Assembly: GCA_964586255.1 (NCBI GenBank)
Contig: CAZPGE010000005.1
Location: 12,775-76,774, forward strand
Length of the DNA: 64,000 bases
Direction of reading: 5' to 3'
Source: an uncultured Candidatus Saccharibacteria bacterium
GTDB lineage: Bacteria; Patescibacteriota; Minisyncoccia; Phycocordibacterales; UBA2100
In this document: positions 1 to 64,000 of the stretch, piece after piece
How the letters are laid out: each line of letters opens with the position of its first letter
How positions within the stretch are numbered: the stretch's first letter is position 1
The notes under the pieces: generated by a model
Database searches by the model: none
Seen by the model: only the letters and a program-made list of their open reading frames with translations
What the model was told of the DNA's origin: nothing
Made by a program: the position numbers and the translations under genes

Positions 1-716
1 TTCACCTCGTTTTGATACAACGTTATCTTCGCGTCTTTGAGCGCGACACCTGCTGCGCGCTTGCCCCACGATTCGACGGTGCGGATAGGGACCAGTGCAC
101 CGCCTTCCTCTACTACTTTGTGGCCGAGTTCGCGAAGCCATGCGTATCCGTCGCCGGTCGAACCTGTCTCCGGATGAGACTTGCCACCCGTCGCAAGAAT
201 GTAGGAGCGCGCTCGAATGGTGCGAGAGCCCTTGAGCTCCAGCTGGTCTATACGACCGTCCTTGATGATGACTTTTTTTACCGGTGCATTGAGCATTACT
301 TCGACACCACTCTCTCGCATGTAATCTACAAGCACGTCCCATACTGCATGCGCCGTGTTTGCGAGAGGAAAAACGCGCTGTCCGGCTTCCTCTTTGGTCG
401 GCATGCCGCGTGTGTGGAAAAAGTCGAGTGTGTCTTTGACCGCAAACTCCGAGAAAGGGGAGAAGAGGAATTTACCGCTCTCTTTAAATTTCGCGAGCAA
501 CATCCGGGTGTCGAGCTCCGCATTTGTTACGTTGCATCGGCCGCCACCGGTGATGAGGAGCTTGCGGCCGAGCGATGCGTTCTTCTCGAGCAGGATGACA
601 CGAGCGCCACGCTCTGCCGCGCGTCCAGCGGCCATCATACCGGCGGGGCCGCCGCCTATGACCACCACGTCCCATTCGCCGGCCGGCGAATCCTCTGGCT
701 GAGCGCTTTTTCTCAT
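1..716 (-). CDS. NAD(P)/FAD-dependent oxidoreductase, HI0933/BaiN-like flavoprotein (5'-truncated by window; start codon at 714-716)
   Basis: Minus-strand translation reads MRKSAQPEDSPAGEWDVVVIGGGPAGMMAAGRAAERGARVILLEKNASLGRKLLITGGGRCNVTN..., with a GxGxxG FAD-binding motif and the HI0933 signature TGGGRCNVTN. The listed + strand ORF 12..737 is its antisense shadow. Confidence 0.7.
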   Translation of the reverse strand, partial: MRKSAQPEDSPAGEWDVVVIGGGPAGMMAAGRAAERGARVILLEKNASLGRKLLITGGGRCNVTNAELDTRMLLAKFKESGKFLFSPFSEFAVKDTLDFFHTRGMPTKEEAGQRVFPLANTAHAVWDVLVDYMRESGVEVMLNAPVKKVIIKDGRIDQLELKGSRTIRARSYILATGGKSHPETGSTGDGYAWLRELGHKVVEEGGALVPIRTVESWGKRAAGVALKDAKITLYQNEV

Positions 717-834
717 GCGGCCATCCTAGCAGTTTGACAGGCTAATAGCTATATGCTACTATCTCTCCACCAACGTTCTCACCCGTTTTTGTCTTGAGGC
801 TTCTCAGGACCGTCCCGAAAAGTCGAAAGAAGGG

Positions 835-2157
835 ATGATGAAAGCTTCGAGACCGCTGGATTACTTAGCCCCTCTGGGGCACCAGCATATAGTCATGAAT
901 CATAGAAAGTTTAGCCCCCGTCAGGGGAGCAGGCCGTCTTCGTACGGCTCACGTCCAAGTCGCTCGGGCAGTGCGAGCGGTTATCAGTCACGCGGTAGTT
1001 CGTTTAGGCCATCCGGTCGCTCCGGCGGACGCGGAGGCCGCCCGGCACACGCCGGTCAGCGCATTGATGTGTCGCGCTTTATCAACAAAGCGGTCGTCAC
1101 CGAAGTCGAGCAGAAGTTTGTCCCGCAGCACCGCTTTGCGGACTTCCTCATCGATGAGACTCTCAAGACCAACATCATAGCGAAGGGCTATGAGACACCG
1201 ACACCGATACAAGACCGTGCGATACCGCACGCGCTTTTGGGGCAGGATGTCGTAGGCATCGCCAACACCGGTACCGGCAAGACCGCCGCATTCCTCATCC
1301 CGCTCATCAACAAGGTTTTGAACGACCGTAGTGAGCGCATACTCATCATGGTCCCGACGCGAGAACTCGCCGTACAGATTGAAGATGAGTACTGGGGCTT
1401 TGCATCGCATATGCGCATGGGCGCGGTGACATGCGTCGGTGGTGCGAACATCAATCGTCAGATTGCGACACTTCGTCGCAATCCAAACTTCGTCATCGGT
1501 ACGCCGGGGCGTCTCAAGGATCTCATGGAGCGCCGCGCGCTCGACCTCTCGAAATTCTCGACGGTCGTGCTCGACGAGGCTGACCGCATGCTCGACATGG
1601 GTTTCATCGCCGACATGCGTTTCATCTTGAGCCAGATGCGGGATGAAAAGCAAACACTCTTTTTCTCTGCGACCATGTCGCGCGACATCGAGAAGCTTAT
1701 CGGCGATTTCCTGAAAAATCCTGTGTCCATCTCGGTCAAGACAGGTGACACGGCAAAGAGTGTCGATCAGGACATTGTGCGCACTGCGGGCAAGAACAAG
1801 ATAGATGTCTTGCATGAATTGCTCACACAGCCCGATTTCTCCAAGGTTATCGTCTTCGGGCGCACCAAGCACGGCGTCGAGAAGCTCTCGAAGCTGCTCT
1901 CAGACCGCGGATTCAAAGCAGAATCTATTCACGGCAACAAGACGCAAGGGAAGCGCGAGCGTGCACTCGGTGCATTCAAGAAAAATCAGATACAAGTACT
2001 CGTCGCGACAGATGTCGCTGCGCGCGGTATAGACGTCGATGACGTATCACATGTCATCAACTACGACATCCCGATGACGTACGACGATTACGTGCACCGC
2101 ATTGGTCGTACTGGCCGCGCAGGGAAGGGAGGCAAAGCACTCACCTTCATCGACTAA
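835..2157 (+). CDS. DEAD-box ATP-dependent RNA helicase with an N-terminal RG/S-rich low-complexity region
   Basis: Q-motif and motif I (PTPIQ, ANTGTGKT), motif II VLDEADRML, SAT, and HRIGRTGRAG motif VI. Confidence 0.9.
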   Translation: MMKASRPLDYLAPLGHQHIVMNHRKFSPRQGSRPSSYGSRPSRSGSASGYQSRGSSFRPSGRSGGRGGRPAHAGQRIDVSRFINKAVVTEVEQKFVPQHRFADFLIDETLKTNIIAKGYETPTPIQDRAIPHALLGQDVVGIANTGTGKTAAFLIPLINKVLNDRSERILIMVPTRELAVQIEDEYWGFASHMRMGAVTCVGGANINRQIATLRRNPNFVIGTPGRLKDLMERRALDLSKFSTVVLDEADRMLDMGFIADMRFILSQMRDEKQTLFFSATMSRDIEKLIGDFLKNPVSISVKTGDTAKSVDQDIVRTAGKNKIDVLHELLTQPDFSKVIVFGRTKHGVEKLSKLLSDRGFKAESIHGNKTQGKRERALGAFKKNQIQVLVATDVAARGIDVDDVSHVINYDIPMTYDDYVHRIGRTGRAGKGGKALTFID

Positions 2158-2159
2158 GC

Positions 2160-2187
2160 AAAAAAGGCACCGAAAGGTGCCTTTTTG
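2160..2187. terminator. Rho-independent terminator (bidirectional-looking)
   Basis: aaaaa GGCACC gaaa GGTGCC ttttt directly after the helicase stop. Confidence 0.6.
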
Positions 2188-2300
2188 ACGGGGCTTGCGC
2201 TTTCCTGAAAGAAAGTGCATAGTATCGCCATATTAGCCCAGAGATATCGCTTGAGGTCAAGCCAAAAGCTATATTTTAAGCCGTTATTTAGCCCGATTAT

Positions 2301-3989
2301 ATGAAAAAGCTCATCGTTTCCGCAGTCGCACTCGTAAGTCTTCTCGGTGCCTCAGTCGCATCAGCACAGACGTATTACTCTACCGGTACATATGGTGCAT
2401 CCTACGGATATGCCAACTGTGCGGGACTCACGCGAGATCTCTCCGTGGGCATGCGCGGAAGCGATGTATCTTCTCTCCAGAGCTTTCTCATCAGCCGTAA
2501 CTATCCGGGCGGTGGTAACTGGATGCTCACGGGCTACTTCGGCCGCGCGACGCAAGCTGCGGTGCAGAATTTCCAGCAGGAAAGGGGATTGCCACGAACA
2601 GGAATTGCTGACGCTGCGACCCGCGCTGCGATCTGTGGCGGTTCAGTCGTGAATCCATTCCCGACCTACCCGACCTATCCTACGCCGACATATCCCACAT
2701 ACCCGACATATCCGACCTACCCTACGTATCCTACGTACCCATCGGCCGTGACCATCACGTCGCTCTCGACGAATTCTGCAGCGCAGAATTCACCGGTCAC
2801 CATCTACGGTACGGGATTCGATTACAACACCAATACGGTGTACGTCGGCTCTATACCTCTTACAAATATTTCTTCGAGCAACGGAACGTCACTGAGCTTT
2901 ACGGTACCTTCGTACCTCACGGGCTCGGTACAGGTCTACGTGTCTAACTCGCGCGGGCAGAGCAATGCAGTCGCGCTCTCGGTAGTCCCATATGCCACTC
3001 CGTGCGGCACCTACCCATATTCGACCAACTGCAACACGTGCACGTACCCATACACGAACTGCCCAAGCGGTCAGCTCTCGATTCAGTACCTTTCGCCGAC
3101 GAGCGGTGCGGTAGGTACCTCGGTGACCATCTATGGCACGGGCTTCAGCTCGACGGGCAACACCGTGCGCTTCGGCCAAGGCATTATCTCGGGTATCAGC
3201 TCATTCGATGGTCGCTCACTCTCGTTCACCGTTCCGTCGCAACTTACCGGATTTGGTACGCAGAGCATCATGCTTGCAACCTACAATGTTTCGGTCCAAA
3301 ACAGCGCAGGGTATACGAGCAATGCACTGCCGTTTACGGTGACATCGCTTGGCTCTGTCGGCGCGCCGACAATCTCGAGCGTCTCAGGTCCCTCGACACT
3401 GGGTACGGGCGTAACGGGCTCATGGACGGTCCAGATCTACAACACACCGCAGAGTTACACCAACAATGTCACCGTCTCGGTCATATGGGGCGATGAGAAT
3501 CTGTACGGCGCACAAATCTCTCCGGTCCAGACTTCATACGCGCAGGGTAGCCAGACATTCACCTTCACTCATGCGTACGTACAGTCGGGTACGTATACAG
3601 TAAGATTTACGGTCACCAATGCCTCGGGCCAGACCAACAGCACGACAGCGACCGTCGTCGTGTCCGGCTCTAGCTCGGGCTCGCTCTCGCTCTCTTCCGC
3701 GACACCGTCTTCGGGTCGCGTAGGGACTCAGATTGTCCTCACGGGAAACGGCTTCAATGCCACCGACAACACCGTGTACTTCGGTGTCGGCGGTACGCAA
3801 CACCTTCCGTCGGTAAATGGCAACGTCATCTACTACACGATTCCGCAGTATGTTTCTCCGTGCGACGTCGTCACTTCTGGTCAGGTCTGCGCACAGTACT
3901 TCCAGCAGGTCACGCCAGGTGCGTATCAGCTGTACGTAAAGAACGGCACTGGTACAACCAACGCACTCACGTTTACGGTCACCCAATAA
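2301..3989 (+). CDS. Secreted cell-surface protein: signal peptide, PG_binding_1-like domain, TYP nonapeptide repeats, multiple IPT/TIG-like domains
   Basis: MKKLIVSAVALVSLLGASVASA signal peptide; peptidoglycan-binding-like LQSFLISRNYPGG...GYFGRATQAAVQNFQ; (P)TYPTYP x9; repeated VTIYGTGF...NTV(Y/R)FG blocks typical of IPT/TIG domains. Confidence 0.75.
   Translation: MKKLIVSAVALVSLLGASVASAQTYYSTGTYGASYGYANCAGLTRDLSVGMRGSDVSSLQSFLISRNYPGGGNWMLTGYFGRATQAAVQNFQQERGLPRTGIADAATRAAICGGSVVNPFPTYPTYPTPTYPTYPTYPTYPTYPTYPSAVTITSLSTNSAAQNSPVTIYGTGFDYNTNTVYVGSIPLTNISSSNGTSLSFTVPSYLTGSVQVYVSNSRGQSNAVALSVVPYATPCGTYPYSTNCNTCTYPYTNCPSGQLSIQYLSPTSGAVGTSVTIYGTGFSSTGNTVRFGQGIISGISSFDGRSLSFTVPSQLTGFGTQSIMLATYNVSVQNSAGYTSNALPFTVTSLGSVGAPTISSVSGPSTLGTGVTGSWTVQIYNTPQSYTNNVTVSVIWGDENLYGAQISPVQTSYAQGSQTFTFTHAYVQSGTYTVRFTVTNASGQTNSTTATVVVSGSSSGSLSLSSATPSSGRVGTQIVLTGNGFNATDNTVYFGVGGTQHLPSVNGNVIYYTIPQYVSPCDVVTSGQVCAQYFQQVTPGAYQLYVKNGTGTTNALTFTVTQ
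2651..2740 (+). repeat. Tandem 9-nt coding repeat (ACNTAYCCN)n encoding (TYP)n
   Basis: Sequence read: ttcccgacctacccgacctatcctacgccgacatatcccacatacccgacatatccgacctaccctacgtatcctacgtacccatcg. Confidence 0.6.
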
Positions 3990-4005
3990 GGTTTCGCTCG
4001 GTACT

Positions 4006-4030
4006 CAGAAGAAGCCGCCCACAGGGGCGG
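4006..4030 (+). terminator. Rho-independent terminator
   Basis: GCCGCCC acag GGGCGGC ttttt after the TIG protein stop. Confidence 0.6.
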
Positions 4031-4037
4031 CTTTTTC

Positions 4038-4706
4038 ATGGTGCATACTGGTGTCATGTGGCAACGTCATGCATACATACGGTACGCAGTCATATTGGCG
4101 CTCGCAGGCATCGCGGTCGTGATTTGTATCCCTGTAAGCATTCGATTCGCCATGGAGCCGTATCTTTTTGCTTCATCGAATGATGTGCCGTACACCGAAG
4201 TAGCGGTAGTCCTCGGAGCTTCTGTGTATCGAGGGAAGCCGTCGCCCGTACTCGAGCGGCGAGCCGCAAAAGCAGTAGAGCTCTACCTCGCGGGCAAAGT
4301 GGGGAAGATACTCGTGACAGGGGACAATGGTGCGCTCACATACGACGAAGTGACACCCGTGAGGAAATACTTACTTGAGGCCGGGATTCCTGCGGGGGAT
4401 ATATTTCTCGATCATGCGGGATTCGATACGTATAGCAGCATGTACCGTGCGCGCGATGTATTTCTCGCGGACTCCATCACGGTGGTCACCCAAGATTTTC
4501 ATCTACCGCGTTCGGTTTACATCGCGCGTCACTTAGGAGTCGAAGCGTATGGCATTGTCGCCGGGGGAGACGGCTCGGAAAAAGACTACGTGCGAGAGAT
4601 TCCCGCATCGGGAAAGGCGGTGCTCGACCTGGCTCTACGCAGGGTGCCGAAATATCTCGGCGAGACCATTCCGCTCAGTGGCGATGGCTCGACTACGTGG
4701 TACTGA
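4038..4706 (+). CDS. SanA/YdcF (DUF218) family membrane-anchored protein
   Basis: N-terminal TM helix, then YdcF/SanA-like AVVLGASV...PVLERRAAKAVELYLAGKVGKILVTGDNG...DTYSSMYRA. Start may instead be 4056. Confidence 0.65.
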   Translation: MVHTGVMWQRHAYIRYAVILALAGIAVVICIPVSIRFAMEPYLFASSNDVPYTEVAVVLGASVYRGKPSPVLERRAAKAVELYLAGKVGKILVTGDNGALTYDEVTPVRKYLLEAGIPAGDIFLDHAGFDTYSSMYRARDVFLADSITVVTQDFHLPRSVYIARHLGVEAYGIVAGGDGSEKDYVREIPASGKAVLDLALRRVPKYLGETIPLSGDGSTTWY

Positions 4707-4730
4707 GGGGCTCATGGTATTCTTCTCGCC

Positions 4731-5024
4731 ATGCAATTCAAACTTCCGTTCAAGGGCTCACAAGACGAGGGTATCGCGCGCATCAAGCAGCTGCTCAAAG
4801 AGCATCGTGCGCAAATCACTGAGAAAGCCGCCGTCTCAAAGGAGGAGTGGAATGACAATGTCCTTTCCTTTGCCTTCGACCTCGAGGGCAAGCACATCGA
4901 AGGCACGGTCACAGTGCGCGATAACGAGTTTGATGTGTACGCCAAGCTTCCGCTCGCGCTGCGCCTCTTTGAAGGTACGATAGAGCGCATGATAGAGGCG
5001 GAGGCAAAGAAAATGGTCCTCTAG
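4731..5024 (+). CDS. Polyhydroxyalkanoic-acid-system family protein (TIGR02610-like), 97 aa
   Basis: C-terminal block GKHIEGTVTVRDNEFDVYAKLPLALRLFEGTIERMIE matches the family pattern G..G.V.V.D..V...LKLPLLA..F.GTIE. Confidence 0.5.
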   Translation: MQFKLPFKGSQDEGIARIKQLLKEHRAQITEKAAVSKEEWNDNVLSFAFDLEGKHIEGTVTVRDNEFDVYAKLPLALRLFEGTIERMIEAEAKKMVL

Positions 5025-5044
5025 ATACGGTATACTTTCTCCAT

Positions 5045-5215
5045 ATGAAGCAGGTGCTCATATTTGTCCCCGCACTTTTTCTTCTCGCGCTGATCTTCCT
5101 TGGCGTCATGTTGTATAGGGGTACCGAATCGAGCACCCCATGCATCGGTGAAGAATGCGCCGGCCTTTCAGACGACGAACTTGCCGACAGGGTCATCGAA
5201 GCGCGTACACGATAA
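5045..5215 (+). CDS. Small membrane protein (56 aa), hypothetical
   Basis: Translation MKQVLIFVPALFLLALIFLGVMLYRGTESSTPCIGEECAGLSDDELADRVIEARTR is one TM helix plus a C..C motif. A -10-like TATACT (5031-5036) lies 8 nt upstream of the ATG. It is below the ORF-track size cutoff. Confidence 0.3.
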   Translation: MKQVLIFVPALFLLALIFLGVMLYRGTESSTPCIGEECAGLSDDELADRVIEARTR

Positions 5216-5222
5216 GCTGCGT

Positions 5223-5864
5223 ATGCGGAAGTTTGTTCTCTTTGATTTTGATGGAGTCATCGTCGATTCCTTGTGGCTCGCGTTTGGCACGGCACAAAAA
5301 GTCCACCCGCATTTCACGCTCGAAAAATGGCTCCCCATGTTTGAGGGCAACATCTATGCGAACTACGACCACTCAGAATGCACAGAGGCATGTAAGCCCG
5401 GTCAAGAGGATTATTTTTCAATATTTTCTTCACGAATAGGAGAGCTCGTCGCTTTTCCGGGTATGCCGGAGGTTGTCGCACAGCTGAGTGCGACATATGG
5501 TCTCGCAATAGTGTCGTCCTCGGTCTCGATGGATATCATGTCTACGCTGAAGCGTCTCGGACTCGATGCTCATTTTGCGGACGTGCTTGGTAAAGATGTG
5601 CATACGAGCAAGGTGGAAAAGATTAACTCTTTACTTGCGCGGTATGAGGCGAGAGCAGATGACTGTGTTTTTGTGACCGATACCTTAGGCGACATGCTCG
5701 AAGCGGAAGAAGCAGGGCTCGTAGCGATAGGAGTGTCATGGGGATTCCTTCCGAAAGAAAAGCTTATTTTGGGAAAACCGTTTCGCATCGTTGATACACC
5801 GCAAGAGCTGCCCTTGGCTATCGATGAATATTTCACATCCACAGAGGCGCAGTACAGCTCTTGA
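5223..5864 (+). CDS. HAD-superfamily hydrolase (phosphatase)
   Basis: Motif I FVLFDFDGVIVDS sits at the N-terminus when starting at 5223, and a later DTLGD is motif IV. The 5100 start of the ORF track is an upstream extension. Confidence 0.8.
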   Translation: MRKFVLFDFDGVIVDSLWLAFGTAQKVHPHFTLEKWLPMFEGNIYANYDHSECTEACKPGQEDYFSIFSSRIGELVAFPGMPEVVAQLSATYGLAIVSSSVSMDIMSTLKRLGLDAHFADVLGKDVHTSKVEKINSLLARYEARADDCVFVTDTLGDMLEAEEAGLVAIGVSWGFLPKEKLILGKPFRIVDTPQELPLAIDEYFTSTEAQYSS

Positions 5865-5928
5865 TGTATCGAATATTCCACAACATTTCTTCATACAGGA
5901 TGTAAGAAGTGGTTGGTATACTCCGTCT

Positions 5929-7437
5929 ATGCTCTTGATGAAGTCCCTCCGCTTTTTTCTGCTCGCACTCGTCTTTGTACTCCCTACGAGTGCCTCTGCA
6001 GCTCCGCCAGCCGGCGGATTTGAGGTGACAGGCTGGATACCATACTGGCGGACTGCTACGGGTACTGCCGATGTACTTCCGCATCTCGATTCACTCACCG
6101 AAATCAACCCGTTTGTCTACACGCTGAAGCAAGACGGCACCATCGTCGACAATGGCACTCTAGACGCTGAGCCGTGGCTCACGCTCGTCGCCGAGGCAAA
6201 AAAGAAGGGCGTGCGTGTGATACCGACTATCATGTCGAGCGACCGCGAATTCCTGCACCGAATCTTGAGTGACCAGAAGTCGCGTATCGCGCTCGAAGAC
6301 GATATCGCTGCGCTTGTAAAAGAAAAAGGCTTTGATGGCATCGACATCGATTTTGAAAATAAAAGCGCTGATACGAGAGAGTACTTCTCGACGTTTCTCA
6401 AGGGGCTCTATCAAAGGATGGGGAAGAAGTGGGTGATGTGCACGATTGAGACTCGCATCCCCAACGAAGATAGATACTACGGTACCGACATCCCGGCTGA
6501 TGCCAATATCTATTCCAACGACCTCAAGGAGATAAATAAATACTGCGACCGCGTCCGCCTCATGGCCTACGACCAGCAGGGTATCGATTTAAAATTGCAG
6601 GCAGATGCGGGTACGCGACTCTATGCGCCAGTCGGCGACCCTGCGTGGGTAGAGAAAGTGGTGAAGCATATGTCGAAAGACATAGCGAAGAGCAAAATCC
6701 TCATCGGTGTGCCGACCTACGGATATGAGTATGCCGTCACGGCATATGCCAACAATCAGTATGTGTACGACATTCTCTGGACCTTCAATCCTGGCTACGC
6801 GTATCCCATAGCGGCGCAATACGGCATTACGCCGGAGCGAGCATTTTGGGGGGAGATGGCGTTTAGCTATGTACCCGTCGCTGGCTCAAGCACGCCACCG
6901 GCAGCTGGCTCCGTGCCAGCGCTCGCCGCTGCCGCCGCTGCATCGCAGATTGCGACCGCGCAAAACACTAACCTCACGTTCCGGTATCTCGTGTGGCCAG
7001 ACGCAACCTCTGTGCAGCAGCGTATCGACCTCGCCAAGAAGCTCGGCGTGCGCGGTATCTCTGTCTTTAAGTTCGATGGAGGACAGGATCCTGGCATATG
7101 GGGTGTCATCGCGGGCGCGAAGGGCGCAACTACGGCACCGTCTACGCCGACGGGCACACCGACCGCAGGTGAACTCAAGCGCGGACTGGACCTGGGCATG
7201 ACGGGCGAGGACGTGCGTACGCTCCAGAGGATACTCAACGCGGATTCCGACACGCGTGTCGCGGCAAGCGGTGTGGGCTCAAAGGGTAAGGAGTCGACAT
7301 ACTTTGGCGCAGCGACGAGTGCGGCAGTGAAGAAATTCCAGATACAATACGGCCTCGCAAAAGCGGGAGACTCGGGCTATGGATTCGTAGGTCCGAAGAC
7401 GCGCGCCAAGCTCAATCAGATACTCTCCTCGCTCTAG
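5929..7437 (+). CDS. Secreted GH18-family glycosyl hydrolase (chitinase/peptidoglycan-hydrolase-like) with C-terminal PG_binding_1 domain
   Basis: Signal peptide MKSLRFFLLALVFVLPTSASA; GH18 catalytic motif FDGIDIDFE; C-terminal LQRILNADSD...GAATSAAVKKFQIQYGL peptidoglycan-binding repeat. TGGTATACT lies 6 nt upstream of the ATG. Confidence 0.8.
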   Translation: MLLMKSLRFFLLALVFVLPTSASAAPPAGGFEVTGWIPYWRTATGTADVLPHLDSLTEINPFVYTLKQDGTIVDNGTLDAEPWLTLVAEAKKKGVRVIPTIMSSDREFLHRILSDQKSRIALEDDIAALVKEKGFDGIDIDFENKSADTREYFSTFLKGLYQRMGKKWVMCTIETRIPNEDRYYGTDIPADANIYSNDLKEINKYCDRVRLMAYDQQGIDLKLQADAGTRLYAPVGDPAWVEKVVKHMSKDIAKSKILIGVPTYGYEYAVTAYANNQYVYDILWTFNPGYAYPIAAQYGITPERAFWGEMAFSYVPVAGSSTPPAAGSVPALAAAAAASQIATAQNTNLTFRYLVWPDATSVQQRIDLAKKLGVRGISVFKFDGGQDPGIWGVIAGAKGATTAPSTPTGTPTAGELKRGLDLGMTGEDVRTLQRILNADSDTRVAASGVGSKGKESTYFGAATSAAVKKFQIQYGLAKAGDSGYGFVGPKTRAKLNQILSSL

Positions 7438-7485
7438 GAGAGTATCCACTTGCCTCCGTGATGGATAGTGTAGAATGGGCACACT

Positions 7486-8205
7486 ATGACAGAACACACA
7501 CAGAAAGATTTTAGTAATCTCTACACACCCATAGCAATCGTGCTTGCTGGCGTCATTATCGGAGCGTTTGCAATGGTGGGAATTTCAAAGACGGGCAGCG
7601 TATCATCAGGCGGAGAGCAGGCTGCGAAAGTCGATATCGCTGACGTGAATATCGAGAACGACCCGTACATCGGCGACAAGGATGCACCGGTCGTCTTGGC
7701 GTACTGGTCCGACTATCAGTGCCCATACTGTAAAGCTGTGGAGATGGGTCACCCGCAAATCCCGACGGAGCCTGCACTCCCAGTGCTCATCAAAGAATAC
7801 GTAGACACAGGCAAGCTCAGAATTGTGTTCAAAGATTACGCATTTCTCAGTGAAGATTCTACGACCGCAGCAATCTGGGGAAGGGCAGTATGGGATCTCT
7901 ATCCGACCAAGTACTTTGCATGGAGAGAAGCTATGTACACTGCGCAAGACGAAGAACATGGTGGCTTCGGCGATGAAGCATCCATATTCGCACTCACCAA
8001 GACAATCACTGGCATCGACGCAAACGCGGTGAAGACGCGCGTGGGCACGAATGCGGAGGCGTACCTCGCGCTCATCGAAGCTGACAAAGCTGAAGGCACG
8101 GGCTTTGGTGTACAGGGCACGCCCGGCTTTATCACCGGCAATACACTTATCCCTGGCGCCGTATCGCCGGAAGAGTTTAAGGCGGTGATAGAGGCACAGC
8201 TGTAA
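7486..8205 (+). CDS. DsbA-family thiol:disulfide oxidoreductase, membrane-anchored
   Basis: N-terminal TM helix; thioredoxin-fold CPYC active site (YQCPYCKA). Confidence 0.8.
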   Translation: MTEHTQKDFSNLYTPIAIVLAGVIIGAFAMVGISKTGSVSSGGEQAAKVDIADVNIENDPYIGDKDAPVVLAYWSDYQCPYCKAVEMGHPQIPTEPALPVLIKEYVDTGKLRIVFKDYAFLSEDSTTAAIWGRAVWDLYPTKYFAWREAMYTAQDEEHGGFGDEASIFALTKTITGIDANAVKTRVGTNAEAYLALIEADKAEGTGFGVQGTPGFITGNTLIPGAVSPEEFKAVIEAQL

Positions 8206-8220
8206 GGAGAAGCTTGGTAG

Positions 8221-8316
8221 TCCTAGTGTTTTCCGTCGCTGTCTGGCCTTGCTAGGCCAGCGCTCGGTCTCGCCGCCGTCGCGGCTGCGAAGACGGAAAA
8301 CACTAGGACTACACGC
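8221..8316 (+). repeat. Structured palindromic repeat element, copy 1 (21-bp outer stem enclosing two hairpins)
   Basis: gtagtcctagtgttttCCGTC-GCTGTCT-GGCCTTGCTAGGCC-AGCGCTCGGTCTC-GCCGCCGTCGCGGC-TGCGAA-GACGGaaaacactaggactac. It is homologous to copy 2 at 51510-51594, and the differences between copies fall so that stem pairing is kept. Confidence 0.7.
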
Positions 8317-8373
8317 GCGGGGGCGCGGGAAATTTGACAATTGGTCCGAAATACGCAAGAATTGAGCCACGGG

Positions 8374-8398
8374 GTGCCCGCACGGGCACTTTTCTTTT
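8374..8398 (+). terminator. Terminator-like hairpin plus U-tract ending 7 nt before the typA start codon (attenuator, or 3' end of an sRNA containing the structured repeat)
   Basis: GTGCCCG cac GGGCAC ttttctttt, then aaacct ATG. Confidence 0.45.
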
Positions 8399-8404
8399 AA
8401 ACCT

Positions 8405-10189
8405 ATGGAAATCAGAAACATCGCCATTATTGCTCACGTCGACCACGGGAAGACCACCCTTACCGACGCTATTTTGCGTCAGACCGGTGTGGCGGAAGAG
8501 GGAGTATCGATGGACAGCAACGCGCTCGAGCAGGAGCGCGGCATCACCATCTACTCAAAGAATGCGGCCGTTTTCTATAAAGACACCAAGATAAACATCG
8601 TCGATACGCCGGGTCACGCCGACTTCGGCTCTGAAGTCGAGCGCGTCCTGCGCTCTATCGATTCCGTGCTCCTCGTCGTCGATGCGCAAGAAGGTCCTAT
8701 GCCGCAGACACGCTTCGTCCTCAAGAAGTCACTCGAGCTCGGAATCCACCCGATTGTCGTCATCAACAAAATCGACAAGCCCGCTGCCGACCCAGCCCGC
8801 TGCGAAGAGCAGGTGCTGGAGCTCTTCCTCGAGCTCGGTGCGTCCGACTCTCAGGCGGATTTCCCAATAGTGTACGCAATCGGTAAGCAGGGCATCGCCA
8901 AGCGCAAACTGACCGACGAGTCGACAGACATGAATCCGCTGCTCGACTGCGTACTCGAGCACGTAAAGCCGGCAAATGCATCAGCAAGCTCGACTGCTGC
9001 ATTTCGCGCACAGCCGTTCAATCTAGGCTACGACAACTTCCTCGGTCGACTTGCTGTCGCGCGTGTCTACGAGGGTACGCTCAAAATTGGCGACACTGTC
9101 TTTGTGAAGAAACCGACGGGTGAGACACGACCAGGCAAAATCACCAAGATGTCGACCTTCAAAGGCTTGCAGAAAATCGACGCTGCCGAAATCATCGCAG
9201 GAGACATCGCGCTTATCGCGGGTCTGCCCGATATATTTATCGGTGAGACGATAACCAACGACTCTTCTGTAGAGCCGCTCCCCGCTATCGCCATCGACGA
9301 ACCAACTATCACGCTGAACTTCCTCGTGAACAATTCTCCGTTTGCCGGTCGAGAAGGCAAATATGTGACGACACGCCAAATCCGCGACCGGCTTGAGAAA
9401 GAACTCGAGATCAACGTCGGTCTTCGTGTAGATTTCTCTGGTGGCGATACCTTTAAAGTTTCGGGTCGCGGCGAACTCCACATCGCCATCTTGCTGGAAA
9501 ACATGCGACGCGAAGGCTACGAAATGCAGGTCTCTCAGCCGCAGGTCATCATCCGCGAAGAAGAAGGGAAGAAACTCGAACCGTTTGAAGAGGTCATCGT
9601 CGACACCCCGAGCGAATACCAGGGTCCCATCATCGAGCGCTTGGGTACGCGCAAATTTGTGATGAAGGACTTGAAAGTACATGAAAACAGCGTGCGCCTG
9701 ACGTTTGACGGGCCTACACGCGGACTCCTCGGCTACAAGAACCAGTTTGTCCTCGACACCAAGGGGGAAGGTATTCTCTCGAGCCGCGTCGTTGGATTCC
9801 AGCCATACGCAGGCGAAATCAAGAAGAAGCAGGTGGGCTCGATGATTTCGATGGCCGCCGGCAAAGCACTCGGATTCTCTCTGTGGAATCTTCAGGAACG
9901 CGGCGTTATCTATATCGGACCAGCCGTAGAAGTGTACGAAGGTCAGGTCATCGGCAATACTTCAAAGGGTGAGGAGATGACCGTCAATCCTACCAAGGGC
10001 AAGCAGCTCACCAACATGCGCTCCAAGGGTACCGACGAGGCGCTCAATCTCGTGCCGCCCTTTGAACTCACCATCGAACGCGGTCTCGAAGTCATGGCTG
10101 AAGATGAGTATCTCGAAATCACACCGCAATCTGTCCGCTTGCGAAAGCAGGCACTCACGGAGAACGACCGCACCAAGTCACGCCGCTAA
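8405..10189 (+). CDS. typA: Translational GTPase TypA/BipA
   Basis: NIAIIAHVDHGKTTL, DTPGHADF and NKID G-domain motifs; about 600 aa with the BipA-type C-terminus. Confidence 0.9.
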   Translation: MEIRNIAIIAHVDHGKTTLTDAILRQTGVAEEGVSMDSNALEQERGITIYSKNAAVFYKDTKINIVDTPGHADFGSEVERVLRSIDSVLLVVDAQEGPMPQTRFVLKKSLELGIHPIVVINKIDKPAADPARCEEQVLELFLELGASDSQADFPIVYAIGKQGIAKRKLTDESTDMNPLLDCVLEHVKPANASASSTAAFRAQPFNLGYDNFLGRLAVARVYEGTLKIGDTVFVKKPTGETRPGKITKMSTFKGLQKIDAAEIIAGDIALIAGLPDIFIGETITNDSSVEPLPAIAIDEPTITLNFLVNNSPFAGREGKYVTTRQIRDRLEKELEINVGLRVDFSGGDTFKVSGRGELHIAILLENMRREGYEMQVSQPQVIIREEEGKKLEPFEEVIVDTPSEYQGPIIERLGTRKFVMKDLKVHENSVRLTFDGPTRGLLGYKNQFVLDTKGEGILSSRVVGFQPYAGEIKKKQVGSMISMAAGKALGFSLWNLQERGVIYIGPAVEVYEGQVIGNTSKGEEMTVNPTKGKQLTNMRSKGTDEALNLVPPFELTIERGLEVMAEDEYLEITPQSVRLRKQALTENDRTKSRR

Positions 10190-10209
10190 CGATTCGGTAT
10201 ACTGCGGCG

Positions 10210-10857
10210 ATGAAGTTCGCGGACAGAAGTGAAGCAGGAAAGCGCCTCGGAGAGGCGCTTCTTTCGCATGCGTATCCGCATCCGCTTGTGTTCGCGATCC
10301 CTCGGGGAGGCGTCCCGGTCGGGATAGAGGCAGCACGCGCTCTGGAGGCGCCGCTCGATACACTCGTCGTCCGCAAGATAGGCGCGCCGCTCAATCCTGA
10401 GTGGGCGGTCGGTGCGCTTGCGCCACACGGCGTGCTCATCATCGACGACGATGCGCTCAAAAGCGCATCGATATCGCGCGCGTCTGTCGACGGCGTGCTT
10501 GCCAAAGAGCGCGCGGAGCTCGACCGCAGAGTTGATGCGTACAAAAGCGGCACGTACTCCGCAGGGTATATGCCGGAGACACTTGTCATCGTCGACGATG
10601 GGGTGGCTACTGGCTACACCGCGCGCGCGGCGATTATGTCTGCACGCAAGAAATATCCGAAAACCCGCATTGTCTTTGCATCTCCCGTGTGTCTCTTGGG
10701 CTCGTTTGACCTTTTGAGCGCTGACGCGGATGAGGTGGTATGCCTCGACCTTCCAGAAGGTCTGTACGCGGTGGGACAAGCGTATGAAGAGTTTGATCAG
10801 GTGAGTGATGAGGAGGTGCGGGCACTTTTACAGGGCGCTTCAGGCTCTCGTCGTTGA
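10210..10857 (+). CDS. Phosphoribosyltransferase-domain protein (type I PRTase fold)
   Basis: PRPP-binding loop VIVDDGVATGYT; TATACT 6 nt upstream of the ATG. Confidence 0.7.
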   Translation: MKFADRSEAGKRLGEALLSHAYPHPLVFAIPRGGVPVGIEAARALEAPLDTLVVRKIGAPLNPEWAVGALAPHGVLIIDDDALKSASISRASVDGVLAKERAELDRRVDAYKSGTYSAGYMPETLVIVDDGVATGYTARAAIMSARKKYPKTRIVFASPVCLLGSFDLLSADADEVVCLDLPEGLYAVGQAYEEFDQVSDEEVRALLQGASGSRR

Positions 10858-10869
10858 TATACTTTGCCT

Positions 10870-11265
10870 ATGACGAAGCGAAACATGCCAGAGAGCGATG
10901 AAGAGTGGAAGAAGATGCTCACAAGCGAGCAGTATGCGGTCTTGCGAGAGAAGGGGACGGAGGCGCCCTTTACCGGTGAGTACGTGCATGAAAAAGCTGA
11001 TGGTACCTACGGCTGCGCGGCGTGCGGCAACCCCCTTTTCGATTCCGCGGCGAAATTTGATTCGGGGACGGGTTGGCCGTCTTTTGACCAGGCATTGGAG
11101 GGTGCAATCGAGACGCACCGCGACGCTTCACACGGGATGCATCGCACCGAGATTACGTGTGCGCGCTGCGGCTCTCACCTCGGCCATGTCTTCGACGATG
11201 GCCCCACTCCTACGGGCAAGAGATATTGTATAAACTCGGTGTGCTTGGATTTGGAAGAGAAGTAG
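10870..11265 (+). CDS. msrB: Peptide-methionine (R)-S-oxide reductase MsrB
   Basis: [13 protein letters not shown]...GWPSF...[16 protein letters not shown], the SelR signature with the Zn Cys pairs. True start is ATG 10870 (the track's 10864 is a TTG); TATACT lies 6 nt upstream. Confidence 0.9.
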
Positions 11266-11339
11266 CGGTGCGACCGGCAGAGACTTGTGAAAACGGGGGA
11301 ATGCCGCTAGCATATCCACATACTAAGTAGCGGTCTTCT

Positions 11340-11834
11340 ATGAGCAAAACACTCAGCATTGGTTTGGCACTCATTATCATCGCGGGGGCGGCGTACTACT
11401 TTGGCGTCGTGAAGCCCAAAGCCTCGTCGGAGGTAGGCGAAGTCAGCTCGGCTATGCCGGCGCCAGGCTCAAATAATGTGGACGAGATGGTGGTAAGCGG
11501 AGAATACACCGAAGTAGATCCGGTGCTTGTAGGCACGTGGAAGTCAAAAGATGATGCGAAGTTTACGCGCGAGTTTAAGGCCGACGGCACGATGACCGAC
11601 CGCTACCAAGGCGATGCATCAGCCACCGAGACCGCGTCGTTTGTCACCATAAATCCAAGTGTCGTCGAAGTGCCGGGCGTACCTGCCGCAAACCTCGCAG
11701 GGATGACGGTCATCCGTGTCGACTTCTCGAGCGGACCAATGTTTTTCTCTATCAACAGCATGACGGACAAAGAGCTCTCTATGACCAACCTCTCAGGCAG
11801 GGGTAACATCCTGATGTTTACGAAGGCGAAGTAG
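11340..11834 (+). CDS. Hypothetical membrane-anchored protein
   Basis: N-terminal TM helix and no recognised domain; followed by a terminator. Confidence 0.55.
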   Translation: MSKTLSIGLALIIIAGAAYYFGVVKPKASSEVGEVSSAMPAPGSNNVDEMVVSGEYTEVDPVLVGTWKSKDDAKFTREFKADGTMTDRYQGDASATETASFVTINPSVVEVPGVPAANLAGMTVIRVDFSSGPMFFSINSMTDKELSMTNLSGRGNILMFTKAK

Positions 11835-11852
11835 ACACAGGAGCATACCGAT

Positions 11853-11882
11853 AAAAAACTCCCGAGCTCGCGGGAGTTTTTT
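11853..11882 (+). terminator. Rho-independent terminator
   Basis: aaaaaa CTCCCG agctcg CGGGAG tttttt. Confidence 0.65.
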
Positions 11883-11970
11883 GTGCCAGAGTTATCCCAA
11901 GGTCTTTCGGGACCGTGCGTTTACGCATGCAGAGCGTGATACATTGTGCGTATATCCATAAATTAGTCCT

Positions 11971-12348
11971 ATGCTCCTTGCACAACTCTTAGGCCTCTAC
12001 TTTATTATCGTCGGCGTGATAGTGCTCTATCGACGCAAGTCAATCATGCCTGCGCTTTCGCAGCTCGTCGCGAACCGCGCGCTCCTCCTCGTGATTGCAC
12101 TCGTCGAGATCCTTGCCGGTCTCTCGGTCATCCTCACGTATCCTACGATTGAGGCGAGCGTCGAAGGAGTGATTGCCGTCATCGGGTGGGTACTCGCCAT
12201 CGAAGGTGTGCTGTACCTCGCGATGCCTTTCCGTGTGGTGCAGCGTTTTGTACGCAAATTCAACAACGAGACATGGTACGGCACTGGGGGCGCGATAGCG
12301 GTGCTCCTCGGTGGGTACTTGGCCGGCATCGGTTTTGGCATTCTCTAG
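11971..12348 (+). CDS. Small integral membrane protein (3-4 TM helices), hypothetical
   Basis: Hydrophobic throughout; nested-hairpin terminator downstream. Confidence 0.55.
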   Translation: MLLAQLLGLYFIIVGVIVLYRRKSIMPALSQLVANRALLLVIALVEILAGLSVILTYPTIEASVEGVIAVIGWVLAIEGVLYLAMPFRVVQRFVRKFNNETWYGTGGAIAVLLGGYLAGIGFGIL

Positions 12349-12358
12349 GCCGTTTCCC

Positions 12359-12405
12359 CTGCAAAGCCGCGACTCCGCCTGCCGGCGGACCGGGGCTTTG
12401 CGTTT
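12359..12405 (+). terminator. Rho-independent terminator with nested hairpin
   Basis: GCAAAGCC gcgact CCGCC tgcc GGCGG accgg GGCTTTGC gtttt. Confidence 0.55.
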
Positions 12406-12431
12406 TATGAAATAGTGGCACTATAGAGGCC

Positions 12432-13295
12432 ATGATACAGAAAATAGTGATAGGTGTTATTGGCCTGGTCCTCGTGGGGGCCGCAGCGGGGTACTACTTC
12501 TATGGCGACTCCTTGCCATCGGTAGGAGAGAAGCCACTCAACTCCGCAACTTTTATTTGCGACCAGGAAAAGACTATCAAGGCCGATTTCTTCGAGAAGA
12601 AAGCCGCCCTCACACTGAGTGATGGTCGTACCCTAACGCTTCCTCAGACGATTTCCGCATCTGGCGCTCGGTATGCGACAGAAAACGAAAGCCTCGTCTT
12701 CTGGAATAAAGGCGACACCGCATTCATCACCGAGGGTTCACAGGGCGAGACGTATTCAAACTGCGAAGTAGAAGTGCCGGGCCAGGAACCTCGTTCGAGC
12801 TATGCATCCTCGACGATGGGCATCTCGATAAAATATCCAAAGAGCTATACGCTGAGTGCCGACTACCAGTACTTGGGCTTCCCGAAAAAGCCGATCAGCG
12901 GCGTGAAAGTGCTCATCCCCGCGACGATGGCCACCGGTACCAATCTCTCGAGTTTTGACACCGGCATCTCGGTGGAGCAGCTTCCCCGCGCGCAGAGCTG
13001 CACGGGCGACATCTTTATCGTGGACAACGTGAAAGCGACGAGTGTCACTGAAAACGGCGTCTCGTACTCGGTAGCGACTACGAGCGGAGCGGGTGCGGGC
13101 AATCTGTACGAAGAGATGGTCTACGCACTCTCCGGCTCGAAGCCGTGCACCGCCGTGCGCTACTTTATTCACAGTGCAAACATCGGCAACTTTGGGCCGG
13201 ATGTCGTACGCGAGTTTGACCGTACAGCACTCCTCGCTGCGTTCGACAAAATCCGCGCATCGCTCGTCCTCACCTCTACTTCGACCACTCAGTAG
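12432..13295 (+). CDS. MliC-domain protein (membrane-bound lysozyme inhibitor of C-type lysozyme family) with additional C-terminal domain
   Basis: N-terminal TM helix; FICDQEKTIKADFFEKKAALTLSDGRTLTLPQTISASGARYATENESLVFWNKGDTAFI fits the MliC pattern (conserved C, SASGARY, W.KGD). Confidence 0.6.
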   Translation: MIQKIVIGVIGLVLVGAAAGYYFYGDSLPSVGEKPLNSATFICDQEKTIKADFFEKKAALTLSDGRTLTLPQTISASGARYATENESLVFWNKGDTAFITEGSQGETYSNCEVEVPGQEPRSSYASSTMGISIKYPKSYTLSADYQYLGFPKKPISGVKVLIPATMATGTNLSSFDTGISVEQLPRAQSCTGDIFIVDNVKATSVTENGVSYSVATTSGAGAGNLYEEMVYALSGSKPCTAVRYFIHSANIGNFGPDVVREFDRTALLAAFDKIRASLVLTSTSTTQ

Positions 13296-13296
13296 T

Positions 13297-13599
13297 GTGG
13301 CTCGGGGCTACTTGTGCACAGGCAAGGTATGGCTGTGGCCCGGTGAAAGCGCTGCCTGGCATTTTGTACATATCGACAAAAAGACTTCGGAGACTCTCAA
13401 GGAGAAGTACGGGAAAGTGAAAAGGGGGTTCGGCTCGATACCGGTCGTTGCAAAGATAGGGAAGACAGAGTGGAAGACGTCTATCTTTCCTGACAAACGC
13501 TCAGGCGCATACCTCCTCCCGCTCAAGGCGATGGTGCGCCGCGCAGAAGGGATTGATAGCGGCGACGCTCTCATATTTACACTGAAGCCCTTGGTATAG
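13297..13599 (+). CDS. DUF1905-family protein (GTG start overlapping the upstream stop)
   Basis: VWLWPGESAAWHFVHID...GSIPVVAKIGKTEWKTSIFPDKRSGAYLLPLKAMVRRAEGIDSGDALIFTL fits DUF1905; the in-frame ATG at 13093 would add an implausible N-terminus. Confidence 0.55.
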   Translation: MARGYLCTGKVWLWPGESAAWHFVHIDKKTSETLKEKYGKVKRGFGSIPVVAKIGKTEWKTSIFPDKRSGAYLLPLKAMVRRAEGIDSGDALIFTLKPLV

Positions 13600-13701
13600 G
13601 CATAGGGCCCGGGCGCTTGACGACGTGGCCTATTTATTACATATTCTTGTAAGTCCATACCGGACACGCGCATCTGTGCGCTCATACGACAGGAGGGTCC
13701 C

Positions 13702-14754
13702 ATGGCCGACGCGGCCGCACGAAAGCTCTACGACATCATTGTGGTCGGTGGCGGATTCGCAGGCCTCAGTGCCGCGATGAACGCGGCCTCCGAGAACAGG
13801 ACGGTCCTCCTGCTCGAGGGGGGTGAGAGCCTGGGAGGCCAGGGCGGGAGCACCAATCGAATCCTGAACCTCTTCGGGTTCCCCGATGGCATTTCGGGCG
13901 CTGAGCTCACAAACCGCGCCATCAAGCATCTCGACAATCGCGGCGCGGACTACCGTGTGCACAAACAAGCCATCCGGCTCGAGAAGCATCCTGAAGGTCC
14001 CTTCACTGTGTTTTGCGACGACAACTCGCAGTTCCACGGACGTACGGTCATCGCGGCATGCGGTCTCAAGTACCGCGAGCTCGAGGTGCCGGGCGAGCAG
14101 CGCTACAAGGGTCGCGGCATCAGCTACGGTTTCCCGGAGATCAACAACGAGCTCTGGCGTGACCGACGAGTCGTGGTGGTCGGTGGCGGCAACAGTGGGG
14201 CGCAGGCGTGCCTGTTCCTCACGGATTGCAACAACTGCCACGTCACCTTTGTCGTGCGTGGCGGCAATCTCGCCAAGAGCATGTCGGGGATGTACCTGCC
14301 GCACTTCACTCCCGGCAAGATCCCGAACCTCGACATTCTGCTCGGCGCATCCGTCCAGGAAATCCGCGGCGACGATTCGCGGGTCTCGGAGATTCTGCTC
14401 AAACTGCCGAACGGATCGCAGTCGATCAAGATGGATCACGCGTGCGTGATGGTGGGCGGCTCGCCGCACACCGGATGGCTCAGCGAGATCGCTTCGCTGG
14501 ATAAATTCAACTTCATCCTGACCGATCGCGATCTCGCCGAAGACACGTTGCCGCTCTTCGGTCGCAAGCCGCTTCACTGCGAAACGAACGTCCCCGGCCT
14601 CTTCGCCGTGGGCGACGTCCGTGCTGGCAACGACCGGCGTCGTGCGACCAGCGCGGCCAACGAGGGGATGCAGGGCGCCGCGAGCGCCGTGCAATACCTC
14701 GACGACCTCAATCTTCTTCTCAAGCTGAAGGATAAGGTCGCCAAGGTCGCGTGA
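13702..14754 (+). CDS. FAD-dependent pyridine-nucleotide-disulfide oxidoreductase (thioredoxin-reductase-like)
   Basis: Two Rossmann motifs, DIIVVGGGFAGLSAA and RVVVVGGGNSGAQA, plus C-terminal GLFAVGDV. The antisense ORF 13630..14694 is a shadow. This stretch looks GC-richer than its neighbours. Confidence 0.8.
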   Translation: MADAAARKLYDIIVVGGGFAGLSAAMNAASENRTVLLLEGGESLGGQGGSTNRILNLFGFPDGISGAELTNRAIKHLDNRGADYRVHKQAIRLEKHPEGPFTVFCDDNSQFHGRTVIAACGLKYRELEVPGEQRYKGRGISYGFPEINNELWRDRRVVVVGGGNSGAQACLFLTDCNNCHVTFVVRGGNLAKSMSGMYLPHFTPGKIPNLDILLGASVQEIRGDDSRVSEILLKLPNGSQSIKMDHACVMVGGSPHTGWLSEIASLDKFNFILTDRDLAEDTLPLFGRKPLHCETNVPGLFAVGDVRAGNDRRRATSAANEGMQGAASAVQYLDDLNLLLKLKDKVAKVA

Positions 14755-14776
14755 GCCTGTTCTACGTTCTTGCTAT

Positions 14777-14816
14777 CTGCGGCGCGGGGCCCTTGCCCCG
14801 CGCCGCATTCTTTTTA
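14777..14816 (+). terminator. Rho-independent terminator
   Basis: CTGCGGCGCGGGGCCCTTGCCCCGCGCCGCAT tcttttta. Confidence 0.65.
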
Positions 14817-14840
14817 TACGGAGTGCGGTACAGTGTGGCG

Positions 14841-15413
14841 ATGATGTACACGGAGAAGATGCAGCAGGCCATACGCTTCATGCTCAAGACGCATGAGGTC
14901 TACCAGAAGCAAAAGCGCAAAGGCAAAGACATCCCGTACCTCGCGCATCCGCTTACGGTGGGCCTCATCCTCGCGCGGGTCGGCGCATCGGAGGACCTCA
15001 TCATCGCGGGAATCCTACACGATACGATAGAAGACAGTACCGAAGAGAAAAAAGTGACCCGCGAGATGCTTGCAGAGCGCTTCGGCGAGCGTGTCGCTGA
15101 GCTGGTGCAGAGCGTGACCGAGGCGGATAGGAGTGTGCCGTGGGACGCGCGCAAGCAGGAGGCGCTCGAGCACATCGAGACTTTCTCGCACGATTCGGTC
15201 CTGCTCAAGAGTGCCGATGTGATAGCCAACAACGCCGAGCTTCTCGAAGACTATGCACTGCACGGCGACGCGACCTTCGAGCGATTTAGCGAGTCCAAAG
15301 AAAAGACGCTCGCCCACACACAGCGCGTCCTCGCCGCGCTCCAGGCTAAGTGGCAGGGGAGCCCTCTGACGGCCGACCTGGCCAACATGAGCACCTTGCT
15401 CTCCAAAATCTAA
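14841..15413 (+). CDS. HD-domain phosphohydrolase, small (p)ppGpp-hydrolase/Mesh1-like
   Basis: YLAHPLTVGLIL...IAGILHDTIED, the H..HD metal-binding motif of the RelA/SpoT HD family. Confidence 0.7.
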   Translation: MMYTEKMQQAIRFMLKTHEVYQKQKRKGKDIPYLAHPLTVGLILARVGASEDLIIAGILHDTIEDSTEEKKVTREMLAERFGERVAELVQSVTEADRSVPWDARKQEALEHIETFSHDSVLLKSADVIANNAELLEDYALHGDATFERFSESKEKTLAHTQRVLAALQAKWQGSPLTADLANMSTLLSKI

Positions 15414-15486
15414 GTAAACAGGGCGCAACATACGGCGCAGGCCTGTTCTAAGCCGTTTCCGTTTCCACGATTTCTCTATATGTGAG

Positions 15487-15894
15487 ATGATTTCCTCTAT
15501 GGATGAAGCCGGTTGGTACTCGACACTGCTTAAGCCCGTATGGGCGCCGCCCGCGTGGCTCTTTTCGCCGGTCTGGACGGTGCTCTATGCCATTATCGCC
15601 GCCACCTTCGGATACGTCTTTTACAAAACGTATAAAAGGGAATTGCCACTTCGTGTCGCGCTTCCGTTTGCGTTCAACCTGGTATGCAATGCGGCATTTA
15701 CCCCAATCCAGTTCGGACTGCAGAACAATCTCCTGGCCGCCCTCGACATCACTCTCGTGCTCATCACACTCGTGTGGGCGCTCCTTGTCATCTATCCGCG
15801 ATACCGATGGGTCGCGCTCGCAAATATCCCGTACCTGCTCTGGGTGTCTTTTGCGACCGTTCTGCAGTTTACCGTCACGTATTTGAACTTCTAG
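15487..15894 (+). CDS. tspO: TspO/MBR (tryptophan-rich sensory protein) family membrane protein
   Basis: W..L..P.W.PP...F..VW..LY, Trp-rich with 5 TM helices. Confidence 0.8.
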   Translation: MISSMDEAGWYSTLLKPVWAPPAWLFSPVWTVLYAIIAATFGYVFYKTYKRELPLRVALPFAFNLVCNAAFTPIQFGLQNNLLAALDITLVLITLVWALLVIYPRYRWVALANIPYLLWVSFATVLQFTVTYLNF

Positions 15895-15951
15895 CTACCA
15901 CTCCGATTTTTCACAAAGAAATCGTACGCAATTAGACACAGGGAATCTGTT

Positions 15952-15977
15952 CTAGTGTTTTGCAAAAGACTGCAATA
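15952..15977 (+). repeat. 26-nt near-palindromic repeat, copy A (candidate operator; overlaps the -35-like TTGCAA of the arsR-like gene)
   Basis: ctagtgttttgcaaaagactgcaata, with core AGTGTTTTG|CAAAAGACT (8 of 9 positions palindromic). Exact copies lie at 16242-16267 and 44438-44463. Confidence 0.8.
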
Positions 15978-15992
15978 GATTAAAATATATGC

Positions 15993-16268
15993 ATGGCGGA
16001 GGTTTCGTACAGGAAACTTGAGCGCATCATCAAAGGGTTCGCCAATCACCGGCGTCTGCAAATTTTGGACTTGCTCAAGCGCGAGCCGGAGTTATCCGTG
16101 GAAGATGTCTCGGAGAGGCTGCGCATAGGATATGAGAATGCGTCTGACCACTTGCGCAAGCTGGCGGTCGCGGGGCTCGTCCTCAAGCGCAATGAGGGGA
16201 GTAGTGTACGGCACAAGCTGACCACTCGCGCCGAGTCTATACTAGTGTTTTGCAAAAGACTGCAATAA
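15993..16268 (+). CDS. ArsR/SmtB-family HTH transcriptional regulator (91 aa), possible controller of the downstream RM gene
   Basis: HRRLQILDLLKREPELSVEDVSERLRIGYENASDHLRKLAVAGLVLKRNEGSSVRHKLT is a winged-HTH ArsR pattern. Its last 9 codons and stop are encoded by repeat copy B. Confidence 0.7.
   Translation: MAEVSYRKLERIIKGFANHRRLQILDLLKREPELSVEDVSERLRIGYENASDHLRKLAVAGLVLKRNEGSSVRHKLTTRAESILVFCKRLQ
16242..16267 (+). repeat. 26-nt near-palindromic repeat, copy B (3' end of the arsR-like gene, upstream of the RM leader)
   Basis: Identical 26-mer ctagtgttttgcaaaagactgcaata. Confidence 0.8.
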
Positions 16269-16274
16269 GAAATG

Positions 16275-16309
16275 GGGGGGGGAAGTGAGAAAAAAAGACA
16301 GGGGGGGGT
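16275..16309 (+). promoter_or_regulatory. Homopolymeric G9 (16275-16283) and G8 (16302-16309) tracts separated by an A7 run, about 215 nt upstream of the RM gene; candidate slipped-strand (phase-variable) or G-quadruplex-forming region
   Basis: aaatGGGGGGGGGaagtgagAAAAAAAgacaGGGGGGGGtggtgagggtagagggaggggtagg. Confidence 0.4.
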
Positions 16310-16521
16310 GGTGAGGGTAGAGGGAGGGGTAGGAAAATGGGGGATGTGTGGGATGATTTTGCATATGATGATTATCCTCGGTATAGCCGTATTCCTCATC
16401 TTCGCCATCGGCCTGGCCTTCGTCATCTCCTGAGAGGGGAAGGATGGCAGCGACAAAAAGGAATAATCCCACCCTGGGCCCCGTTTCCCCAAAGTGAAGA
16501 TTTGTGGGATGATTTCGCCTA

Positions 16522-19347
16522 ATGGCCGTCAATTGGAAAGATATACAAGATAGGTCCGAAAAGTTCGTTGTCGACTATCGTGACGCTAGGGATGAAGACA
16601 GGGACGCGAAACCATTCTGGAAGGACCTCATGACGCTCTACGGCGTTGAAGCGCGCTCCGTTGGAGCGTTTGAAGAGCGCGTGCGTGTCCACGGCAGACC
16701 AGGTGTCGGAAAAATAGACTATTTCGCGCCGCGGCAATTCCTCATCGAGCACAAATCGCGAGGCGAAGATCTCGATAAAGCATACAAGCAAGCGCTCGAA
16801 TATTTCGACTCGCTCGCGAGTGAGCTCCGCCCGCGCTACATCGTTGTCTCCGACTTCGCGCGTATCCGCGTGCACGACCTGGAAAAAGAAGAATCAGACC
16901 GCATCTCCGAGTTTGCGTTGGAAGAACTACCCTCGCGCGTGCGCGAGCTCGCATTTTTTGCGGAAGAAGACGTGCGTATCTACAAGCCAGAAGAGCATAT
17001 AGATGTAAAAGCAGTCCGTGTGGTGGGCAAGCTGCACAAAGCTCTCAAGACCTCCAATTATCCACAAGAAGATCTGCCGCGACTCCTTACGCGACTCGTT
17101 TTCTGTTTCTTTGCCGACGACATCGGGATATTCGAGAAAAATGCGATGCGACACTATCTCGAAGAGAACACCCGCGAAGACGGCGCTGATGTGGGTGAGA
17201 AACTTCACAATATCTTCGAAGTGCTCGACACACCCGACGGCACGGCAGGTTCACGCGATGAGCGCCAAGCGGGGACGCTCGATACGCTTCGTGACCTCCC
17301 GTGGGTCAACGGCGGCATGTTCAAAGGCCCCGTACGGCTTCTCCAGGGAGATAGGGAGATACGCGACATGCTCATCGAATGCATGTCTTTTGATTGGTCG
17401 CAGGTGTCGCCCGCAATATTCGGCTCTATGTTCCAGAGCATAATGAATGAGAAAGAAAGGCATGACCTCGGTGCGCACTACACGAGCGAGACCAACATCA
17501 AGAAAGTCATCAACGGACTTTTCCTCGAAGAATTGCAGAAAGAGCTCGACGTGGCTGCGACCAACAAAGACCGACTCAATGCATTGTGGGATAAAATTGC
17601 GAGAATCACGCTGCTCGATCCTGCCTGCGGTTGCGGCAACTTCCTCGTGATTTCGTACCGCGAACTCCGCACCATAGAGAACGAAATCATCCGCCGTATT
17701 CACGGGAGGGAAGACAAGCGCAGCGCTGCACATGCGCAGAGTCATGCCCGCCTCGGCCTCGCCAATGCTGATCTCGATACCATGTCGAAGCTCTCGATAG
17801 AGAGAATGTATGGAATAGAAATAGACCAGTTTGCGGCGGAGGTAGCTAAGCTTTCGCTCTGGCTCGTGGATCACAAGATGAACATCGAACTCGGTCGCAT
17901 TTTCGACCAGACGTTTAGAAAGTTGCCGCTCAAAGAGCAGCCGCACATCGTTCAGGACAACGCGCTGCGAATAGACTGGGAGAGCGTAGTCCAAAAAGAC
18001 AAGCTCACCCACATCCTCGGCAACCCACCATTCCTCGGTAAACATATGCAAACGCTCGAACAGAAGTCGGAACTACTAGAGGTGTTCGGTGGGGTACAGA
18101 ACGCCTCTGACCTTGACTACGTTGCCGCCTGGTATCGCAAAGCGACCGAATACATCCAGGGCACGAAAATCAATTGCGCATTCGTTTCGACAAACTCGAT
18201 CACTCAAGGGGAACAGGTGAGCATTTTATGGCCGGATGTGTTGTCTCGAGGGGTTCGGATTCAGTTCGCGCACAGAACGTTTAAATGGACAAATGAGGCC
18301 ACTGGAAAAGCGGCCGTGTACTGTGTAATCATTGGCTTCGGACTAACAGATGCTAAGCAGCCAAAACTGTTCGAGTATGACGATATCAGGGGCGAGCCGC
18401 GGATGGTCTTGGTCACACACATTAATCCTTATCTCGTAGATGCATCAAATGTTGTCGTAGAGAAGCGCCAGAGACCTTTGTGCGAAGTGCCGATAATGCG
18501 ATACGGCAATAAACCAAGTGATTCAGGCGCTCTCATTCTCAGTACAATGGAAAAAGATCGCCTAATCGTCGCAGAGCCGGTCGCTAAAAAATGGCTTAGG
18601 CCATATGTTGGTGCCGAAGAATTTTTGAATGGAGGTACCCGTTGGTGCCTATGGCTTGTTGGGATAACGCCTGATGAGTTGCGCGCAATGCCCGAGGTGG
18701 TGCGTCGAGTACAAGTAGTGAAAGACTTTCGCGAACTGAGTACTGCGAAACCCACCCGCGAGGCTGCCAAGACACCGTGGCTCTTCTTCTATGTCTCACA
18801 GCCCACAACCGATTACATTCTCATTCCTGAAACATCGTCGGAAAATCGGGAATGGATTCCCTTTGGTTTTGTATCTAAAGACGTGATATCGAGCAACGCA
18901 ACGTACCACATCCCCGAGCCTAATCTCTATGTTTTTGGTGTATTGCAGTCAACCATGCATATGGCTTGGGTTCGCACTGTGGCCGGTCGGCTAAAATCGG
19001 ACTATCGATACACAGGTAGCCTCGTCTACAACACTTATCCGTGGCCGGAAAAAGTGGGCGATGCGCAGAAAAAAGCCGTCGAAGACGCAGCGCAGAATGT
19101 TCTTGATGTGCGTGCAAAGTACCCCACCTCGACTCTCGCCGACCTGTACGACCCTCTCACCATGCCGCAAGATCTCCTCGTCGCACACAAGGCTCTCGAT
19201 AAAGCCGTCGACGCCTGTTACGGAGTGAAAGGTTTCAAATCCGAACCCGAACGTCTCGAATTCCTCTTTGAGCTATACAAGAAGCTCACTGCATCCGAAT
19301 CAAAGGAAGCGCCCGCCAAGAAATTCCACAAGAAAACCCTCTCTTGA
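16522..19347 (+). CDS. Type IIL restriction-modification enzyme, MmeI family (single-chain endonuclease + N6-adenine methyltransferase + TRD)
   Basis: Collinear with MmeI along its length: N-terminal AKPFW...IDYF...LIEHKSRGEDLDKAY (PD-ExK residues D..E.K), motif I LLDPACGCGNFLVISYRELR, motif IV ILGNPPFLGK, then FVSTNSITQGEQVSILWP and the C-terminal SLVYNTYPW...LYDPLTMPQDLLVAHKALDKAVD block. Confidence 0.9.
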   Translation: MAVNWKDIQDRSEKFVVDYRDARDEDRDAKPFWKDLMTLYGVEARSVGAFEERVRVHGRPGVGKIDYFAPRQFLIEHKSRGEDLDKAYKQALEYFDSLASELRPRYIVVSDFARIRVHDLEKEESDRISEFALEELPSRVRELAFFAEEDVRIYKPEEHIDVKAVRVVGKLHKALKTSNYPQEDLPRLLTRLVFCFFADDIGIFEKNAMRHYLEENTREDGADVGEKLHNIFEVLDTPDGTAGSRDERQAGTLDTLRDLPWVNGGMFKGPVRLLQGDREIRDMLIECMSFDWSQVSPAIFGSMFQSIMNEKERHDLGAHYTSETNIKKVINGLFLEELQKELDVAATNKDRLNALWDKIARITLLDPACGCGNFLVISYRELRTIENEIIRRIHGREDKRSAAHAQSHARLGLANADLDTMSKLSIERMYGIEIDQFAAEVAKLSLWLVDHKMNIELGRIFDQTFRKLPLKEQPHIVQDNALRIDWESVVQKDKLTHILGNPPFLGKHMQTLEQKSELLEVFGGVQNASDLDYVAAWYRKATEYIQGTKINCAFVSTNSITQGEQVSILWPDVLSRGVRIQFAHRTFKWTNEATGKAAVYCVIIGFGLTDAKQPKLFEYDDIRGEPRMVLVTHINPYLVDASNVVVEKRQRPLCEVPIMRYGNKPSDSGALILSTMEKDRLIVAEPVAKKWLRPYVGAEEFLNGGTRWCLWLVGITPDELRAMPEVVRRVQVVKDFRELSTAKPTREAAKTPWLFFYVSQPTTDYILIPETSSENREWIPFGFVSKDVISSNATYHIPEPNLYVFGVLQSTMHMAWVRTVAGRLKSDYRYTGSLVYNTYPWPEKVGDAQKKAVEDAAQNVLDVRAKYPTSTLADLYDPLTMPQDLLVAHKALDKAVDACYGVKGFKSEPERLEFLFELYKKLTASESKEAPAKKFHKKTLS

Positions 19348-19400
19348 GACCCCTTCGTTATAAGAACGCATTCTATGCAATAATATCTGTACCTGGACTT

Positions 19401-19751
19401 ATGCTTTTAGTCAGAACTAAAATTGCGAAGAGTTCCATACATGGGAATGGACTTTTTGCGGACGAAGACATTGCAAAGGGAACAATTGTTTGGTCGTTCA
19501 ATCCGCTTATCGATAAGATCTTGACAGATGAACAGATTCAGAGTCTCCCCGCGCATATTCGCGAGCATATTGATACCTATAGTTTCATTGATGACGGAAT
19601 GCATATACTGTGCGGCGACTTCGGGATCTTTGTTAACCATTCGGATACTCCGAACCTTGGATCAGCTGGGGACGACAGTGTTGCAATTCGCGACATCAAA
19701 AGGGGCGAGGAAATCACTGATGATTATGATTCCTATGGTGAAGAGATTTAG
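19401..19751 (+). CDS. SET-domain protein (putative protein-lysine N-methyltransferase), 116 aa
   Basis: SSIHGNGLFA...IAKGTIV...FVNHSDTPN...AIRDIKRGEEITDDY fits the SET pattern G.G.FA / NHSC.PN / RDI..GEE.T.DY. It starts 54 nt after the RM stop; the track's TTG at 19344 overlaps that stop. Confidence 0.7.
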   Translation: MLLVRTKIAKSSIHGNGLFADEDIAKGTIVWSFNPLIDKILTDEQIQSLPAHIREHIDTYSFIDDGMHILCGDFGIFVNHSDTPNLGSAGDDSVAIRDIKRGEEITDDYDSYGEEI

Positions 19752-19754
19752 CTT

Positions 19755-20297
19755 ATGGTGAGAACGCTCTACAACCTCTTAATACCAATTCTTATTGCTG
19801 CTATGGGAATGTTCCTGGGCTCCTGGTTGCTACTTCAGTATTCGCAGGCGCAATTAGTGATGTATACGGACGGGTATTATCAAAATATGGATGAGGTGGC
19901 CATCGGCGAGTTCTATATAGTGAACGAGGGTAGAGAGGTTGATGAGAACGTGACCGTGGCAATAAACAAAGAAATTGAGAAGGACGAATTGACCATCAAT
20001 TATACTCGCTCGAATTGGAATGTTGAAACGAAAGACGGCCTGACCTATATCAATTTTGAGCAGATCAATCCCGCGGAAGGGATAGAAGTGCTATTTAAAC
20101 TTGCCGCGGGTGATGCAAGCTTTAAAGTCGAGGACTTTACCAGCAAGTCTGGAAACACCTATATCAGACCGTGGATTGAGCCTTGGTGGTATTTCACAAG
20201 ATTACAGCTGGCGCTCATTTTCTTTTTCCTTACGATTGCGTTCGGCTTCGGATTTGTCATAGGACTATGGAAGAATGACGTACTTAGAATTCGCTGA
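19755..20297 (+). CDS. Hypothetical membrane protein (N- and C-terminal TM helices, central soluble domain)
   Basis: Hydrophobic termini; 3-nt gap after the SET gene. Confidence 0.5.
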   Translation: MVRTLYNLLIPILIAAMGMFLGSWLLLQYSQAQLVMYTDGYYQNMDEVAIGEFYIVNEGREVDENVTVAINKEIEKDELTINYTRSNWNVETKDGLTYINFEQINPAEGIEVLFKLAAGDASFKVEDFTSKSGNTYIRPWIEPWWYFTRLQLALIFFFLTIAFGFGFVIGLWKNDVLRIR

Positions 20298-21490
20298 TGC
20301 AAACGGACTTTCTGATTCTGGGAGCCGATGGAATGCAGGGCTCGACCATCAGTCGCTTTCTCTGCAAGAGAGGATACAGGGTATCATGTGCAGATCTTGT
20401 CGATACCCGTTTGGCTACGCTAGATTTCAAATATGTCTTCCATAAATTGGATGTTGCTGACCCAGCGGCCCTGGCGCAACGAATCCGTTTTGATAACCCA
20501 AGGATCGTCATCAATTGCGTCGAGGGAGATTTAAATCTGGACGTATATCGAGTCTGTTTACGCGAAAGAGTGAATGTCATCGACCTAGGTTCCAGCATCC
20601 TTCTTACTAAGAAACAACTTGCCCTGAATCGGCAATTCAAAGAATCAGCGATAATTGGTATCACTGGTTGTGGATCGACTCCGGGTATTAATAACGTAAT
20701 GTTCCGGCATGCGTTAGAAGATTTTGATGAAATTACTGACCTTGATCTGGGCTTTGCTTGGGATTCGAATCTCAAGGAATTCGTTGCTCCTTTTTCTATG
20801 GGTAGCGTCCTATATGAATTGTCCGAACCTGCACACTTCATAGAAGGAAAGGAGCTAAAGAAGACATCTCCACTCAAATCTGGGCGGAGTAGATGGATCG
20901 ATCCCATCGGAAAACAAGAACTGTTTCTAGTCCATCATCCAGAAATCTATTCTTTTAACAGATTTTGCAAGAAAAAAGGAAAGCAACCGCAGAATGTTTA
21001 TTTTTATGCAGGTTTTCCGGAGCACAGTCTTGCTACTCTTAAATCCCTTGTCCAGTTGGGATTTTCTCATTCCGAAAAGCCTGTCACTCTCGACGAGGTT
21101 GCCATATACCCAACAGATTTCCTGACAATGATGTTAAAGAACATTGATCTGCCTGATTCTTATGTCGAGACAGAGGTATTGTGGGTAAGTATTAAGGGAC
21201 TGAGGGCGGGAAAGCCAAAAGTAGTAAAAATGGTATGCATCGTAGATTCGTTACCAGATTGGCGGATGGCAGGGTGTAATATCGATACTGCATTCCCGGC
21301 GGCATTAATTGCTGAAATGATTTACCGGGGTGAAATCAGTTCAAAGGGGAGTTTTTCTCCAGAGGAAGTTGTGCCTGAACAGCGATTCTTCAACGAGATC
21401 GCTAAATTTGGGATGCGAATATACAAAAACGGAGAGCTTATCAATGGGCTTGATCTGGTGGTCCGCAATGCGGCGGTGCGAAGCGGATAA
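20297..21490 (+). CDS. Saccharopine-dehydrogenase-like NAD(P)-binding protein (SDH / carboxynorspermidine-dehydrogenase superfamily)
   Basis: N-terminal Rossmann FLILGADGMQGSTISRFL; about 400 aa, the size and architecture of Sacchrp_dh proteins; ATGA overlap with the upstream gene. Confidence 0.6.
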   Translation: MQTDFLILGADGMQGSTISRFLCKRGYRVSCADLVDTRLATLDFKYVFHKLDVADPAALAQRIRFDNPRIVINCVEGDLNLDVYRVCLRERVNVIDLGSSILLTKKQLALNRQFKESAIIGITGCGSTPGINNVMFRHALEDFDEITDLDLGFAWDSNLKEFVAPFSMGSVLYELSEPAHFIEGKELKKTSPLKSGRSRWIDPIGKQELFLVHHPEIYSFNRFCKKKGKQPQNVYFYAGFPEHSLATLKSLVQLGFSHSEKPVTLDEVAIYPTDFLTMMLKNIDLPDSYVETEVLWVSIKGLRAGKPKVVKMVCIVDSLPDWRMAGCNIDTAFPAALIAEMIYRGEISSKGSFSPEEVVPEQRFFNEIAKFGMRIYKNGELINGLDLVVRNAAVRSG

Positions 21491-21511
21491 ATTTTTGAAT
21501 CCACATGATCT

Positions 21512-22342
21512 CTATAGGAACCTGTCGGATGACGTCCCTGACTTAATGAGCGAGCGATAGAGGAAGGGGAATCGAAGTCGGTCGAGCTCAAGAAAATATA
21601 CTTCCGCAGGTTTTTCGGGTGAGCCACCGACACCGAAAGCGACGTAGACAGGGATACCTGTTTGTTTCTGGTAGTCCTCGTAGCGCATTTGCTGTCCCAT
21701 ATTCCACCAAATACCCTGGCCACCGTTTGGCTGCCACGCCCATTTCCCGCGCCACTTACATTCAATGGCAAATACCTTACCGCTTTGCACGGAACGAAAT
21801 ACAAAATCAGGATGGCCGTCCGATTCCACTCGGCGCTTGATATGCTTCCCCGTGTCGCGCGTTCGGTCCTGTATGGTGAAATCTGATTCAGGAAATAGCG
21901 TCACGATATAATCCTCAAACCGAGTGCCTTTTTTGTATGAATCTGTCGCCCAGTATGTCGCATAAACAACGCCCGCGATGGTCAGAATATCCAATATCAC
22001 CCAAATCTCACGAGGGAGTGAAAAATAGGCAAAAGGATTAAACAGCGCAGCCGTGAGTGCGCTCGCGAGCGCGATTTTCTTGTTGCCAAGTTGTAGAAAG
22101 AGAATCGATAGAGCGCCAAAGATGCCGAAGGCGGCTAATCGGAGAGCGTAGAAGTTCTCGCTTATACCAGTAGCGGCAATGAAGAGAACGATCGCAACGC
22201 AGCCTGCGCCTATACGCACGCTATAGATTAGATTTTGCGTCGCAAACATGAAGAAATCATACCACCGGCAAATAGACCAAAATAGGAGAGAAAGGTCATT
22301 TGTGCTAGGATGGTCCGGAAGGTCGTTCCCCTTAGTAGCCAC
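21512..22342 (-). CDS. Membrane protein with C-terminal PD-(D/E)xK nuclease-like motif (NERD/restriction-endonuclease-like fold), GTG start
   Basis: Three or four N-terminal TM helices; C-terminal GHPDFVFRSVQSGKVFAIECKWRG (PD...E.K). Confidence 0.5.
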   Translation of the reverse strand: MATKGNDLPDHPSTNDLSLLFWSICRWYDFFMFATQNLIYSVRIGAGCVAIVLFIAATGISENFYALRLAAFGIFGALSILFLQLGNKKIALASALTAALFNPFAYFSLPREIWVILDILTIAGVVYATYWATDSYKKGTRFEDYIVTLFPESDFTIQDRTRDTGKHIKRRVESDGHPDFVFRSVQSGKVFAIECKWRGKWAWQPNGGQGIWWNMGQQMRYEDYQKQTGIPVYVAFGVGGSPEKPAEVYFLELDRLRFPFLYRSLIKSGTSSDRFL

Positions 22343-22356
22343 CTAGAACTCTTCCC

Positions 22357-22473
22357 ATGTCCGACGAAACGAACCCGGTAACCCCGGAAACTGCCCCTGA
22401 GACTCCAGTGACGCCAGAGGAAGTTGCGACTCCCGCAGCTCCTGAGGCTCCTGAAGCGACACCTGCAGCATAG
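22357..22473 (+). CDS. Small acidic Pro/Glu/Thr-rich protein (38 aa), hypothetical
   Basis: MSDETNPVTPETAPETPVTPEEVATPAAPEAPEATPAA, followed immediately by a terminator. Below the ORF-track cutoff. Confidence 0.3.
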   Translation: MSDETNPVTPETAPETPVTPEEVATPAAPEAPEATPAA

Positions 22474-22500
22474 ATTGCGCCGGCCTTGTGCCGGCGTTTT
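22474..22500 (+). terminator. Rho-independent terminator
   Basis: GCGCCGGC cttgt GCCGGCG tttt. Confidence 0.55.
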
Positions 22501-22513
22501 CAATACCAAACCT

Positions 22514-22663
22514 ATGGCAAAAACATTTTTCAAAGACGGCAAATGGACCGACTCCACCAAGGAAGTGGTGGTCGTCGTGTGCACGTGCGGCAATAAATAT
22601 ATTAAGACGAGGGAAGGGCAGAGCGAATGCCTCTCGTGCGTGGGGGTGAGACTGCGCGGCTAA
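22514..22663 (+). CDS. Small zinc-ribbon-like protein (49 aa), hypothetical
   Basis: MAKTFFKDGKWTDSTKEVVVVVCTCGNKYIKTREGQSECLSCVGVRLRG with a C.C...C..C pattern; its TAA stop overlaps the next gene's ATG (TAATG). Confidence 0.4.
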   Translation: MAKTFFKDGKWTDSTKEVVVVVCTCGNKYIKTREGQSECLSCVGVRLRG

Positions 22664-22944
22664 TGGCTTCGGAAAAAACAAAGCGAAAGAAGTTTGATTA
22701 CGCGCGACTCAAATCGATTGCGACAAGCTCAAACCGTGAAGAGAGAAAGACGATTTTCGTCGAGTACTTCGAGGACTTCCACGAGTTTCCCTCGTACCTC
22801 TTCGACAACGAGCGAGAGATAGACCTCGCGCTCTTTGAGACCATGCAAGACCTCCTCAAAGACCCGACGACGGGCAAGGACATGCGCAAAGGAGTGGAGG
22901 AGCTTCTCAATCGACTTCCGTCGAGGCAAGACGCCCGCATGTAA
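22663..22944 (+). CDS. Hypothetical protein (93 aa)
   Basis: Translationally coupled to the upstream small ORF; no domain recognised. Confidence 0.45.
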   Translation: MASEKTKRKKFDYARLKSIATSSNREERKTIFVEYFEDFHEFPSYLFDNEREIDLALFETMQDLLKDPTTGKDMRKGVEELLNRLPSRQDARM

Positions 22945-22953
22945 CGAGGTAGA

Positions 22954-23472
22954 ATGACCGGCATGCAAACCGGTGGATTTGTGCGCACAGATATCTGGCG
23001 CGAAGGGAAGTGGCTCGACCTCTGGAGTGTCGTGCACCTTCTTTCTGGCACCTGTCTGGCACTTGTCATATACCTGCTGAGATTCGAAGCCTCGGCGGCG
23101 CTCATCATCGCGACACTTCTTCTCGTCGCGTACGAACTATGGGAGGCGATGGTGAAGATAGAGGAGGCGCGTACCAATCGTGTGATGGACGTGGTCGTGG
23201 GCTTGGTAAGCTTTGTGCCGACCTACTTTGTGCTCGCCCCCATACTCTCTGCCGAACAAATCTATGCAGTGTTTGCGCTCGTCCTGACAGTCAATATCGT
23301 CATGAGCACCTTTGGATGGATGGCGTCGCGCAAGGCGGCTGTCTTCGAAGAGAATATGCGCCTCGAGTACCGAAAGGAGCGCGAGCGGGTACAGCGTGGC
23401 ATCAAGCGCCTCAAGGAGCGTCGTGCGAAGAGGCGCGCCCGCTCACTTACCCCAGACGGGGTCGGCCGCTGA
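22954..23472 (+). CDS. Hypothetical membrane protein (4 TM helices, basic C-terminal tail)
   Basis: Hydrophobic profile; alternative start at 22963. Confidence 0.5.
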   Translation: MTGMQTGGFVRTDIWREGKWLDLWSVVHLLSGTCLALVIYLLRFEASAALIIATLLLVAYELWEAMVKIEEARTNRVMDVVVGLVSFVPTYFVLAPILSAEQIYAVFALVLTVNIVMSTFGWMASRKAAVFEENMRLEYRKERERVQRGIKRLKERRAKRRARSLTPDGVGR

Positions 23473-23487
23473 GGTATACTTTCCTCT

Positions 23488-24021
23488 ATGAACACGAAAA
23501 TAGTAGTAGGGCTCTTAGCAGCTGTCGCCCTCGTAGGCGGCGGATATTATTACATGCAAAATTCGGAGGGAGCATCAAGCGGGGACTCTATGGAGGCCGA
23601 CTCTGCGAAGATGGAGGGGGGCGCATTTGCAGGCTCGTTCAGCGATCTCTCGAAACGCGGCGGGAATTGGAAGTGCACCATAGACGCAGAGGCGAGTACG
23701 GGCGCAGGAAGTGTCGTGTCGAGCGGGACTGTGTATGTCGGGGGCAATAAGGTCCGCGCCGACTATACGAGCAATGTGCCGAGCGTCGGCTCCGTCGAGA
23801 CGCACATGATTGCCGACGGCACCGATGTGTATTCGTGGAGCTCTATGATGCCAAGCGGATTTAAAATGAAGCAGACAGAGGGTGGGATGGGGGCAGGATC
23901 AGGAGCGACCTCCGGTGAGGGAGCGGATGCCAATCAGAGTTACTCATACGATTGCGACCCGTGGACGGGAGACCAGTCAGTCTTTACACCGCCTTCGGAT
24001 ATCTCGTTTACGACAATCTAG
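23488..24021 (+). CDS. Hypothetical secreted/membrane-anchored protein
   Basis: N-terminal TM or signal anchor, then a Gly/Ser-rich region; AGGTATACT lies 7 nt upstream of the ATG. Confidence 0.55.
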   Translation: MNTKIVVGLLAAVALVGGGYYYMQNSEGASSGDSMEADSAKMEGGAFAGSFSDLSKRGGNWKCTIDAEASTGAGSVVSSGTVYVGGNKVRADYTSNVPSVGSVETHMIADGTDVYSWSSMMPSGFKMKQTEGGMGAGSGATSGEGADANQSYSYDCDPWTGDQSVFTPPSDISFTTI

Positions 24022-24083
24022 CGCCAGAGACAGGACGCGCAAAAGGATGACGCCGGCCGCATGGAGCGACCGGCGTCTTGTTG

Positions 24084-24680
24084 TCAGGGGACATGTCGCA
24101 GTCCAAACGTGGTACGGCGTGTCCGCACGTCGTCGACGAAGTGCATCGGCTGGATGTCCTCGCCGCGAAAACCTGCCGCCCGCATCAGCACGAGATCGCC
24201 TGCCGACATTTGAAGAATCCGTGCGTTGACGGGCTTCTTTGCTTTCGTCCTGCCATCGCAGAGCCCAAAGCGTCCGCCGCCTTCGAGGACATAGAGGGCG
24301 ATAATTTGCCTGTAGCACAGCCCATCTCGGTGCGGTGTGATGCCGCGAGAATCTGCGTCGTACCGTTGGAGCCGCATCTCGTTGTACCGCAGCCATGACC
24401 AGCCGGTAGTGAGGCTGCCCCAGCTGTTGACCCACTCGGCCGTCTTCTCGGCGAGTAGGTGGAAGAGGCTCTCGCGATGGAATGCCTCCACGACGGTGTA
24501 GTCCTGCTCGACCTGGCTCGTGCCGACGACGCTCTCGGCCCTTTTCCACCTTTCAAGCTCGGCCAAAGCGAGAAGCTCATTCACCGTACTCGAAGAGAGG
24601 GCGCCGGGTAGTACCACCGCACCCTCCGCAGCGATACGCGACGCTAGGTCTGTCGTGTCGATTGGCTCTATGAAGCGCAT
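24084..24680 (-). CDS. 2OG-Fe(II)-oxygenase-superfamily protein (putative)
   Basis: HRD (H.D) ...QPMHFVDDV (second His) ...R..FGLR is the His-x-Asp...His / Arg arrangement of 2OG dioxygenases. Confidence 0.45.
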   Translation of the reverse strand: MRFIEPIDTTDLASRIAAEGAVVLPGALSSSTVNELLALAELERWKRAESVVGTSQVEQDYTVVEAFHRESLFHLLAEKTAEWVNSWGSLTTGWSWLRYNEMRLQRYDADSRGITPHRDGLCYRQIIALYVLEGGGRFGLCDGRTKAKKPVNARILQMSAGDLVLMRAAGFRGEDIQPMHFVDDVRTRRTTFGLRHVP

Positions 24681-24762
24681 GTCATTCCTCCCATTGCTGG
24701 CGGTACTCTAGCCTCGGGGGCTCGCTCCGTCAATCGATATGCGTCTGGTATACTCGCCGCAT

Positions 24763-25239
24763 ATGAACGCAACAATGCATACAAATAAGGGAGATATAGA
24801 AATAGAATTGATGGAGCATGATGCGCCGAATACGGTCGCCAATTTCGTGAAGCTCGCGAAGAGCGGCTTTTACGACGGGACCAAATTCCATCGCGTCATC
24901 CGCGACTTCATGATTCAGGGCGGCGACCCGCAGACCAAGGATGATTCACTTCAATCTCGCTGGGGCATGGGCGGGCCGGGCTACCAGTTTGAAGATGAGA
25001 TACACCTCAACAACATGAACATCATCGGTACGATATCGATGGCGAATGCAGGACCGGACACCAACGGAAGCCAATTTTTCATCAACACCGCTGACAACAG
25101 CTTCCTCGACGACAAGCACACGGTCTTCGGCAAAGTGGTGAAGGGGATAGAAGTCGTGCACGATATCGAACATACCGAGACAGGTCCGCAGGACCGTCCT
25201 CTGAGCCCTGTCATCATCCAAAGCGTGAGCGTCGCATAA
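24763..25239 (+). CDS. ppiB: Peptidyl-prolyl cis-trans isomerase, cyclophilin type
   Basis: FHRVIRDFMIQGGDP...SMANAGPDTNGSQFFI...HTVFGKV; TGGTATACT 8 nt upstream of ATG 24763. Confidence 0.9.
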   Translation: MNATMHTNKGDIEIELMEHDAPNTVANFVKLAKSGFYDGTKFHRVIRDFMIQGGDPQTKDDSLQSRWGMGGPGYQFEDEIHLNNMNIIGTISMANAGPDTNGSQFFINTADNSFLDDKHTVFGKVVKGIEVVHDIEHTETGPQDRPLSPVIIQSVSVA

Positions 25240-25766
25240 TGCACTACGAAGTCAGAAAGAGCGCGCGAGCGCGGTACATGCGTCTCTCGGTGCATGCCGA
25301 TGGTGCGGTCGTCGTGACCGTGCCCCGTATCTTTCGCGGAGGGAATATCGATCACTTCGTAGCGATGCACGACGCGTGGATACAGCGTGCGCTCGCTCGT
25401 GTGCGAGGGAAGCGCGTCATACGTATCGCGCGCGCCGATATCGCGCGCTTGAAGCGCGAAGCGCACACGCTCACTGAGAGGCTCAGTGCAGAGTATGCGG
25501 CGCGCTATGGACTCACGCATGCCGCCATTTCTGTGCGTGCACAAAAGTCACGATGGGGGAGCTGCTCTAAGAAAGGGAACCTGAGTTTCAACTACAAAAT
25601 AGCAGCACTCCCACGCCATCTTGCGGAGTATGTAGTGGTCCACGAAGTGTGCCACCTTTCGGCGTTTGACCATTCAAAAAGATTCTGGGACCTTGTCGCG
25701 CGCGAAGTGCCCGACCACAAAGCGCGCAGAAAAGAGTTGCGTGCTCTTACCTTCGCTTTTTATTGA
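25239..25766 (+). CDS. YgjP-like metal-dependent hydrolase (DUF45/M48-like)
   Basis: HEVCH metal-binding motif (VVHEVCHLSAFDHS) and a YgjP-like N-terminus; TAATG overlap with ppiB. Confidence 0.7.
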   Translation: MHYEVRKSARARYMRLSVHADGAVVVTVPRIFRGGNIDHFVAMHDAWIQRALARVRGKRVIRIARADIARLKREAHTLTERLSAEYAARYGLTHAAISVRAQKSRWGSCSKKGNLSFNYKIAALPRHLAEYVVVHEVCHLSAFDHSKRFWDLVAREVPDHKARRKELRALTFAFY

Positions 25767-26371
25767 AGCGCTTCGAGCCACTCTCGCGCACGCTCGATAT
25801 CTTCGCTCACGAGGCTGTGCCCAGCGGGGCTCACGCGCATTTCCACCCAGGCGCCGGCCGCGCGCAGTACCGATTCAAGCTGCTTCGCTTCGCGCAGCGG
25901 CACCATCTCGTCTTCCTCTCCTGCCGCGATAAACGCGGGGAATCCTGCAAGGTCCGCTGTCGCATCAGGGAGCGCCGCTGACATCGGCCGAAAGAGGATT
26001 GCGCCGCGCAAAAGCGATGGATTGGTCGCGATGAGGTGTACCAAGATGTTGGCGCCGTTGGAGAATCCCACGCCCACGATTTCACTGAGGCCGTGCTTCT
26101 CGCGAATGGCTTCGATGAAGAGCGCGAGCTCACCGCTGCGCTTCTTGAGATCCGCGCGGTCGAGGACACCTTCAGCATGGCGCTTGAAAAAGCGCAGCAT
26201 TCCGCTTTCATTTACATTGCCACGGAGCGCCACGAGGGGAGCTGCACCATCGAGCTTCTCCGCGAGTGGGAGCATCTGCGTCTCGTCGCCGCCGGTGCCA
26301 TGCAAGAGGATGAGCGCGCGCGACCCTGCGCCCTCTTTAAATTCGTATTCGTATTCGTGAAGTTTATGCAT
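25760..26371 (-). CDS. Alpha/beta-hydrolase, phospholipase/carboxylesterase family
   Basis: HGTGGDE...GFSNGA (GxSxG nucleophile elbow)...DEMVP...AGH; start ATG at 26369-26371 overlaps the end of the upstream minus-strand gene. Confidence 0.75.
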   Translation of the reverse strand: MHKLHEYEYEFKEGAGSRALILLHGTGGDETQMLPLAEKLDGAAPLVALRGNVNESGMLRFFKRHAEGVLDRADLKKRSGELALFIEAIREKHGLSEIVGVGFSNGANILVHLIATNPSLLRGAILFRPMSAALPDATADLAGFPAFIAAGEEDEMVPLREAKQLESVLRAAGAWVEMRVSPAGHSLVSEDIERAREWLEALQ

Positions 26372-27317
26372 GAGGAAGTGTGAGGGGTGGGAGCGCGCGG
26401 AGGATCTCCTCGCGGTGCGGCTCATATTGTGGAGGGAGCTTGAGGCTCGTGCCAAGCGATTCGAGCGGTTCGTCTACTGTGAAGCCCGGGCTATCGGTCG
26501 CAATCTCAAAGAGGGCTCCGCCCGGCTCGCGGAAATAGACCGAGCGAAAATACATGCGCTCGATGACCGGTGTCGCATCCATGCCCACCGTGAGCATCTC
26601 CTCGCGCATGGCGGCTTCATCGGCGTCGCTCGCAGCGCGAAACGCGACATGGTGCATCGTGCCAGCGCCCATCTGGCCTCCCTGGAGGTCGGGGACCACG
26701 CGTGTGTAGAGGTATCTGCCGGCCGCATCGCCCTCAGTCTTGAAGCGCGTGAGTGCGCCGTCTTCGCCGTCTTGGGCATACCCAAAACTTTTCGTGAGAA
26801 AGTCGCGCGTACGTGCGAAGCCATCTTCGCTCATTGTGATCGCATGAAATCCGCGTATCGCGCTCTCCTCCGGTACGCCGCCTTTGCCCCAGGGCGCGAG
26901 CGGTGTCTCGTCCGGCACGAGCTCAAGCTCGAGTCCGTCGGGATCTCGCAATGAGAGGAGGGGAGAGCCGAAGCGTACGACTTCCGTATAGGGCGTCGCT
27001 TTCTCAGCGAAGTGTTGTTTCCAGAAATCGAGTGAAGAGGCCGGCACGGCAAACGCAATCGATGTGATCTCTCCGGTCCCAACAAGGCCCGGGCGGACCT
27101 GCGGCCACGCAAAGAAGGTGAGTGCGGTGCCGGGCTCGCCTGACTCATTGCCGAAGTAGAGATGGTACGCGCGTGGATCATCGAAATTGACTGTGAGTTT
27201 TACAAAACGAAGACCAAGAACCTGGGTATAAAAGTCGATGCATTTTTGCGCGTCGCCCGTGATGCCCGTGATGTGGTGGATACCGCGTGTATGCATCGGG
27301 ATAGTATACCTACTCAT
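26364..27317 (-). CDS. VOC-family ring-cleaving dioxygenase / glyoxalase-like (two VOC modules)
   Basis: IHHITGITGDAQKCIDFYTQVLGLRFV and a second GTMHHVAFRA module. Confidence 0.7.
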   Translation of the reverse strand: MSRYTIPMHTRGIHHITGITGDAQKCIDFYTQVLGLRFVKLTVNFDDPRAYHLYFGNESGEPGTALTFFAWPQVRPGLVGTGEITSIAFAVPASSLDFWKQHFAEKATPYTEVVRFGSPLLSLRDPDGLELELVPDETPLAPWGKGGVPEESAIRGFHAITMSEDGFARTRDFLTKSFGYAQDGEDGALTRFKTEGDAAGRYLYTRVVPDLQGGQMGAGTMHHVAFRAASDADEAAMREEMLTVGMDATPVIERMYFRSVYFREPGGALFEIATDSPGFTVDEPLESLGTSLKLPPQYEPHREEILRALPPLTLPHA

Positions 27318-27918
27318 GAGTGAAATAGCGCGTGAAGAACTTTGCTATGATTCGCTCATGACCGCACGCGCATGGCTTTCCCTCGGCGCCCTCTTCATCG
27401 TGGCGCAGGCGGGCATCCTGTACCTCTTAGGGCAACCGACCATCTGTGAATGCGGCATAGTGAAGGTGTGGGAGAGTGCGGTGCTCTCCGTGGGCAACTC
27501 ACAGCATCTTTCTGACTGGTATTCCTTTTCCCACATCATTCACGGCGTCATTTTCTATGCGCTGCTCACGTATTTCTTCCCGCGTATGCCGCTTTTTGCG
27601 CGCTTTGCATTTGCGGTAGGTATCGAAGTGGCGTGGGAGATACTCGAAAATACCCCGATGGTCATAGAGCACTATCGTCAGCAGGCGCTCGCGCAGGGGT
27701 ATGTAGGCGACTCAATACTCAATTCTGTATCCGACACGCTCATGATGGTGGGCGGTTTCTTCCTTGCGTGGCGACTCCCGACGTGGACGAGTGTGGCGCT
27801 CTGCATCCTTCTGGAAGTGTTTGTGATGTACATGATTCGAGATGGCCTCGCGCTCAATATACTGGGATTCGTGTACACACCGGAATTCATCGCATCGTGG
27901 CAGAATAGTGCGCAGTGA
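27316..27918 (+). CDS. Hypothetical integral membrane protein
   Basis: Five or six TM helices; TATACC 5 nt upstream of the ATG. Confidence 0.5.
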   Translation: MSEIAREELCYDSLMTARAWLSLGALFIVAQAGILYLLGQPTICECGIVKVWESAVLSVGNSQHLSDWYSFSHIIHGVIFYALLTYFFPRMPLFARFAFAVGIEVAWEILENTPMVIEHYRQQALAQGYVGDSILNSVSDTLMMVGGFFLAWRLPTWTSVALCILLEVFVMYMIRDGLALNILGFVYTPEFIASWQNSAQ

Positions 27919-27919
27919 C

Positions 27920-28612
27920 ATGGAAAATACCTCTGCACGAGAAATCATCTTTAAGCTGCTGGCGCTTGCAGGCGTACTCGCCGCGCTCTACTTTTTCTTT
28001 CGCGTCGTCGATATAGGGGAGATACAGTCGCACATCAAAGAGGCCGGTGTCTGGGCGCCGCTTCTCCTCATCGCAGCAAAAGCATCCACCATCGTCATCG
28101 CACCACTTACGGGCTCGCCGCTCTATCCGATTGCGGGCGCGCTCTTTGGCTTTTGGAAGGGTTTTTTCCTGCTCATCGTGGGTGACATGGTGGGTGGAAG
28201 CATCGCCTTCTGGCTGAGCCGCTTTTTTGGGCGGGGGCTTGCTGAGCGCCTCCTCGGAAGCGGCAACGAAGGCCTCATGTCAAAAGCGCTTGAGATGACG
28301 GGCTCAGTGCGAGGCTTTTTCCTCGCACGCCTCGGCTTTATCACCTTTCCGGAGGTACCAGCGTATGCGGCGGGGCTCTCCCGCATCCCATTCATTCCGT
28401 TTCTCCTCATCTATACCGTGGTAGGTGCACTCCCGACTGCGGTGACGACCGGCATCGGCGCGTTCCTCACCCAAGACAATAATTCACTGGTATTTACCGG
28501 CGTGCTTATCTTCGGCGCCGTCGTGAGCGGGGTTTCCATCCTGACCTTTATGAACCATGTGCAAAAAGAAGTGGATAAGTCGGCTACAAAAGAGCCCGGG
28601 GCGATAGACTAA
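27920..28612 (+). CDS. TVP38/TMEM64 (DedA/SNARE-associated) family membrane protein
   Basis: IAPLTGSPLYPIAGALFGFWKGFFLLIVGDMVGGSIAFWLSRFFGR. Confidence 0.75.
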   Translation: MENTSAREIIFKLLALAGVLAALYFFFRVVDIGEIQSHIKEAGVWAPLLLIAAKASTIVIAPLTGSPLYPIAGALFGFWKGFFLLIVGDMVGGSIAFWLSRFFGRGLAERLLGSGNEGLMSKALEMTGSVRGFFLARLGFITFPEVPAYAAGLSRIPFIPFLLIYTVVGALPTAVTTGIGAFLTQDNNSLVFTGVLIFGAVVSGVSILTFMNHVQKEVDKSATKEPGAID

Positions 28613-28618
28613 GCCTAT

Positions 28619-28789
28619 ATGGCGAAGAACGGTGTAAAGGGCAAGGGCCGGACAGGTACGGTCAAGGGTCGCACGCAAGTCCTCTCGTCGCGCAATAAGC
28701 GCTGGACGAAAGTGGATGCTGCATCGGGGCGCTTCACCGACCAGATGAAGAAGAAGGGTCGAGCCTTCAAGGGCGTCAAGATGAAGTAG
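28619..28789 (+). CDS. Small Lys/Arg-rich basic protein (56 aa), hypothetical
   Basis: MAKNGVKGKGRTGTVKGRTQVLSSRNKRWTKVDAASGRFTDQMKKKGRAFKGVKMK; a 6-nt gap after the upstream stop. Below the ORF-track cutoff. Confidence 0.35.
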   Translation: MAKNGVKGKGRTGTVKGRTQVLSSRNKRWTKVDAASGRFTDQMKKKGRAFKGVKMK

Positions 28790-28843
28790 CTCCCTCGGGG
28801 CATAGGAAAGCACGCCGCAATCGTGTATTCTGTACGCGACGGT

Positions 28844-29125
28844 ATGGATGACTTCTTGAAGATGGATATATTCTTTGTGGTCGCCACGATAGCGGTCACT
28901 GTCGTGGGAGTGCTCATCGCGTACGCATTGGTGCGTATCTTGCGTATCTTGCGCAACGTCGAGAAGCTCTCCGAGACAGTCTCGACCGAGGCTCAGTTTA
29001 TCCGGGCGGACATCGATGATATGCGCACGAACATTCGTGCCGAGGGTTTCAAGTGGGCTCATCTTGCGCGTTTTGCACGTGCAAGTGCGAAGCGGTTTAT
29101 GGGCGGTGACGTTAATAAAAAGTAA
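28844..29125 (+). CDS. Hypothetical membrane protein (TM helix plus coiled-coil, DUF948-like architecture)
   Basis: MDDFLKMDIFFVVATIAVTVVGVLIAYALVRIL followed by a charged helix. Confidence 0.45.
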   Translation: MDDFLKMDIFFVVATIAVTVVGVLIAYALVRILRILRNVEKLSETVSTEAQFIRADIDDMRTNIRAEGFKWAHLARFARASAKRFMGGDVNKK

Positions 29126-29138
29126 TCGAATATATAGT

Positions 29139-29549
29139 ATGGCAACAAAAAAAACGCAGAAGAAGGGAGGAAAGGGTCTCGCGATAGGGGCACTCGCCGC
29201 GGGAGCAGCCGCTGCAGCGGCGGCGGGATACTTCTTCTACGCAAGTCCTGACGCAAAGAAGAATCGCAAAATAGCCGCGAAGTGGGCGGGTGATATGAAG
29301 AAGGATGTGGTGCGCGAGGCAAAGAAGCTCAAGAATATCGACAAGGCACAGCTCGCGGGCATCGTCGATGAAGCCGCCGCTGCATACGCCTCAGTAAAGA
29401 ATGTCGACAAGAAAGACATCATAAAGGCGGCCAAAGAACTCAAGGCCAACTGGAAGATGCTTGCCGCGGAGCTTCCGCGGGTCTCGGTAAAGAAGGCGGT
29501 CAAATCGGCAGCAAAGAAGTCGACTAAGAAGACTGCGCGCAAGAGCTAG
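29139..29549 (+). CDS. Hypothetical Lys/Ala-rich membrane-anchored protein
   Basis: MATKKTQKKGGKGLAIGALAAGAAAAAAAGYFFY followed by a K-rich helical region. Confidence 0.45.
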   Translation: MATKKTQKKGGKGLAIGALAAGAAAAAAAGYFFYASPDAKKNRKIAAKWAGDMKKDVVREAKKLKNIDKAQLAGIVDEAAAAYASVKNVDKKDIIKAAKELKANWKMLAAELPRVSVKKAVKSAAKKSTKKTARKS

Positions 29550-29615
29550 CGAAGAGTGCGTTGTCCCGGTGTAGGCGCCCCTTGATTTTCTATCTCAAGG
29601 GGTATACTTGCCTCT

Positions 29616-29894
29616 ATGACATCAAACACATCACTTATCACGGCTGCGATACTGCTCGTCGTGCTCCTTGCGGCATATGGCTACGTATCCGTGAGTCGCT
29701 TTGAAGTACCCGCAGCAAAGACGGTACAGCTCGCAAATCCTGCGTCGACGCACTGCGCAGATATAGGTGGCACACTCGAGATTCGCGAAGACGCAGTCGG
29801 TGCGCAGACAGGATATTGCGTACTTCAAGATGGTCGCGTCTGTGAAGAGTGGACGCTTTTCCGAGACAACACCTGTACGCAGCCGCAGCAATAA
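29616..29894 (+). CDS. DUF333-domain protein (putative hemolysin-like, Cys-rich)
   Basis: HCADIGGTLEIREDAVGAQTGYCVLQDGRVCEEWTLFRDNTC; GGTATACT 6 nt upstream. Confidence 0.6.
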   Translation: MTSNTSLITAAILLVVLLAAYGYVSVSRFEVPAAKTVQLANPASTHCADIGGTLEIREDAVGAQTGYCVLQDGRVCEEWTLFRDNTCTQPQQ

Positions 29895-29901
29895 CACGCA
29901 T

Positions 29902-30534
29902 ATGAGCGAATCGACAAAAATACTCGTAGGCCTCGTAGCACTTTTTCTCCTATGCGGTGCCACCTATTTCCTCGTGCGGAACAACGAGCTGAAAGCGGCT
30001 CCCCAGAGCCCGGCTGCTACCACGTACACAAATACAGAGTACGGCTACTCCTTCTCACATGATCCGGCACTCACACTCATCGAATTCACTCCGGAGTACG
30101 TGACACTCGAGGACCAAGGGGCTGCGGAGCCCAACGAGGTCGTTCAGGTCGCCGTAGAGAATGCCGACATCTCCGAATCGTTTGAAAGCGCAGAGGAATA
30201 CGCGAGGACGCGCGCACTTGTTTTCTGTGCGGCCGATGGTCCCACCGCATCGATGAGGTGCACACGCACGACTCGTACGGAACCTTTCACCACCGCGACA
30301 GGTATCACGGGGGAGGTTTTCTATCTTGAGTTTGTCGAGACGCGCGGAGAGGAGGTGGCCACGCGCGAGGCGGGACCTTTCTTTGCATTCAATGTGTCAA
30401 TGGATACGCCGGGGAGCGGATACAGTGCGCTCATATTCCGACCCGCGCGTTTTCATGAGGAGAGTGCAGCGTACGACAGGGGAGCACAGGCGACGCTCGA
30501 TGTCGTCAACACACTGAAGATTTTCGCACGATAG
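29902..30534 (+). CDS. Hypothetical secreted protein
   Basis: TM or signal anchor KILVGLVALFLLCGATYFLV; no domain recognised. Confidence 0.5.
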   Translation: MSESTKILVGLVALFLLCGATYFLVRNNELKAAPQSPAATTYTNTEYGYSFSHDPALTLIEFTPEYVTLEDQGAAEPNEVVQVAVENADISESFESAEEYARTRALVFCAADGPTASMRCTRTTRTEPFTTATGITGEVFYLEFVETRGEEVATREAGPFFAFNVSMDTPGSGYSALIFRPARFHEESAAYDRGAQATLDVVNTLKIFAR

Positions 30535-30589
30535 TGTTCACGAGGTGTTCATCATCTCCGTGGTGTAATGGGCATGCGTCCGTACTCCC

Positions 30590-31183
30590 ATGAAACGAAA
30601 ACTTGTCTTTCTCATAACACTCGTCGCGCTTGTCGCTTTTGGCGGTACGCTCGTGAGTGCGACATGGTATGCGCCCGAGAGCGAGGTGCTGGTGCCTCTT
30701 TTTGAAGAGGGAACGTCGATCGATCGTGTATCGACGACAAGTCAACCGGCGCGACTCATTGTGCCGTCGCTTGAAGTCGACGCGGATATCCAGTACGTCG
30801 GGGTTACCAAAGATGGAAACATGGGCGTACCGTCCAACTTTGCCGACGTGGGCTGGTACAAATATGGCACAATACCCGGCCGGCAAGGGAGCGCGGTCAT
30901 TGATGGGCATGTCGACAACGCGATTGGTCTCGCGGGTGTGTTTAAGAACTTGAGCACGATGAAAGTCGGAGAGAGCGTCTATGTGCAGACAAAGGGCGGC
31001 GAGAAGCTCCGCTTCATCGTCACCGACGTGGTGACATACGGGTACAAAGATGTGCCGGTGGAGACTCTCTTCAACCGCAAAGATGCGCGGAGGCTCAACC
31101 TTGTCACGTGCGGAGGCTCCTGGATTCAGACCGAAAAGACCTACGACGAGCGTACGGTGGTCTATACCGTCCTTGCACCCTGA
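30590..31183 (+). CDS. Sortase-family transpeptidase (class E/F-like)
   Basis: N-terminal TM anchor; catalytic His (AVIDGHVD), TLxTC motif (NLVTCGG) and conserved Arg (ERTVVY). Confidence 0.8.
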   Translation: MKRKLVFLITLVALVAFGGTLVSATWYAPESEVLVPLFEEGTSIDRVSTTSQPARLIVPSLEVDADIQYVGVTKDGNMGVPSNFADVGWYKYGTIPGRQGSAVIDGHVDNAIGLAGVFKNLSTMKVGESVYVQTKGGEKLRFIVTDVVTYGYKDVPVETLFNRKDARRLNLVTCGGSWIQTEKTYDERTVVYTVLAP

Positions 31184-31199
31184 TGCTATGATATGAGCC

Positions 31200-32288
31200 A
31201 TGCTTAAAGCGCCATTTTTTGACCCGAATAAGACGTATACAGAGAATTGGGAGCAGGGACCTTTTAATGATTTTGCCGACGGTGTCGTCGTAGAGAGCCC
31301 CCCAGAGAGCGGAAGCGAGCCACGATTTACATTTCTCGGACAGAAACTCAACTACCCACTCGGTATTCCCGCAGGACCTCTGCTCAACGGTGCGTACGTA
31401 AAGGCCGCGCTCGATAAGGGTTTTGATGTGCCCGTGCACAAGACGGTTCGTTCGAGAGTGCGCGAATCGAATCTCTGGCCCAATGTGCTCGGCGCGGATA
31501 TCCCGGGTGACCTCACGCTTGAGATGGCGCAGAAACCTATCGTGGTGCGCAATGAATACACAGAGCCGCTCTCTATCACCAATTCCTTTGGCAATCCATC
31601 GTACGAGCCTGCGGTGTGGCAAAAGGATTTGCGCGAGTGCATCGCTCACGCGAAGCCGGGTCAACTGGTCATGTGCAGCTTCGAAGGCACGAAGTGGGAA
31701 GAAAGCTTTACACCGGAGGATTACATACAAGACTGGGCCGACGGCATGCAGCTCCTTAAAGACGCGGGAGTGAAAGTCGTGGAGGCAAATTTCTCGTGTC
31801 CCAACGAGGGAGCGGCACAACTGCTCTGCTTTGACATACCGAAAGTGAAGAAAGTGTCACAAGCTATAAAAGACAAAATAGGCGACACGCCGCTCGTCAT
31901 AAAAATCGCGTACTTCGGCGAGGCGGAATTGCGCGAGCTTGTGAAAGAAGTCGGTAGTGTCGTCGATGGATTTTCGGCAATCAATACCATCCCAGCTCCT
32001 GTCGTACATCCCGATGGTTCTCAGGCACTCCCGGGTGCGCATCGCGTGAAGAGTGGCATCTGCGGGCATGCGGTCAAATGGGCTGGACTCGATATGGTGC
32101 GCCGCCTCAAATCGCTTCGTGAAGAGTACGGCATGCACTATGGAATTATCGGATGTGGCGGGGTCACCGTACCTGCCGATTTCAAAGAATACCGCGATGC
32201 CGGAGCCGATGTGGTCATGACAGCGACGGGCGCCATGTGGAACGGGTACCTCGCAAAAGATATTCGAGCCGCATACCCTGATGCGTGA
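31200..32288 (+). CDS. Dihydroorotate-dehydrogenase-family flavoprotein (PyrD/PreA-like)
   Basis: NYPLGIPAGP..., active-site NFSCPN and IIGCGGV FMN-binding motifs. Confidence 0.6.
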   Translation: MLKAPFFDPNKTYTENWEQGPFNDFADGVVVESPPESGSEPRFTFLGQKLNYPLGIPAGPLLNGAYVKAALDKGFDVPVHKTVRSRVRESNLWPNVLGADIPGDLTLEMAQKPIVVRNEYTEPLSITNSFGNPSYEPAVWQKDLRECIAHAKPGQLVMCSFEGTKWEESFTPEDYIQDWADGMQLLKDAGVKVVEANFSCPNEGAAQLLCFDIPKVKKVSQAIKDKIGDTPLVIKIAYFGEAELRELVKEVGSVVDGFSAINTIPAPVVHPDGSQALPGAHRVKSGICGHAVKWAGLDMVRRLKSLREEYGMHYGIIGCGGVTVPADFKEYRDAGADVVMTATGAMWNGYLAKDIRAAYPDA

Positions 32289-33270
32289 GGCAATCCGTGC
32301 GTGCGCGGAGGCGGCTCTCAGCGCGCACGTCTTTCCTGGTTGCGCGGTGGGTATCGTGACGCAAGATGGCGCGACCGAGGTGGTGTCAGTGGGCACACAT
32401 ACGTATGAAGTGAATGCTCGTGCGGTGAACGCGGCAACGCTCTACGATGTCGCATCGATTACGAAGTCTATTCCCACTGCATCTCTCGCACTTGTTCTCG
32501 TCGAAGAGGGAGTCCTGTCGCTCGACGAATTGGTAAAGACCTCTCTACCAGAATTGCAGAACGACTTCGGAGCAAGGATACGCGACCTGCTCACCTACAC
32601 GGTAGCCGGCCCACGACTCTCCGAACTCAAAGAGCTTCCCGCAGAGAAGATGCTCGCTACAATTTTTGAGCGCGGTTTCGAAGGGCCGCCAGCCGAATCG
32701 AAATACACCAATCTTCCGGCACTTCTCTTGGGAATAATCCTCGAGCGTCGCATGAATACCACACTCGATATTCTTGCGAGACGCTATTTCTTTGACCCGC
32801 TAAAAATGCACGATACGGCTTTTTATGCCGGCGCGGCCTTTGTGCGCGCAGCACCGACGGAGTTGGAGGACTGGCGCGGCATGGTCTCCGGAGTCACGCA
32901 CGACGAAAGTGCATATACCCTCGCCAAGGCCGGACGCGCAGCAGGTCATGCGGGGCTTTTCTCCACAACAAACGATATCCTCGTATATCTGCACGCTCTT
33001 TTAGAAGAAAAAGACGCGCGTATGCGTGCGATTGTCCGCGGCGCTGAACAGGGTCTGGGTTGGCAGGTAGGGCAGGCCGCATGGATGGGCAACCTCGCGA
33101 GCCCCACGACTTTTGGGAAGACCGGCTTTACGGGTACGAGCGTCGTGGTCGACAGAGAACGTGGTGTCGCATTCTCCATCCTTTCCAACAGGACGTACCC
33201 GAAGCGACCGCCTATTGATGATGCGATTTACGCTTTCCGAGAAGACATTGCCAACATCATCCTTACCTGA
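32281..33270 (+). CDS. Serine hydrolase, beta-lactamase/PBP4*-like family
   Basis: SxxK active site (ASITKS) and a later YAL/GHAGLF region. Confidence 0.7.
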   Translation: MREAIRACAEAALSAHVFPGCAVGIVTQDGATEVVSVGTHTYEVNARAVNAATLYDVASITKSIPTASLALVLVEEGVLSLDELVKTSLPELQNDFGARIRDLLTYTVAGPRLSELKELPAEKMLATIFERGFEGPPAESKYTNLPALLLGIILERRMNTTLDILARRYFFDPLKMHDTAFYAGAAFVRAAPTELEDWRGMVSGVTHDESAYTLAKAGRAAGHAGLFSTTNDILVYLHALLEEKDARMRAIVRGAEQGLGWQVGQAAWMGNLASPTTFGKTGFTGTSVVVDRERGVAFSILSNRTYPKRPPIDDAIYAFREDIANIILT

Positions 33271-35029
33271 CAGTGACACTCTTCGCGATATTTCGCGGTT
33301 TGTCGACGTTGTGCTTTAGGGTGACCGCCATGAAATACGCGAGGAGCTGGAGGGGGATTACGTTCACGATTGCGGTCGTCTCTCCGCTGTCGGGCACCGG
33401 TAGGTAGTGACTGAAACTCTTCTCTGACTCAGGCGCGATACCAAATACACTGGCGCCGCGCGCATGTACCTCGTGTACGGCATTGAGTGTGTCGTTCTTT
33501 ACGGCGTCGTTGGATACGGTAACTATCACATTCACGCCCGGCTCCATAAGCGTAATGGCGTAGTGCTTGAGATCGCCCGCAGCGATTGCGTGCGCGTGCA
33601 CATACGCACCTTCAATCATCTTGACCATGCCTTCCTTGATGATTTGGAGATTTTGACCTTTTCCAAGGAGGAATATGTCTTTGCTTTTTGAGAGTCGCTT
33701 TGCATGTTCCTCTATACGTGACATGTACTTCTTGTCGCGAAGCATGTTCTCGATCGTGAGGGCTGTACGCTTGAGATTCCGTTTGCCCGCGGGAAGCGTG
33801 CCCTCTACAGCCTTCGCAAGGAGATACCCCCACGCAATCTGGGAGACAAATATCTTTGTCGACATGACGCAAATTTCGGGACCGGCGTGTGCCATGAATG
33901 CATAGTCGGAGAGGCGCGTCATCATGCTGCCCGGCATGTTTACAAACGACGCTATCTTTGCGCCGCGCTTCTTTGCTATCTCGAGTACCTCGAGCACGTC
34001 GGCTGTCTCGCCGCTTTGCGACGGCGCTATGAGCAGGTCCTTTGGACCTATGAGATCCCGATAGTCAGATGCTTCAGCGCCGATAAGTGAAATCGCGGGG
34101 ATGCCGCCGTACACGCGGAGGTAGTACGCGATTTGTGCTGCTGCGGCGCCCGCCGTGCCGGAGCCGATGCAATACACGGCTCGCGCTTTTTTGATGGCGC
34201 GGGCAAGAGCCATGTAGGTGTCCTCGGATTCGTGGGTCACCTGTCGCAATACGAAAGGTGCTTCGTGGATCTCTTTGAGCATGAAGTGCGGATACGTACC
34301 CTTGTCGACCGCGACGTCTTTGAGCAGATTCTTCTCGCGCTTTGCGCGGATCGCCTTGCCGGAAGCTATGTCGTACACGGCAAATGTGCCCGCCTGGTAC
34401 ACGGCCATCTGGCCGTTGTCGAGTACGAGTGTCTCTTTGACGTGGGGCGCAAATGAGAATATGTCGGAAGAGAAGTACACTTCCGAATCTTTTGCTCCGA
34501 ACCCGACGACAAGGGGGGAGCCGTTGCGTGCGGCGATAATGTCGCCGTTTTTCGCAAGCACGATGATGGTGTTGCGACCCGTGAGTTCTTTAAACGCAGC
34601 ACGCACGGCGTCTTTCAGCGGGAGTCGTTTGGAGAGCTTCTTCTCGACGAGGCGCACAATCGACTCGGTGTCGGTCTCCGTGATGAATCGGTAGCCTTCT
34701 TTGATGAGCGCACTTTTTATCACATCGGCATTCTCAGCGATGCCGTTGTGCGCCAGGATAAATGATTTGTCAGAAGAGAAATGCGGATGCGCGTTGATTT
34801 CTGTGACTGCGCCGTGCGTCGCCCAGCGGGTATGTCCGATACCAACCGAGCTCTGGGGGAGTGACTGCGTCTTTCCGACGATGCCGACTTTCTTCCCGAC
34901 ATGGAGACCGTCGTGCACCACGCCGATACCCCAACTGTCGTACCCGCGGTAATCAAGCCTTTGCAGTCCTTCCAAGACCGCACCCGCGGCGTCTCGCTTT
35001 ACGCCGGTATACCCAAATATTCCACACAT
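33263..35029 (-). CDS. glmS: Glutamine--fructose-6-phosphate aminotransferase
   Basis: MCGIFGYTG N-terminal nucleophile, SIS domains, C-terminal ...KSVTV(E/R). The true start is the Met of MCGIF at 35027-35029; the upstream MRAIALIR extension in the ORF track is spurious. Confidence 0.9.
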   Translation of the reverse strand: MCGIFGYTGVKRDAAGAVLEGLQRLDYRGYDSWGIGVVHDGLHVGKKVGIVGKTQSLPQSSVGIGHTRWATHGAVTEINAHPHFSSDKSFILAHNGIAENADVIKSALIKEGYRFITETDTESIVRLVEKKLSKRLPLKDAVRAAFKELTGRNTIIVLAKNGDIIAARNGSPLVVGFGAKDSEVYFSSDIFSFAPHVKETLVLDNGQMAVYQAGTFAVYDIASGKAIRAKREKNLLKDVAVDKGTYPHFMLKEIHEAPFVLRQVTHESEDTYMALARAIKKARAVYCIGSGTAGAAAAQIAYYLRVYGGIPAISLIGAEASDYRDLIGPKDLLIAPSQSGETADVLEVLEIAKKRGAKIASFVNMPGSMMTRLSDYAFMAHAGPEICVMSTKIFVSQIAWGYLLAKAVEGTLPAGKRNLKRTALTIENMLRDKKYMSRIEEHAKRLSKSKDIFLLGKGQNLQIIKEGMVKMIEGAYVHAHAIAAGDLKHYAITLMEPGVNVIVTVSNDAVKNDTLNAVHEVHARGASVFGIAPESEKSFSHYLPVPDSGETTAIVNVIPLQLLAYFMAVTLKHNVDKPRNIAKSVTVR

Positions 35030-35483
35030 ACGTATGAGTGCGATTGCTCGCAATTATGGAAAAGCGACTCCCGTCATTTTTTCTTTGTGCCCGCCGTTAC
35101 CGACGGGATTTCAAAAAAATGTTTCGGTAGGGAGACTACCGGAGGGTTTCCGCAGATACTATGCGCCGCTTCGCATGTCCGATTGTCGTCCGCCATTCGC
35201 CATCCGGCGAAGGCGGACCGACCCCTCTCCTCGTATCCCCAAATATGGGGCCACACGCTCTAAGAAACACATTCGCTTTCCGTTTTCTAATCACCGTCCC
35301 TGGGACGGCTCTCCACACAATACATCCGGTACGGAGGTGTGCAATGCACCCTTGCGCGATTCTCATGGTGTGCTAATTTCGAGATATGGCCCAGCGACGT
35401 CATATGATGAAGCGTCCTACGACCTCCCCTGAGGCGGCTGTTGCCATGCACGAGTAAACACATCATCCCGAGCAAGACAATCA

Positions 35484-35512
35484 AGACCCCGCCTCCTCAG
35501 GCGGGGTCTTTT
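35484..35512 (+). terminator. Terminator-like hairpin on the + strand inside the long ORF-free region upstream of glmS and upstream of gene 35610
   Basis: CCCCGCCTCCTCAGGCGGGG tcttttg. Confidence 0.35.
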
Positions 35513-35609
35513 GCGTAAAGCGGAAGCATGCGGTCGTCATGCCGGTGGGGTCTAGAAACCGCCGGCATGGTGCCCACAGAGGCACTGTGATCCTTGAAAG
35601 GAGAATGCA

Positions 35610-36866
35610 ATGAGACTGTTCTTTACCGCGCATGCGCACGATAGTGTCGCTTTACGCGCGCTCAAGCTGCTCGGAGGCGATGGGCACGATATCTCCGTGC
35701 TTCAGCCAGGAGCAATGGCTACGAAGAGCTCTATCGCGCTCTTCAGTGTCGAGCAGGAGGTTCGCAACAGATTTTTGCGACTCTCCCCGTACCGTATGGC
35801 GCAAGAGGGCGTCGCGGTGCCACCGTGGGCGAGCGAGACTCCGTTTGTCGTCGCCATCAGCTCGGTCAGTGCCGTGCGGTATCCCGATGGTTTTCGTAGC
35901 GCGCTGCGAGACATGGCAAAAGTCTATGGCACTTGGGAGCCGTGGATGAAACGGCCGGTCGCGCCGTGGAATCCGGCGTGGCACACAAGTGCGCACGATG
36001 GATTCGCGCAGTGGATTGGGAGGGCACGGGACGCCTTCCCGAATGAATCCTGCGCGAAGAGGCTGGGATACCGACTTGCGCCCATCTTCCCAGTCAAGGA
36101 AGAGCGGGAGATACGGAAACTTGTCGTGACCGGCTGCGCGCTCTTCAACAAGCCGCACACCGACGTCGTGGATACCATGAGCCCGGAAAAAAGGCTTGAA
36201 GTGGTGCGGGGCCTCGAATCGATTGTGTCCGACTCCGGCGTGAACGACGTACGGTTTGTTGTGCCGCGTAGCGACTTGCTCCGGAGTGAGTTCAGAGAGC
36301 ACTTTCACCCGTTCATCTTCATGGACGTCGCGGACGTGTCGGCTCATCTCGGGAGCGGTCTCGTGGGTACCGCGCGGCTGCTTGGTGCTTCACACTTTCA
36401 CGCACGCAGTGATGCGGAAGTGGCACTCGCACTCAATCGATCGGGCGATGCACTCGTGCGCGATGTCGTCGTACCGCTCGCCGAGAGCACCGGTGTCCCA
36501 ATCGTACCGGTATCGTGGTCGGATTACATCGGGAAATACGTCGTTGATGCGATGGGGATAGTCTCCAAACATCGTGCGGTAGCAGAGGAAATCTACCTCG
36601 AACGGGTAAGGACGAGGCCATCGTACGCCTCGTTGCACAGCCTGGATCCCGAGCGGGGCCTCAAGCGAACTCTATCCAACAACGTGTTCTACGTCGCAGA
36701 GGCAATGTTCCTGAGGGACAATCCTGATGTCGCCGTAGTGAACTGCGAATTCGCAGACACATTCTGGAAAGGGCTCGAAGATGTCCTCAGTCGTGAAGTC
36801 TGGGGTGACTTCAGGCCGTATATCGGAATGGTCCCGGAACCGGTGAGGCAGCCCTGGGGCTACTGA
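35610..36866 (+). CDS. Hypothetical protein (418 aa), no family recognised
   Basis: Strong RBS (gaaAGGAGAatgcaATG); followed by a bidirectional terminator. Confidence 0.55.
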   Translation: MRLFFTAHAHDSVALRALKLLGGDGHDISVLQPGAMATKSSIALFSVEQEVRNRFLRLSPYRMAQEGVAVPPWASETPFVVAISSVSAVRYPDGFRSALRDMAKVYGTWEPWMKRPVAPWNPAWHTSAHDGFAQWIGRARDAFPNESCAKRLGYRLAPIFPVKEEREIRKLVVTGCALFNKPHTDVVDTMSPEKRLEVVRGLESIVSDSGVNDVRFVVPRSDLLRSEFREHFHPFIFMDVADVSAHLGSGLVGTARLLGASHFHARSDAEVALALNRSGDALVRDVVVPLAESTGVPIVPVSWSDYIGKYVVDAMGIVSKHRAVAEEIYLERVRTRPSYASLHSLDPERGLKRTLSNNVFYVAEAMFLRDNPDVAVVNCEFADTFWKGLEDVLSREVWGDFRPYIGMVPEPVRQPWGY

Positions 36867-36867
36867 T

Positions 36868-36910
36868 CAAAAAAGCCGCGCGGAGTTATCCGCGCGGCTC
36901 AATCTTTTTG
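36868..36910. terminator. Bidirectional rho-independent terminator between convergent genes
   Basis: aaaaa AGCCGCGCGG agttat CCGCGCGGCT caatcttttt. Confidence 0.6.
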
Positions 36911-36923
36911 AGTATTCGGTGGC

Positions 36924-37979
36924 TTAGATTTTTACAGTCTCTTCCCATGGGCGACCTGCGACGCCGAAGTGACCGTACGCTGCAGTCTCCTGGAAGATGG
37001 GGCGAGTGAGCCCGAGACGCTCGATGATGGCGCGAGGACGAAAGTCGAAGTTTTTGGTGACGAGCTCGGTGAGATTTTTACCTTCACCATCGAATGCTTC
37101 TATCATCACCGGCTCGATGCGCCCGATAGCGTAGGCTACCGATACGAGTGCCTTTTTGGCATGACCGTTTGCGACGAGGCTCTTTGCGGCAAAGCGGCAC
37201 ATGTACGCTGCCGAGCGGTCTACTTTGGTCGCATCTTTGCCGGAGAATGCACCGCCGCCATGCGGCATGAGTCCGCCGTACGTGTCGACCATGATTTTGC
37301 GGCCGGTGAGCCCGGCATCTGCAGTGAATCCGCCGAGGACGAATTTGCCGGTCGGGTTGACCAAGATTTCTATGTTGGAGACATCACCAAGAATTGGTGT
37401 GAAGAGGTGTTCGATAAGTGCTGCGCGGATGTCTTCCTGCGAGACCTCTTCGGCGTGCTGAGTAGAGGTAAGTGCCGTGACTACGGTGCCGCCGTTGGTG
37501 ATGGTGACCTGTGTCTTGCCGTCGGGCTTTACCCACGGAAGCGTGCCGTCGCGTCGAAGCTTCTCGAGCCTACGTGCGAGCGCGTGCGCGAGCACCACAC
37601 CTTTGGGGAGCATCTCCGGTGTCTCGTCGGTCGCGTAGCCGTACATGATGCCCTGGTCGCCGGCGCCGCCGGTGTCGACTCCCTGCGCGATGTCAGGTGA
37701 TTGTGCCTGGATAGTGTTGAGAATCTTGAGCTCGTCGGTGTAGCCGATCTGTGTGTATACATCTCGAGCAATCTTCTCAGCATCAATCTTGGCAGCAGTC
37801 TTTATTTCGCCGCCGAGCATTAAGGTGCCGTGGCTTCCGAAGCTCTCGACGGCGACGCGCGAGGCAGGGTCCTGCGTGAGGCACGCATCGAGTATTGCAT
37901 CGGATATCTGGTCGCATACTTTGTCGGGATGACCCGATGTGACGCTCTCTGTGGTGTACCTCTCAAGTAAATGGAACAT
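36924..37979 (-). CDS. metK: S-adenosylmethionine synthetase (short form, 351 aa)
   Basis: SESVTSGHPDKVCDQISDAILDA, GAGDQG and DTYGG motifs. Confidence 0.9.
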   Translation of the reverse strand: MFHLLERYTTESVTSGHPDKVCDQISDAILDACLTQDPASRVAVESFGSHGTLMLGGEIKTAAKIDAEKIARDVYTQIGYTDELKILNTIQAQSPDIAQGVDTGGAGDQGIMYGYATDETPEMLPKGVVLAHALARRLEKLRRDGTLPWVKPDGKTQVTITNGGTVVTALTSTQHAEEVSQEDIRAALIEHLFTPILGDVSNIEILVNPTGKFVLGGFTADAGLTGRKIMVDTYGGLMPHGGGAFSGKDATKVDRSAAYMCRFAAKSLVANGHAKKALVSVAYAIGRIEPVMIEAFDGEGKNLTELVTKNFDFRPRAIIERLGLTRPIFQETAAYGHFGVAGRPWEETVKI

Positions 37980-37990
37980 GTTATATCTCT

Positions 37991-38125
37991 AAACGATTAA
38001 TCTCCCCGTAAGGGAGATTCCGCGAATGAGGCATCTTCCCGTAAGGGCTGGATGGGGCACCACGTTTTTTAGGACAGGTTGCCGGCGGGTCGTAGAGCCA
38101 GAACTCTTACCGCACTCTTGATGTA
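37991..38125 (-). promoter_or_regulatory. Candidate SAM-I-type (S-box) riboswitch plus terminator in the metK 5' leader
   Basis: Minus-strand leader ACAUCAAGAG-UGCGGUAAGAGUUCUGGCUCUACGACCCGC-CGGCAACC-...-GGUGCCCCAUCCAGCCCUUACGGGAAGAUG reproduces the SAM-I blocks AUCAAGAG / CGGCAACC / GGUGC..AUCCAGC / GAAGAUG with a CAUC/GAUG P1. It is followed by the hairpin AAUCUCCC uuac GGGGAGAUU aaucguuu, 20 nt before the ATG. Confidence 0.55.
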
Positions 38126-38218
38126 TGGGGGGAGTCACGCAATCCTAACAGTGAATATGTTTCGCGCAAGTGCAAAGCTTTCGCATCACGACGCCCTGGT
38201 GTACGCTAAGTCGGAATT

Positions 38219-39163
38219 ATGAAAAAAGTGGTCACCATAGGGGGAGGGTCCGGAAGCTATACGATCCTGCAGGGTCTCAAGGAATTCCCGCTCGATATCA
38301 CGGCGGTCGTGACCATGTTCGACTCGGGTGGCTCGTCGGGAATCTTGCGCGACGAGATGGGTATCTTGCCGCCGGGAGATGTGCGCCGTTGTCTTGTGGC
38401 GCTCTCCGACGAGACACAACAGAAAATTCTCCGTGACCTTTTCAACTTTCGTTTCGAGGAAAACGGCTCGATGAGCGGGCATAGTTTTGGCAATCTTTTT
38501 CTCGCGGCGCTCTCGTCTATTTATGGTAGTGACATCGCCGCGATACAACGTGCGTCCGAACTCCTCGATCTCAAAGGCAGGGTACTCCCGGTCTCAGTCG
38601 ACAAATCGCATCTGCACGCCGAACTCGAGGATGGCACGAAGATTGTCGGTGAGACTAACATCGACATCCCTCAGCACGACGGCAATTTACGCATAAAGAA
38701 TGTTTTCCTGGAGCCGCCAGCGCATATCTACGAGGAGACAGACGCTGCTATCCGCGAAGCCGACCTAATCGTTATCGGCCCAGGGGATTTGTATACGTCG
38801 CTCGTCCCGAACCTCCTCGTCGATGGGATGTCTGAGGCGCTCAAATCGAGGAAAGGAAAAGTCGTAGTGGTGTGCAACCTCATGACAAAGTGGGGAGAGA
38901 CCGCAGGATTCGCAGCGTCAGACTTTGTGCGGGAGCTTCTGAAATACAGTGGTCTTCCAAAATTCGACTACGTGCTCTGCAATACGGCACCGATGGATGA
39001 GAGCCTCGTAAAGGCGTATGAAGCAGAGAAAAAGCAGCCACTCATGTACGACGCTGCGCTGAGTGCGCTCGCCGATAAAGTGATTACAGGAGGGTACTTT
39101 TCGGAAGCAGACATAGCGCGCCATGATTCAGAGAAAGTGGCACGTACGATTTCGGAGCTCTAA
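38219..39163 (+). CDS. yvcK: Gluconeogenesis factor / UPF0052 (YvcK, CofD-like) family protein
   Basis: TIGGGSGSYT...MFDSGGSSG and the 2-phospho-L-lactate-transferase-like fold signature. Confidence 0.85.
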   Translation: MKKVVTIGGGSGSYTILQGLKEFPLDITAVVTMFDSGGSSGILRDEMGILPPGDVRRCLVALSDETQQKILRDLFNFRFEENGSMSGHSFGNLFLAALSSIYGSDIAAIQRASELLDLKGRVLPVSVDKSHLHAELEDGTKIVGETNIDIPQHDGNLRIKNVFLEPPAHIYEETDAAIREADLIVIGPGDLYTSLVPNLLVDGMSEALKSRKGKVVVVCNLMTKWGETAGFAASDFVRELLKYSGLPKFDYVLCNTAPMDESLVKAYEAEKKQPLMYDAALSALADKVITGGYFSEADIARHDSEKVARTISEL

Positions 39164-39216
39164 GTAAGATTTAGGTGCACCTTTCGTCTTGGGTGTATAC
39201 GACGTAGAATGCACAT

Positions 39217-39696
39217 ATGAAATCTAATGCTTTTTGGGGCATCGCTTTACTCATCCTTATTATTGCAGGTGTGGCGGTATGGGCGTTTGTGGGTGAGCCG
39301 GTACTCGCTCCTACAGTCGCGACCTCGACTCCGCAGCAAAACGGTGGAGATACTTCGCAGTCGACTGTCGATCAGCTCAAGGCTCGTGTCGTCATCGATG
39401 CGCCGAAATCAGGCGCACAGGTGCCGAAGACCTTTACGGTGACGGGCAAGGCGCCAGGACCTTGGTACTTTGAGGCATCTTTCGGAATAGAGGTACGCGG
39501 TGCCGGCGACGAGCTCCTCGTGCAGACTTATGCATCGGCGCTCAGTGATTGGATGACGATAGACGACGTCCCATTTAAGGCTGATATAACAGTGCCAAAT
39601 TATTCAGGACCGGCGACGCTCGTCCTTAAGCGCGACAATCCATCGGGCCTCCCGGAAAATGATGCGTCGGTCTCGATACCGATAGTGATTCAATAG
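39217..39696 (+). CDS. Secreted Ig-like (Gmad2/GerMN-like) domain protein
   Basis: Signal anchor, then a beta-rich domain; TAGAAT 6 nt upstream. Confidence 0.5.
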   Translation: MKSNAFWGIALLILIIAGVAVWAFVGEPVLAPTVATSTPQQNGGDTSQSTVDQLKARVVIDAPKSGAQVPKTFTVTGKAPGPWYFEASFGIEVRGAGDELLVQTYASALSDWMTIDDVPFKADITVPNYSGPATLVLKRDNPSGLPENDASVSIPIVIQ

Positions 39697-39711
39697 CAAT
39701 CTAAAAAATGT

Positions 39712-39752
39712 GCGACCCGCGCCCCTCTTGTGGGGCGCGGGTCCTTTGTGCG
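39712..39752. terminator. Bidirectional rho-independent terminator
   Basis: aaaaaa...GACCCGCGCCCC tcttgt GGGGCGCGGGTC ctttgtg. Confidence 0.6.
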
Positions 39753-39761
39753 CACATGGCG

Positions 39762-39938
39762 CTACTTGTTCTGCCAGTCGTGGTCGTGCGTGTTGATGCC
39801 TGCGTGACCGACCGTGTCCGACCTCAACGGCTTACCGGTGTGATCGATGATGATCACCTGCTGCTCACACCGCGGACGTTCGTCCGTGGGCTTCGTGCCG
39901 ACCTGCTGAGGCGGCACATGCTTGCGTTCCGTGTCCAT
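39762..39938 (-). CDS. Small hypothetical protein (58 aa) with strong RBS
   Basis: Minus strand: GGGAGGAAGucaucAUG...MDTERKHVPPQQVGTKPTDERPRCEQQVIIIDHTGKPLRSDTVGHAGINTHDHDWQNK; it ends at the bidirectional terminator. The overlapping + strand ORF 39708..40082 looks spurious. Confidence 0.45.
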   Translation of the reverse strand: MDTERKHVPPQQVGTKPTDERPRCEQQVIIIDHTGKPLRSDTVGHAGINTHDHDWQNK

Positions 39939-39999
39939 GATGACTTCCTCCCTGCTGCAAAGTTTATAACCATTTGGTGCTGCGTGCTAGCATGCCACC

Positions 40000-40677
40000 A
40001 TGGTGAAAACGACAGAGAGAAAAGCGCGCGCGAAGCGCATGGTGGCGTACCTCAAAAAGGCCTACCCCAAACCAGAAACTGAGCTTCACTACAAAACGCC
40101 TTTCCAGCTGGTCGTGGCGGTGATGCTCTCCGCACAGTGCACAGACAAGGCCGTCAACAAAGTGACGGATGTGATTTTCAAGAAGTACAAAGGCCCCAAA
40201 GATTTTGCAGGAGCCAATCTCAAGACTCTGACCAAGGAAATTTCTTCACTCTCGTTTTTTCGCAACAAAGCAAAAGCAGTGATTGCAGCAGCAAAGATTA
40301 TAGAGAAGAGTCCGCCGGCCGGCGGATTCGGTGGGAAGGTGCCGCGCACCGTGGGAGAGCTTACGCGACTCCCCGGCGTCGCATATAAGACGGCCAATGT
40401 GGTGCTCGGTGAGCTCTATGAGATATGGGAGGGGATACCGACGGATACACACGTGAAGCGTTTTGCACATCGCTTCGACCTAGTCGACAGTACCGACCTC
40501 ACCAAGATTTCTAAGGAGCTCGAAGCGCTCGTACCAAAGAAAGATTGGATGTATGTAAACAACGGACTCGTCTTGTATGGCAGGTATGTGTGCACCGCTC
40601 GCCCGCATGCATGCGAGGAGCATCCGCTGACGAAGCTGTGGCCCGAAGCCGCAGGTAAGTGGCCAAAAGCGAAATAG
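40000..40677 (+). CDS. nth: Endonuclease-III-family HhH-GPD DNA glycosylase lacking the 4Fe-4S cysteine cluster
   Basis: HhH-GPD core ...LTRLPGVAYKTANVVL... and a Lys/Asp catalytic region; the C-terminus has only C-x6-C (CTARPHAC) instead of C-x6-C-x2-C-x5-C. Confidence 0.75.
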   Translation: MVKTTERKARAKRMVAYLKKAYPKPETELHYKTPFQLVVAVMLSAQCTDKAVNKVTDVIFKKYKGPKDFAGANLKTLTKEISSLSFFRNKAKAVIAAAKIIEKSPPAGGFGGKVPRTVGELTRLPGVAYKTANVVLGELYEIWEGIPTDTHVKRFAHRFDLVDSTDLTKISKELEALVPKKDWMYVNNGLVLYGRYVCTARPHACEEHPLTKLWPEAAGKWPKAK

Positions 40678-41586
40678 CTATCGGTTGAGTGACGCGTCTT
40701 CAATCATCCAGGTCACAAGCTGAGAAAATGAGAGTCCCGCATGCGCCGCGAGTTCAGGGACGAGGGAAGTCGGTGTCATGCCCGGCTGCGTATTGGTCTC
40801 AAGACACACGAGCTCGCCGGTCGCATCGTCATATCGGAAATCGCTCCGGCTCACGCCGCGGCAACCGAGTGCTTGGTGGGCTTTGAGAGCAAGCTCTTGT
40901 ACGCGTGCGTATACATCTTTAGGCAAAGGAGCGGGGAGCAGATGCTTTGAACCGCCAGGTGCGTACTTTGCGGTGTAGTCATAAAAAGGGAGGTCGGAGG
41001 TGATTTCAATAACGTCGAGTGCGCGGTCTCCCATGACGGCGCATGTGAGCTCTTTGCCTGCCACGTATTTTTCCACGAGCACATGTTCGCCGAAAGCCCA
41101 GTCGTCTGCGGCGAGCTCCTTGAGCGGAGACTGTGCATCGTCTCGTACAATATAGACACCGACACTCGAGCCGTTGGCTATCGGTTTGACGACGTACGGA
41201 GGCTTCATGGGATGTGCGGACGCTGCGTCTTTCCTATCGACAGAGCGACCGTCCGCTACAGGTATGCCGGCCCGCTGAAAGATGTCTCGTGCCTTCTCTT
41301 TGTTCATGGCGAGTGCTGAGGTAAGAACGCCGGAGTGAGAATAGGGGATTTGCATGATTTCCAAAAGACCCTGTACGCACCCGTCCTCCCCATACGGGCC
41401 ATGCAGCATATTGAGTGCCACATCAGGCTGTATCTCCACAAGTTTTTGAGCGAGCGCACGATCGACATCGATGCCGGTCACTTTGTAGTCGGAATCTCTC
41501 AGCGCATCGATGCTCGCCGCACCAGAACGAAGACTCACTTCGCGTTCCGCAGACCATCCGCCCATCAACACCGCTACATGCTTCAT
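40678..41586 (-). CDS. ddl: D-alanine--D-alanine ligase
   Basis: VLMGGWSAEREVSLRSG...HGPYGEDG...ATP-grasp motifs...ETNTQPGMT. Confidence 0.9.
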   Translation of the reverse strand: MKHVAVLMGGWSAEREVSLRSGAASIDALRDSDYKVTGIDVDRALAQKLVEIQPDVALNMLHGPYGEDGCVQGLLEIMQIPYSHSGVLTSALAMNKEKARDIFQRAGIPVADGRSVDRKDAASAHPMKPPYVVKPIANGSSVGVYIVRDDAQSPLKELAADDWAFGEHVLVEKYVAGKELTCAVMGDRALDVIEITSDLPFYDYTAKYAPGGSKHLLPAPLPKDVYARVQELALKAHQALGCRGVSRSDFRYDDATGELVCLETNTQPGMTPTSLVPELAAHAGLSFSQLVTWMIEDASLNR

Positions 41587-41607
41587 GACTCCAGAATACC
41601 ACCAAAT

Positions 41608-41640
41608 GAAAAGGGCGGCTCGATGGCCGCCCCCTTGAAC
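41608..41640 (-). terminator. Rho-independent terminator (minus strand)
   Basis: Minus strand: GGGGGCGGCC aucga GCCGCCC uuuucauuugg. Confidence 0.5.
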
Positions 41641-41653
41641 TTTTCTTGCTGAC

Positions 41654-41818
41654 CTACGACTGCTGCGCTTTCGGCCGCATTTCGTTGGCGTGTCCAGGCT
41701 CGTTCGAGTACTGCCTCGCGTTCTTCTCGGCTTCGCACTTGAGGCAGACGTCGAGCTGACCTCGCTTGATGCAGTGACAATTGTGCCTGGGACAGATGAC
41801 CTCGGACTTCTGCGTCAT
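41654..41818 (-). CDS. Small Cys-rich (zinc-ribbon-like) protein, 54 aa, translationally coupled (ATGA) to the upstream gene
   Basis: MTQKSEVICPRHNCHCIKRGQLDVCLKCEAEKNARQYSNEPGHANEMRPKAQQS; a terminator follows directly. Confidence 0.35.
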   Translation of the reverse strand: MTQKSEVICPRHNCHCIKRGQLDVCLKCEAEKNARQYSNEPGHANEMRPKAQQS

Positions 41819-42192
41819 GCCGCTTTCCAGATCTCGTCAGCAGCCGACGGCGTCGAGATGATTTCGCGCGCCACGTCGTGCACGGACTTCTTGCAGGACG
41901 AGGCACGATGTCCGAGCAGGTAGAACATGAACAGCTCGACCATTCCGGGATCGGCCGGACCGGGTTTCGGTGTGGCGTCCGGCGGCGAGCACTTCCGCTT
42001 GACCCAATCGAAGAACTCGTTCCGCCGATGTCCAGGAATCACCTTCAGCACCTCGCGGCTCAGCCGGGCGCGCTCTGCCCCGTGGATGTCGCCGTACGCG
42101 GCTTCGAGCTCCCTTGGGGAGCATGTGCCCCCTTTGGGGAGCTTGAGTGCCGCACGATGTTCAGTCCTGATGTTCTCGATTCTTCCGCACAT
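41815..42192 (-). CDS. Hypothetical protein (125 aa)
   Basis: Good RBS (ACGGAGGcgauacgcAUG); no family recognised. Confidence 0.45.
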   Translation of the reverse strand: MCGRIENIRTEHRAALKLPKGGTCSPRELEAAYGDIHGAERARLSREVLKVIPGHRRNEFFDWVKRKCSPPDATPKPGPADPGMVELFMFYLLGHRASSCKKSVHDVAREIISTPSAADEIWKAA

Positions 42193-42311
42193 GCGTATCG
42201 CCTCCGTTGTTTCCTCAGTCCGGTTTGCCCATCTGGTGCACCTTGACTCTGTCCACTCTAATGGTCTGGAGGCATTCTCGCAAGTCCGCCGCTTTGGGGT
42301 AGGATGGGGAT

Positions 42312-43001
42312 ATGAAAGAGCGGCGTGTAGCGGTGTTTGATGTAGATGGGACTATCTTCCGCTCGAGCCTCCTTATACAGCTTGTCGAGAAGCTCATAGC
42401 GCGCGGGGCATTCCCCGAGGACGCTCAAAAAGTGTACGAGAAGGAGCAGCTTAAGTGGCTCGACAGGGAAGGTGATTATCAGGAGTATATCGAAGCCGTT
42501 GTGAGAGCATTTCGCACGCACCTCAAGGGTGTGCACTATGGAGACTTGGCCGACGCGGCAAAAGAAATGGTCGATACGCAATGGAAACGCACGTATCGGT
42601 ACACACGCGACCTCATAAAGGAGTTGAAGGAAAAAGATTACTTTCTCCTCGCAGTGTCGCACTCTCCAAAGACGGTGCTCGATAAGTTCTGCCCGAAAAT
42701 TGGATTCGATAAATCCTACGGTATCGTCTACGAGATTGGGCCTCAGGATCTTTTTACGGGCGTTATTCTGGATGAACACTTGATATACAACAAGGCCAAT
42801 GTGCTGAAGCGCGCGATAGAAAAAGAGGGTCTTACACTCACACACTCCATCGGTGTGGGGGATACCGAATCCGACATCTCTTTCCTCGAAATGGTCGCGA
42901 AGCCGATATGTTTCAATCCGAATGCCAAGCTTCTTCGAGAGGCAAAGCGACAGAAATGGGATGTGGTGGTAGAGAGGAAAGACGTCGTTTACAAGCTGTA
43001 G
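42312..43001 (+). CDS. HAD-IB family hydrolase (phosphoserine-phosphatase-like)
   Basis: AVFDVDGTI motif I, ...SHSP..., GDTESD motif IV. Confidence 0.75.
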   Translation: MKERRVAVFDVDGTIFRSSLLIQLVEKLIARGAFPEDAQKVYEKEQLKWLDREGDYQEYIEAVVRAFRTHLKGVHYGDLADAAKEMVDTQWKRTYRYTRDLIKELKEKDYFLLAVSHSPKTVLDKFCPKIGFDKSYGIVYEIGPQDLFTGVILDEHLIYNKANVLKRAIEKEGLTLTHSIGVGDTESDISFLEMVAKPICFNPNAKLLREAKRQKWDVVVERKDVVYKL

Positions 43002-43031
43002 TCAAGCGGTCACTCTTGGTATACTTCGTAC

Positions 43032-43259
43032 ATGAAAACACTCAAACGCATCCCGCAAAAAGGTATTGTCGCCGGCGTGATTGCCGGATTTGCCGAGTAC
43101 TTCCTTATCGACGTGACTGTGCTCCGCGTGCTCTTTGTCTTCTTTGTACTCTGCACGGGACTTTTCCCGGGTGTCATCGGGTACTTCATAGCGATACTCA
43201 TCATGCCAGTGGAGGCACCGGTCGTTCACGAGCATAAAGAGGCCGCTCCAAGCGCGTAG
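43032..43259 (+). CDS. PspC-domain membrane protein
   Basis: LKRIPQKGIVAGVIAGFAEYFLIDVTVLRVLFV; TGGTATACT 6 nt upstream. Confidence 0.7.
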   Translation: MKTLKRIPQKGIVAGVIAGFAEYFLIDVTVLRVLFVFFVLCTGLFPGVIGYFIAILIMPVEAPVVHEHKEAAPSA

Positions 43260-43262
43260 AAA

Positions 43263-43991
43263 TTGACCATGAAATACATGGCCGTCGCGGTCGCGCTCGT
43301 TCTTGCAGCGTACGCGGTGTACGAGTACGCCCGCATATCTAGACTCATAGAGACGAGTCGTCAGCTCGTCAAAGAGGCGAGACCATTCTCTCGTGAAGAG
43401 GGAAAGATTCATATTCTGGTTGTCGGTGATAGCACGGCCGTCGGAGTGGGTTCGAATGCTGAAAGCACTGTCGCAGGAAGGCTCTCCAGAGCTCTGGATG
43501 CCTCCGTTGAAAACTATGCGGTGAGCGGTGCGAGGACGCGAGATATAGGTACGCAATTTGCGCTCAAGCAGCGCACAGAGTACGACATGGTGCTCATACA
43601 TATAGGTGCCAATGACATCATTCGCTTCTCCGCTCTTGAGAAGCTCCGTGATGATATATCTCTTGTGCTCAAAGATGCGAAAGGCGTTTCGGATAGAGTG
43701 GTGCTTCTCACCGCGGGAAGAGTAGGGGACGCGCCATTCTTTCCGCGTGCGCTCGGATGGCTGTGGAATTACCGCTCATCTCAGGTCCGAAGTCACTTCA
43801 AGGCATCCGCGGAAAAGTATGAGATAGCGTATGTCGACTTGTATGAAGCAAAAGACCCCTTTAGCTCGAATCCGACTCGTTTTTATGCACCGGACGGTCT
43901 CCATCTCACCGATGATGGATATGAATTTTGGTACGAGGAGGTGGCGAAGGTCATAGAGACGACGTGGCCGGGCAATCTCTATGACCAGTAA
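43263..43991 (+). CDS. SGNH/GDSL-family hydrolase, membrane-anchored
   Basis: GDSTAVG (block I) and DGLHLT (block V, DxxH). Confidence 0.75.
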   Translation: MTMKYMAVAVALVLAAYAVYEYARISRLIETSRQLVKEARPFSREEGKIHILVVGDSTAVGVGSNAESTVAGRLSRALDASVENYAVSGARTRDIGTQFALKQRTEYDMVLIHIGANDIIRFSALEKLRDDISLVLKDAKGVSDRVVLLTAGRVGDAPFFPRALGWLWNYRSSQVRSHFKASAEKYEIAYVDLYEAKDPFSSNPTRFYAPDGLHLTDDGYEFWYEEVAKVIETTWPGNLYDQ

Positions 43992-44784
43992 AAAGACACG
44001 CGCATTTCGAATCACGGTTTGGGAATACTATAAGAAACACGCGCGACATGAGTTGCCGTGGCGCAAGACACGCGACCCATACAAGATACTTGTCTCAGAA
44101 GTTATGCTGCAGCAGACGCAGGTTCCACGCGTTGTGGATAAGTACAAAGAATTTCTCATAGCATTTCCGACTATCTATGTACTTGCACAAGCGTCGCTCG
44201 CCGATGTGCTCAGGGTCTGGAGCGGGCTTGGGTATAATCGGCGGGCAAAGTATCTCCACGACGCGGCAAAGGTGATTGCCAATGAGTACAGAGGCGACAT
44301 AGAGGCCGCCACAAAGGCTAAGAAGCTTCCCGGCGTGGGACCATACACGAAATCTGCGGTACGTGTCTTTGCATTCAATGAGCCCCATGTACTGATTGAG
44401 ACCAATGTCCGCGCCGCATTTATCCATCACTTCTATTCTAGTGTTTTGCAAAAGACTGCAATAACGGATAAGGAGCTTATGCCGATTATAGAAAAAGCTG
44501 CGGAAAGCCAAGACCCGAGGGAATGGCACTGGGCACTTATGGACTATGGCTCGCATGTAAAGAAGGCGCATAGTAATCCGGCGCGACGCAGTGCTTCCCA
44601 CATCCGTCAGTCGAAATTTGAGGGGAGTCTTCGCCAAGTGCGCGGCGCGATACTGCGTGCATTGCACGAAGGCGTGTCGTTGAAGACATTGCCGTACGAA
44701 CAGGCGCGACTAAAAATCGCCCTCGCATTACTGCAAAAGGACGGTCTGTTGGCAAAAGAGGGGAAGACCTGGCGTATCGCCTAG
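43981..44784 (+). CDS. MutY/EndoIII-like HhH-GPD DNA glycosylase lacking Fe-S cysteines; contains a copy of the 26-nt repeat in frame
   Basis: LPWRKTRDPYKILVSEVMLQQTQV...VLIETNVRA... is MutY-like; there are no Cys in the usual cluster region. Repeat copy C encodes SSVLQKTAIT. Confidence 0.7.
   Translation: MTSKKTRAFRITVWEYYKKHARHELPWRKTRDPYKILVSEVMLQQTQVPRVVDKYKEFLIAFPTIYVLAQASLADVLRVWSGLGYNRRAKYLHDAAKVIANEYRGDIEAATKAKKLPGVGPYTKSAVRVFAFNEPHVLIETNVRAAFIHHFYSSVLQKTAITDKELMPIIEKAAESQDPREWHWALMDYGSHVKKAHSNPARRSASHIRQSKFEGSLRQVRGAILRALHEGVSLKTLPYEQARLKIALALLQKDGLLAKEGKTWRIA
44438..44463 (+). repeat. 26-nt near-palindromic repeat, copy C (inside the mutY-like CDS)
   Basis: Identical 26-mer ctagtgttttgcaaaagactgcaata; the flanks ttctattCTAG resemble copy A's tctgttCTAG. 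Confidence 0.8.
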
Positions 44785-44835
44785 AATTATCAAGGGGAAC
44801 CCTTGATAGTGGCGCCCCGTGATAATCTAGGTTGC

Positions 44836-45285
44836 ATGACCAAGTACCGCAGTATTGACCCTGAATACGTACCGCAGATTATCAAGGAATACCGGTATTG
44901 GACGCTCTCGATACACGATGACCAGAGGTACCTCGGTCGCGCCTACGTATGGCTCGTGCGAGAGGGCGGCATGCAGCGGTTTTCAGAGATAACTGACGAA
45001 GAAATGGCGGAGCTGCGAATTATCCTGAAGGAGTACGAAGCGGCGGCGGCAATGCTCTGGCGACCGGATTTTATGAACTACGCCTGGCTGGCCAATCTCT
45101 TTTCAGAGCATGGCGGTCATGGGCATATGCATCTCATTCCGCGATACAAAGAAGCGCGCCAATTTGCCGACACTGAATTCGTTGATGGTCGATGGGGTAA
45201 GAACTTTTCTCCGAGCGAGCCATTTGAAGTCGAAGAAGAAATTCTTGTGCAGATTCGTGACGCGCTGAAATCAGAACTGGCGTAG
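44836..45285 (+). CDS. HIT-family (histidine triad) protein
   Basis: HGGHGHMHLIPR histidine-triad motif. Confidence 0.65.
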   Translation: MTKYRSIDPEYVPQIIKEYRYWTLSIHDDQRYLGRAYVWLVREGGMQRFSEITDEEMAELRIILKEYEAAAAMLWRPDFMNYAWLANLFSEHGGHGHMHLIPRYKEARQFADTEFVDGRWGKNFSPSEPFEVEEEILVQIRDALKSELA

Positions 45286-45286
45286 C

Positions 45287-47239
45287 CTAGATAGAAACGA
45301 TAACGGGGATTACTATCGGGCGCTTCATCGTGCGCTGCAAGAGGAAGCGTGATACCGCTTCGGCGAGGTCTTCGCGGGCGTTGTCGAGGTCGGCCGCGCG
45401 CGGATTGCGAAGCGAACCTTCTACTGATTTGCGGATGATGAGACGTGTCTGGTCCATGAGGTCCTTGTTGTCGCGCAGATACACGAATCCGCGCGAGATG
45501 ATGTCGGGGGACTTGTGGAGCTTCCCGGTGCGCCTGTCCACGGTCGCGACGACGACACAGAAACCTTCCTGACCGAGTGCTTTACGGTCACGCATAAGGA
45601 CATCGGAGAGTTCACTGACTGTCTGACCTTCGACGACGCGCAATTCTGCAGGTGCTTTGATTGCATGTTTGTGCGCTTTTTCGCCACCGCGAATGTCGAT
45701 GACCGAGCTGTTGTCCGGGATTATCACGTTTTCTTTTTTAACGCCCATCTCAACTGCGAGGTCGCCGTGGACGCGGAGCATGTAGTGATAACCGTGTACG
45801 GGGACAAAGAATTTCGGGCGAATCTGCTTGTGAATCCAGACTGCTTCTTCGCGGTTGCCGTGGCCCGATGCATGCACATCGGATGCGTGGTATGTGATGA
45901 TGTGTGCGCCCTGGCGGGAAAGATTGTCTTTGAGCTTTTGCACCGCACGCTCGTTGCCCGGAATGACTGACGATGAGAGAACCACCGTGTCCTCCGGCGT
46001 GAGGCGGATGTATTTGTGTGTCTTGTTGCCGATGCGAGCGAGCGAAGCGAATTCGTCTCCCTGCGCGCCGGTCGCGAGGATGATGATTCTCTCCGGTGGA
46101 TACTGATTCATATTTTCTACCGGGATGACCGTATCGTCTTTGTATTTGATGAGACCAAGCTCGCGCGCAATCTCGATGTTGGTGCGCATAGAGCGGCCGT
46201 CGATGACGATCTTTTTTCCATACTGCTCGGCAAAGTGTACGATGCGGATGAGTCGCTCGAGGTGCGAAGCAAACATTGCGATGACGAGACGACTTTTTGA
46301 TGCTCTGATTATTTCCTCAAGCGTCTTGTAGACGACTGACTCGGGAATCGAGAAGCCGGGCTGCCAGACGTTGGTCGAGTCCATGAGGAGTGCGAGTACG
46401 TTGCGGTCTTTGAAGATGCCAAACTCACGCTTTTCTTCATCGGACGGGTCGCCGTTTTCGTGGTTGAGCTTGATGTCTCCCGTGAAGACGACGTCGCCCC
46501 ACTGAGTCTCAATGATGATGCCCATCGAATCCGGTACGGTGTGGGTCACGCCGAAGAAGCGGATAGTGTGCTTTCCGAGCTTCACCACTTCATCCTTCTC
46601 GACTTCTCGAATCACGACCGGTTGACCGGCAAATTCTTCCTGGCGCTTTTGAATCATCTTGCCCGTGAGTCTGCGTGTATAGATGGGCGGATTGCCGATG
46701 CGGTCCATGATGTAGGGGATACCGCCGATGTGATCGAGGTGACCGTGCGAAATGAGGAGTCCGCGTATTTTGTCGCGACGCTCTTCGAGATACCCCGTGT
46801 TGGGCAAGATGTAATCGATACCCGGCGTCTCTCCCTCTGAGAAAGAGAATCCGGCGTCGAGAATAAAGATATCGTCGCCGATTTCAATCACCGTCATGTT
46901 GCGGCCGATTTCTTCGACTCCACCGAGCGGGATTATGCGGACCGCATCTTTCTCCGGCGGCGGCACCTGTGTGTTCGGCTTTCTGTCGCGCGGAGATGGT
47001 GTCGCGTGTTCGACGCGCTGACGGCCTCGTGGGGGGCGTGCAGGTCTATTGTGAAAGCTGCCGCGACGCGTTCTTGCGGGTTTATCACCGGGGCGTCCAC
47101 GGCTCGGTCCTCCGGGTTGCGGAGGTCTTGCGTGTCGCCCTGGCTGCGCCGGCTGTGAGGGCGCTGCTTTATCGGTGCGAGGGCCGCTTGAGGGCACGTA
47201 CGCGCCGCCGACATTCGAGAATTCTGGTTTGGGTTCCAT
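45287..47239 (-). CDS. rnj: Ribonuclease J (beta-CASP metallo-beta-lactamase) with an N-terminal Pro/Arg-rich extension of about 90 aa
   Basis: HGHLDHIGG, beta-CASP motifs, ...GHASxxE... and an RNase J C-terminal domain; N-terminal MEPKPEFSNVGG...PPPEKD is low complexity. Confidence 0.85.
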   Translation of the reverse strand: MEPKPEFSNVGGAYVPSSGPRTDKAAPSQPAQPGRHARPPQPGGPSRGRPGDKPARTRRGSFHNRPARPPRGRQRVEHATPSPRDRKPNTQVPPPEKDAVRIIPLGGVEEIGRNMTVIEIGDDIFILDAGFSFSEGETPGIDYILPNTGYLEERRDKIRGLLISHGHLDHIGGIPYIMDRIGNPPIYTRRLTGKMIQKRQEEFAGQPVVIREVEKDEVVKLGKHTIRFFGVTHTVPDSMGIIIETQWGDVVFTGDIKLNHENGDPSDEEKREFGIFKDRNVLALLMDSTNVWQPGFSIPESVVYKTLEEIIRASKSRLVIAMFASHLERLIRIVHFAEQYGKKIVIDGRSMRTNIEIARELGLIKYKDDTVIPVENMNQYPPERIIILATGAQGDEFASLARIGNKTHKYIRLTPEDTVVLSSSVIPGNERAVQKLKDNLSRQGAHIITYHASDVHASGHGNREEAVWIHKQIRPKFFVPVHGYHYMLRVHGDLAVEMGVKKENVIIPDNSSVIDIRGGEKAHKHAIKAPAELRVVEGQTVSELSDVLMRDRKALGQEGFCVVVATVDRRTGKLHKSPDIISRGFVYLRDNKDLMDQTRLIIRKSVEGSLRNPRAADLDNAREDLAEAVSRFLLQRTMKRPIVIPVIVSI

Positions 47240-47257
47240 ACGGTAGTTCTGTGTTTG

Positions 47258-49069
47258 TTAAATGTTTTCCTGACTTTGGTTTGTAAATATGCTCCAGACT
47301 TTTTCAGTGTCGGTGTACCACGCGTGCGCAGAGAGAAATCTTTCTGCGGGCGTTGTGAGTGCTCCAAGCCTCACTCCCTCAAGCTCATCGGGGACTGCGT
47401 AGATGAATTCCGGAGAATACAGGAATACCGCCGGGACATCGTCTTTCACGAGTTCGGCGAATTCCAGGTAGAGACTTTCGCGATCCTCCGGCTTCGTCGT
47501 CGCGCGCGCTTGTGAGAGGAGTGTATCAGCACGAGAGCTTGTGTACAAGGAGAGGTTGAGTCCGGGGTCGTTGCGCTGCGAGCTGTGCCAGAAAGCGAAA
47601 AGATCGAGCTCGCGCCCCACGACCTCGCCAAAGAGGAGGGCATCGTACTCGCGCGGTCGGATGACCGCTGTATTGAGCTCGGATATGGGGTACACCTGCA
47701 CCTGTATGCGCACGCCGAGCTCTTGCCATGCAGCCGCAACGGCGTTCGCCGTAGCGACGAGTTCGGGTGCGTCGGCAGTGGCGAGCGTAAAGCCGAGCTC
47801 CTGTTTTTTGGCGTTGGTCCACGTGGCACTCGCTTCGTCGTACGACCATCCGCCTTTCTCGAGTATGGCGCGTGCAGACGCGAGAGAGTCATCAGTGAAT
47901 GCGGTATGTACCACGGCAAGCTCGGGTCTCGCGCGGGCTCCTTCAAGAGAGAGTATGTGTGGAGGGACGGGACTATCAATCGATACGCCGTATCCGCGGA
48001 GGACCATCTGCACCACACGCTCTTTCACGACTGCTTCGTTGAGCGCCTTGCGCACGCCCGCGTCTGCGAGTACAGGCGACCTCCCCTGATTGAAGAAGAC
48101 GCCGAAAATACGGGGCAGAGGGACCGTGAGAACATCGATGTCGGTGCGTTCGATGGAGCCAAGCTGTTCGGGTGATATGCCAGCCACTGAGTCGATATCG
48201 CCTTTGTTGAACGCGCGCAAAAGCGCTTCTTCGTTGGCAAAGAACACAAACGAGATGCTACGAAGATACGGCATACCGAGCGCAAAATTCTTAAATGGCT
48301 CGAGTTCAAAGCGTGTCACGCTTCCGGTCGATGAAGTCTCAACATGTGCGACCTTGTATGGGCCGCTGCCTATCGGATGCATGTTGATTGGGCTGAAAGG
48401 GAACTCCTCAGGAGTGACCGATGCCCAGAGGTGCTTGGGCAAGATGCCCATCGTCGTGTTCTGGATGAATGGTGCGTACGCTCTTGGAAGTTTGAATATG
48501 ACGGTCCTCTCGTCGGGCGTTGAGACGGAGACCCCCTCCCAGTCAGCACGATGGATACTTTTTATATCGGGATTCTGTGCCTGCTGTACCGTGAAGAGAA
48601 CATCGGCAGATGTGACCGGTGTGCCATCGTGGAATGTAGAACCCTCGCGGATGGTAAACGTGTACGAGGTGCCATCGTCGGATATCTCATAGCTCGACGC
48701 GAGGTCAGCGATTATAGAGCCGTCGGGTAATGATCGTGTGAGCCCGGAGTACACGAGCGCAGCAATGTCGGAATCGGCCTGCGACATGGGGATAAGCGGG
48801 TTGATGAAACGAGCAGGGCCAAGCTCACCCTCGACAATCGCCCCGCCTTGAGAGGGGATGGTGACGGACACGGCGGAATTTGCGCCCGCGAGGAGTGCGA
48901 GCGTACTTGCACCAAGAAGCAATGTGAACACGTAGAGCGCGAGACGCTCAAAGGGAGAGAAGGAGCGCACCATCTTCTCGAGGGCTGAAAAGCGAGAAAG
49001 ACTGCGTGGTCGAATCATCGCCGTCCGCATTGACTCAATTTTTTGTGGGGAATCTGTATCTAAATCCAT
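47258..49069 (-). CDS. ABC transporter substrate-binding protein, family 5 (oligopeptide/dipeptide OppA/DppA-like), membrane-anchored
   Basis: SBP_bac_5-like LVYSGLTR...YTFTIREGSTFHDGTPVTSADVLFT; N-terminal TM helix. Confidence 0.75.
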   Translation of the reverse strand: MDLDTDSPQKIESMRTAMIRPRSLSRFSALEKMVRSFSPFERLALYVFTLLLGASTLALLAGANSAVSVTIPSQGGAIVEGELGPARFINPLIPMSQADSDIAALVYSGLTRSLPDGSIIADLASSYEISDDGTSYTFTIREGSTFHDGTPVTSADVLFTVQQAQNPDIKSIHRADWEGVSVSTPDERTVIFKLPRAYAPFIQNTTMGILPKHLWASVTPEEFPFSPINMHPIGSGPYKVAHVETSSTGSVTRFELEPFKNFALGMPYLRSISFVFFANEEALLRAFNKGDIDSVAGISPEQLGSIERTDIDVLTVPLPRIFGVFFNQGRSPVLADAGVRKALNEAVVKERVVQMVLRGYGVSIDSPVPPHILSLEGARARPELAVVHTAFTDDSLASARAILEKGGWSYDEASATWTNAKKQELGFTLATADAPELVATANAVAAAWQELGVRIQVQVYPISELNTAVIRPREYDALLFGEVVGRELDLFAFWHSSQRNDPGLNLSLYTSSRADTLLSQARATTKPEDRESLYLEFAELVKDDVPAVFLYSPEFIYAVPDELEGVRLGALTTPAERFLSAHAWYTDTEKVWSIFTNQSQENI

Positions 49070-49136
49070 GGCGCGTGAAGCGCGAGCCCAAACCGCGAAG
49101 CGTGCCTCTCGGCGTGCCGGGCGGAGGCGAGTGCTT

Positions 49137-49406
49137 TTAGCTAATGAGTAAGCTTATGAATGCCGAGAGCGCAAACAGGATGCCGAGCGTTATGGTCGCA
49201 TAGAAGAGGGTGCGCTCGAGTCCGCGGCGGGTGTGGAAACCCGACGAGAAGTTGTCCGCTCCGAAGGCGCCGCCAAGCGATGAGCCGGTGCGCTGCAAAA
49301 TCACTGCAACTATGAGCAGTGCGGAGAGCACCATCTGCACGTACGGCAGTATTCCTTGGAGGAAAACCATCGGCGCCATAGTAGCAAGGGCCGTCGGGGA
49401 TGTCAA
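49137..49406 (-). CDS. secG: Preprotein translocase subunit SecG
   Basis: LLIVAVILQRTGSSLGGAFGA...RRGLERTLFYATITLGILF; the start may be an internal Met (49379 or 49370). Confidence 0.7.
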   Translation of the reverse strand: MTSPTALATMAPMVFLQGILPYVQMVLSALLIVAVILQRTGSSLGGAFGADNFSSGFHTRRGLERTLFYATITLGILFALSAFISLLIS

Positions 49407-49421
49407 AGGCGTATCTCTGTC

Positions 49422-49449
49422 TTGACCCCCTACTTGGTATTCATATATA
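49422..49449 (+). promoter_or_regulatory. Sigma70-like promoter for groES-groEL (TTGACC-N16-TATATA)
   Basis: cTTGACCccctacttggtattcaTATATAg, then an inverted repeat AGTGTGCG...CGCACTCT downstream. Confidence 0.4.
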
Positions 49450-49514
49450 GTGTGCGCGTCGCGTCCCCTGATTGGCGGACCGCACTCTCAGTTATTAGAT
49501 AGAAATATCAGCGT

Positions 49515-49838
49515 ATGAAGAAACCGGTACAAAAATCTAATACATCCAAATTCACATTTAAGCCTGCGGGTGACCGTGTGCTCGTGAAGCCTGAATCGGT
49601 CGAGGAAAAGACTGCCTCCGGCATCATCATTCCCGACACAGCTCGCAAGGAAAAGCCGGAGACGGGAGTCGTAGTGGCCGTAGGCGAAGGTAAGCGCAAT
49701 GAGAAGGGCGATGTGCTCCCTATGCGTTACAAGGTTGGGGACAAGGTCATGTTCTCGAAATACGGATACGACGAAGTGACCATTGAAGACGAGGAGTACT
49801 ACGTCGTCTCTGAATCAAATATCCTCGGCACGTTTTAA
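49515..49838 (+). CDS. groES: Co-chaperonin GroES (with a 12-aa N-terminal extension)
   Basis: FKPAGDRVLVKP...ASGIIIPDTA...GVVVAVGEG...GDKVMFSKYG. Confidence 0.9.
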   Translation: MKKPVQKSNTSKFTFKPAGDRVLVKPESVEEKTASGIIIPDTARKEKPETGVVVAVGEGKRNEKGDVLPMRYKVGDKVMFSKYGYDEVTIEDEEYYVVSESNILGTF

Positions 49839-49856
49839 TCTTTAATTTCTAACACC

Positions 49857-51497
49857 ATGGCAAAACAGGTAATTTTCGACCAGGAAGTCAGGCAGCGCCT
49901 CAAGCGAGGTGTCGATATCGTCGCAGGGGCAGTAAAGGTAACGCTCGGTCCCAAGGGCCGAAATGTTGCGCTCTCAAAGTCGTGGGGCGGACCGACAATA
50001 ACCAACGACGGCGTGTCTATCGCCAAAGACATCACACTTGCCGACAAGTTTGAGGACATGGGCGCGTCTATCGTGAAAGAAGTTGCGACCAAGACCAACG
50101 ACAAAGCGGGCGATGGTACTACGACCGCTGTCATCCTCACGCAGGCAATCATCCACGAGGGTATGAAGAAGACCGCGATGGGCGCCAACGCGATGATGAT
50201 TCGCCGCGGCATCGAATCTGCTGCAAAAGATGCGGTGGAAGAGCTCAAGAAGATTGCCAAGCCGGTGAAGGGTAAGAGTGATATCCGCCAGGTAGCGACA
50301 ATCTCGGCCGAGAGCGATGAGCTTGGTAAGACGATTGCAGATATCGTGGAGAAAGTCGGAAAAGACGGTGTTGTCACCGTAGAGGAGTCGCAGTCTTTCG
50401 GCATCGAGAGTGATTTCGTCGAGGGCATGGAGTTCGACAAGGGATATGTCTCGGCATATATGATGACGAACCCTGAGCGCATGGAAGCCGAGGTGAAAGA
50501 CGCTGTGATACTCATCACCGACAAAAAGATTTCCGCGGTCAAAGATATTCTCCCGATTCTTGAGAAAGTAGCGCAGACCGGCAAGAAAGATCTCGTCATC
50601 ATCGCAGACGACGTTGATGGGGAAGCGCTCACCACATTTGTGCTCAACAAGCTCCGCGGCATATTCAACGTACTCGCAGTGAAGGCGCCCGGATACGGCG
50701 ACAGAAAGAAAGAGATTCTCAGCGACATTGCCATCACGGTCGGCGGTCAGGTCATCTCCGATGATCTCGGACTCTCTCTTGAAAAGGCCGAGCTCACGAT
50801 GCTTGGCCGCGCCAATCGCATCGTCGCCACGAAAGACTCGACGACCATCGTCGGGGGCAAGGGAAAGAAAAGCGATATCGAGAAGCGTGTCGCGCAATTG
50901 CAAGTGCAGCTCGAAAATACAGACTCAAAATTCGACAAAGAGAAGTTGCAGGAGAGAATCGCAAAACTCACGGGAGGCGTGGCGGTCATTCGCGTCGGTG
51001 CTGCCACTGAGACAGAGATGAAGTACCTCAAGGACAAAATAGAAGATGCAGTCAATGCGACGAAGGCGGCTATCTCGGAAGGTATCGTACCCGGCGGCGG
51101 AGCGACGCTCGCCAAAGTGTCGGCCAAACTTCAGAAGAATATGGAGAAGGTCTCCAAGGAAAGCGGCGATGAGTTTGCGGCAGGTTACAGCATTCTCGTC
51201 GGCGCACTCACGGCACCGTTTAAACAAATCGTGCGCAACGCGGGACGAGAAGACGAAATGGTCTTGCTCGCAGAAATCTCTGGCAACAACATGAAGGGAT
51301 TCAATGCGGCGACGGAAGAAGTGGTGGACATGATAGAAGCCGGCATCATCGACCCGGTGAAAGTGACCCGCAGTGGTGTGGAAAACGCCGCGTCTGCCGC
51401 AGCGGTACTTCTCACAACTGAGGCTGCGGTCGCAGATATTCCTGAAGAAAAGAAGGATGCAGGACAAGGTGGCATGTCGGGTGGCATGGATATGTAG
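49857..51497 (+). CDS. groEL: Chaperonin GroEL
   Basis: MAKQVIFDQEVR...AGDGTTTA...; C-terminal GGMSGGMDM. Confidence 0.95.
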   Translation: MAKQVIFDQEVRQRLKRGVDIVAGAVKVTLGPKGRNVALSKSWGGPTITNDGVSIAKDITLADKFEDMGASIVKEVATKTNDKAGDGTTTAVILTQAIIHEGMKKTAMGANAMMIRRGIESAAKDAVEELKKIAKPVKGKSDIRQVATISAESDELGKTIADIVEKVGKDGVVTVEESQSFGIESDFVEGMEFDKGYVSAYMMTNPERMEAEVKDAVILITDKKISAVKDILPILEKVAQTGKKDLVIIADDVDGEALTTFVLNKLRGIFNVLAVKAPGYGDRKKEILSDIAITVGGQVISDDLGLSLEKAELTMLGRANRIVATKDSTTIVGGKGKKSDIEKRVAQLQVQLENTDSKFDKEKLQERIAKLTGGVAVIRVGAATETEMKYLKDKIEDAVNATKAAISEGIVPGGGATLAKVSAKLQKNMEKVSKESGDEFAAGYSILVGALTAPFKQIVRNAGREDEMVLLAEISGNNMKGFNAATEEVVDMIEAGIIDPVKVTRSGVENAASAAAVLLTTEAAVADIPEEKKDAGQGGMSGGMDM

Positions 51498-51509
51498 CTC
51501 GCCGAGTGC

Positions 51510-51594
51510 TGATATTTTGCCGTCGCTATCTGGCGCTGCTGCGCCAGCGCTCAGTCTCGGGCCCGTCGGCCCTACGAAGACGGCAAAATATCAC
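51510..51594 (+). repeat. Structured palindromic repeat element, copy 2 (homolog of 8221-8316)
   Basis: tgatattttGCCGTC-GCTATCT-GGCGCTGCTGCGCC-AGCGCTCAGTCTC-GGGCCCGTCGGCCC-TACGAA-GACGGCaaaatatca. Against copy 1, the core CCGTCGCT.TCTGG...CCAGCGCTC.GTCTCG...CGAAGACGG is conserved while both inner hairpins change with pairing preserved. Confidence 0.7.
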
Positions 51595-51676
51595 ACTGCG
51601 GCTCGCAGTCGATAAAGGAGGAGGAAATCAACAGGCGGCGCCCTCATGGGGCGCCGCCTTGGTACAATAGATACAC

Positions 51677-52702
51677 ATGAAGAGGCGCAGGAACATACAG
51701 TCTCCTCTTTCGCGTCCCGGTGTCCCTGTAGTGCTCGCTGTCGCGGCGTTTATGCTACTCGTTGGCACAGCGAGTGTATACGGCGTGCAGTCGCGCGGCT
51801 CCATGCTTGCTGCAGCGGCGGGCGGTGGTCAGTGCGAACCAAAATTTAAACAGTGCATGCAGCAGGATGTGCCGAAGAAAAAAAAGACTGCAGCGCAGTG
51901 CGAACAAGAATTCCAAAAGTGTGTTCTTGTCGACAATAAATGTAAAGACAAGACGGGGATTTCTGGAGGGCAGACCTGCAACAAAGCGCCGGACTGCCAG
52001 ACGCATTGCACTGAATCGGCGACCGGCAAGGGTGCAATACTTGATTGTTGCAAGGGAGGCGCAAAGCATGTGAATTCATGCCCGGATGAAGTAGATGGAA
52101 AGTGTAATCCGCAAAAAAAGGAACTGGGCAAGGAAGGTGAACAGAAAGGAGGGATGCCGGAACTTCCCAAGCCACCTGAATCAAAAGATGGGGGAGGAGG
52201 TCAGCCGCAACAGCAGCCGTGCGGCACAGACTCAAAGACTCCTGGAGTAGCCCCCGCTGAGGGTGGCGAGAAGAGAAAGGATTGCCCACCGGAGACAAAA
52301 TCGGGAGTCTCGGGTTTGTTCGACATGTTTTCTCCGAGCGGAGAGGGGGGCGCATCTTCGCCGAGAGATACGGTATCCTCGGCACTGAGCAAAATTAGCT
52401 CCTTTTTTGGCGGCTCGCAGTCCAGTTCTGAATCCGCTACCAGCAATGAAAACACATCGTCCTCTGGGACCGCAAACACGGGAGGTACAACTGACAATAG
52501 CAGTGTAGTTTCAAGATTGAGTGCACAAGAATCGACGCAAGGCCAGTCTGGGTCGGGCACGGGAGGAAGTACTCAGCAAAACTCTCTTACGACAGGATTT
52601 ACCAATGCGGGGGCAGGGCAGAGCTCGCCACAGTCTACGACGATTCTCAGCTCGGTTGTCACTCGATTGAAATCGGCCCTCTCGTGGCTCAGCGGGCTCT
52701 AA
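51677..52702 (+). CDS. Secreted cysteine-rich protein with Ser/Thr/Gly-rich C-terminal half, hypothetical
   Basis: Signal anchor; about 16 Cys in CEPKFKQCMQQ...CKDK...CNKAPDCQTHC...CCKGG...; TACAAT 8 nt upstream; AT-richer than its surroundings. Confidence 0.55.
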   Translation: MKRRRNIQSPLSRPGVPVVLAVAAFMLLVGTASVYGVQSRGSMLAAAAGGGQCEPKFKQCMQQDVPKKKKTAAQCEQEFQKCVLVDNKCKDKTGISGGQTCNKAPDCQTHCTESATGKGAILDCCKGGAKHVNSCPDEVDGKCNPQKKELGKEGEQKGGMPELPKPPESKDGGGGQPQQQPCGTDSKTPGVAPAEGGEKRKDCPPETKSGVSGLFDMFSPSGEGGASSPRDTVSSALSKISSFFGGSQSSSESATSNENTSSSGTANTGGTTDNSSVVSRLSAQESTQGQSGSGTGGSTQQNSLTTGFTNAGAGQSSPQSTTILSSVVTRLKSALSWLSGL

Positions 52703-52765
52703 GTTTTTCTAAAGCATTCCACATGCGGCGCCACGAATGTGGCGCCGCGCTGGTATGATTGGGCT

Positions 52766-55700
52766 ATGTCGAGCCTCGCAAGGCTATTCTTTCTTGTACT
52801 CATCAGTACATCTTTTTCGCTCCCGGGAAATGTGGCTGCGCTTTCGGCTGAGGCGAATGCGATGTGCAAGCCATACATCGCGGAGTGCCCGTGCAATCAG
52901 GTGCTGAATAAATGGAGGTTCATGCCCGGTCAGCCGAAGTGTAAGGCGGGTGGAGAGAAAAACGGCGCGGGATATAGCAATACACATGCGTGCAAGGTGG
53001 GTGTATGTAAAGACGTCACAAACGAACACGTGACACAGGGAGTGTGCATTGCGGCCGGGAAATGTGAGGGGAAGCTTGCAGACGACAAACCGGTACAAAA
53101 GACTGACGTGCCGGTGAAAGACGGCGATAAGCCGGTGACCGCTGAGCCGCCGCCTCCGCCATCGGTATCAGACACGGGTGATGTGACAGGTGGCATGCCG
53201 CAGAAACCGGAGGTGCCTGAGACGACTGTGCAAGACCCGACAAAGGACCTCCAGGAGACACCTGACACCGAAACCCCCATCCCGTCCGGCTCTGCGAAGA
53301 GTGTCGAAGATCAGTTGAAGGAAGCGGCAGGCGAGCCGAGTCTCTGGGAAAGGTGGTTTGGAGGTGAAACTACGCCGAAGCCGGAGACTCCTGCACAACC
53401 GGATGCTCCAGTGGGGCTCGACGGGCAGCCAGTGCAGACACTCCAGCCCGACGCAGTAGCCGACCCGCAATTGTCAGACACGGGAGTCGTTCAGACTCAG
53501 CCGGGAGAATCTACTCACACATTTGGTCAGCCTGAGGAGACCAAAACTGTCCCCGCGGAAGATGCTACGTGGTGGGGTGCGGTAAAAGATACTGCTTCTA
53601 ATGTTTGGGAGGGGGCGAAAGATATTGCGGCGAACGTGCGCGACACAGTGGCGGGCGCGTTTACATCGGATACACCATCGACTCCAAGTATCGGTGAGAT
53701 AGAGATGCCACCGCCGCCGGCGGAAGTGCCGACGTTAGCAGACACGACAACCGGTGGAACACCAGAGCCGGTACCCGCAGGCGCCAGCGCGGAGCCATCC
53801 GCGACGCAACTCAATACACCGGGAAATGTGGGACCAGTGCCGTATGCAGAAGAGCTTTCGAAACTTGGCTTCGGCAATGACTTGCTGGGAAGCAGGCTCA
53901 AAGAATTGAATGGACTTATTCAAAATGGCAATGATCGGATTGAAGCGGGAAATGCGGACCTCACAACGCGAAAAGAGTCGCTCGATGCGCAGTATGCGCA
54001 GCTGAAGAGCGCGTGTGCTGCGAATACGTGCACACAGTCACAAATAGACACATACAAAGAACGAGCAGCTGCGTACGACCGAGATGCAGCAACGCATAAA
54101 AAACTCGCAGAACAAACGAGGGAATACGTCGACTCCGCGAAAGCGATAGCCTCTGCATTGAACAAGCCAACAGACCTCTCTGCGTATACGGGACGCGTGC
54201 CTGATACACCGGAAAATAAGTTTGTGAGCGATGTATCGCGCGCGGCGCTCGGAGAAATATCGAGGCAAGAGGTGAATGCATTCTGGAACGATACGCCCGC
54301 AAGTGACCTGGTGACAGAGAGATCTCGAATCGCGGGGAATGCTTTTGAGGCGGCGACACACAATGTCACTCCATCACAAGTTGCCGACGCGTTTGGAGAT
54401 TCTGCGCGGCTCTCGGATATTCGGAATCAGACTGCAATTACAGCGGCACAGGAGCAGCTTCGACAAATAGAAACGATTCGTTCGGATACGCCGATTAGCC
54501 AGCTCACACCCGAGCAAGCGGACCTCCTCTATAGAGAGCCGCTCATACGCGAGGAGCTCACTCGACTCGAAAGTGAGTCGCAGTCTCGTGCAGAGAGGAC
54601 TGAGAATATCCAACACGCTCTCCGCAACAGTCAGTATGGAGAGCAGCTGGCGCGCGCGCTGACTACCGAACCAAAAACGCCAGTTGAGCGACTTATACAA
54701 GAGCAGCTCTATTTGAAAGCGGCGGAATTATCGCGCAACAACTTCGCCGCCGAATTGCTTAGGAATACGGAGCAAGCACCGACGGGGCTTACGCCGGAAG
54801 ATTATTACATCCCGGTGGATACCGGGAAAAATGTGTACACGGATGGGGCAGCACAAGCGGATAGGCATATCGGAGAATTGACGGGTGCTCTCAAGCCGTC
54901 ACCGGAAACACAGAGTCTCTTAGACCGCGTAAATGGCAACGAATCATTCGGCCGATATGCTCCGCGAGCGCTCGCTGATGCGACAAATTTCATCGCGGAC
55001 TTGCCCGCAAAAGGATTGGAAGCATTGGGTGTGAACAGCACGGTAGCACATGTGGCCAACGGCATTCTCAACCCGGTCAAATGGGGAGCGGCTGCCTATG
55101 ATGCGTACCTCACGCTTTCGGGCAACCCAAGTACAGAGAGAATGCTCAGCGAGTATGGCATGTCGTCTGGAGAGAGGACATTCGCGCGAGTGATGGATTA
55201 CGCGTCGATAGCTGGTGCGGTCGCCCCATCGCGTGCCCTCATGGGTCTTGGGTCGACCAATGAAATCGGTGTTGTGGCCGAATCGTCGCGCGCATTTACA
55301 TTGAGTGATTCGGTCGCGACGAATGCAGCACGTGTAGAATTGCCGGCGCGAGATTTCGGAGCGGGCGCGTATAAGCATGTCGGCGATACGCCGCTTGGTC
55401 CTGTCTATGCGGCCGACACGCTCCCGTCTGTAGCATCGAGGGTTTCAAACACGGAACGGCAAGCCATCGAAGCGCTTAGCGGCAGGTCGCTCACATCTGC
55501 CGACCGCACGATACTCTCGCAAGTGGGACTTGAAGCGCGGCCATACGGAACCGTACAGGCGGAAATAACGAGAGGTGCGGGCGTGGCGCAGATTACCGAA
55601 AGTGTAAACATCCAGCGAACGGCGCTGGTTAACGGCAATGGGGAAGTAGTGGCTGTCCAAAGCCGCGTCCTCGGCTCTGGCGCGGCAAATTTCGATGCAA

Positions 55701-58700
55701 TGGAAAGATTTGCAATCGTTGCAACTCCGGAAAACACAGGAGTATTCGCATCGCTGCGCCAGCAATTCGACAATTGGTTTGGCCGTTCGGAGCCGACTCC
55801 GAGCGCGCGGCCAACGACGGCAGATGCGACACCGTCTTCCGCTGGTGATACGACACCTTCGGCACGCCCCGCCGATACTCCGGCGCTCCTAGAGTCTCCT
55901 CGAGGCACGACTCCATCTCGTACCGCAGACGTGCCTGATGGTGCGGTGCCGACAACTCCTCGAACAGCTGCAACAGACGGGCAAATCAGCGAAATCGGTC
56001 GTCCACAAAATCTCCCAGATGCACCCGCTGCTCCTCGTGATGTCACGCCAGCGAATACGCCTGATGTCCCTGTGGTCCAGACACCCGACGCGCCTCTTGT
56101 ACCCGACGGAGCGCCAGGAGTGATTCCTGCAGAACCTCTTGCCTCTACTTTGCCGACTACTGGATGGAACCCGAGTGAGTCGCTTGCGAGATTCGCGAAA
56201 GCGAGTGTCGTAGCATTTGGTCTTCTTCACAGCCCAGTGTCTCCGCTTGTCGATACGGCCGTAGCCAGAGGTGTATCAGGCGTGCCGGGCACCGTCTCAG
56301 TAAAAGCCTGTCTTTCAGACTGGACGTGTCTTACGCCGGAGACGGGACTCGGTAAGCGATACGAATTGAACAACGTAGGGTCCAATGGCGGGAACAGGAC
56401 CGCATCTGGCTACCAGCCAGGGCCAAAGGACATGCTCATCGCTTCGCAGACATATCCACTCGGCACATATGGAGAGCTATGCAACGGCGGCAGATGCACG
56501 AAGGTATTTGTAGGCGACACAGGCAATTTCAATCAGGCAAAATATCGCTACGCCAAATTTGACCTGCTCCCACAAGTGTCTTCGGTCGTAGGTCCGACGG
56601 CTGCACAGGGGAGGACGACGATGACGTTTACGCCGTATGGAATAGCAAAGGTAGAAGATGCCGCGGCAATTACGCGAGCAATGAACGCGGGGACTGCATA
56701 CCCCGATGCGGTCGCGCAGATACAGAACAAAGTAATTGCATACGCGCCGGGGAAGAGCGTCGAGCCGACAGCTGTAGCACAGGCTGCGCCGCCCGTCCCG
56801 CAAACACCGACGAGAGTCGCAGATATATCGCCCGCAGTACCCGCAAGCCAGCCAGCGGCAGCGGGGGAGCCGCGGTCTGCTGGGCCTCGTACAGCACTTC
56901 CGGCAGAGCTCGACACTTCGACTTGGACCACGAGGCGCATAGTCGATTCTTTTGTGCCGACGAAGACACCGGTACAGGTCGTCGCTGCAGAGCTCGCGAA
57001 TCCTACGGCAGAAATAAATGCGCTTTCATCGGCGCTCGTCGCAGACGGAATCATCCCTCGAGGCTCGACGGTCACTGCGGCCGCGGATGGGACGACGAAT
57101 GTACGAATTCCGAGCGGGGAGGTGCAGACACTCAAGGTAGTGGTTCCCGAAGCACCTGCCAATCTCAATATCACAGCACCGCGTGTCAGTGTCGGCGAGC
57201 TCAGAAAAGTGTACGCGCAGACAAAGAGTCCCGACATAGGCCGGGTGCTCAGGGCAATTGATGAGCGCGGATTCAATACCGTCCCTGACCGCGCATTTTT
57301 GAACAACGACACTCTCAAACAGCTCGTCGGAGTCTTGCGCGACTACGACAGAATGTTCCCCGGTCAGGTGCCTATCATCAATGAATTGAGCGACACTATC
57401 GGGCGCCCCTTCTCTAGCACTCACACATTTGGTCAAGCTATCGACTTCCGTGCGCGCGAGTGGAGCCCGCAAGTGAAAGCGTTGCAGAATATCTTGCTCT
57501 CACATGGGATGGCGACCCCATATTCGCTCTTCCACGGTACCGGCCCGCACTTGCATGCGGACGGGGGAGAAGTGAAAGCCGCGGATGCCTCGAATCTCAA
57601 CATCTCATACAAGACCGCACCGCAATACGCGCTGCACGATGCAGAGGGTGCGCAGGTGGGGAAACAATTCGCGCTCGGTGGACCGAAAGCTGCGCCAGTA
57701 CCGCCGACAAAGGTGGCAACCGCCCCGCTCCCGAAGCCGTCTCCAGCCCAAGTCGCAATCGGTACATTTGAACCACCGGCGCCGACAAGACCCGGCCCCG
57801 CATTTACTGCGGACAATGTGCCGGCCGAATGGAAGCAGTCGCCAATCACTGTGGCGGAAGCGAAGCCTCCCGTTACAGCCCCTGAGCCTGCGGCAGTGAC
57901 CGTGCCTCCTGCGCCAAAGGCGCCTATCGCTAAACCCGCGCCGATTCAGGCTGCGGAGATTGTTCCTGTCCCGAAGCCACGACCAACTGTATCCTCGACG
58001 AAAGTACCTACAGTCACAAAAGCTGCGACTCGCAATGTTCAGCCGAAAGCAAAGAATCAGGTTGCAGTCACGAAGCAGTTGCCCCCTGTAGATACGCGGT
58101 CAGCCGATGAAATCGCAGCGCAGATGCTCGCACTCAACAACAAAGTAGCTGCACAACTGAAGGTTCCGCCCGCCGAAGCGATGCCGAAGCTTCTAGAGAG
58201 AAATACTAAAATTGGCCAGTCTCTGAAGTCCGTGCAGGCTATAAAGAGCGAGCTCGATGAGCTGGCTAATAAAGTAGTGAGTACGTCTTTGAAGTCTCAG
58301 ACACTCTATGACCAGGGCAACACCGCCGCTTCTAAGGTTGAAGGAAACAAAGTCCAACCTCTTTTCCAGCAACTCGTGGCGCATACAAAGCAACTTTCCA
58401 CGGAAGCTCTTACTGAGGCTGATATTAAAGCGGTGCAAGCAGCGGCCGGTCGTGCTAACTCGGCAGCAAATGTACTCGAGGACACCATTCATCCAGACAA
58501 GGTTGTGGGTATCTATATGAACTCGAAAAATCCCGACGGCACGGCAAAGTTTGCGGACCAAGCTGCATTCGTGAAGTACGTAAAGGGGCTGGCGGGGAAT
58601 TTCCGTGGCAGTGTGGCGCAAGTTTCGTCACCTTTGTCTACCAAGATCAAGTCGTATCAAGTGGAGATTGCTTCCAATGACGCTCTCCTCAATCAATCAA

Positions 58701-61700
58701 AGCAGTTGATGGCCGCAAAACTCAATGCGGATAGCTTGGGTGCCAAGTACGCGCTCGAGCAACTTGAAGGACAGAAAGCGACCGACGAGGCGAATGCGAG
58801 AATAGCGGCCCTCCCTCCTATTGCGGGCCTCGAGGACCTCCTCCAGTCGCCGATTGTTTCGCGAGAAGCTCGTGATGTACCGCTTTCAGAACTTTTTTCC
58901 GAGCTGAAGAATGACGTGTTGGCATTTGCACGGGAAGAGCTCGGCTTGTTTGGCGGTCCGGGTTCTGGGGGACGCACTGTCACCGTAGAGGTCGCGCCAT
59001 CGGTAAAAACTCCTGAAGTCGCCCCGGCGAAAGTTGCCGCGGTTGAAGTGCCCCCTGCTAAGAGTGCTCAAGTGCGGCCGGGGAGTGCCGCACCTACATC
59101 CGCCGTACCATCCTATGTGCCGCGCATCGCGCGATTTGGCACGGAACCTGGCACGGGACCAGTCGTGTATTCTACGCCGGCGAATATTCCTGTATTGCAG
59201 GCGCGCATGAATGTGGCGATTAGGCCTCGCAAGCCTGAAATACAAGCGGGAAGCGGAGGGCAAATATCCCCGACGCCGCGGCTCGAACCACTTCCACCGG
59301 TGCCGAGCGCAGAAGCTGCTGCGCTCGCGAGAGAGCAAGCCTTGCGTAACCCAATCGTAGGTACCGATGATTTTGCGAATTTCCCACGGCAAAAACTCGA
59401 GGGAGAGGATGCACTGCTGCAAGAGGCCGCGATTGCCAAATATGTATCAAACAAAGAGCAATTGCTCGATACGTATGAAGCCCATTTTGGTACGAAGGTC
59501 GTCAATCCCGACCTCGCGAGGCTGCTCTTCAGGGATATGGGCTATACGGGAGTCAATTCGGCCGCAGTACAAAAAGTTGTCGCCGACATGACCGACGAGC
59601 TATGGAAACGTGCGCTCGCAAACAACCCTGAAGATTATGTTGTCCTCTACACAGGTTCGGCTGGCTCGGGTAAATCAAGCTCGATAAACAACGTACTTCC
59701 TGAGATGGAGGCACGGGCCGCCGTGATTATGGATGGCACTCTCTCCAACAAGGTGCTCGCCGAGCAGAGAATTGCGGAAGCGCTCGCGGCAGGGAAGCAA
59801 GTTGAAGTCATTAATGTGTATCGCGATCCAGTAGACGCATGGAACAACGGCGTCATCGCTCGTATGAAAGATGCGCAGTCGATTGATGCTGGAAGAGTCG
59901 TACCCATATCGGTATTCGTAATGGGATATAAGCGTTCGATGGAAGTTGTGAATTCATTGCTTACCAATCCGCGTGAGGGTGTGCATGTGAGTTTGATAGA
60001 AAACGTGATTCCCGGCTCACCGAGTGAGATGAGTCCGGAGCGTTTCCAAAGCATCCGGTACTCATCGAGTATAGAGCGAACGATTCGCAACAACACCGCT
60101 GATCTTCTTGGGCGTGGAGAAATCACACCACGGCAGTACGAGGCAATCACGGGTGCGGAAGCGCCAGGCAAGCTCGCGCTCGTCGCCGACGAGCCGATCG
60201 TGCCGGTGGATAGAGAGATTCCATCTCTTACCGAGCCGGTAGCGACTGCTCCGGAGGGCCCTGTCGCGGCACTTTGGACAGGGGATGGTGTCGAGGAAAG
60301 GCTCGCATGGATACGCGGGGTGCCAGAGAGAGTCACATTAGGTCTGCAAAACTCAGTGAACAAAATTCGTGATCTAATTCCAAGCGTACAAGAGCAGACG
60401 TATCTTCCGCCTGCCGTGACACAAGCGGAGGCCGAGAGCCTTGCGCGGATAGAAGGGGCACTTCTCGATATAGACGCACGATTTCCACGGGAAGTACCCG
60501 ACGATGTGCTCGCCACACTTGAGAGAGAGCTGCAGCAGCAGGTGGCGGGGCTGAGACCATCTGAGATTGACACCATCGCGCAAAAAAGTCTCTGGCAGCG
60601 TACGAAAGAATTCTTCTCACCGAGTAAAGAATCGACCGGTGCCGCGGTGCGAGAGCCCGAGCAGCTCCAACTGCCGCTCGATGAGCCCGTACAATCGGGA
60701 CGACCGCAGGTCGATGCTACTCCCGAGCAGGTGCCAACCTCGCGCCAAGGGGAGCTCTTCCCCGAAGAGCAGCTAGAACTGCAATTCCCGACGACGGGGG
60801 ATTATGTTCAGGCGAATCTGCCGCTCGATGAGCCAGCGCAGCCGACTCGAATTCCTGACACACCAATCCAGCGTGAGCTTCCCCTCGAGTCGCCGCTTAC
60901 GGAGACGCAGCTCGAGCTCCCGCTCACTCAGAGACAGCCCGGTCTGATAGAAAGAATTCGCAATCGTATTGTAGGTACGTCGAAACCATCCGTCACCGAA
61001 CCCGTATCAGGTACAAACTATCGATACAATCCCGTCACCGACCGCTTGGAGCCAATCGCTGTCGCGCCATCGCCGGCATCGACACCGAGCCCGGCGCCAG
61101 CCGCGGAATCACGGTCGCTCACCGTGGGAAGTACCGAGGCATTCGGCGGGGCTCTACCGCCAGCAAGCGGGAAAACGCTCGCAGGGAAATTTGGCAGCGC
61201 TTCGTGGGGCACCGCAAAATTCCTGTGTGGTGGATGGAGGCGTGCAGCGTTTTGTGGCGCCGTGGGGACAGGAGTATATCTGACTGCTTCGGGGTCATCG
61301 GACCCAACATCGCCCGCAGCACCTACTGGGGGCAGTCAGCCAGGCACGGTGAGGCCGACGACTGCAGGTACTCAGACACCTACTGCGCCTTCCGCTCCAG
61401 GCACGACCCCTGCCGGCTCCGTATCGAGTCCAGTGACGCCTATACCAACACCGACTCCGACACCGACTCCGACTCCGACACCCGTCCCAACTCCTACGCC
61501 GACGCCGGCACCAGCTCCAAAACCAGGGAATCAACCAGCTCCTTCTCCTGCGCCGGTTCCGACGCCCGTGCCACTACCGAAGCCAAGACCGGACGGAGCA
61601 CCTGCGCCTGTGCCCGCACCGCAGCCTCAGCCGCAACCTGCTCCGGTCCCATCTCCTGCACCGGCACCGTCACCCGAACAGCCAACAAAGTCTGGCTCAG

Positions 61701-62095
61701 GAAGCTCGGCAGGCAGTATCGGGAGCCTGCTTGGCTCGCTCATGAACTATCTCGGTCTTGGAAACAATAGTCAGCCGAAGCCTGCGCAGCAGCCGACGAC
61801 GCCGACCCGAACTCCGACATCAACATCGACACCGACAACGGTAAAGCCGATTGTGTCGCTTGTGCCAAATCCTGCCCGTGTGAAAGCGGGATCGACCGCA
61901 GTGCTCTGGTGGGCAAGCATCGGTACGACAGAGTGCTCCGTATCGGATTCTGAAGGCACTGTGCTTGTGAAAGGTTCTTCGACTGGAAAGGCCACGACAG
62001 CAGCAATACAAGCAACATCAAAATTCACCGTGACCTGCAAAGCTCGTTCTGGCGAAGACGTCCGCGCGGAGACGACCGTCTCGCTCGCTGAGTAG
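52766..62095 (+). CDS. Giant secreted multidomain protein (about 3110 aa): Cys-rich N-domain, coiled coils, 3D domain, LAS-type Zn-metallopeptidase domain, zeta-toxin/CPT-like P-loop kinase domain, PT-repeat linker, C-terminal Ig-like domain
   Basis: One uninterrupted ORF. Signal peptide MSSLARLFFLVLISTSFSLPGNVAA starts at 52766, with TATGAT 6 nt upstream. The 3D-domain motif YGELCNGGRCTKVFVGDTGNF...FDLL is near 56.45 kb. The LAS motif STHTFGQAIDF (H-x6-D) ...HGTGPHLHADGG (H-x-H) is near 57.4-57.56 kb. Walker A VLYTGSAGSGKSS then AVIMDGTL is near 59.65 kb. (PT)n runs 61.44-61.52 kb. Confidence 0.8.
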   Translation: MSSLARLFFLVLISTSFSLPGNVAALSAEANAMCKPYIAECPCNQVLNKWRFMPGQPKCKAGGEKNGAGYSNTHACKVGVCKDVTNEHVTQGVCIAAGKCEGKLADDKPVQKTDVPVKDGDKPVTAEPPPPPSVSDTGDVTGGMPQKPEVPETTVQDPTKDLQETPDTETPIPSGSAKSVEDQLKEAAGEPSLWERWFGGETTPKPETPAQPDAPVGLDGQPVQTLQPDAVADPQLSDTGVVQTQPGESTHTFGQPEETKTVPAEDATWWGAVKDTASNVWEGAKDIAANVRDTVAGAFTSDTPSTPSIGEIEMPPPPAEVPTLADTTTGGTPEPVPAGASAEPSATQLNTPGNVGPVPYAEELSKLGFGNDLLGSRLKELNGLIQNGNDRIEAGNADLTTRKESLDAQYAQLKSACAANTCTQSQIDTYKERAAAYDRDAATHKKLAEQTREYVDSAKAIASALNKPTDLSAYTGRVPDTPENKFVSDVSRAALGEISRQEVNAFWNDTPASDLVTERSRIAGNAFEAATHNVTPSQVADAFGDSARLSDIRNQTAITAAQEQLRQIETIRSDTPISQLTPEQADLLYREPLIREELTRLESESQSRAERTENIQHALRNSQYGEQLARALTTEPKTPVERLIQEQLYLKAAELSRNNFAAELLRNTEQAPTGLTPEDYYIPVDTGKNVYTDGAAQADRHIGELTGALKPSPETQSLLDRVNGNESFGRYAPRALADATNFIADLPAKGLEALGVNSTVAHVANGILNPVKWGAAAYDAYLTLSGNPSTERMLSEYGMSSGERTFARVMDYASIAGAVAPSRALMGLGSTNEIGVVAESSRAFTLSDSVATNAARVELPARDFGAGAYKHVGDTPLGPVYAADTLPSVASRVSNTERQAIEALSGRSLTSADRTILSQVGLEARPYGTVQAEITRGAGVAQITESVNIQRTALVNGNGEVVAVQSRVLGSGAANFDAMERFAIVATPENTGVFASLRQQFDNWFGRSEPTPSARPTTADATPSSAGDTTPSARPADTPALLESPRGTTPSRTADVPDGAVPTTPRTAATDGQISEIGRPQNLPDAPAAPRDVTPANTPDVPVVQTPDAPLVPDGAPGVIPAEPLASTLPTTGWNPSESLARFAKASVVAFGLLHSPVSPLVDTAVARGVSGVPGTVSVKACLSDWTCLTPETGLGKRYELNNVGSNGGNRTASGYQPGPKDMLIASQTYPLGTYGELCNGGRCTKVFVGDTGNFNQAKYRYAKFDLLPQVSSVVGPTAAQGRTTMTFTPYGIAKVEDAAAITRAMNAGTAYPDAVAQIQNKVIAYAPGKSVEPTAVAQAAPPVPQTPTRVADISPAVPASQPAAAGEPRSAGPRTALPAELDTSTWTTRRIVDSFVPTKTPVQVVAAELANPTAEINALSSALVADGIIPRGSTVTAAADGTTNVRIPSGEVQTLKVVVPEAPANLNITAPRVSVGELRKVYAQTKSPDIGRVLRAIDERGFNTVPDRAFLNNDTLKQLVGVLRDYDRMFPGQVPIINELSDTIGRPFSSTHTFGQAIDFRAREWSPQVKALQNILLSHGMATPYSLFHGTGPHLHADGGEVKAADASNLNISYKTAPQYALHDAEGAQVGKQFALGGPKAAPVPPTKVATAPLPKPSPAQVAIGTFEPPAPTRPGPAFTADNVPAEWKQSPITVAEAKPPVTAPEPAAVTVPPAPKAPIAKPAPIQAAEIVPVPKPRPTVSSTKVPTVTKAATRNVQPKAKNQVAVTKQLPPVDTRSADEIAAQMLALNNKVAAQLKVPPAEAMPKLLERNTKIGQSLKSVQAIKSELDELANKVVSTSLKSQTLYDQGNTAASKVEGNKVQPLFQQLVAHTKQLSTEALTEADIKAVQAAAGRANSAANVLEDTIHPDKVVGIYMNSKNPDGTAKFADQAAFVKYVKGLAGNFRGSVAQVSSPLSTKIKSYQVEIASNDALLNQSKQLMAAKLNADSLGAKYALEQLEGQKATDEANARIAALPPIAGLEDLLQSPIVSREARDVPLSELFSELKNDVLAFAREELGLFGGPGSGGRTVTVEVAPSVKTPEVAPAKVAAVEVPPAKSAQVRPGSAAPTSAVPSYVPRIARFGTEPGTGPVVYSTPANIPVLQARMNVAIRPRKPEIQAGSGGQISPTPRLEPLPPVPSAEAAALAREQALRNPIVGTDDFANFPRQKLEGEDALLQEAAIAKYVSNKEQLLDTYEAHFGTKVVNPDLARLLFRDMGYTGVNSAAVQKVVADMTDELWKRALANNPEDYVVLYTGSAGSGKSSSINNVLPEMEARAAVIMDGTLSNKVLAEQRIAEALAAGKQVEVINVYRDPVDAWNNGVIARMKDAQSIDAGRVVPISVFVMGYKRSMEVVNSLLTNPREGVHVSLIENVIPGSPSEMSPERFQSIRYSSSIERTIRNNTADLLGRGEITPRQYEAITGAEAPGKLALVADEPIVPVDREIPSLTEPVATAPEGPVAALWTGDGVEERLAWIRGVPERVTLGLQNSVNKIRDLIPSVQEQTYLPPAVTQAEAESLARIEGALLDIDARFPREVPDDVLATLERELQQQVAGLRPSEIDTIAQKSLWQRTKEFFSPSKESTGAAVREPEQLQLPLDEPVQSGRPQVDATPEQVPTSRQGELFPEEQLELQFPTTGDYVQANLPLDEPAQPTRIPDTPIQRELPLESPLTETQLELPLTQRQPGLIERIRNRIVGTSKPSVTEPVSGTNYRYNPVTDRLEPIAVAPSPASTPSPAPAAESRSLTVGSTEAFGGALPPASGKTLAGKFGSASWGTAKFLCGGWRRAAFCGAVGTGVYLTASGSSDPTSPAAPTGGSQPGTVRPTTAGTQTPTAPSAPGTTPAGSVSSPVTPIPTPTPTPTPTPTPVPTPTPTPAPAPKPGNQPAPSPAPVPTPVPLPKPRPDGAPAPVPAPQPQPQPAPVPSPAPAPSPEQPTKSGSGSSAGSIGSLLGSLMNYLGLGNNSQPKPAQQPTTPTRTPTSTSTPTTVKPIVSLVPNPARVKAGSTAVLWWASIGTTECSVSDSEGTVLVKGSSTGKATTAAIQATSKFTVTCKARSGEDVRAETTVSLAE

Positions 62096-62124
62096 CGTAT
62101 GGGGAGAAATGATATAATCGCCAC

Positions 62125-62316
62125 ATGGATGGGTATATGAGAAAGTTTGGTGAGGGAGAACGTCGACACCCCAGAAGGAAGCCTCCAGAGGCGCCAAAGC
62201 CGCCCAATTTTGGGAATATGGCTATAGAGGGGCTCAGGAGGGAGGCAGAGAAGAAAAAGTCTGCCGAGGATGGCGAAGATACAGAGAAGAATCCAGACCA
62301 GGAAAAGGATTCGTAA
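62125..62316 (+). CDS. Small charged hypothetical protein (63 aa)
   Basis: TATAAT (62113-62118) 6 nt upstream; disordered composition. Confidence 0.25.
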   Translation: MDGYMRKFGEGERRHPRRKPPEAPKPPNFGNMAIEGLRREAEKKKSAEDGEDTEKNPDQEKDS

Positions 62317-62318
62317 AT

Positions 62319-62897
62319 GTGTTACTATTTTCGTATATGACAGGAATCTACATTCTTATAGGCGCAGTCGCAGTAGCGGCTCTGTTTCTCGTCTGGGCGT
62401 ACAACAGATTTGTACGGCTCACAAATCGTACCGAGGAGGCATGGTCGGACATTGATGTACAGCTCAAGCGCCGCTATGACCTCATTCCGAATCTCGTCGA
62501 GACGGTAAAGGGATACGCATCGCACGAAGCGGGCACACTGCAAAAGGTGACTGAAGCTCGCACAAAGGCAATGGGTGCACAGACAGTCGCTGAACACGCA
62601 GAGGCAGAGAATATGCTCACAGGAGCACTCAAGTCACTCTTCGCGGTGTCCGAAGCATACCCAGACCTCAAGGCCAATTCCAACTTCGTTGAGCTTCAGC
62701 GCGAACTTTCCGATACGGAGAACAAGATTCAGGCTGCGCGTCGCTTCTACAACAGTGTCGTCATCGAGCTTCAAAATGCACTTGAGTCATTCCCGACCAA
62801 TATTGTTGGCAAGATGTTTGGATTCACGACTCGTGAGTTCTTCGAGCTCGGAGAAGGTGAGCAGGAAGCTCGCAATCCTGTGAAGGTCAGCTTCTAA
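62319..62897 (+). CDS. lemA: LemA-family protein
   Basis: GIYILIGAVAVAALFLVWAYNRFVRLTNRTEEAWSDIDVQLKRRYDLIPNLVETVKGYASHE... Confidence 0.85.
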   Translation: MLLFSYMTGIYILIGAVAVAALFLVWAYNRFVRLTNRTEEAWSDIDVQLKRRYDLIPNLVETVKGYASHEAGTLQKVTEARTKAMGAQTVAEHAEAENMLTGALKSLFAVSEAYPDLKANSNFVELQRELSDTENKIQAARRFYNSVVIELQNALESFPTNIVGKMFGFTTREFFELGEGEQEARNPVKVSF

Positions 62898-62908
62898 CTC
62901 TTTACCCT

Positions 62909-63715
62909 GTGGGAGAAGTTCTCGGCAGATGGTTTGGTAAAAAGAGAGAGCGAGCGTCAGAAGCGCCGCAAGTCGGCCCAGAAGAAATATCTCGAGCTCC
63001 AATTGTTGCGTGTGTCGGTCCAGTAGAGATGTATTCTGCAGAGGACTTGGCTGCACTGCGTGAGCTCAAAAATCATGCCGAAAATGTTGACTACTCGGCG
63101 TATGAGACCGAACATAGAAGTCGAGGTCAGAAGAGTGAAGGGTATCAAACCTACGTCGTCTCTTCAGTCAATGAGTCGCCAAAATACTCTGAAAAGTACA
63201 AGAATTGCACGGGTGTACTCGGTGTTGGAATCGACATGACGACCGGGAGAAACATTTCTTTTCTTACTCACCAGGACCCGAGGCAGATTATGGCTTCGCA
63301 GAGAAGGTGGCTCGGATTCCTTGCCGACTTGCGGCATGCTCTCAGCGACCTACGGGATAGAGCAGATAAAACGAGCATTGATATCGTCGTATTTGCAGGG
63401 GACTTTGACTTTGATAGAACCAGTGTAGTAGATGCACGCTCGAATGATGGCAAGACAAGGACAGACGACTACCACGATGTCGTGGCGAGTGTAGGAGAGC
63501 TGGTGAGAGATGTCCTCGGTGTTGATCCACGAGTGGTCGTGGGCCCAAAGGAAGTATCCAACGAGGGGGTCAACGTAATTTTTGACACACAGAGGAGGCG
63601 CCTATTCATGACTCGCCCTGAGCAAGAGGGATTCGACAACAATACTGATTTTCGCTCCAAGGAGGTTGCAGCCCATCTGGATACCCTTCAGAATGGAAGA
63701 AACAGAGACGCGTAG
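62909..63715 (+). CDS. Hypothetical protein (GTG start; alternative ATG at 63029)
   Basis: Sits between lemA and htpX where a TPM/YgcG protein is often found; no TPM motifs seen. Confidence 0.45.
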   Translation: MGEVLGRWFGKKRERASEAPQVGPEEISRAPIVACVGPVEMYSAEDLAALRELKNHAENVDYSAYETEHRSRGQKSEGYQTYVVSSVNESPKYSEKYKNCTGVLGVGIDMTTGRNISFLTHQDPRQIMASQRRWLGFLADLRHALSDLRDRADKTSIDIVVFAGDFDFDRTSVVDARSNDGKTRTDDYHDVVASVGELVRDVLGVDPRVVVGPKEVSNEGVNVIFDTQRRRLFMTRPEQEGFDNNTDFRSKEVAAHLDTLQNGRNRDA

Positions 63716-63725
63716 TATAGTAGGA

Positions 63726-64000
63726 ATATGGCATCACTCTACACACATCAAAGCAGTAACGTCGCAAAGACATGGGCCCTCATGATTGGGTTTTTTGTGC
63801 TTGTCATGGCGGTGGGATGGTTTGTCTCGATGTACTTCGGCGAGCCGCTCTACCTTTATGTAGCAGTCGCGTTCTCTATAGTCATGAATGTCACGGCGTA
63901 TTGGTTCTCCGACAAGATTGCACTCTCTTCAGCGCACGCAAAGGAAGCCGACTCCGTGAAGTATCTCGAGCTGCACCGCATCGTGGAAAATCTTGCCATC
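63726..64000 (+). CDS. htpX: Protease HtpX (M48 zinc metalloprotease), 3'-truncated by the window end
   Basis: MASLYTHQSSNVAKTWALMIGFFVLVMAVGWFVSMYFGEP...AKEADSVKYLELHRIVENLAI matches the HtpX N-terminus; TATAGT 6 nt upstream. Confidence 0.75.

Follow-up and report, generated by a model that had tools for sequence, protein, structure and literature searches.

A giant Sec-exported protein of a CPR bacterium combining an RlpA-like module, a probable LAS/M15-type peptidase and an ng_zeta1-type kinase

Introduction

Double-psi beta-barrel (DPBB) enzymes of the RlpA type act on the cell's own septal wall, and the activity of RlpA depends on the Asp of a D[RT]G motif. The same fold is also found in the 3D domains. 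To our knowledge, little is understood of how CPR/Patescibacteria attach to a host and draw resources from it, and very few of their effectors have been named.

A second group of proteins relevant to cell wall attack is that of the zeta toxins. The toxin ng_zeta1 of Neisseria gonorrhoeae (PDB 6eph) is a UDP-MurNAc/UDP-GlcNAc 4'-kinase of the "rewired" epsilon/zeta subclass, with a swapped-block topology that places its catalytic D56 N-terminal to the P-loop, and with Lys59 and Asn75 binding the 1-carboxyethyl group of UDP-MurNAc and determining substrate preference (PMC5923241). It is a cytoplasmic protein of 401 aa with a C-terminal OB domain, and the epsilon antitoxin encoded next to it neutralizes it. 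Zeta-kinase domains are also listed among the effector domains of polymorphic-toxin-like proteins (PMC12419801), and AvrRxo1 is a type III effector of the zeta-kinase family (PMC4938570, PMC5087710, PMC5491322); its substrate is NAD, and it does not belong to the ng_zeta1 type.

Very long proteins with wall- or glycan-active enzyme domains and long regions of no assigned function have been described from other ultra-small, putatively predatory or episymbiotic bacteria, that is, the "Archaeovorins" of predatory Omnitrophota (bioRxiv 10.1101/2023.11.21.568195). In these respects they are like the protein presented here. However, at over 30,000 aa they have ten times its size, contain numerous transmembrane segments, differ in their domain repertoire, and belong to a different phylum; the likeness is one of description. 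Zeta toxins are not mentioned in that paper, and the kinase reported is a pyruvate-phosphate dikinase domain.

In this work, a gene of 3,109 codons plus stop was analyzed within a window of 64,000 nucleotides (the whole stretch of DNA examined) from an uncultured bacterium of the CPR. Its product is a genuine exported protein of an ultra-small CPR/Parcubacteria bacterium, and it joins three modules for which no described protein with the same domain combination was found.

Results

Reading Frame and Assembly

The gene extends from 52766 to 62095 on the forward strand, with its stop codon at 62093-62095 and no internal stops. A GTG at 52739 offers an alternative start. A perfect 10-bp hairpin (GCGGCGCCAC-GAAT-GTGGCGCCGC, 52727-52750) overlaps this GTG, and the ATG at 52766 is therefore the likelier start.

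The product called from the GTG (3,118 aa) is found, identical, on four contigs, and those named come from three independent assemblies (ENA ERZ27247837 with a 326-kb contig, Logan ERR3094292, and Logan ERR3094302). A collinear orthologue with about 74-94% aa identity and the same order of modules is located in a Parcubacteria MAG (VMEY01000054.1, hereafter Athens), assembled separately from the data of another project. Between the two proteins, dN/dS is far below 1 over the entire length: each of the three modules has about 0.03-0.04, and the linkers have 0.08-0.19.

The single uninterrupted frame claimed in the sequence-only reading is thus borne out. The possibility that the gene is an assembly chimera or an over-called frame, and its domains chance motif matches, could draw on the short-read origin of every supporting assembly, on a peptidase assignment made at motif level only and on the frameshift present in the Athens MAG. 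Chimerism is unlikely given the identical product in independent assemblies, the collinear orthologue and a PT repeat which at the DNA level is imperfect and only about 70 nt, too short for misassembly. With the purifying selection and the significant database matches of two modules added, an artefact is extremely improbable and already effectively refuted.

Export Signal and Cys-rich Head

A Sec-type signal peptide (aa 1-30, 52766..52855) ends in AxA at residues 28-30 and is kept in the orthologue. It is the only segment with a Kyte-Doolittle hydropathy above 1.6, the next highest value of the protein being 1.38, so that nothing else in the protein scores as a membrane helix. A similar hydrophobic start is present in P0001 and P0003-P0007 of the small CPR family to which the protein belongs, and not in P0002.

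The following Cys-rich head (52856..53080, dN/dS 0.096) is common to the whole family (P0001-P0007) and includes the motif GVCIAAGKC. Eight Cys lie within aa 34-100, out of 18 in the whole protein, all in local pairs. Both the signal peptide and the Cys-rich N-terminal domain had been proposed before and were recovered here. Further downstream, a large Ala/Leu/Glu-rich region (aa 356-1005, 53831..55780) shows 68-71% identity to the orthologue and gave no match in Pfam, PHROG or PDB.

At aa 1129 an LPTTG precedes a hydrophobic stretch, which suggested an internal sortase signal. This was rejected, since the orthologue has LPTSA and the family shares the hydrophobic stretch as part of its conserved pre-DPBB segment.

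The RlpA-like DPBB Module

Residues 1171-1330 (56276..56755) form an RlpA-like DPBB_1 module with a two-helix extension, two Cys pairs and the family-invariant Asp of the DTG motif. The sequence-only reading had placed this segment with the 3D domain of MltA and stationary-phase survival proteins. The segment is a double-psi beta-barrel, but the 3D family (MltA/YuiC/Sps, Pfam PF06725) was rejected in favor of the RlpA-like type by sequence profile and predicted structure. In detail, neither the window protein nor its six homologues matched Pfam 3D, and the position of the first of the three conserved 3D Asp reads ASQ.

The segment of the window protein alone had no Pfam match. Its six homologues, detected by phmmer (five at E 1e-10 to 8e-16 and P0006 at 2.7e-06), match DPBB_1 (PF03330) at E 2e-5 to 2.5e-7; P0006, for instance, reaches 31.3 bits where the cut-off is 28.8. 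A family profile including the window sequence matches PDB 4avr (PA4485) at E 9e-11, and a double-psi beta-barrel fold is predicted for the module by structure modeling.

The module resembles RlpA-like DPBB proteins in fold and in the motifs TA[SN]G ... A[ST]Q.[LY]P ... [NG]DTG.F ... D[LI]. The Asp of the D[TR]G motif (VGDTGNF) is invariant in all seven family sequences. On the other hand, the CPR family adds the two disulfide pairs and the two-helix C-terminal extension, and in the window protein the first strand (G.ASWY) is divergent. The module is a predicted glycan-binding or glycan-cleaving domain.

The Putative LAS/M15 Peptidase

A small conserved domain (aa 1385-1470, 56918..57175; 91% identity to the orthologue, dN/dS 0.058), without a match in Pfam or PDB, precedes a putative LAS/M15-like zinc peptidase (aa 1471-1625, 57176..57640; dN/dS 0.027). 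The latter carries SxHxxGxAxD at aa 1551-1560 (57416-57445) and HxH at aa 1595-1597 (57548-57556). The protein has no second site of this kind. The joint chance expectation of the two motifs is 1.5e-6, and the site is invariant in the orthologue. The segment is similar to M15 peptidases of MEROPS in its first motif (STHTFGQAIDF here, SYHTKGQAMDF in Escherichia coli MepK of Pfam Peptidase_M15_2/3) and in the downstream H-x-H/D (HLHAD here, VHID there) at similar spacing. In contrast to M15A, the substrate-binding motif SGYR is absent.

The weak matches obtained cover the motif only, namely, PHROG 894 endolysin (E 0.045), the VanY-type Pfam M15_4 with the orthologue (E 0.11), and MepK by BLASTP (E 0.011). 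Profile searches of Pfam, NCBIfam and PDB with the window segment returned nothing significant. Its hhalign comparison with an M15A profile of seven sequences (E. coli MepK and six phage peptidases) gave a probability of 4% over 23 aligned columns, and a Smith-Waterman shuffle test against MepK was not significant (p ~0.01). No homologue was found by exhaustive phmmer among 1.84 billion representative proteins or by a word-indexed search at E <= 10, a scan of metagenome contigs with the alignment of the segment added no further relatives, and tblastn against phages gave matches at chance level only. An AlphaFold (AF2) model computed without alignment had a pLDDT of 43 and was unusable.

The H-x6-D and H-x-H motifs of the peptidase reported previously are thus present, whereas profile and structure searches gave it no backing. 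Judging from the motifs, the segment is probably a LAS/M15-type zinc peptidase.

The ng_zeta1-type Kinase

The third module (aa 2215-2470, 59408..60175) had been assigned to the P-loop kinases of the zeta-toxin family, and this is confirmed. Pfam Zeta_toxin (PF06414, curated cut-off 22.3 bits) is matched with 30.7 bits by the whole protein (E 2.6e-7), 37.9 bits by the segment (E 1.6e-9), and 35.3 bits by the orthologue. In tblastn the kinase matches annotated zeta toxins and a Methylomonas ORF at E 1e-7, and a BLASTP match at 3e-14 was also obtained. Against ng_zeta1-type toxins, hhalign gives 98.2% probability (E 3e-14) with both sequence blocks covered. Direct comparison with ng_zeta1 is weak (phmmer against PDB, E 0.048; BLASTP not significant), and the link to it runs through plasmid homologues. 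The scan of metagenome contigs with the kinase alignment added no further relatives.

The block order of ng_zeta1 is kept, with a catalytic Asp-x-x-Lys/Arg N-terminal to the P-loop and a [DE]G[TQ]L motif about 19 residues past the P-loop Lys. Residues D56, K59, K115, R175, and R181 of ng_zeta1 correspond to D2249 (59510-59512), R2252, K2303, R2366, and R2377, so that D2249 sits 54 residues ahead of K2303 of the Walker A motif (GSAGSGKS, aa 2297-2304, 59654-59677), and the phosphate-binding patch Arg175/Arg181 is aligned with R2366/R2377. The arrangement of classical D67-type zeta toxins was rejected because the DGT motif (2322-2324) directly follows the P-loop, as in ng_zeta1. By sequence comparison, the membership of the kinase in the "rewired" ng_zeta1 subclass, with its catalytic residues intact, is confirmed. 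Its substrate may differ from that of ng_zeta1, because Asn75, which reads the lactyl group, falls in an alignment gap with no Asn at the equivalent spot.

No module is more strongly conserved than the kinase (95% aa identity to the orthologue, dN/dS 0.032), and a conserved segment ahead of it (aa 2113-2214, 59102..59407; 91% identity, dN/dS 0.048) accompanies it. In contrast to ng_zeta1, the kinase lies in the interior of an exported protein of 3,109 aa and has neither an antitoxin gene nor an OB domain. No epsilon- or PezA-like gene is adjacent, and a kinase lying within a protein with a signal peptide does not make up an epsilon/zeta system.

Linkers, C-terminus and Module Exchange

The Pro/Ala-rich spacers and the PT-repeat linker of the sequence-only reading were observed as Pro/Ala/Thr-rich linkers between the modules and a Pro/Thr-rich linker with the PT repeat (61298..61840). 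The region after the kinase (60203..61105), with three LPL[DE]xP motifs at aa 2636-2710, had no match in Pfam or PHROG. The protein ends in a beta-rich, possibly Ig-like domain with one Cys pair (61841..62092). Its Ig-like character received little support (Pfam Big_2, E 0.2), whereas its homology to the C-termini of P0005 and P0006 is clear (BLASTP 9e-13 and 2e-10).

The orthologues differ in a variable spacer of Pro/Ala linker and helical region (aa 1697-2112, 57854..59101). Instead of the helical spacer, the Athens protein has a longer stretch that includes a Peptidase_Mx1 zincin module immediately ahead of the kinase cassette, and the pre-kinase segment travels with the kinase across this swap. 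The Athens gene is also interrupted by a 157-nt frameshifting deletion and split at aa ~962-1015, which corresponds to 55650-55811 of the window. Word-indexed searches with the full protein and with the three modules concatenated found no homologue among the 8,000 candidates listed for each, a list probably filled by low-complexity words.

Long low-complexity linkers between all conserved modules would also suit a precursor which is exported and then cut within its Pro/Thr/Ala linkers into wall enzymes and a toxin fragment, or a fusion of two genes that are separate in relatives. The split of the Athens gene, the zincin protease just upstream of its kinase cassette and the joint conservation of the pre-kinase segment with the kinase point in the same direction. 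However, no autoprocessing domain (HINT, C39, S8) was recognized in the window protein, and the Athens split may be an error of assembly or sequencing. Such a precursor is considered improbable.

Genomic Slot and Neighboring Genes

The gene lies in a slot whose order, groES-groEL-[X]-lemA-M48, is conserved and which holds smaller homologues in related CPR genomes. Downstream of the gene, lemA (62319..62897 on the forward strand) and a Peptidase_M48 gene located outside the window mark the slot. P0003 (993 aa, DPBB and PG_binding_1) and P0005 are found in the same slot. These homologues keep the Cys-rich head and the DPBB; their cargo is PG_binding_1 or an H..D..H stretch, with no toxin domain, and the C-terminal beta-rich domain is present in only one of the two. 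M23 occurs as a further module in a family member that does not sit in the slot. The cargo found in the slot as a whole includes PG_binding_1, the H..D..H stretch, the M15-like segment, the Mx1 zincin, and the zeta kinase.

The synteny of the slot with housekeeping genes and the toxin-less or PG_binding_1-bearing homologues fit a self-directed role in wall remodeling.

Immediately upstream, at 51677..52702 on the forward strand, a Cys-rich, Ser/Thr/Gly-rich protein of 341 aa (281 aa by the gene caller) is encoded. It contains 14 Cys and starts with a hydrophobic segment, in agreement with the secreted neighbor proposed from the sequence, and its counterpart in the Athens MAG shows 78% identity. 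A downstream 63-aa ORF was tried as an immunity gene and rejected, being not conserved at the syntenic locus. No immunity or epsilon-like gene was evident among the neighbors, that is, the Cys-rich protein, the 63-aa ORF, and lemA. GlmS (with its ribozyme) and a D-Ala-D-Ala ligase of the Ddl family are both encoded by the producer. It therefore likely makes its own peptidoglycan precursors, which would render it a potential target of its own kinase.

Discussion

The overall theme of cell wall targeting holds. The protein is best explained as a Sec-exported, disulfide-stabilized, modular cell-envelope protein of Parcubacteria which is directed at the wall and whose kinase acts inside a neighboring cell, a reading with a probability of roughly 0.5. 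The scaffold would be the Cys-rich head with the RlpA-like DPBB, common to a small CPR family, and in this lineage it would have acquired the probable LAS/M15-type zinc peptidase and the ng_zeta1-type UDP-sugar kinase. Displayed on the cell surface or released from it, the protein may bind and cut peptidoglycan at the contact site through its DPBB and peptidase modules. The kinase would need ATP and UDP-MurNAc or UDP-GlcNAc, which are available in the cytoplasm only, and would thus act after entering a host or prey cell, where it would, like ng_zeta1, turn wall precursors into dead-end 4'-phosphates. In this way the wall could be weakened from inside by the kinase while the hydrolases work from outside. 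Export in an unfolded state would spare the producer, with its own peptidoglycan precursors.

The comparison with known effectors is in part favorable to this explanation. In polymorphic-toxin-like effectors and AvrRxo1 a zeta-family kinase likewise serves as an exported inter-organismal module in a larger multidomain protein, and the cargo of polymorphic-toxin-like effectors also varies between close relatives. Unlike in those systems, export here relies on a Sec signal peptide and not on T3SS, T5SS, T6SS or T7SS. The toxin-type domain is internal, not C-terminal as in classical polymorphic toxins, no conserved immunity candidate accompanies it, and no delivery route for the kinase into a target cell could be identified. 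In line with the novelty claimed in the sequence-only reading, no protein with this combination of domains was found, but zeta-kinase effector modules as such were already recognized (PMC12419801, PMC4938570).

The protein may, with a lower probability, be a scaffold for remodeling the producer's own wall, that is, an RlpA-like autolysin or divisome wall enzyme lengthened by spacers in order to span the envelope or an S-layer, with a non-toxic P-loop module serving in, for example, nucleotide or UDP-sugar binding, or regulation. Such a role agrees with the conserved groES-groEL-[X]-lemA-M48 slot and the presence of P0003 and P0005 in it, with a module of the septal-wall RlpA type, with further secreted proteins bearing PG_binding_1 domains in the same window and with a kinase that is neither C-terminal nor paired with an immunity gene. 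On the contrary, no catalytic residue of the bona fide toxin subclass is lost in the kinase, which is also the best conserved module, and neither ATP nor UDP-sugars are found outside the membrane. Moreover, the cargo differs between orthologues of 81-94% identity, a pattern typical of conflict-related proteins and not of housekeeping enzymes. As for the proposed cell-wall attack or remodeling machine, attack is possible, but the housekeeping-like slot shared with small, toxin-less homologues speaks against a pure weapon.

Returning to the preferred reading of a wall-directed envelope protein, the protein, with its three separately expressible enzyme modules, is a candidate tool for wall attack or remodeling. 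The ng_zeta1 subclass occurs here outside toxin-antitoxin modules, within an exported protein, which raises the question of how an exported kinase domain gets to ATP and UDP-sugars. In the slot between groESL and lemA-M48, where one cargo can be exchanged for another, nature offers a small experiment in module swapping that can be mined as more CPR genomes appear.

A bolder and rather tentative proposal is that of a wall-breaching effector of ~320 kDa displayed by a Parcubacteria episymbiont, with the DPBB and LAS modules cutting the peptidoglycan of the partner from outside and the ng_zeta1-type kinase entering the partner's cytoplasm and stopping the supply of precursors there. Alternatively, the kinase might act outside the cell on a wall-associated substrate. 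If the effector proposal is true, no host-directed toxin would have been identified earlier in the large uncultured CPR radiation, and no other zeta kinase would have been known before to leave the cell by the Sec pathway.

Integrity of the Giant Gene and Its Athens Orthologue

The giant gene (window 52766-62095, + strand) forms, as the sequence-only reading had proposed, a single uninterrupted ORF, which starts at GTG 52739 or ATG 52766, ends with the stop codon 62093-62095 and encodes 3,109 aa from the ATG with zero in-frame stops. A perfect 10-bp GC-rich hairpin without a T-tract (GCGGCGCCAC GAAT GTGGCGCCGC, window 52727-52750) is placed between the stop of the upstream gene and ATG 52766. 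Because it overlaps the GTG, ATG 52766, the start chosen in that reading, is the likelier one, and residues are numbered from it.

The product was found in identical form on the four contigs examined by exact-sequence look-up; those named represent three independent assemblies, that is, one 326-kb ENA contig and two Logan contigs from different runs. The search for orthologous giant genes in related genomes gave one collinear relative among 185,579 species genomes, located on the 8.5-kb contig VMEY01000054.1 of “Parcubacteria group bacterium Athens0416_74”; this relative assigns the window to the Candidate Phyla Radiation (CPR). At the DNA level, the PT repeat is imperfect and extends over only ~70 nt. 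Given the identical product in independent assemblies, the collinear orthologue and the short repeat, a chimeric assembly of the short-read data is very unlikely.

The Athens orthologue shares 74% identity over aa 1-962, 81% over aa 1015-1696 and 94% over aa 2113-2473. Relative to the window gene, it has a deletion of about 157 nt (contig positions 3474-3478 vs. window 55650-55811). As this length is no multiple of three, the frame is shifted, which leaves a 983-aa ORF overlapping a second frame. The break is either genuine, in a pseudogene or split gene, or an assembly error of the MAG.

Export Signal, Cysteines, and Linkers

No segment other than the predicted N-terminal signal peptide (aa 8-26, followed by AxA at 28-30) reaches the hydrophobicity of a membrane helix. 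All 18 cysteines occur in local pairs: eight lie within aa 34-100, the Cys-rich N-terminal domain already noticed from the sequence, and the others at 417/422, 1182/1188, 1239/1244, 2821/2830, and 3057/3091. The single hydrophobic segment and the local pairing fit an extracytoplasmic, disulfide-bonded protein. The neighboring Cys-rich secreted-protein gene was likewise found immediately upstream (51677-52702); its Ser/Thr/Gly-rich product has 14 Cys and an N-terminal hydrophobic segment, and the gene is also conserved in the Athens MAG.

A sortase-like motif, LPTTG (window 56150-56164, aa 1129-1133), precedes the stretch that ranks second in hydrophobicity. It was rejected as an internal sortase signal, as the orthologue reads LPTSA, and it is probably a chance occurrence in a Pro/Thr-rich linker. 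In the post-kinase region (window ~60671-60895, aa 2636-2710), LPL[DE]xP occurs three times (LPLDEP, LPLDEP, and LPLESP) together with QLPL/ELPL variants; the copies may form a linear binding motif, and database searches with this region gave no match.

The Zeta-Type Kinase

The proposed P-loop kinase of the zeta-toxin family (aa 2215-2470) was confirmed by profile matches. Pfam Zeta_toxin scored 30.7 and 37.9 bits against a curated cut-off of 22.3. In tblastn against plasmids, annotated “zeta toxin family” genes were found at E 1e-4 and, at E 1e-7, a Methylomonas ORF, which falls into one set with gonococcal ng_zeta1; BLASTP of the domain against the Methylomonas ORF gave E 3e-14. Compared profile to profile with ng_zeta1 plus two relatives, the domain reached 98.2% probability (E 3e-14, 162 columns). 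By these comparisons, it belongs to the zeta toxins of the ng_zeta1 subclass, where a swap of two sequence blocks puts the catalytic Asp56 ahead of the P-loop (PMC5923241).

Classical zeta/PezT toxins phosphorylate the 3′-OH through Asp67/66 (PMC3062530), and ng_zeta1 the 4′-OH of UDP-MurNAc (preferred), UDP-GlcNAc, and UDP-Glc, producing dead-end precursors (PMC5923241). In the alignment, the catalytic Asp (D56), the P-loop Lys (K115), R175, and R181 of ng_zeta1 correspond to D2249, K2303, R2366, and R2377, so that kinase activity is very likely. The domain differs from ng_zeta1 in having Arg (R2252) for K59 and no counterpart of N75, the residue which reads the lactyl group of MurNAc (PMC5923241), so that its substrate may differ.

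Larger proteins encoded by proteobacterial plasmids also carry this type of kinase. For example, the 851-aa “DUF5710” protein of a Moraxella plasmid (NZ_CP147512.1, 2627-5182) has it in the C-terminal part, and a 503-aa ORF of a Methylomonas plasmid (CP157007.1, 1408-2916) begins with it. Therefore, the subclass is not confined to two-gene toxin–antitoxin modules.

The DPBB Module and Its Genomic Slot

The previous assignment of this module as a 3D domain was right in fold class but wrong in family. The segment alone had zero Pfam matches. When aa 1170-1625 were compared exhaustively by phmmer with 1.84 billion representative proteins, only six were matched, all over aa ~1173-1367, with E values of 1e-10 to 8e-16 for five and 2.7e-06 for P0006. 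Four of the six matched Pfam DPBB_1 (PF03330, “lytic transglycolase”; E 2e-5 to 2.5e-7), one of them above the curated cut-off. With the seven-sequence family profile, PDB 4avr (PA4485, an RlpA-like double-psi beta-barrel, DPBB) was matched with E 9e-11, as was a phage baseplate hub with E 1.3e-5, and AlphaFold2 with the family alignment gave a usable model (pLDDT 71, pTM 0.72). All family members retain the Asp of the DTG motif. MltA or YuiC 3D-domain structures were absent from the profile and structure match lists. By profile and model, the module is thus an RlpA-like DPBB.

The six homologues (525-2,486 aa) have in common a Cys-rich head (G[VI]C.A...C), the DPBB, and a helical extension; in P0005 and P0006, the C-terminal beta-rich domain is shared as well (BLASTP 9e-13 and 2e-10). 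Their middle parts differ: P0002-P0004 contain PG_binding_1 and P0006 Peptidase_M23, a LAS enzyme. P0005 shows by eye an H..D..H arrangement (SYH...GQAADI...APH), a stretch with no Pfam match even at E ≤ 10.

The locus of P0003 has the gene order of the window, that is, RNase J, SBP_bac_5, SecG, GroES, GroEL, [X], LemA, Peptidase_M48, making it the one other CPR genome with the full order. In the window, the genes flanking the slot lie at 49515-51497 and 62319-62897 and continue beyond it on a longer contig. P0005 is followed by LemA and then M48, the order being seen there from [X] onward, and P0001 and P0006 are placed elsewhere. On gene order and sequence, the giant gene is thus an enlarged local form of a secreted, conserved DPBB protein.

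The LAS-Like Segment

The H-x6-D and H-x-H motifs of the proposed LAS-type Zn-peptidase are present (aa 1471-1625): STHTFGQAID (SxHxxGxAxD) at aa 1551-1560 and HLH at 1595-1597 have a joint chance expectation of 1.5e-6, and the protein contains no second site of this kind. The best weak matches from all three libraries coincide with this motif, i.e., PHROG 894 “endolysin” (E 0.045), E. coli MepK (BLASTP E 0.011), and, in the Athens orthologue, Pfam Peptidase_M15_4 (E 0.11). Profile searches, a sequence shuffle test and structure prediction did not support the claim: no significant match was found in Pfam, NCBIfam, or PDB, phmmer returned zero homologues among the 1.84 billion proteins, hhalign against an M15A profile built here from MepK and six phage peptidases aligned only 23 columns at 4% probability, a Smith–Waterman shuffle test gave p ~0.01, and the AlphaFold model from the single sequence could not be used (pLDDT 43). 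A LAS-type metallopeptidase is therefore a motif-level prediction, if a probable one.

Selection and Module Exchange

Codon-level comparison with the Athens orthologue placed the LAS-like segment as the most constrained part of the protein (dN/dS 0.027), followed by the kinase (0.032), the DPBB (0.041), the pre-kinase segment (0.048), the pre-LAS domain (0.058), and the Cys-rich head (0.096), with linkers at 0.08-0.19. Purifying selection maintains all modules, including those unmatched in databases.

Between the conserved LAS-like and kinase cassettes, the Athens orthologue has a Peptidase_Mx1 zincin module (PF15890, E 7.8e-9; HExxH as TLHHELAHV; contig positions 6460-7272) in place of the helical spacer of the window protein (aa ~1697-2112, window ~57854-59101). 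In this 81-94% identical pair of close relatives, a whole module was thus exchanged. The pre-kinase segment (window 59102-59407, aa 2113-2214) is Pro/Gly/Ala-rich and of low-complexity appearance, yet 91% identical to the orthologue; because it stays with the kinase across this swap, it may serve in translocation or as a pre-toxin element.

Other Loci

Two further proteins are predicted to be wall-associated, namely a PG_binding_1 + TIG + PKD protein (2301-3989) and a GH18 + PG_binding_1 protein (5791-7437); the genome would invest in several surface proteins for binding peptidoglycan. A fusion enzyme for restriction and modification of the MmeI type, complete with all five MmeI Pfam domains (16522-19347), lies at the edge of a low-GC island (~18-22 kb, GC 0.46-0.48 vs. 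~0.55) and was probably acquired horizontally.

Possible Function

The export signal, the DPBB fold, the intact zeta-subclass kinase, the strong constraint, and the modular exchange among relatives are directly supported. The cell-wall-targeting theme of the sequence-only reading is thereby retained. The housekeeping-like synteny of the slot and the homologues without a toxin domain favor wall remodelling directed at the producer itself, the main rival, which is possible but the less probable of the two. To the host-directed reading, a probability of about 0.5 is given.

In the host-directed reading, the protein would be displayed or released by the producer, its DPBB and peptidase-like modules would act on peptidoglycan, and the kinase, which requires ATP and UDP-sugars, would act inside the cytoplasm of another cell. 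A precedent for an exported zeta kinase is the type III effector AvrRxo1 (PMC4938570, PMC5087710, PMC5491322); zeta-kinase modules also appear in a list of polymorphic-toxin-type effector domains (PMC12419801), and giant proteins active on the wall were suggested for predatory Omnitrophota (bioRxiv 10.1101/2023.11.21.568195).

Each module type, and exported zeta-kinase effectors as an idea, are already known. In line with the claim of an undescribed domain combination, no description was found in the literature of an ng_zeta1-type kinase in an internal position of a Sec-exported protein, of such a kinase joined to an RlpA-like DPBB plus an M15-like segment, of this architecture in CPR, or of a conserved slot with swappable cargo.

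A glmS ribozyme (RF00234, 65.5 bits; 35065-35270, − strand) lies upstream of glmS (33263-35053, − strand), an indication that this CPR genome both produces and regulates GlcN6P for wall precursors of its own. As GlmS and a Ddl-family D-Ala-D-Ala ligase are encoded, the producer would itself be a potential target of the kinase. Export in unfolded form would spare it from self-poisoning and would explain the missing antitoxin.

Follow-up and report, generated by a model that had tools for sequence, protein, structure and literature searches.

Gene content of the locus and layout of the giant protein

The window analysed here, a 64-kb stretch of DNA, carries the gene order GroES/GroEL, hypothetical protein, giant protein, LemA and M48, and further genes in it encode RNase J, D-Ala-D-Ala ligase (Ddl) and GlmS, the last two of which indicate that the organism has a peptidoglycan pathway of its own. 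The giant gene is chromosomal and belongs to a CPR bacterium; its neighbours cluster at identities of at least 90% with proteins of a 'Minisyncoccota bacterium' MAG that shares RNase J and LemA, and the order giant gene, LemA, M48 is identical in a Ca. Saccharibacteria MAG, a distant CPR genome. The genes that precede the giant gene in the window and its counterparts at loci L002 and L005 are not homologous to one another, and no holin or lysis cassette lies at the giant-gene locus.

The giant ORF (52739..62095, + strand) codes for 3118 aa from a GTG start as called, and the same gene call is present in a Logan assembly; an ATG at 52766, immediately before the signal peptide, may be the true start. 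A hydropathy scan showed a single strongly hydrophobic segment in the protein, at the N-terminus, which was predicted as a signal peptide or signal anchor (MSSLARLFFLVLISTSFSLPGNVAALSAE; 52766..52852, + strand). It is followed by a Cys-rich N-terminal module with 8 Cys (52856..53068, + strand), judged by eye, and relatives P0001–P0005 show comparable Cys-rich N-termini, likewise by eye and without statistics. The Cys residues of the giant protein come in pairs, which together with the single N-terminal hydrophobic segment suggests that the protein is exported. Of its 20 His residues, five fall between aa 1562 and 1606.

Long linkers separate the remaining parts of the chain, among them a Zeta-toxin-like P-loop kinase domain (59585..59968, + strand) that gave the only Pfam match on the whole protein (PF06414, Zeta toxin/UNAG-kinase-like P-loop kinases; aa 2323–2407, with 30.7 bits where the curated cutoff is 22.3). 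This domain carries a Walker A sequence, GSAGSGKSS, at 59654–59680, and its best PDB match was the Zeta_1 toxin 6eph (E 0.05); a search of the available literature library returned nothing on Saccharibacteria with a zeta toxin, nor on RlpA D157. The chain ends in a C-terminal domain of ~85 aa (61844..62086, + strand), probably beta-rich or Ig-like in its putative fold, that is common to relatives P0005 (45% identity) and P0006 (37% identity). The relatives of the giant protein are mutually extremely divergent.

The region of interest lies in the middle of the chain, where the first-pass annotation had placed a glycan-directed '3D' motif and an LAS metallopeptidase motif about 300 aa apart between 56230 and 57580. 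Both motifs do reside in the one 3118-aa ORF, with a gap of 283 aa between them, and that span contains all three peptide strings, namely TYPLG...GDTGNF...AKFDLL (aa 1238–1277; nt 56450–56569 of the window), STHTFGQAIDF (aa 1560–1570; nt 57416–57448) and HGTGPHLHADGG (aa 1599–1610; nt 57533–57568). The corresponding domains are termed module A, a double-psi beta-barrel (DPBB), and module B, a probable LAS zinc peptidase.

The giant gene could be a remnant of a mobile element or cargo carried by one, whether it encodes a phage tape-measure protein, a virion lysin or a conjugative 'polyvalent protein', with a role in the entry of DNA or of a particle. Zeta-toxin domains are a typical component of such polyvalent proteins, the nearest relatives of module B occur in phage internal virion proteins, and phage-like ORFs at loci L006 and L012 carry DPBB domains with or without M23, one at L006 combining M23 with DPBB_1. 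Against this, the flanks consist of GroES/GroEL, LemA, M48, RNase J and Ddl, no phage or conjugation (T4SS) genes were detected among the part of the window ORFs that was scanned with Pfam, no tRNA was found in the 64-kb window, synteny is kept in a distant CPR genome, and the GC content differs little between the locus (0.53–0.60) and the remainder of the window; a mobile origin is accordingly considered very improbable.

Module A and the RlpA family

Module A (aa 1178–1345; 56270..56773, + strand) was assigned as an RlpA-like DPBB of the DPBB_1 type that is extended by helical sequence at its C-terminus. An exhaustive phmmer search (1.84 billion sequences) returned six relatives, with E values from 3.6e-16 to 2.9e-6 and all aligning across aa ~1178–1376. 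Module A itself had no Pfam match even at E<=10, and its relatives matched PF03330 (DPBB_1) near threshold (25–31 bits, cutoff 28.8), with P0006, which combines DPBB_1 and Peptidase_M23 in one protein, reaching 31.3 bits. A profile built from alignment A1, comprising seven giant-protein-family sequences including module A, recovered PF03330-annotated RlpA proteins at E 3.5e-7 (5.8 billion sequences).

Structural comparison pointed in the same direction. The AlphaFold model of module A (pLDDT 80.8, pTM 0.80) had PA4485 (4avr) as its top Foldseek match in the PDB (E 8e-6, target-normalised TM 0.79), followed by expansins and kiwellins and with designed DPBB proteins also matched, while a PDB sequence search with module A gave a weak PA4485 match only (E 0.21). 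Phage RlpA-like proteins stood at the top of the Foldseek matches in BFVD, where a single '3D containing' protein ranked 13th among the 50 viral matches listed, behind several RlpA-like ones. The fold is therefore not an unrelated one, PA4485 and RlpA-like proteins coming first.

The '3D-domain' identity proposed in the first-pass annotation did not survive this comparison, as neither module A nor any of its six relatives matched PF06725 (3D) and the relatives matched PF03330 instead. On the sequence and model comparisons above, module A is a member of the RlpA-like family and not of Pfam '3D', both of which fall within one DPBB superfamily. The earlier call is explained by a similar 'DTG...D-hydrophobic' pattern in module A, which it shares with 3D domains (PF06725; the MltA C-terminal domain, YuiC) together with the superfamily.

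Alignment A2, with 19 sequences including bona fide RlpA proteins, identified Y1208, T1221, A1222, G1224, D1260, G1262 and D1275 as invariant in all members. Asp1260 of GDTGNF (56516..56518, + strand) aligned with the Asp of the RlpA 'NDRGP' sequence, and on the strength of this alignment and its invariance it is predicted to be the catalytic acid of module A; Asp1275 of KFDLL (56561..56563, + strand) aligned with the Asp of RlpA 'IDLS'. Module A thus has the DPBB fold in common with the RlpA family (PF03330; P. aeruginosa RlpA; PA4485, 4avr) and keeps its ASxY, TAxGE, D-x-G and xDL positions, both Asp included. It differs in having DTG in place of DRGP, an insertion after strand 1, a helical C-terminal extension of ~30 aa and two additional Cys pairs (1191/1197 and 1248/1253), invariant in all seven A1 sequences, that putatively form disulfides. 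The surroundings differ as well, since the giant protein has neither the SPOR domain nor the lipobox of RlpA and embeds module A in a 3118-aa chain. Taken together, these features are consistent with module A being a putative lytic transglycosylase, a kind of enzyme whose products carry 1,6-anhydro-MurNAc, and it would act on the MurNAc-GlcNAc backbone via Asp1260.

Module B and the M15 zinc peptidases

Module B (aa ~1520–1612; 57296..57574, + strand) is a probable, highly divergent LAS zinc peptidase of the M15A/Peptidase_M15_3 type, an assignment based on an exact motif in combination with weak profile and pairwise matches. The motif is SxHxxGxAxD, the zinc site of M15 hydrolases (PMC3315420, PMC13461873), which occurs as STHTFGQAID at aa 1560–1569 (57416..57445, + strand) with His1562 and Asp1569 as predicted ligands. 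Downstream lies HLH (His1604 and His1606; 57548..57556, + strand), aligned with H195-x-H197 of 1LBU, the M15A Zn DD-carboxypeptidase of Streptomyces albus G, and His1606 is predicted to be the third Zn ligand. The spacing from Asp1569 to HxH is 35 residues in module B versus 34 in 1LBU. When all 64 kb of the window were translated in six frames, the motif appeared exactly once, at module B, with chance expectations of 6e-4 in the giant protein and 0.075 over six frames; for the motif followed by HxH 20–70 residues downstream, the expectations fell to 1.3e-6 and 4e-3, respectively.

An M23 reading of 'GTGPHLH' was also considered and dropped. M23 peptidases have HxxxD as their first motif and a spacing of their own, whereas the first motif here is H-x6-D and the 35-residue spacing suits M15A.

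Profile searches gave weak results that converged on the same family. Among the 38,880 PHROG families the sole match of module B was phrog_894, 'endolysin' (E 0.0079, or 0.029 with a longer query). With tblastn against 50,697 phage genomes the best matches (E 0.2) fell, with both motifs in register, on the N-terminal domains of T7-gp16-like virion-internal proteins from Stenotrophomonas phage BUCT700 and Xanthomonas phage SB1; these domains themselves matched Peptidase_M15_3 at E 2e-7 and phrog_894 at E 1.9e-8. Module B and these virion domains have 'HGTGPH[IL]H' in common (pairwise BLASTP E 8e-8). A Flavobacterium phage endolysin with PF08291, chosen without regard to likeness to module B, aligned with it at a pairwise E of 2e-4 over the helix, strand and zinc motif. 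Module B compared directly with 1LBU gave a collinear alignment at E 0.004 with H154, D161, H195, H197 and GG in register, and a profile of module B plus six phage M15 domains matched 1LBU at E 1.3e-6. Identity to M15-type enzymes was 27–36%, over about 60 residues only.

Module B therefore resembles 1LBU in SxHxxGxAxD and in HxH followed by GG, and resembles M15A enzymes and PF08291 phage endolysins in a helix-strand element ahead of the motif. It differs from M15A in the Arg-bearing 'GYRS' element, which is deleted in module B; in both MAFFT and BLASTP alignments a gap of five residues fell exactly at this element and at R138 of 1LBU, the Arg that binds the substrate carboxylate in M15A (PMC13461873). 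It also differs from known M15 domains in that no profile matched at a curated threshold and no homologues of its own were found. No Pfam match to module B appeared even at E<=10, NCBIfam gave nothing relevant for the modules and a PDB sequence search nothing meaningful. The exhaustive phmmer search returned module A relatives only, and no module B homologue emerged from genome or metagenome scans; in the A3 scans (2 and 21 loci) tblastn found no module B relative at any locus. A word-index search with module B alone yielded 30 candidates and no match, missing the query itself as well, and one with both modules and the linker yielded 8000 candidates of which none scored, the list probably having been swamped by the Pro/Ala-rich linker.

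A VanY-like LAS segment was spotted by eye in the syntenic relative P0005 (aa ~1215–1325, 'SYHGG...GQAADI...DAPHV'). It was unsupported by BLASTP, PDB and Pfam and was left out of the evidence.

These results can also be interpreted as a coincidental motif in a lineage-specific domain of another fold, in which case module B would not be an LAS domain and module A would be the sole muralytic one. The lack of homologues and of any Pfam, NCBIfam or PDB sequence match fits this interpretation, as do the low confidence of the single-sequence AlphaFold model (pLDDT 42) and the outcome of unbiased profiles: an M15 HMM without the Stenotrophomonas and Xanthomonas seeds scored module B at E 5, and hhalign against an unbiased five-sequence M15 profile gave P 0.01. 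The joint motif expectation of 1.3e-6 and the convergence of independent weak matches (phrog_894, phage M15_3, 1LBU and the Flavobacterium phage endolysin) argue otherwise, and we regard a chance motif as quite unlikely. The LAS zinc ligands named in the first-pass annotation are thus partly borne out, by the exact motif, the HxH and the weak M15 matches, with Pfam adding nothing; the profile comparison proposed for this segment came out weakly in its favour.

Alternatively, one or both modules may be non-catalytic, with the pair tethering the giant protein to peptidoglycan through an expansin-like or glycan-binding DPBB and a degenerate LAS-like segment that binds or regulates in the manner of LytM factors. 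DPBB domains are not always enzymes, and expansins, kiwellins and PA4485, the last with no known function, are among the closest folds to module A; the M15A Arg element is missing from module B; and catalytically dead LytM-type regulators are documented (bioRxiv 10.1101/2022.09.10.507391). Both invariant Asp of the RlpA family are kept in module A, however, and the three predicted Zn ligands and the additional His of HxH are intact in module B. Degenerate LAS domains usually lose ligands. Loss of activity is for these reasons judged distinctly improbable.

Proposed function of the module pair

The reading that we favour, with moderate confidence, is that of a pair of peptidoglycan-cleaving modules within a giant modular protein that a CPR/Patescibacteria bacterium exports via Sec. 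We infer catalysis by either module, the bond that each would cut and the wall that would be targeted, and the giant protein probably opens a bacterial cell wall in a capacity other than that of a phage endolysin. In the proposed mechanism, module A would cleave the MurNAc-GlcNAc backbone, and module B would hold Zn via His1562, Asp1569 and His1606, have His1604 in its active site and cut an amide bond in the stem peptide or cross-link. Proline-rich linkers and long segments that are not proline-rich, the latter probably helical, may keep the modules apart on a thread, which would be anchored at, or released from, the cell surface. Cutting of the glycan and peptide network at one spot would then produce a local hole in the sacculus, following a logic like that of phage virion-associated lysins and of the VirB1-type two-domain hydrolases of monoderm conjugation. 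The wall of a second cell, host or competitor, is the likeliest target, because CPR bacteria live attached to hosts and the Zeta-like kinase would need ATP; the organism's own wall is a possible target.

The latter would apply if the giant protein were a housekeeping autolysin that remodels its own wall during growth, division or insertion of surface structures, with no attack on other cells. RlpA is a division-site enzyme with a preference for denuded glycan (PMC6895207), the neighbouring genes are of a housekeeping kind, the retention of the LemA/M48 adjacency in the Saccharibacteria MAG suggests a vertically inherited core function, and the D-Ala-D-Ala ligase and GlmS genes place a peptidoglycan pathway in the same organism. 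The length of 3118 aa, the Zeta-like kinase and the extreme divergence suit a fast-evolving interaction protein better, and the family is tiny and patchy, with six representatives in 1.84 billion. A role confined to the own wall is therefore possible but rather unlikely.

Going beyond wall opening, the giant protein may serve an episymbiotic CPR bacterium as a weapon against its host, with three activities directed against the peptidoglycan pathway, although we hold this extension to be speculative and unlikely. The DPBB lytic transglycosylase and the orphan M15-like peptidase would breach the partner's wall, and the Zeta-like kinase would then enter the partner cytoplasm and block the supply of cell-wall precursors. 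If true, the protein would be comparable to the polyvalent proteins that phages and conjugative elements carry, except that it is chromosomal and Sec-exported, and the M23 domain of P0006 versus the M15-like domain described here would reflect adaptation to differing host walls.

Comparison with known two-domain muralytic proteins

The pairing of a glycan cleaver and a peptidase in one chain has precedents. It recurs, with M23 as the peptidase beside DPBB_1, in relative P0006 and in the phage-like ORF at L006, which speaks for the favoured reading. Phage phi29 gp13 combines lysozyme with M23, and CwlP of B. subtilis SP-beta combines SLT with M23. Two-domain VirB1-type hydrolases (PrgK/TraG) serve the T4SS of monoderms, and M23-bearing VirB1 homologues occur in Patescibacteria (PMC12102498). 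The giant protein is like phi29 gp13, CwlP and PrgK/TraG in this pairing, which in those proteins makes a local hole in the sacculus. It differs from phi29 gp13, CwlP and VirB1 in having a DPBB in place of lysozyme or SLT and an M15-like domain in place of M23 or CHAP, and from all of these by a far longer chain and an additional Zeta-like kinase.

The first-pass annotation had described a glycan-directed module next to a peptide-directed module, as in phage endolysins with dual activity. This interpretation is supported in part: the pairing itself is largely borne out, with the 3D label replaced by an RlpA-like one. Phage endolysins are small or medium-sized cytoplasmic or SAR enzymes, encoded in a lysis cassette and released when infection ends. 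The likeness to those with two catalytic domains extends to the domain pairing only, as the giant protein is non-phage, encoded by a chromosomal gene, exported by a predicted Sec signal, 3118 aa long and equipped with a Zeta-like kinase.

Significance for CPR bacteria

In one cultivated CPR/Patescibacteria strain, epibiotic growth has been found to require muralytic enzymes (PMC12102498). Were the giant protein an autolysin of the own wall only, its function would be ordinary and just its packaging unusual. If module B is an LAS domain, it has diverged beyond the reach of Pfam, NCBIfam and PDB sequence searches and may serve as a seed to widen the LAS family. In the favoured reading of a wall-opening module pair, the giant protein and its few relatives constitute candidate wall-opening factors with specific residues that can be mutated, and would bear on how ultrasmall CPR/Patescibacteria attach to their hosts, feed on them or kill them.

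The giant open reading frame

The whole region under study falls within one giant open reading frame encoding 3118 aa (window 52739-62095, + strand), and an identical gene call is present in a public Logan assembly, with GroES/GroEL upstream and LemA and an M48 peptidase downstream. The frame was called from a GTG at 52739; an ATG at 52766 (aa 10) opens a textbook signal peptide (MSSLARLFFLVLISTSFSLPGNVAALSAE) and may be the true start. Translation of the frame placed TYPLG...GDTGNF...AKFDLL at aa 1238-1277 (nt 56450-56569), STHTFGQAIDF at aa 1560-1570 (nt 57416-57448) and HGTGPHLHADGG at aa 1599-1610 (nt 57533-57568), all on the + strand. The first-pass annotation had reported both motifs in a single giant protein about 300 aa apart, which was confirmed with a spacing of 283 residues. 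The surrounding regions are referred to as module A (aa ~1178-1345) and module B (aa ~1520-1612).

The sole strongly hydrophobic segment of the protein lies at aa 10-34 and is a signal peptide or anchor, the Cys residues are closely paired, a feature of exported proteins, and the globular parts are set apart by Pro/Ala/Thr-rich linkers. Pfam assigned a Zeta-toxin-like P-loop kinase domain (Walker A GSAGSGKSS) to window 59585-59968 (+; aa 2283-2410), where the Zeta_toxin match (aa 2323-2407) scored 30.7 bits (cutoff 22.3) and the top PDB match was gonococcal Zeta_1 toxin (E 0.05). The linker after this domain carries short repeats (LPLDEP / ELPLE / LELPL; window 60650-60900, aa ~2640-2720). Neither of two further modules fits a Pfam family: an 8-Cys N-terminal module (window 52856-53068, +) looks conserved in P0001-P0005, five relatives of module A, and a C-terminal domain of ~85 aa (window 61844-62086, +), probably Ig-like, is common to the giant relatives P0005 (45% identity) and P0006 (the sixth relative; 37% identity).

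Module A as a predicted RlpA-like double-psi beta-barrel

Module A had no Pfam match (E<=10), and its top PDB sequence match was PA4485 (PDB 4avr; E 0.21). Exhaustive phmmer searching of 1.84 billion representatives returned six relatives only (E 3.6e-16 to 2.9e-6), all aligning to module A and to no other part of the giant protein. PF03330 (DPBB_1, 'lytic transglycolase', RlpA family) was matched by five of the six at 25-31 bits (cutoff 28.8), and several also possess PG_binding_1 or Peptidase_M23 domains. A profile of the seven sequences retrieved RlpA/PF03330-annotated proteins from a 5.8-billion-sequence database with E values down to 3.5e-7. Alignment of 19 sequences including RlpA proteins showed invariant Y1208, T1221, A1222, G1224, A1235, P1240, D1260, G1262 and D1275, corresponding to the hallmark ASxY, TAxGE, D-x-G and xDL motifs of RlpA barrels. 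The AlphaFold2 model built from this alignment (pLDDT 80.8, pTM 0.80) gave PA4485 as first Foldseek match in the PDB (E 8e-6; TM 0.79, normalised to target); lower ranks were taken by bacterial expansins, kiwellins and designed DPBB proteins. Together, the relatives' PF03330 matches, the profile, the alignment and Foldseek place module A, as predicted from sequence and model, in the RlpA-like double-psi beta-barrel (DPBB) family. The '3D domain' originally proposed is a sister family within the same superfamily, and membership of it was not borne out; in BFVD, the leading matches were 'rare lipoprotein A'-like proteins of phages, with a '3D containing protein' at rank 13 among the matches listed. 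Clade-specific extras are two Cys pairs invariant across the seven sequences and a helical C-terminal extension.

On the basis of the alignment, Asp1260 is the predicted catalytic residue. In P. aeruginosa RlpA, a D157N change within the DPBB reportedly abolishes activity. The DPBB of RlpA is its catalytic lytic transglycosylase domain and prefers denuded glycan (PMC6895207).

Module B as a candidate M15-type LAS zinc peptidase

STHTFGQAID is an exact match to SxHxxGxAxD, the zinc-binding motif of VanX/M15 hydrolases (PMC3315420, PMC13461873), and all six reading frames of the window together contain it only once. A chance origin of the motif is less likely, as the expected count in this His-poor protein is 6e-4, or 1.3e-6 jointly with HxH 20-70 residues downstream. 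Consistent with chance, module B had no Pfam match at E<=10 and no NCBIfam match, nothing meaningful in a PDB sequence search, and no homologues from word-index protein, exhaustive phmmer, genome or metagenome searches. The word-index search never recovered the giant protein itself, so that its negatives are weaker than they look, and the cluster look-up collection likewise lacks this protein. A single-sequence AlphaFold model (pLDDT 42) was unusable for fold assignment.

Among 38,880 PHROG families the module B core matched one, phrog_894 'endolysin' (E 0.0079), and the top tblastn matches in 50,697 phage genomes (E 0.2-5) were N-termini of large T7-gp16-like internal virion proteins of Stenotrophomonas/Xanthomonas Autographiviridae. 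These N-termini matched Peptidase_M15_3 (PF08291) above threshold (E 2e-7 and 8e-8) as well as phrog_894 (E 1.9e-8), and they have HGTGPH[IL]H in common with module B in a pairwise alignment spanning both metal motifs (E 8e-8). A PF08291-annotated Flavobacterium phage endolysin, picked through the phage domain and not through the module B query, aligned to module B over the preceding helix ('VLRDY'), strand and zinc motif (E 2e-4). Against 1LBU, the Zn DD-carboxypeptidase of S. albus and type enzyme of M15A, a profile of module B plus six phage M15 domains gave E 1.3e-6; module B alone, aligned to the 1LBU segment, gave E 0.004, with H1562/H154, D1569/D161, H1604/H195 and H1606/H197, then GG, in register and an Asp-to-HxH spacing of 35 versus 34. 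An M15 HMM found module B among 551 window ORFs at E 0.0026 with seeds including two phage sequences reached via module B, and at a non-significant E 5 without them; hhalign against an unbiased five-sequence profile gave P 0.01.

The LAS metallopeptidase first proposed at STHTFGQAIDF stands on its exact zinc motif and on weak matches such as 1LBU and phrog_894, whereas Pfam and the unbiased HMM did not recover it, and we consider module B quite likely to be a LAS/M15 domain. A 5-residue deletion removes the position of the 'GYRS' element, which carries the substrate-carboxylate Arg (R138 of 1LBU; PMC13461873), and this loss argues for another substrate mode or lower activity. Non-catalytic binding roles for one or both modules are less likely, given that the predicted metal ligands and both conserved Asp residues of the RlpA family are retained.

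In the phage loci L025 (2905-3200) and L026 (phage SB1; 2860-3150) of Stenotrophomonas/Xanthomonas Autographiviridae, the T7-gp16-like internal virion protein opens with Peptidase_M15_3. Two searched records, SB1 and BUCT598, label this protein 'transglycosylase', probably a mis-annotation.

Genomic setting and recurrence of the pairing

Chromosomal neighbours in the window are SBP_bac_5, RNase J, Ddl, GroES/GroEL, LemA and M48, and no tRNA was found within it. Two of these neighbours, RNase J and LemA, fall into clusters (>=90% identity) that include proteins from a 'Minisyncoccota bacterium' MAG; Minisyncoccota is the phylum of CPR/Patescibacteria. The order giant - LemA - M48 is kept around P0005, from an uncultured Ca. 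Saccharibacteria MAG, so that the gene looks like a positionally conserved, very fast-evolving CPR locus. A VanY-like segment of P0005 (locus L002, aa ~1215-1325, 'IMAGYRD...SYHGG...GQAADI...DAPHV') noted by eye was rejected, having no BLASTP, PDB or Pfam support.

Elsewhere in the window, an MmeI-type (type IIL) restriction-modification enzyme is encoded in full (16522-19347, +), all five Pfam domains of MmeI being present. Its ORF runs into the only low-GC stretch (GC 0.46-0.48 at 18-22 kb, compared with about 0.55 in the remainder), pointing to acquisition by horizontal transfer. Predicted wall-directed proteins lie at 5791-7437 (+; GH18 and PG_binding_1) and 2301-3989 (+; PG_binding_1, TIG and PKD), and the organism is predicted to encode several peptidoglycan-binding proteins.

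Other proteins also join a DPBB to a LAS-type peptidase: P0006 combines DPBB_1 and M23, and a phage-like ORF on metagenomic locus L006 (5731-7698), an independent case, has Peptidase_M23 (56.6 bits) with a DPBB_1-like module. This module ('VNDVGxGVKGH..NHMLD[LF]S') also occurs on metagenomic locus L012 (4017-6899), and both ORFs look like phage tail/tape-measure proteins.

Proposed function

The best-supported reading is that modules A and B together would open peptidoglycan locally, one attacking the glycan strand and the other the peptide network, both carried by a long, flexible, exported protein. Phage virion lysins likewise combine glycan and peptide attack, and two-domain VirB1-type hydrolases work similarly in monoderm type IV secretion, with M23-bearing homologues in Patescibacteria (PMC12102498). 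The first-pass comparison to dual-activity phage endolysins holds for the module pair only, and the giant protein would work like known dual-module muralytic proteins, but, being chromosomally encoded, 3118 aa long and equipped with a signal peptide, it is not an endolysin. Three things are new: an RlpA-like DPBB and an M15A-like LAS module are combined, the LAS module is extremely divergent, and both sit in a giant chromosomal CPR protein also holding a Zeta-like kinase.

Remodelling of the cell's own wall is kept as a rival and would fit the conserved housekeeping neighbourhood. We favour a foreign wall as the one cut, because CPR bacteria live as episymbionts, the exported chain includes a kinase domain and divergence has been rapid; a toxin-type kinase that depends on ATP would be pointless outside the cell unless it were delivered into another one. 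A more exciting, if unproven, reading of the giant protein is that of a toxin-carrying effector that would breach the wall of the host.

Follow-up and report, generated by a model that had tools for sequence, protein, structure and literature searches.

Within a 64,000-nucleotide stretch of DNA (hereafter the window), an open reading frame of 3118 aa (52739..62095, + strand) encodes, in its 3′ part, a P-loop module that the original prediction read as a kinase of the zeta/PezT toxin type or the chloramphenicol phosphotransferase (CPT) type. Two questions arise, namely what kind of kinase this is, and what a toxin-type kinase would do inside a giant protein that has no recognizable antitoxin beside it.

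Identity, fold and catalytic residues of the kinase domain

The domain occupies positions 59363..60154 (+), i.e. residues ~2209–2472 of the giant. Zeta_toxin (PF06414) was the sole Pfam family to score above its own cut-off (38.1 bits, where 22.3 is required; E = 1.5e-9), with an alignment limited to profile positions 92–173 of 199. A profile built from the kinase family, by contrast, matched the Neisseria gonorrhoeae toxin ng_zeta1 (PDB 6EPH, residues 20–266) over the whole kinase domain with E = 2.6e-16. The AF2 model of the domain (pLDDT 93.4) was superimposed by Foldseek on the same structure with a TM-score of 0.78, an rmsd of 2.9 Å and E = 2e-10, at 17% sequence identity; the TM-scores against zeta, PezT and AvrRxo1 were 0.34–0.47, and PNKP was also found among the fold matches. 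The match to the zeta superfamily is far beyond chance. These three results (the Pfam score, the 6EPH profile match and the TM-score) bear out the assignment to zeta-toxin-type kinases, and no adenylate-kinase-like family or structure ranked higher than zeta. The CPT-like identity has to be abandoned, as neither CPT nor AAA_33 was listed by Pfam at E ≤ 1 and no CPT structure was present in the top 50 fold matches. Searches of PHROGs and NCBIfam with the domain returned nothing useful. The span originally proposed, 59350–60100, covers the domain save for its last two helices, and its description as lying near the C-terminus was loose, given that ~640 residues follow it.

The Walker A motif, GSAGSGKS (59654..59677, +), lies within DYVVLYTGSAGSGKSSSI (aa 2299–2316, nt 59633–59686), and its lysine, K2312 (nt 59672–59674), corresponds to K115 of ng_zeta1 and K46 of zeta. 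Twenty residues further on, D2332 lies in the end of a Walker-B-like strand, VIMDGT (59723..59740, +), which forms part of AVIMDGTLSN (aa 2328–2337, nt 59720–59749) and is equivalent to E116-G-T of zeta and E133 of ng_zeta1. An arginine-bearing region (59816..59905, +) contains R2362 (in YRDP, with D2363 next to it), R2375 and R2386, the counterparts of ng_zeta1 R164, R175 and R181; in zeta, the arginines in contact with phosphates are R158 and R171. The catalytic aspartate block, NPDLARLLF (59504..59530, +), was located through the profile alignment to 6EPH: D2258 (nt 59510–59512) corresponds to D56 of ng_zeta1 and D67 of zeta, and R2261 to K59 of ng_zeta1. In the window kinase D2258 precedes K2312 by 54 residues, whereas in zeta and PezT K46 comes first and D67 follows. 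The arrangement originally described, a Walker A motif, an aspartate 20 residues later and then conserved Arg and Asp positions, does exist; its reading as the K46–D67 pair of zeta/PezT does not hold, because Pfam aligns AVIMDGT to the Walker-B-like E116-G-T (within profile positions 92–173), so that this motif does not carry the catalytic aspartate.

In 150 cluster representatives of the family, D2258, K2312, D2332, R2362, R2375 and R2386 are invariant, and the position of R2261 is occupied by arginine in 94%. The alignment to 6EPH pairs, in family profile/ng_zeta1 numbering, D59 with D56, K113 with K115, D133 with E133, R176 with R175 and R187 with R181. The asparagine N2422, in an I-D/E-N-S motif, is likewise invariant in the family and has no assigned counterpart in ng_zeta1, where N75 was placed differently in two alignments. 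In ng_zeta1, D56 is the catalytic residue that deprotonates the sugar hydroxyl, a role for K59 has also been described, and R175 and R181 bind the phosphates of the UDP-sugar (PMC5923241).

ng_zeta1 defines a subclass in which sequence blocks are swapped, the aspartate block being N-terminal of the P-loop while the three-dimensional arrangement remains zeta-like (PMC5923241). When the family profile was compared with canonical zeta by hhalign and hmmsearch, the P-loop alone was aligned. With zeta residues 61–110 placed ahead of residues 31–60, the score rose from 11.7 to 18.7 bits and collinearity extended as far as E116 and R158, the latter opposite R2375; this lends modest support to the swap, since the aspartate block itself was not captured. 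Judged by its sequence and its predicted structure, the kinase domain is a member of the block-swapped ng_zeta1 subclass and not of the collinear zeta/PezT type. As its fold, the order of its motifs and the invariance of its catalytic residues show, nt ~59363–60154 encode an intact ATP-dependent small-molecule kinase domain, which is probably active.

The closest known system is accordingly the epsilon1/zeta1 pair of N. gonorrhoeae (6EPG/6EPH/6EPI; Rocker et al. 2018, PMC5923241), with which the window kinase shares the fold, the swapped block order and counterparts of D56, K59, K115, E133, R164, R175 and R181. The setting differs, in that ng_zeta1 is a free plasmid-encoded toxin of 401 aa whereas the window kinase is an internal module of a 3118-aa chromosomal protein. 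[quoted passage not shown] Among homologues, only the gonococcal and Eikenella proteins have this OB-fold domain (PMC5923241). With the zeta/PezT UDP-GlcNAc 3′-kinases (pSM19035 zeta, 1GVN/3Q8X; PezT, 2P5T) the window kinase has in common the P-loop, the Walker-B-like acid followed by G-T, the Arg residues and a D-x-x-K/R block; on account of the different order of these elements, however, collinear alignment reaches either the P-loop or the C-terminal half only. In addition, zeta and PezT have an epsilon/PezA partner and the window kinase has none.

The domain family and the giant protein

An exhaustive profile search placed 3245 clusters at 50% identity in the kinase family, as compared with only 2 relatives retrieved by a word-indexed protein search with the domain. 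In most members the domain forms the C-terminal end of phage tail-module or polyvalent proteins, and 127 of 164 matches had it at the very end of the chain; in the window it is internal. Architectures include ART+MuF+zeta, ddrB-ParB+LPD38+zeta and GNAT+zeta, these accompanying domains being those carried by polyvalent family-mates. In one phage genome of ~41 kb, the gene of a homologous 893-aa protein adjoins those of a tail-fibre protein and a metallo-endopeptidase/endolysin-like protein. Zeta-like kinases of polyvalent proteins have been interpreted as wall-weakening modules (Iyer, Burroughs, Anand, de Souza, Aravind 2017, PMC5512222), and these proteins, like the window giant, unite a zeta-like kinase and peptidoglycan enzymes in one huge polypeptide without an antitoxin.

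The giant ORF starts with GTG in the mechanical ORF list, an ATG at 52766 being the likelier start. Full-length orthologues are P0003 (3245 aa), P0004 (2895 aa) and P0005 (4523 aa), and a contig of Parcubacteria bacterium Athens0416_74 also matches the gene at 84% nucleotide identity; between these 84%-identical relatives its central part is hypervariable. The kinase domain is the best-conserved part, with 49–56% identity to the orthologues over 390–480 aa. A word-indexed protein search with the whole giant gave no relatives at E ≤ 1e-10, and a four-sequence alignment searched against metagenome and viral contigs yielded no further orthologues, only phage-type relatives at 35%.

At its N-terminus the giant has a Sec-type signal peptide or signal anchor, MSSLARLFFLVLISTSFSLPGNVAALS (52766..52846, +; 1.74 in the hydropathy scan), after which comes a Cys-rich stretch. 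The same succession, a signal-peptide-like N-terminus and then a Cys-rich region, occurs in all four giants, and the orthologues have textbook signal peptides ending in AHA, ARA and TQA. A conserved, weakly hydrophobic segment in the middle of the protein, ASVVAFGLLHSPVSPLV (56201..56251, +), has counterparts in P0003 (983–1004), P0004 (1356–1379) and P0005 (2069–2094) and may insert into a membrane. A hydrophobic, Gly-rich segment nearer the C-terminus, AAFCGAVGTGVYLTA (61244..61288, +), preceded by WRR, is retained in P0003 (3042–3063) and P0004 (2643–2663); it is a putative membrane anchor, whose charge bias points to its N-terminal side being inside. Both inner segments are weak in the hydropathy scan (1.49, and below 1.2 for the C-terminal one of the window). 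The ~400 aa after the kinase domain had no Pfam match. A Pro/Thr-rich linker then leads to a conserved β-rich domain (61841..62080, +), 32–36% identical to the C-termini of P0003, P0004 and P0044, which may be Ig-like, the Pfam match being a weak one to Big_2 (E = 0.16).

Upstream of the kinase lies a LAS/M15-type metallopeptidase-like module (57224..57688, +), recognized through its alignment to residues 1833–2062 of P0003 (E = 2.9e-21; jackhmmer, E = 1e-72) and containing the motifs H-x6-D (HTFGQAID, nt 57422–57445) and HxH (HLH, nt 57548–57556). The counterpart in P0003 includes Peptidase_M15_3 at 1932–1993 (Pfam, E = 5.4e-8), whereas the window's own copy falls under the Pfam threshold. 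The orthologues carry additional modules, with a MurNAc-L-Ala amidase in the architecture Amidase_2 + Peptidase_M15_3 + zeta of P0003 and a DEAD-like + Zn_peptidase + zeta arrangement in P0005. One might guess at a further glycan-cleaving module of the RlpA/3D-like (double-psi β-barrel) type at NGGNRTASGYQP...VGDTGNF (56384..56530, +), given its weak similarity to PA4485 (4AVR, E = 0.26); this stretch had no Pfam match and no relatives among 151 proteins, and its single-sequence AF2 model was unusable (pLDDT 31). An ART-like stretch read by eye in P0005 was dropped, having neither Pfam nor PDB support.

The giant gene is surrounded by housekeeping genes (GroEL, RNase J, SBP_bac_5, LemA and Ddl). 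The order SBP_bac_5/GroEL/secreted protein/giant/LemA is kept in four CPR genomes. The secreted protein is encoded immediately upstream (51677..52702, +; 341 aa, with a signal peptide, Cys-rich and of low complexity); it is conserved in position, is 18–27% identical to its positional counterparts and had no Pfam match. Downstream, the LemA-family gene (62319..62897, +; Pfam LemA, E = 9.6e-61) is a conserved neighbour, its synteny being seen in the related genomes L002, L015 and L016/17. A small ORF for a basic 63-aa protein (62125..62316, +) has homologues in L002, L015 and L016, all of them located after LemA and before an M48 peptidase gene. Within the window, no neighbour matched an antitoxin-like family and no epsilon/PezA-like gene adjoins the giant, in agreement with the original prediction; nor were any secretion-system or host-contact genes found in the window, or an integrase, terminase, portal or T4SS gene among the scanned window ORFs. 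Megablast searches of plasmid and phage collections with the giant gene, and with 22 kb around it, were negative.

Possible roles of the kinase

The locus does not resemble a toxin–antitoxin system. It is not a bicistronic operon with a small antitoxin gene beside the toxin gene, and the kinase is not a free-standing cytoplasmic toxin, being encompassed by aa 2209–2472 of a signal-peptide-bearing ORF; the view that the domain is one half of such a pair is not supported. We favour instead, with a confidence that amounts to roughly an even chance, the explanation that the kinase is a module of an exported chromosomal giant of a Parcubacteria (CPR) bacterium that opens the wall of another cell and poisons its UDP-sugar precursors. 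The giant would most likely work in the manner of polyvalent proteins encoded by phages and conjugative elements: after export via Sec, its hydrolase modules would breach the wall of a second cell, the host, in whose cytoplasm the kinase would then put a stop to wall repair. By analogy with ng_zeta1, a UDP-MurNAc/UDP-GlcNAc 4′-kinase, and with zeta/PezT, it would phosphorylate UDP-GlcNAc and/or UDP-MurNAc to dead-end metabolites, thereby blocking wall synthesis, although both the UDP-sugar substrate and the site of phosphorylation are extrapolated from ng_zeta1 at 17% identity. An antitoxin would presumably be unneeded, because Sec would export the domain from the producer in an unfolded state and the cell attacked would be of another species. 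Since the producer encodes its own Ddl and GlmS, an active kinase in its cytoplasm would be self-toxic. The fusion of the kinase to an M15-like module, and to Amidase_2 and Peptidase_M15_3 in P0003, the gene neighbours of the 893-aa phage homologue and the polyvalent architectures of family members argue for a role connected with the wall.

As in polyvalent proteins, several effector domains, including a wall-targeting one, are combined here (the M15-like module and zeta); in contrast to them, the giant lies on no recognizable phage, prophage, plasmid or conjugative element but is chromosomal with housekeeping synteny, and it possesses a Sec signal peptide, a putative C-terminal hydrophobic anchor and a putative Ig-like end. 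A precedent for a zeta-fold kinase that is delivered against another organism is provided by AvrRxo1, a Xanthomonas type III effector and NAD kinase (4Z8Q–4Z8V), which differs in its structural distance (TM ~0.46), its substrate, its dedicated T3SS and its binding partner, AvrRxo1-ORF2. Several observations speak against an exported effector. Outside the cell there would be no ATP or UDP-sugars for the kinase, and the window contains no secretion-system or host-contact genes. The domain is internal, unlike that of most family members and of classical C-terminal polymorphic toxins. Finally, the WRR found in all orthologues, which by the positive-inside rule puts the N-terminal side of the C-terminal segment in the cytoplasm, would together with the mid-protein hydrophobic segment place aa ~1172–2835, kinase included, in the cytoplasm of the producer.

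The last point leads to a different explanation, which we regard as rather unlikely: the giant would be a multi-pass membrane protein whose kinase faces the cytoplasm of the producer and limits that cell's own pool of UDP-GlcNAc/UDP-MurNAc; steered by the large extracellular parts, it would arrest growth, bring about regulated autolysis or remodel the wall upon contact. Lys/Arg residues on the N-terminal side of the C-terminal segment in four of four orthologues, and the mid-protein segment, would fit an N-out/loop-in/C-out topology; the cytoplasm is the sole place with ATP and UDP-sugars, the producer has the target pathway (Ddl, GlmS), and the extracellular-looking Pro/Thr linker and Ig-like C-terminus would then sit outside. 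The same topology, however, would force the M15-type peptidase (and Amidase_2 in P0003) into the cytoplasmic segment. Enzymes of the M15 and Amidase_2 families generally work on the assembled wall, outside the membrane. Moreover, both hydrophobic segments are weak, no inhibitor or regulator was seen, and an unregulated active zeta kinase has been lethal in every tested case (PMC5923241). It is also conceivable, though unlikely, that the fold is right and wall poisoning wrong, the substrate being NAD (as for AvrRxo1), a nucleic-acid 5′-OH (as for polynucleotide kinases), another nucleotide-sugar, or a second messenger. The low identity to ng_zeta1, the presence of PNKP and AvrRxo1 among the fold matches, the family's own invariant N2422 alongside the shifting placement of N75, and the DEAD-like module of P0005, which points to nucleic-acid targets, would all suit such a substrate. 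This is countered by the lead of ng_zeta1, by far the top match (TM 0.78 versus ≤ 0.47 for the rest), by the conservation of the two arginines that contact the UDP-sugar phosphates and of the basic residue beside the catalytic aspartate, and by the repeated occurrence of the domain fused to or beside wall hydrolases.

The abundance of phage and polyvalent types in the family and the hypervariable centre of the gene might suggest that the giant belongs to the cargo of a phage or conjugative element integrated at this site and is a polyvalent protein of the classical kind, delivered with the DNA. The housekeeping flanks and the GroEL–giant–LemA order in four genomes make this improbable, as do the failure to find an integrase, terminase, portal or T4SS gene in the scanned ORFs, the lack of megablast matches in the phage and plasmid collections, and the fact that N-terminal signal peptides are not described for polyvalent proteins. 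Least probable, in our estimation, is a type II system in which the 63-aa protein, the only antitoxin candidate named in the original prediction, holds the zeta domain in check. This ORF is real and conserved and always lies less than ~1.5 kb from the 3′ end of the giant gene, and ng_epsilon1 too is small, binds in an extended form and has no recognizable homologues (PMC5923241). Yet LemA separates the ORF from the giant in three of four genomes, and the small protein travels with LemA and M48; the zeta antitoxins known so far have their genes upstream of the toxin gene (PMC5923241), where the window has the secreted low-complexity protein; the ORF has no family match; in the gene neighbourhoods looked at, the thousands of family members whose domain ends the protein lack a partner of this kind; and a cytoplasmic antitoxin could not reach an exported domain.

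Implications for the family and for CPR bacteria

The occurrence of zeta-like kinases in phage and polyvalent proteins was already known (Iyer 2017, PMC5512222). What emerges here is that the block-swapped topology, described in 2018 from proteobacterial plasmids, characterizes a very large family found mostly in phage tail-module and polyvalent proteins, of which the Pfam Zeta_toxin model covers only the C-terminal half.

Little has been learned about the ways in which the ultrasmall CPR/Patescibacteria exploit their host cells, and most of their giant proteins lack annotation. One such giant now gains a confidently assigned enzymatic module, a putative UDP-sugar kinase blocking wall synthesis, whose biochemistry is directly testable. 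It is tempting, if quite tentative, to go beyond the exported effector that we favour and to picture a device with which an epibiotic CPR bacterium attacks its host: exported via Sec, the giant would cut the host wall, its weakly hydrophobic segments would enter the host membrane and its kinase the host cytoplasm, where UDP-GlcNAc/UDP-MurNAc would be drained and wall repair blocked at the site of attachment. The giant would then be an antitoxin-less inter-species toxin that was taken over from CPR phages and became a fixed part of the chromosome. Should the kinase indeed act on the host, it would offer a molecular handle on the epibiont–host interaction and represent a toxin of the toxin–antitoxin type used across species without an antitoxin.

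Identity of the kinase domain

The giant protein of 3118 aa is encoded by a single ORF on the + strand (52739..62095), and its kinase domain is of the zeta type. As originally predicted, a Walker A string, DYVVLYTGSAGSGKSSSI (aa 2299-2316, nt 59633-59686), is followed 20 residues on (K2312 to D2332) by AVIMDGTLSN (aa 2328-2337, nt 59720-59749), and then by Arg positions, namely R2362 in YRDP, R2375 and R2386. The proposed location, 59350-60100, was right, the folded unit being slightly larger (aa ~2209-2472, nt ~59363-60154). Zeta_toxin was the sole Pfam family exceeding its curated cut-off (22.3 bits), scoring 30.7 bits with the full-length giant protein and 38.1 bits (E=1.5e-9) when the excised stretch alone was searched. 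Neither CPT nor AAA_33 was matched in Pfam at E<=1, and the best 50 Foldseek matches included neither CPT nor adenylate kinase. The proposed likeness to CPT kinases is thus not upheld, and no non-toxin family gave a better match in either search.

The single domain sequence, searched against the PDB, matched only the Neisseria gonorrhoeae zeta toxin ng_zeta1 (6EPH), and weakly (E=0.045). An exhaustive profile search yielded 3245 clusters at E<=1e-3, 1025 of them at E<=1e-30; a 30-sequence profile built from these clusters matched 6EPH (E=2.6e-16) over residues 20-266, the entire kinase domain, and PezT at E=0.14 over the P-loop alone. An AlphaFold2 model based on the same alignment (pLDDT 93.4, pTM 0.89) had the three ng_zeta1 entries as its first-ranking Foldseek matches (E=2e-10, TM 0.78, rmsd 2.9 A, ~270 columns), with zeta (1GVN/3Q8X), PezT, AvrRxo1 and polynucleotide kinases far lower (TM 0.3-0.47).

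Judged from the alignments, the motif order differs from that of zeta and PezT. The Pfam alignment starts only at aa 2323 and covers profile positions 92-173, so that AVIMDGT, initially read as part of a zeta/PezT-like arrangement with Walker A, is the equivalent of zeta E116-G-T, which is Walker-B-like, and not of the D67 motif. According to Rocker et al. 2018 (PMC5923241), two sequence blocks of ng_zeta1 are swapped as compared with streptococcal zeta, and the catalytic Asp56 precedes the P-loop Lys115; the phosphates of the UDP-sugar are bound by R175 and R181, and its sugar substituent is contacted by K59 and N75. Profile alignment equates D2258 (in NPDLARLLF), R2261, K2312, D2332, R2362, R2375 and R2386 with ng_zeta1 D56, K59, K115, E133, R164, R175 and R181, respectively; for N75, two alignments lie up to six positions apart, which leaves its equivalent uncertain. 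Against native zeta (a sequence identical to 1GVN over 271 residues), the family profile aligned with the P-loop only, at 11.7 bits; placing zeta residues 61-110 before 31-60 raised the score to 18.7 bits and made the alignment collinear through E116 and R158. None of D2258, G2309, K2312, D2332, R2362, R2375 and R2386 varies among 150 cluster representatives. All residues known to matter in ng_zeta1 are thus present, and the domain is probably active. It shares with ng_zeta1 the fold and topology class at a sequence identity of 17%, and by this analogy its substrate would most likely be UDP-GlcNAc/UDP-MurNAc.

Polyvalent and phage relatives

In the best 150 representatives, whose median length is 866 aa, 127 of the 164 domain matches place the kinase at the very C-terminal end of the protein. 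Family members include the textbook polyvalent proteins P0014 (ADP-ribosyltransferase, MuF and zeta), P0110 (zeta, ddrB-ParB and LPD38) and P0090 (GNAT and zeta). An 878-aa member is encoded in the Caudoviricetes genome MW202577 (39.6 kb) amid large, mostly unannotated genes, one of which bears the annotation structural protein; among viral structures, Caudovirales proteins of 766-1114 aa matched best. On a ~41-kb element, represented by a 'Peribacteria' MAG contig as well as by IMG/VR viral genomes, an 893-aa member is preceded by two others, a metallo-endopeptidase/endolysin-like protein of 813 aa and a tail-fibre/collar protein; this neighbourhood indicates that the element is probably a phage genome, possibly with a CPR host. 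The 40.7-kb 'Candidatus Peribacteria' MAG contig is apparently the IMG/VR element itself, the zeta-kinase gene matching identically. Zeta-toxin-like kinases in polyvalent proteins have already been described, with the proposal that they weaken the wall in DNA injection or conjugation (Iyer et al. 2017, PMC5512222). Together with the family architectures, this makes a zeta kinase within a huge multi-effector protein a known idea.

Architecture and chromosomal setting of the giant

The window stems from the chromosome of a CPR bacterium. The giant has RNase J, an SBP_bac_5 binding protein, GroEL and LemA as near neighbours, and Ddl, GlmS, MetK and BipA are encoded further away. The order GroEL, secreted low-complexity protein, giant, LemA recurs at the loci of the full-length orthologues P0003 (GCA_041643055.1), P0004 (GCA_040960315.1 and GCA_040960175.1) and P0005 (L002). 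The protein always preceding the giant (51677-52702; L016 5117-6040, overlapping the giant's start; L015 4767-5900) has 300-380 aa, a signal peptide and a Cys-rich composition, with little shared save a C-terminal W-L-x-G-L motif, and could be a partner protein for the giant. Between its gene and GroEL lies a strong GC-rich hairpin of 11 bp (51633-51659), probably the GroEL terminator. Elsewhere, a complete MmeI-type restriction-modification enzyme with all five MmeI Pfam domains (16522-19347) overlaps the start of a stretch of GC 0.46-0.48 (18000-22000; ~0.55 elsewhere), which suggests a horizontally acquired island.

All four giants have a signal-peptide-like N-terminus followed by a Cys-rich region, a conserved weak hydrophobic segment mid-protein and, near the C-terminus, a Gly-rich hydrophobic segment after basic residues, plus a Pro/Thr-rich linker; a beta-rich C-terminal end is conserved except in P0005, where no match was found. 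Alignable sequence among them is almost confined to the kinase region (49-56% identity over 390-480 aa), besides an M15-like region (32% with P0003) and the two termini. The segment at aa ~1496-1650, with H-x6-D and HxH motifs, aligns (E=2.9e-21) to a P0003 segment scoring Pfam Peptidase_M15_3; P0003 additionally has Amidase_2, and P0005 a Zn_peptidase and a DEAD-like module. The presence of another module, of RlpA/3D-like type (aa ~1216-1264), is conjectural. About 80 residues before the kinase (aa 2126-2208, ~59114-59362; …QARMNVAIRPRKPEIQAGSGGQ…PLPPVPSAEAAA…) are likewise conserved; they might serve for processing or for regulation in cis. An acidic Pro-rich linker with the repeats LPLDEP, QLELQFP, ELPLES and QLELPL follows the kinase (60700-61150, aa ~2655-2800). 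Two further putative wall-associated proteins, one with PG_binding_1, TIG and PKD (2301-3989) and a GH18 glycosidase with PG_binding_1 (5791-7437), are encoded in the window.

In the closest contig, from Parcubacteria group bacterium Athens0416_74, the domain is 95% identical at the amino acid level and both ends of the giant gene show 83-84% nt identity. Comparison with the Parcubacteria relative L001 left the central ~5.4-5.9 kb unalignable by blastn (window 53743-59102, L001 1549-7402) between gene ends of 83-84% nt identity; the protein middle is hypervariable, with the N-terminus and kinase kept. The giant gene of L001 looks split (ORF 545..3496, then a second frame).

Antitoxin question and possible roles

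The 63-aa ORF at 62125..62316, put forward as the candidate antitoxin, had no family match. Homologues of it, sharing the consensus M-EG..RKYGEGEKRHPRRRK...FG..S.DALRK, occur in three related loci, where they lie between LemA and an M48 peptidase, not adjoining the giant. Zeta antitoxins known so far are encoded upstream (PMC5923241), and the gene upstream of the giant encodes a poorly conserved secreted protein; phage and polyvalent members in which the kinase is the protein end had no partner in the contexts examined. On these grounds a toxin-antitoxin module was rejected, and that reading is now very improbable. The ORF belongs to a small, very basic protein family (L002 13925-14104; L016 15821-16015; L015 16335-16628) accompanying LemA and the M48 peptidase in these CPR genomes, its pre-LemA position being found in the window only. 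An extended -10-like box, TGATATAAT (62110-62118), ends 7 nt upstream of its ATG; transcription from it would begin directly past the giant's stop codon and yield a leaderless mRNA.

The giant, whose position is conserved in several CPR genomes, bears a signal peptide, at least one wall-peptidase module and an ng_zeta1-type kinase module that is intact and strongly constrained by purifying selection. Most likely it would be exported, its kinase phosphorylating UDP-activated wall precursors in the cytoplasm of another cell, as polyvalent proteins do; unfolded export and a target of another species would remove the need for an antitoxin. We give this effector role an even chance. Alternatively, aa ~1172-2835 may be cytoplasmic, as would agree with the mid-protein hydrophobic segment and the basic residues that precede the C-terminal one, and the kinase would then draw on the pool of the producer itself; the wall hydrolase modules lie in the same segment, which speaks against this, and self-directed action seems rather unlikely. 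Slightly less likely still is a kinase with a different substrate. A mobile-element origin of this copy is improbable, no phage, plasmid or T4SS genes being seen in the window ORFs scanned.

No publication linking zeta toxins with CPR/Patescibacteria appeared among the top-ranked full-text literature matches. As a new member, the domain joins a superfamily and an ng_zeta1 topology class that were both known before, and the fusion logic is already known from polyvalent proteins; what varies here is the syntenic location on a CPR chromosome, together with the Sec signal and a putative membrane anchor.
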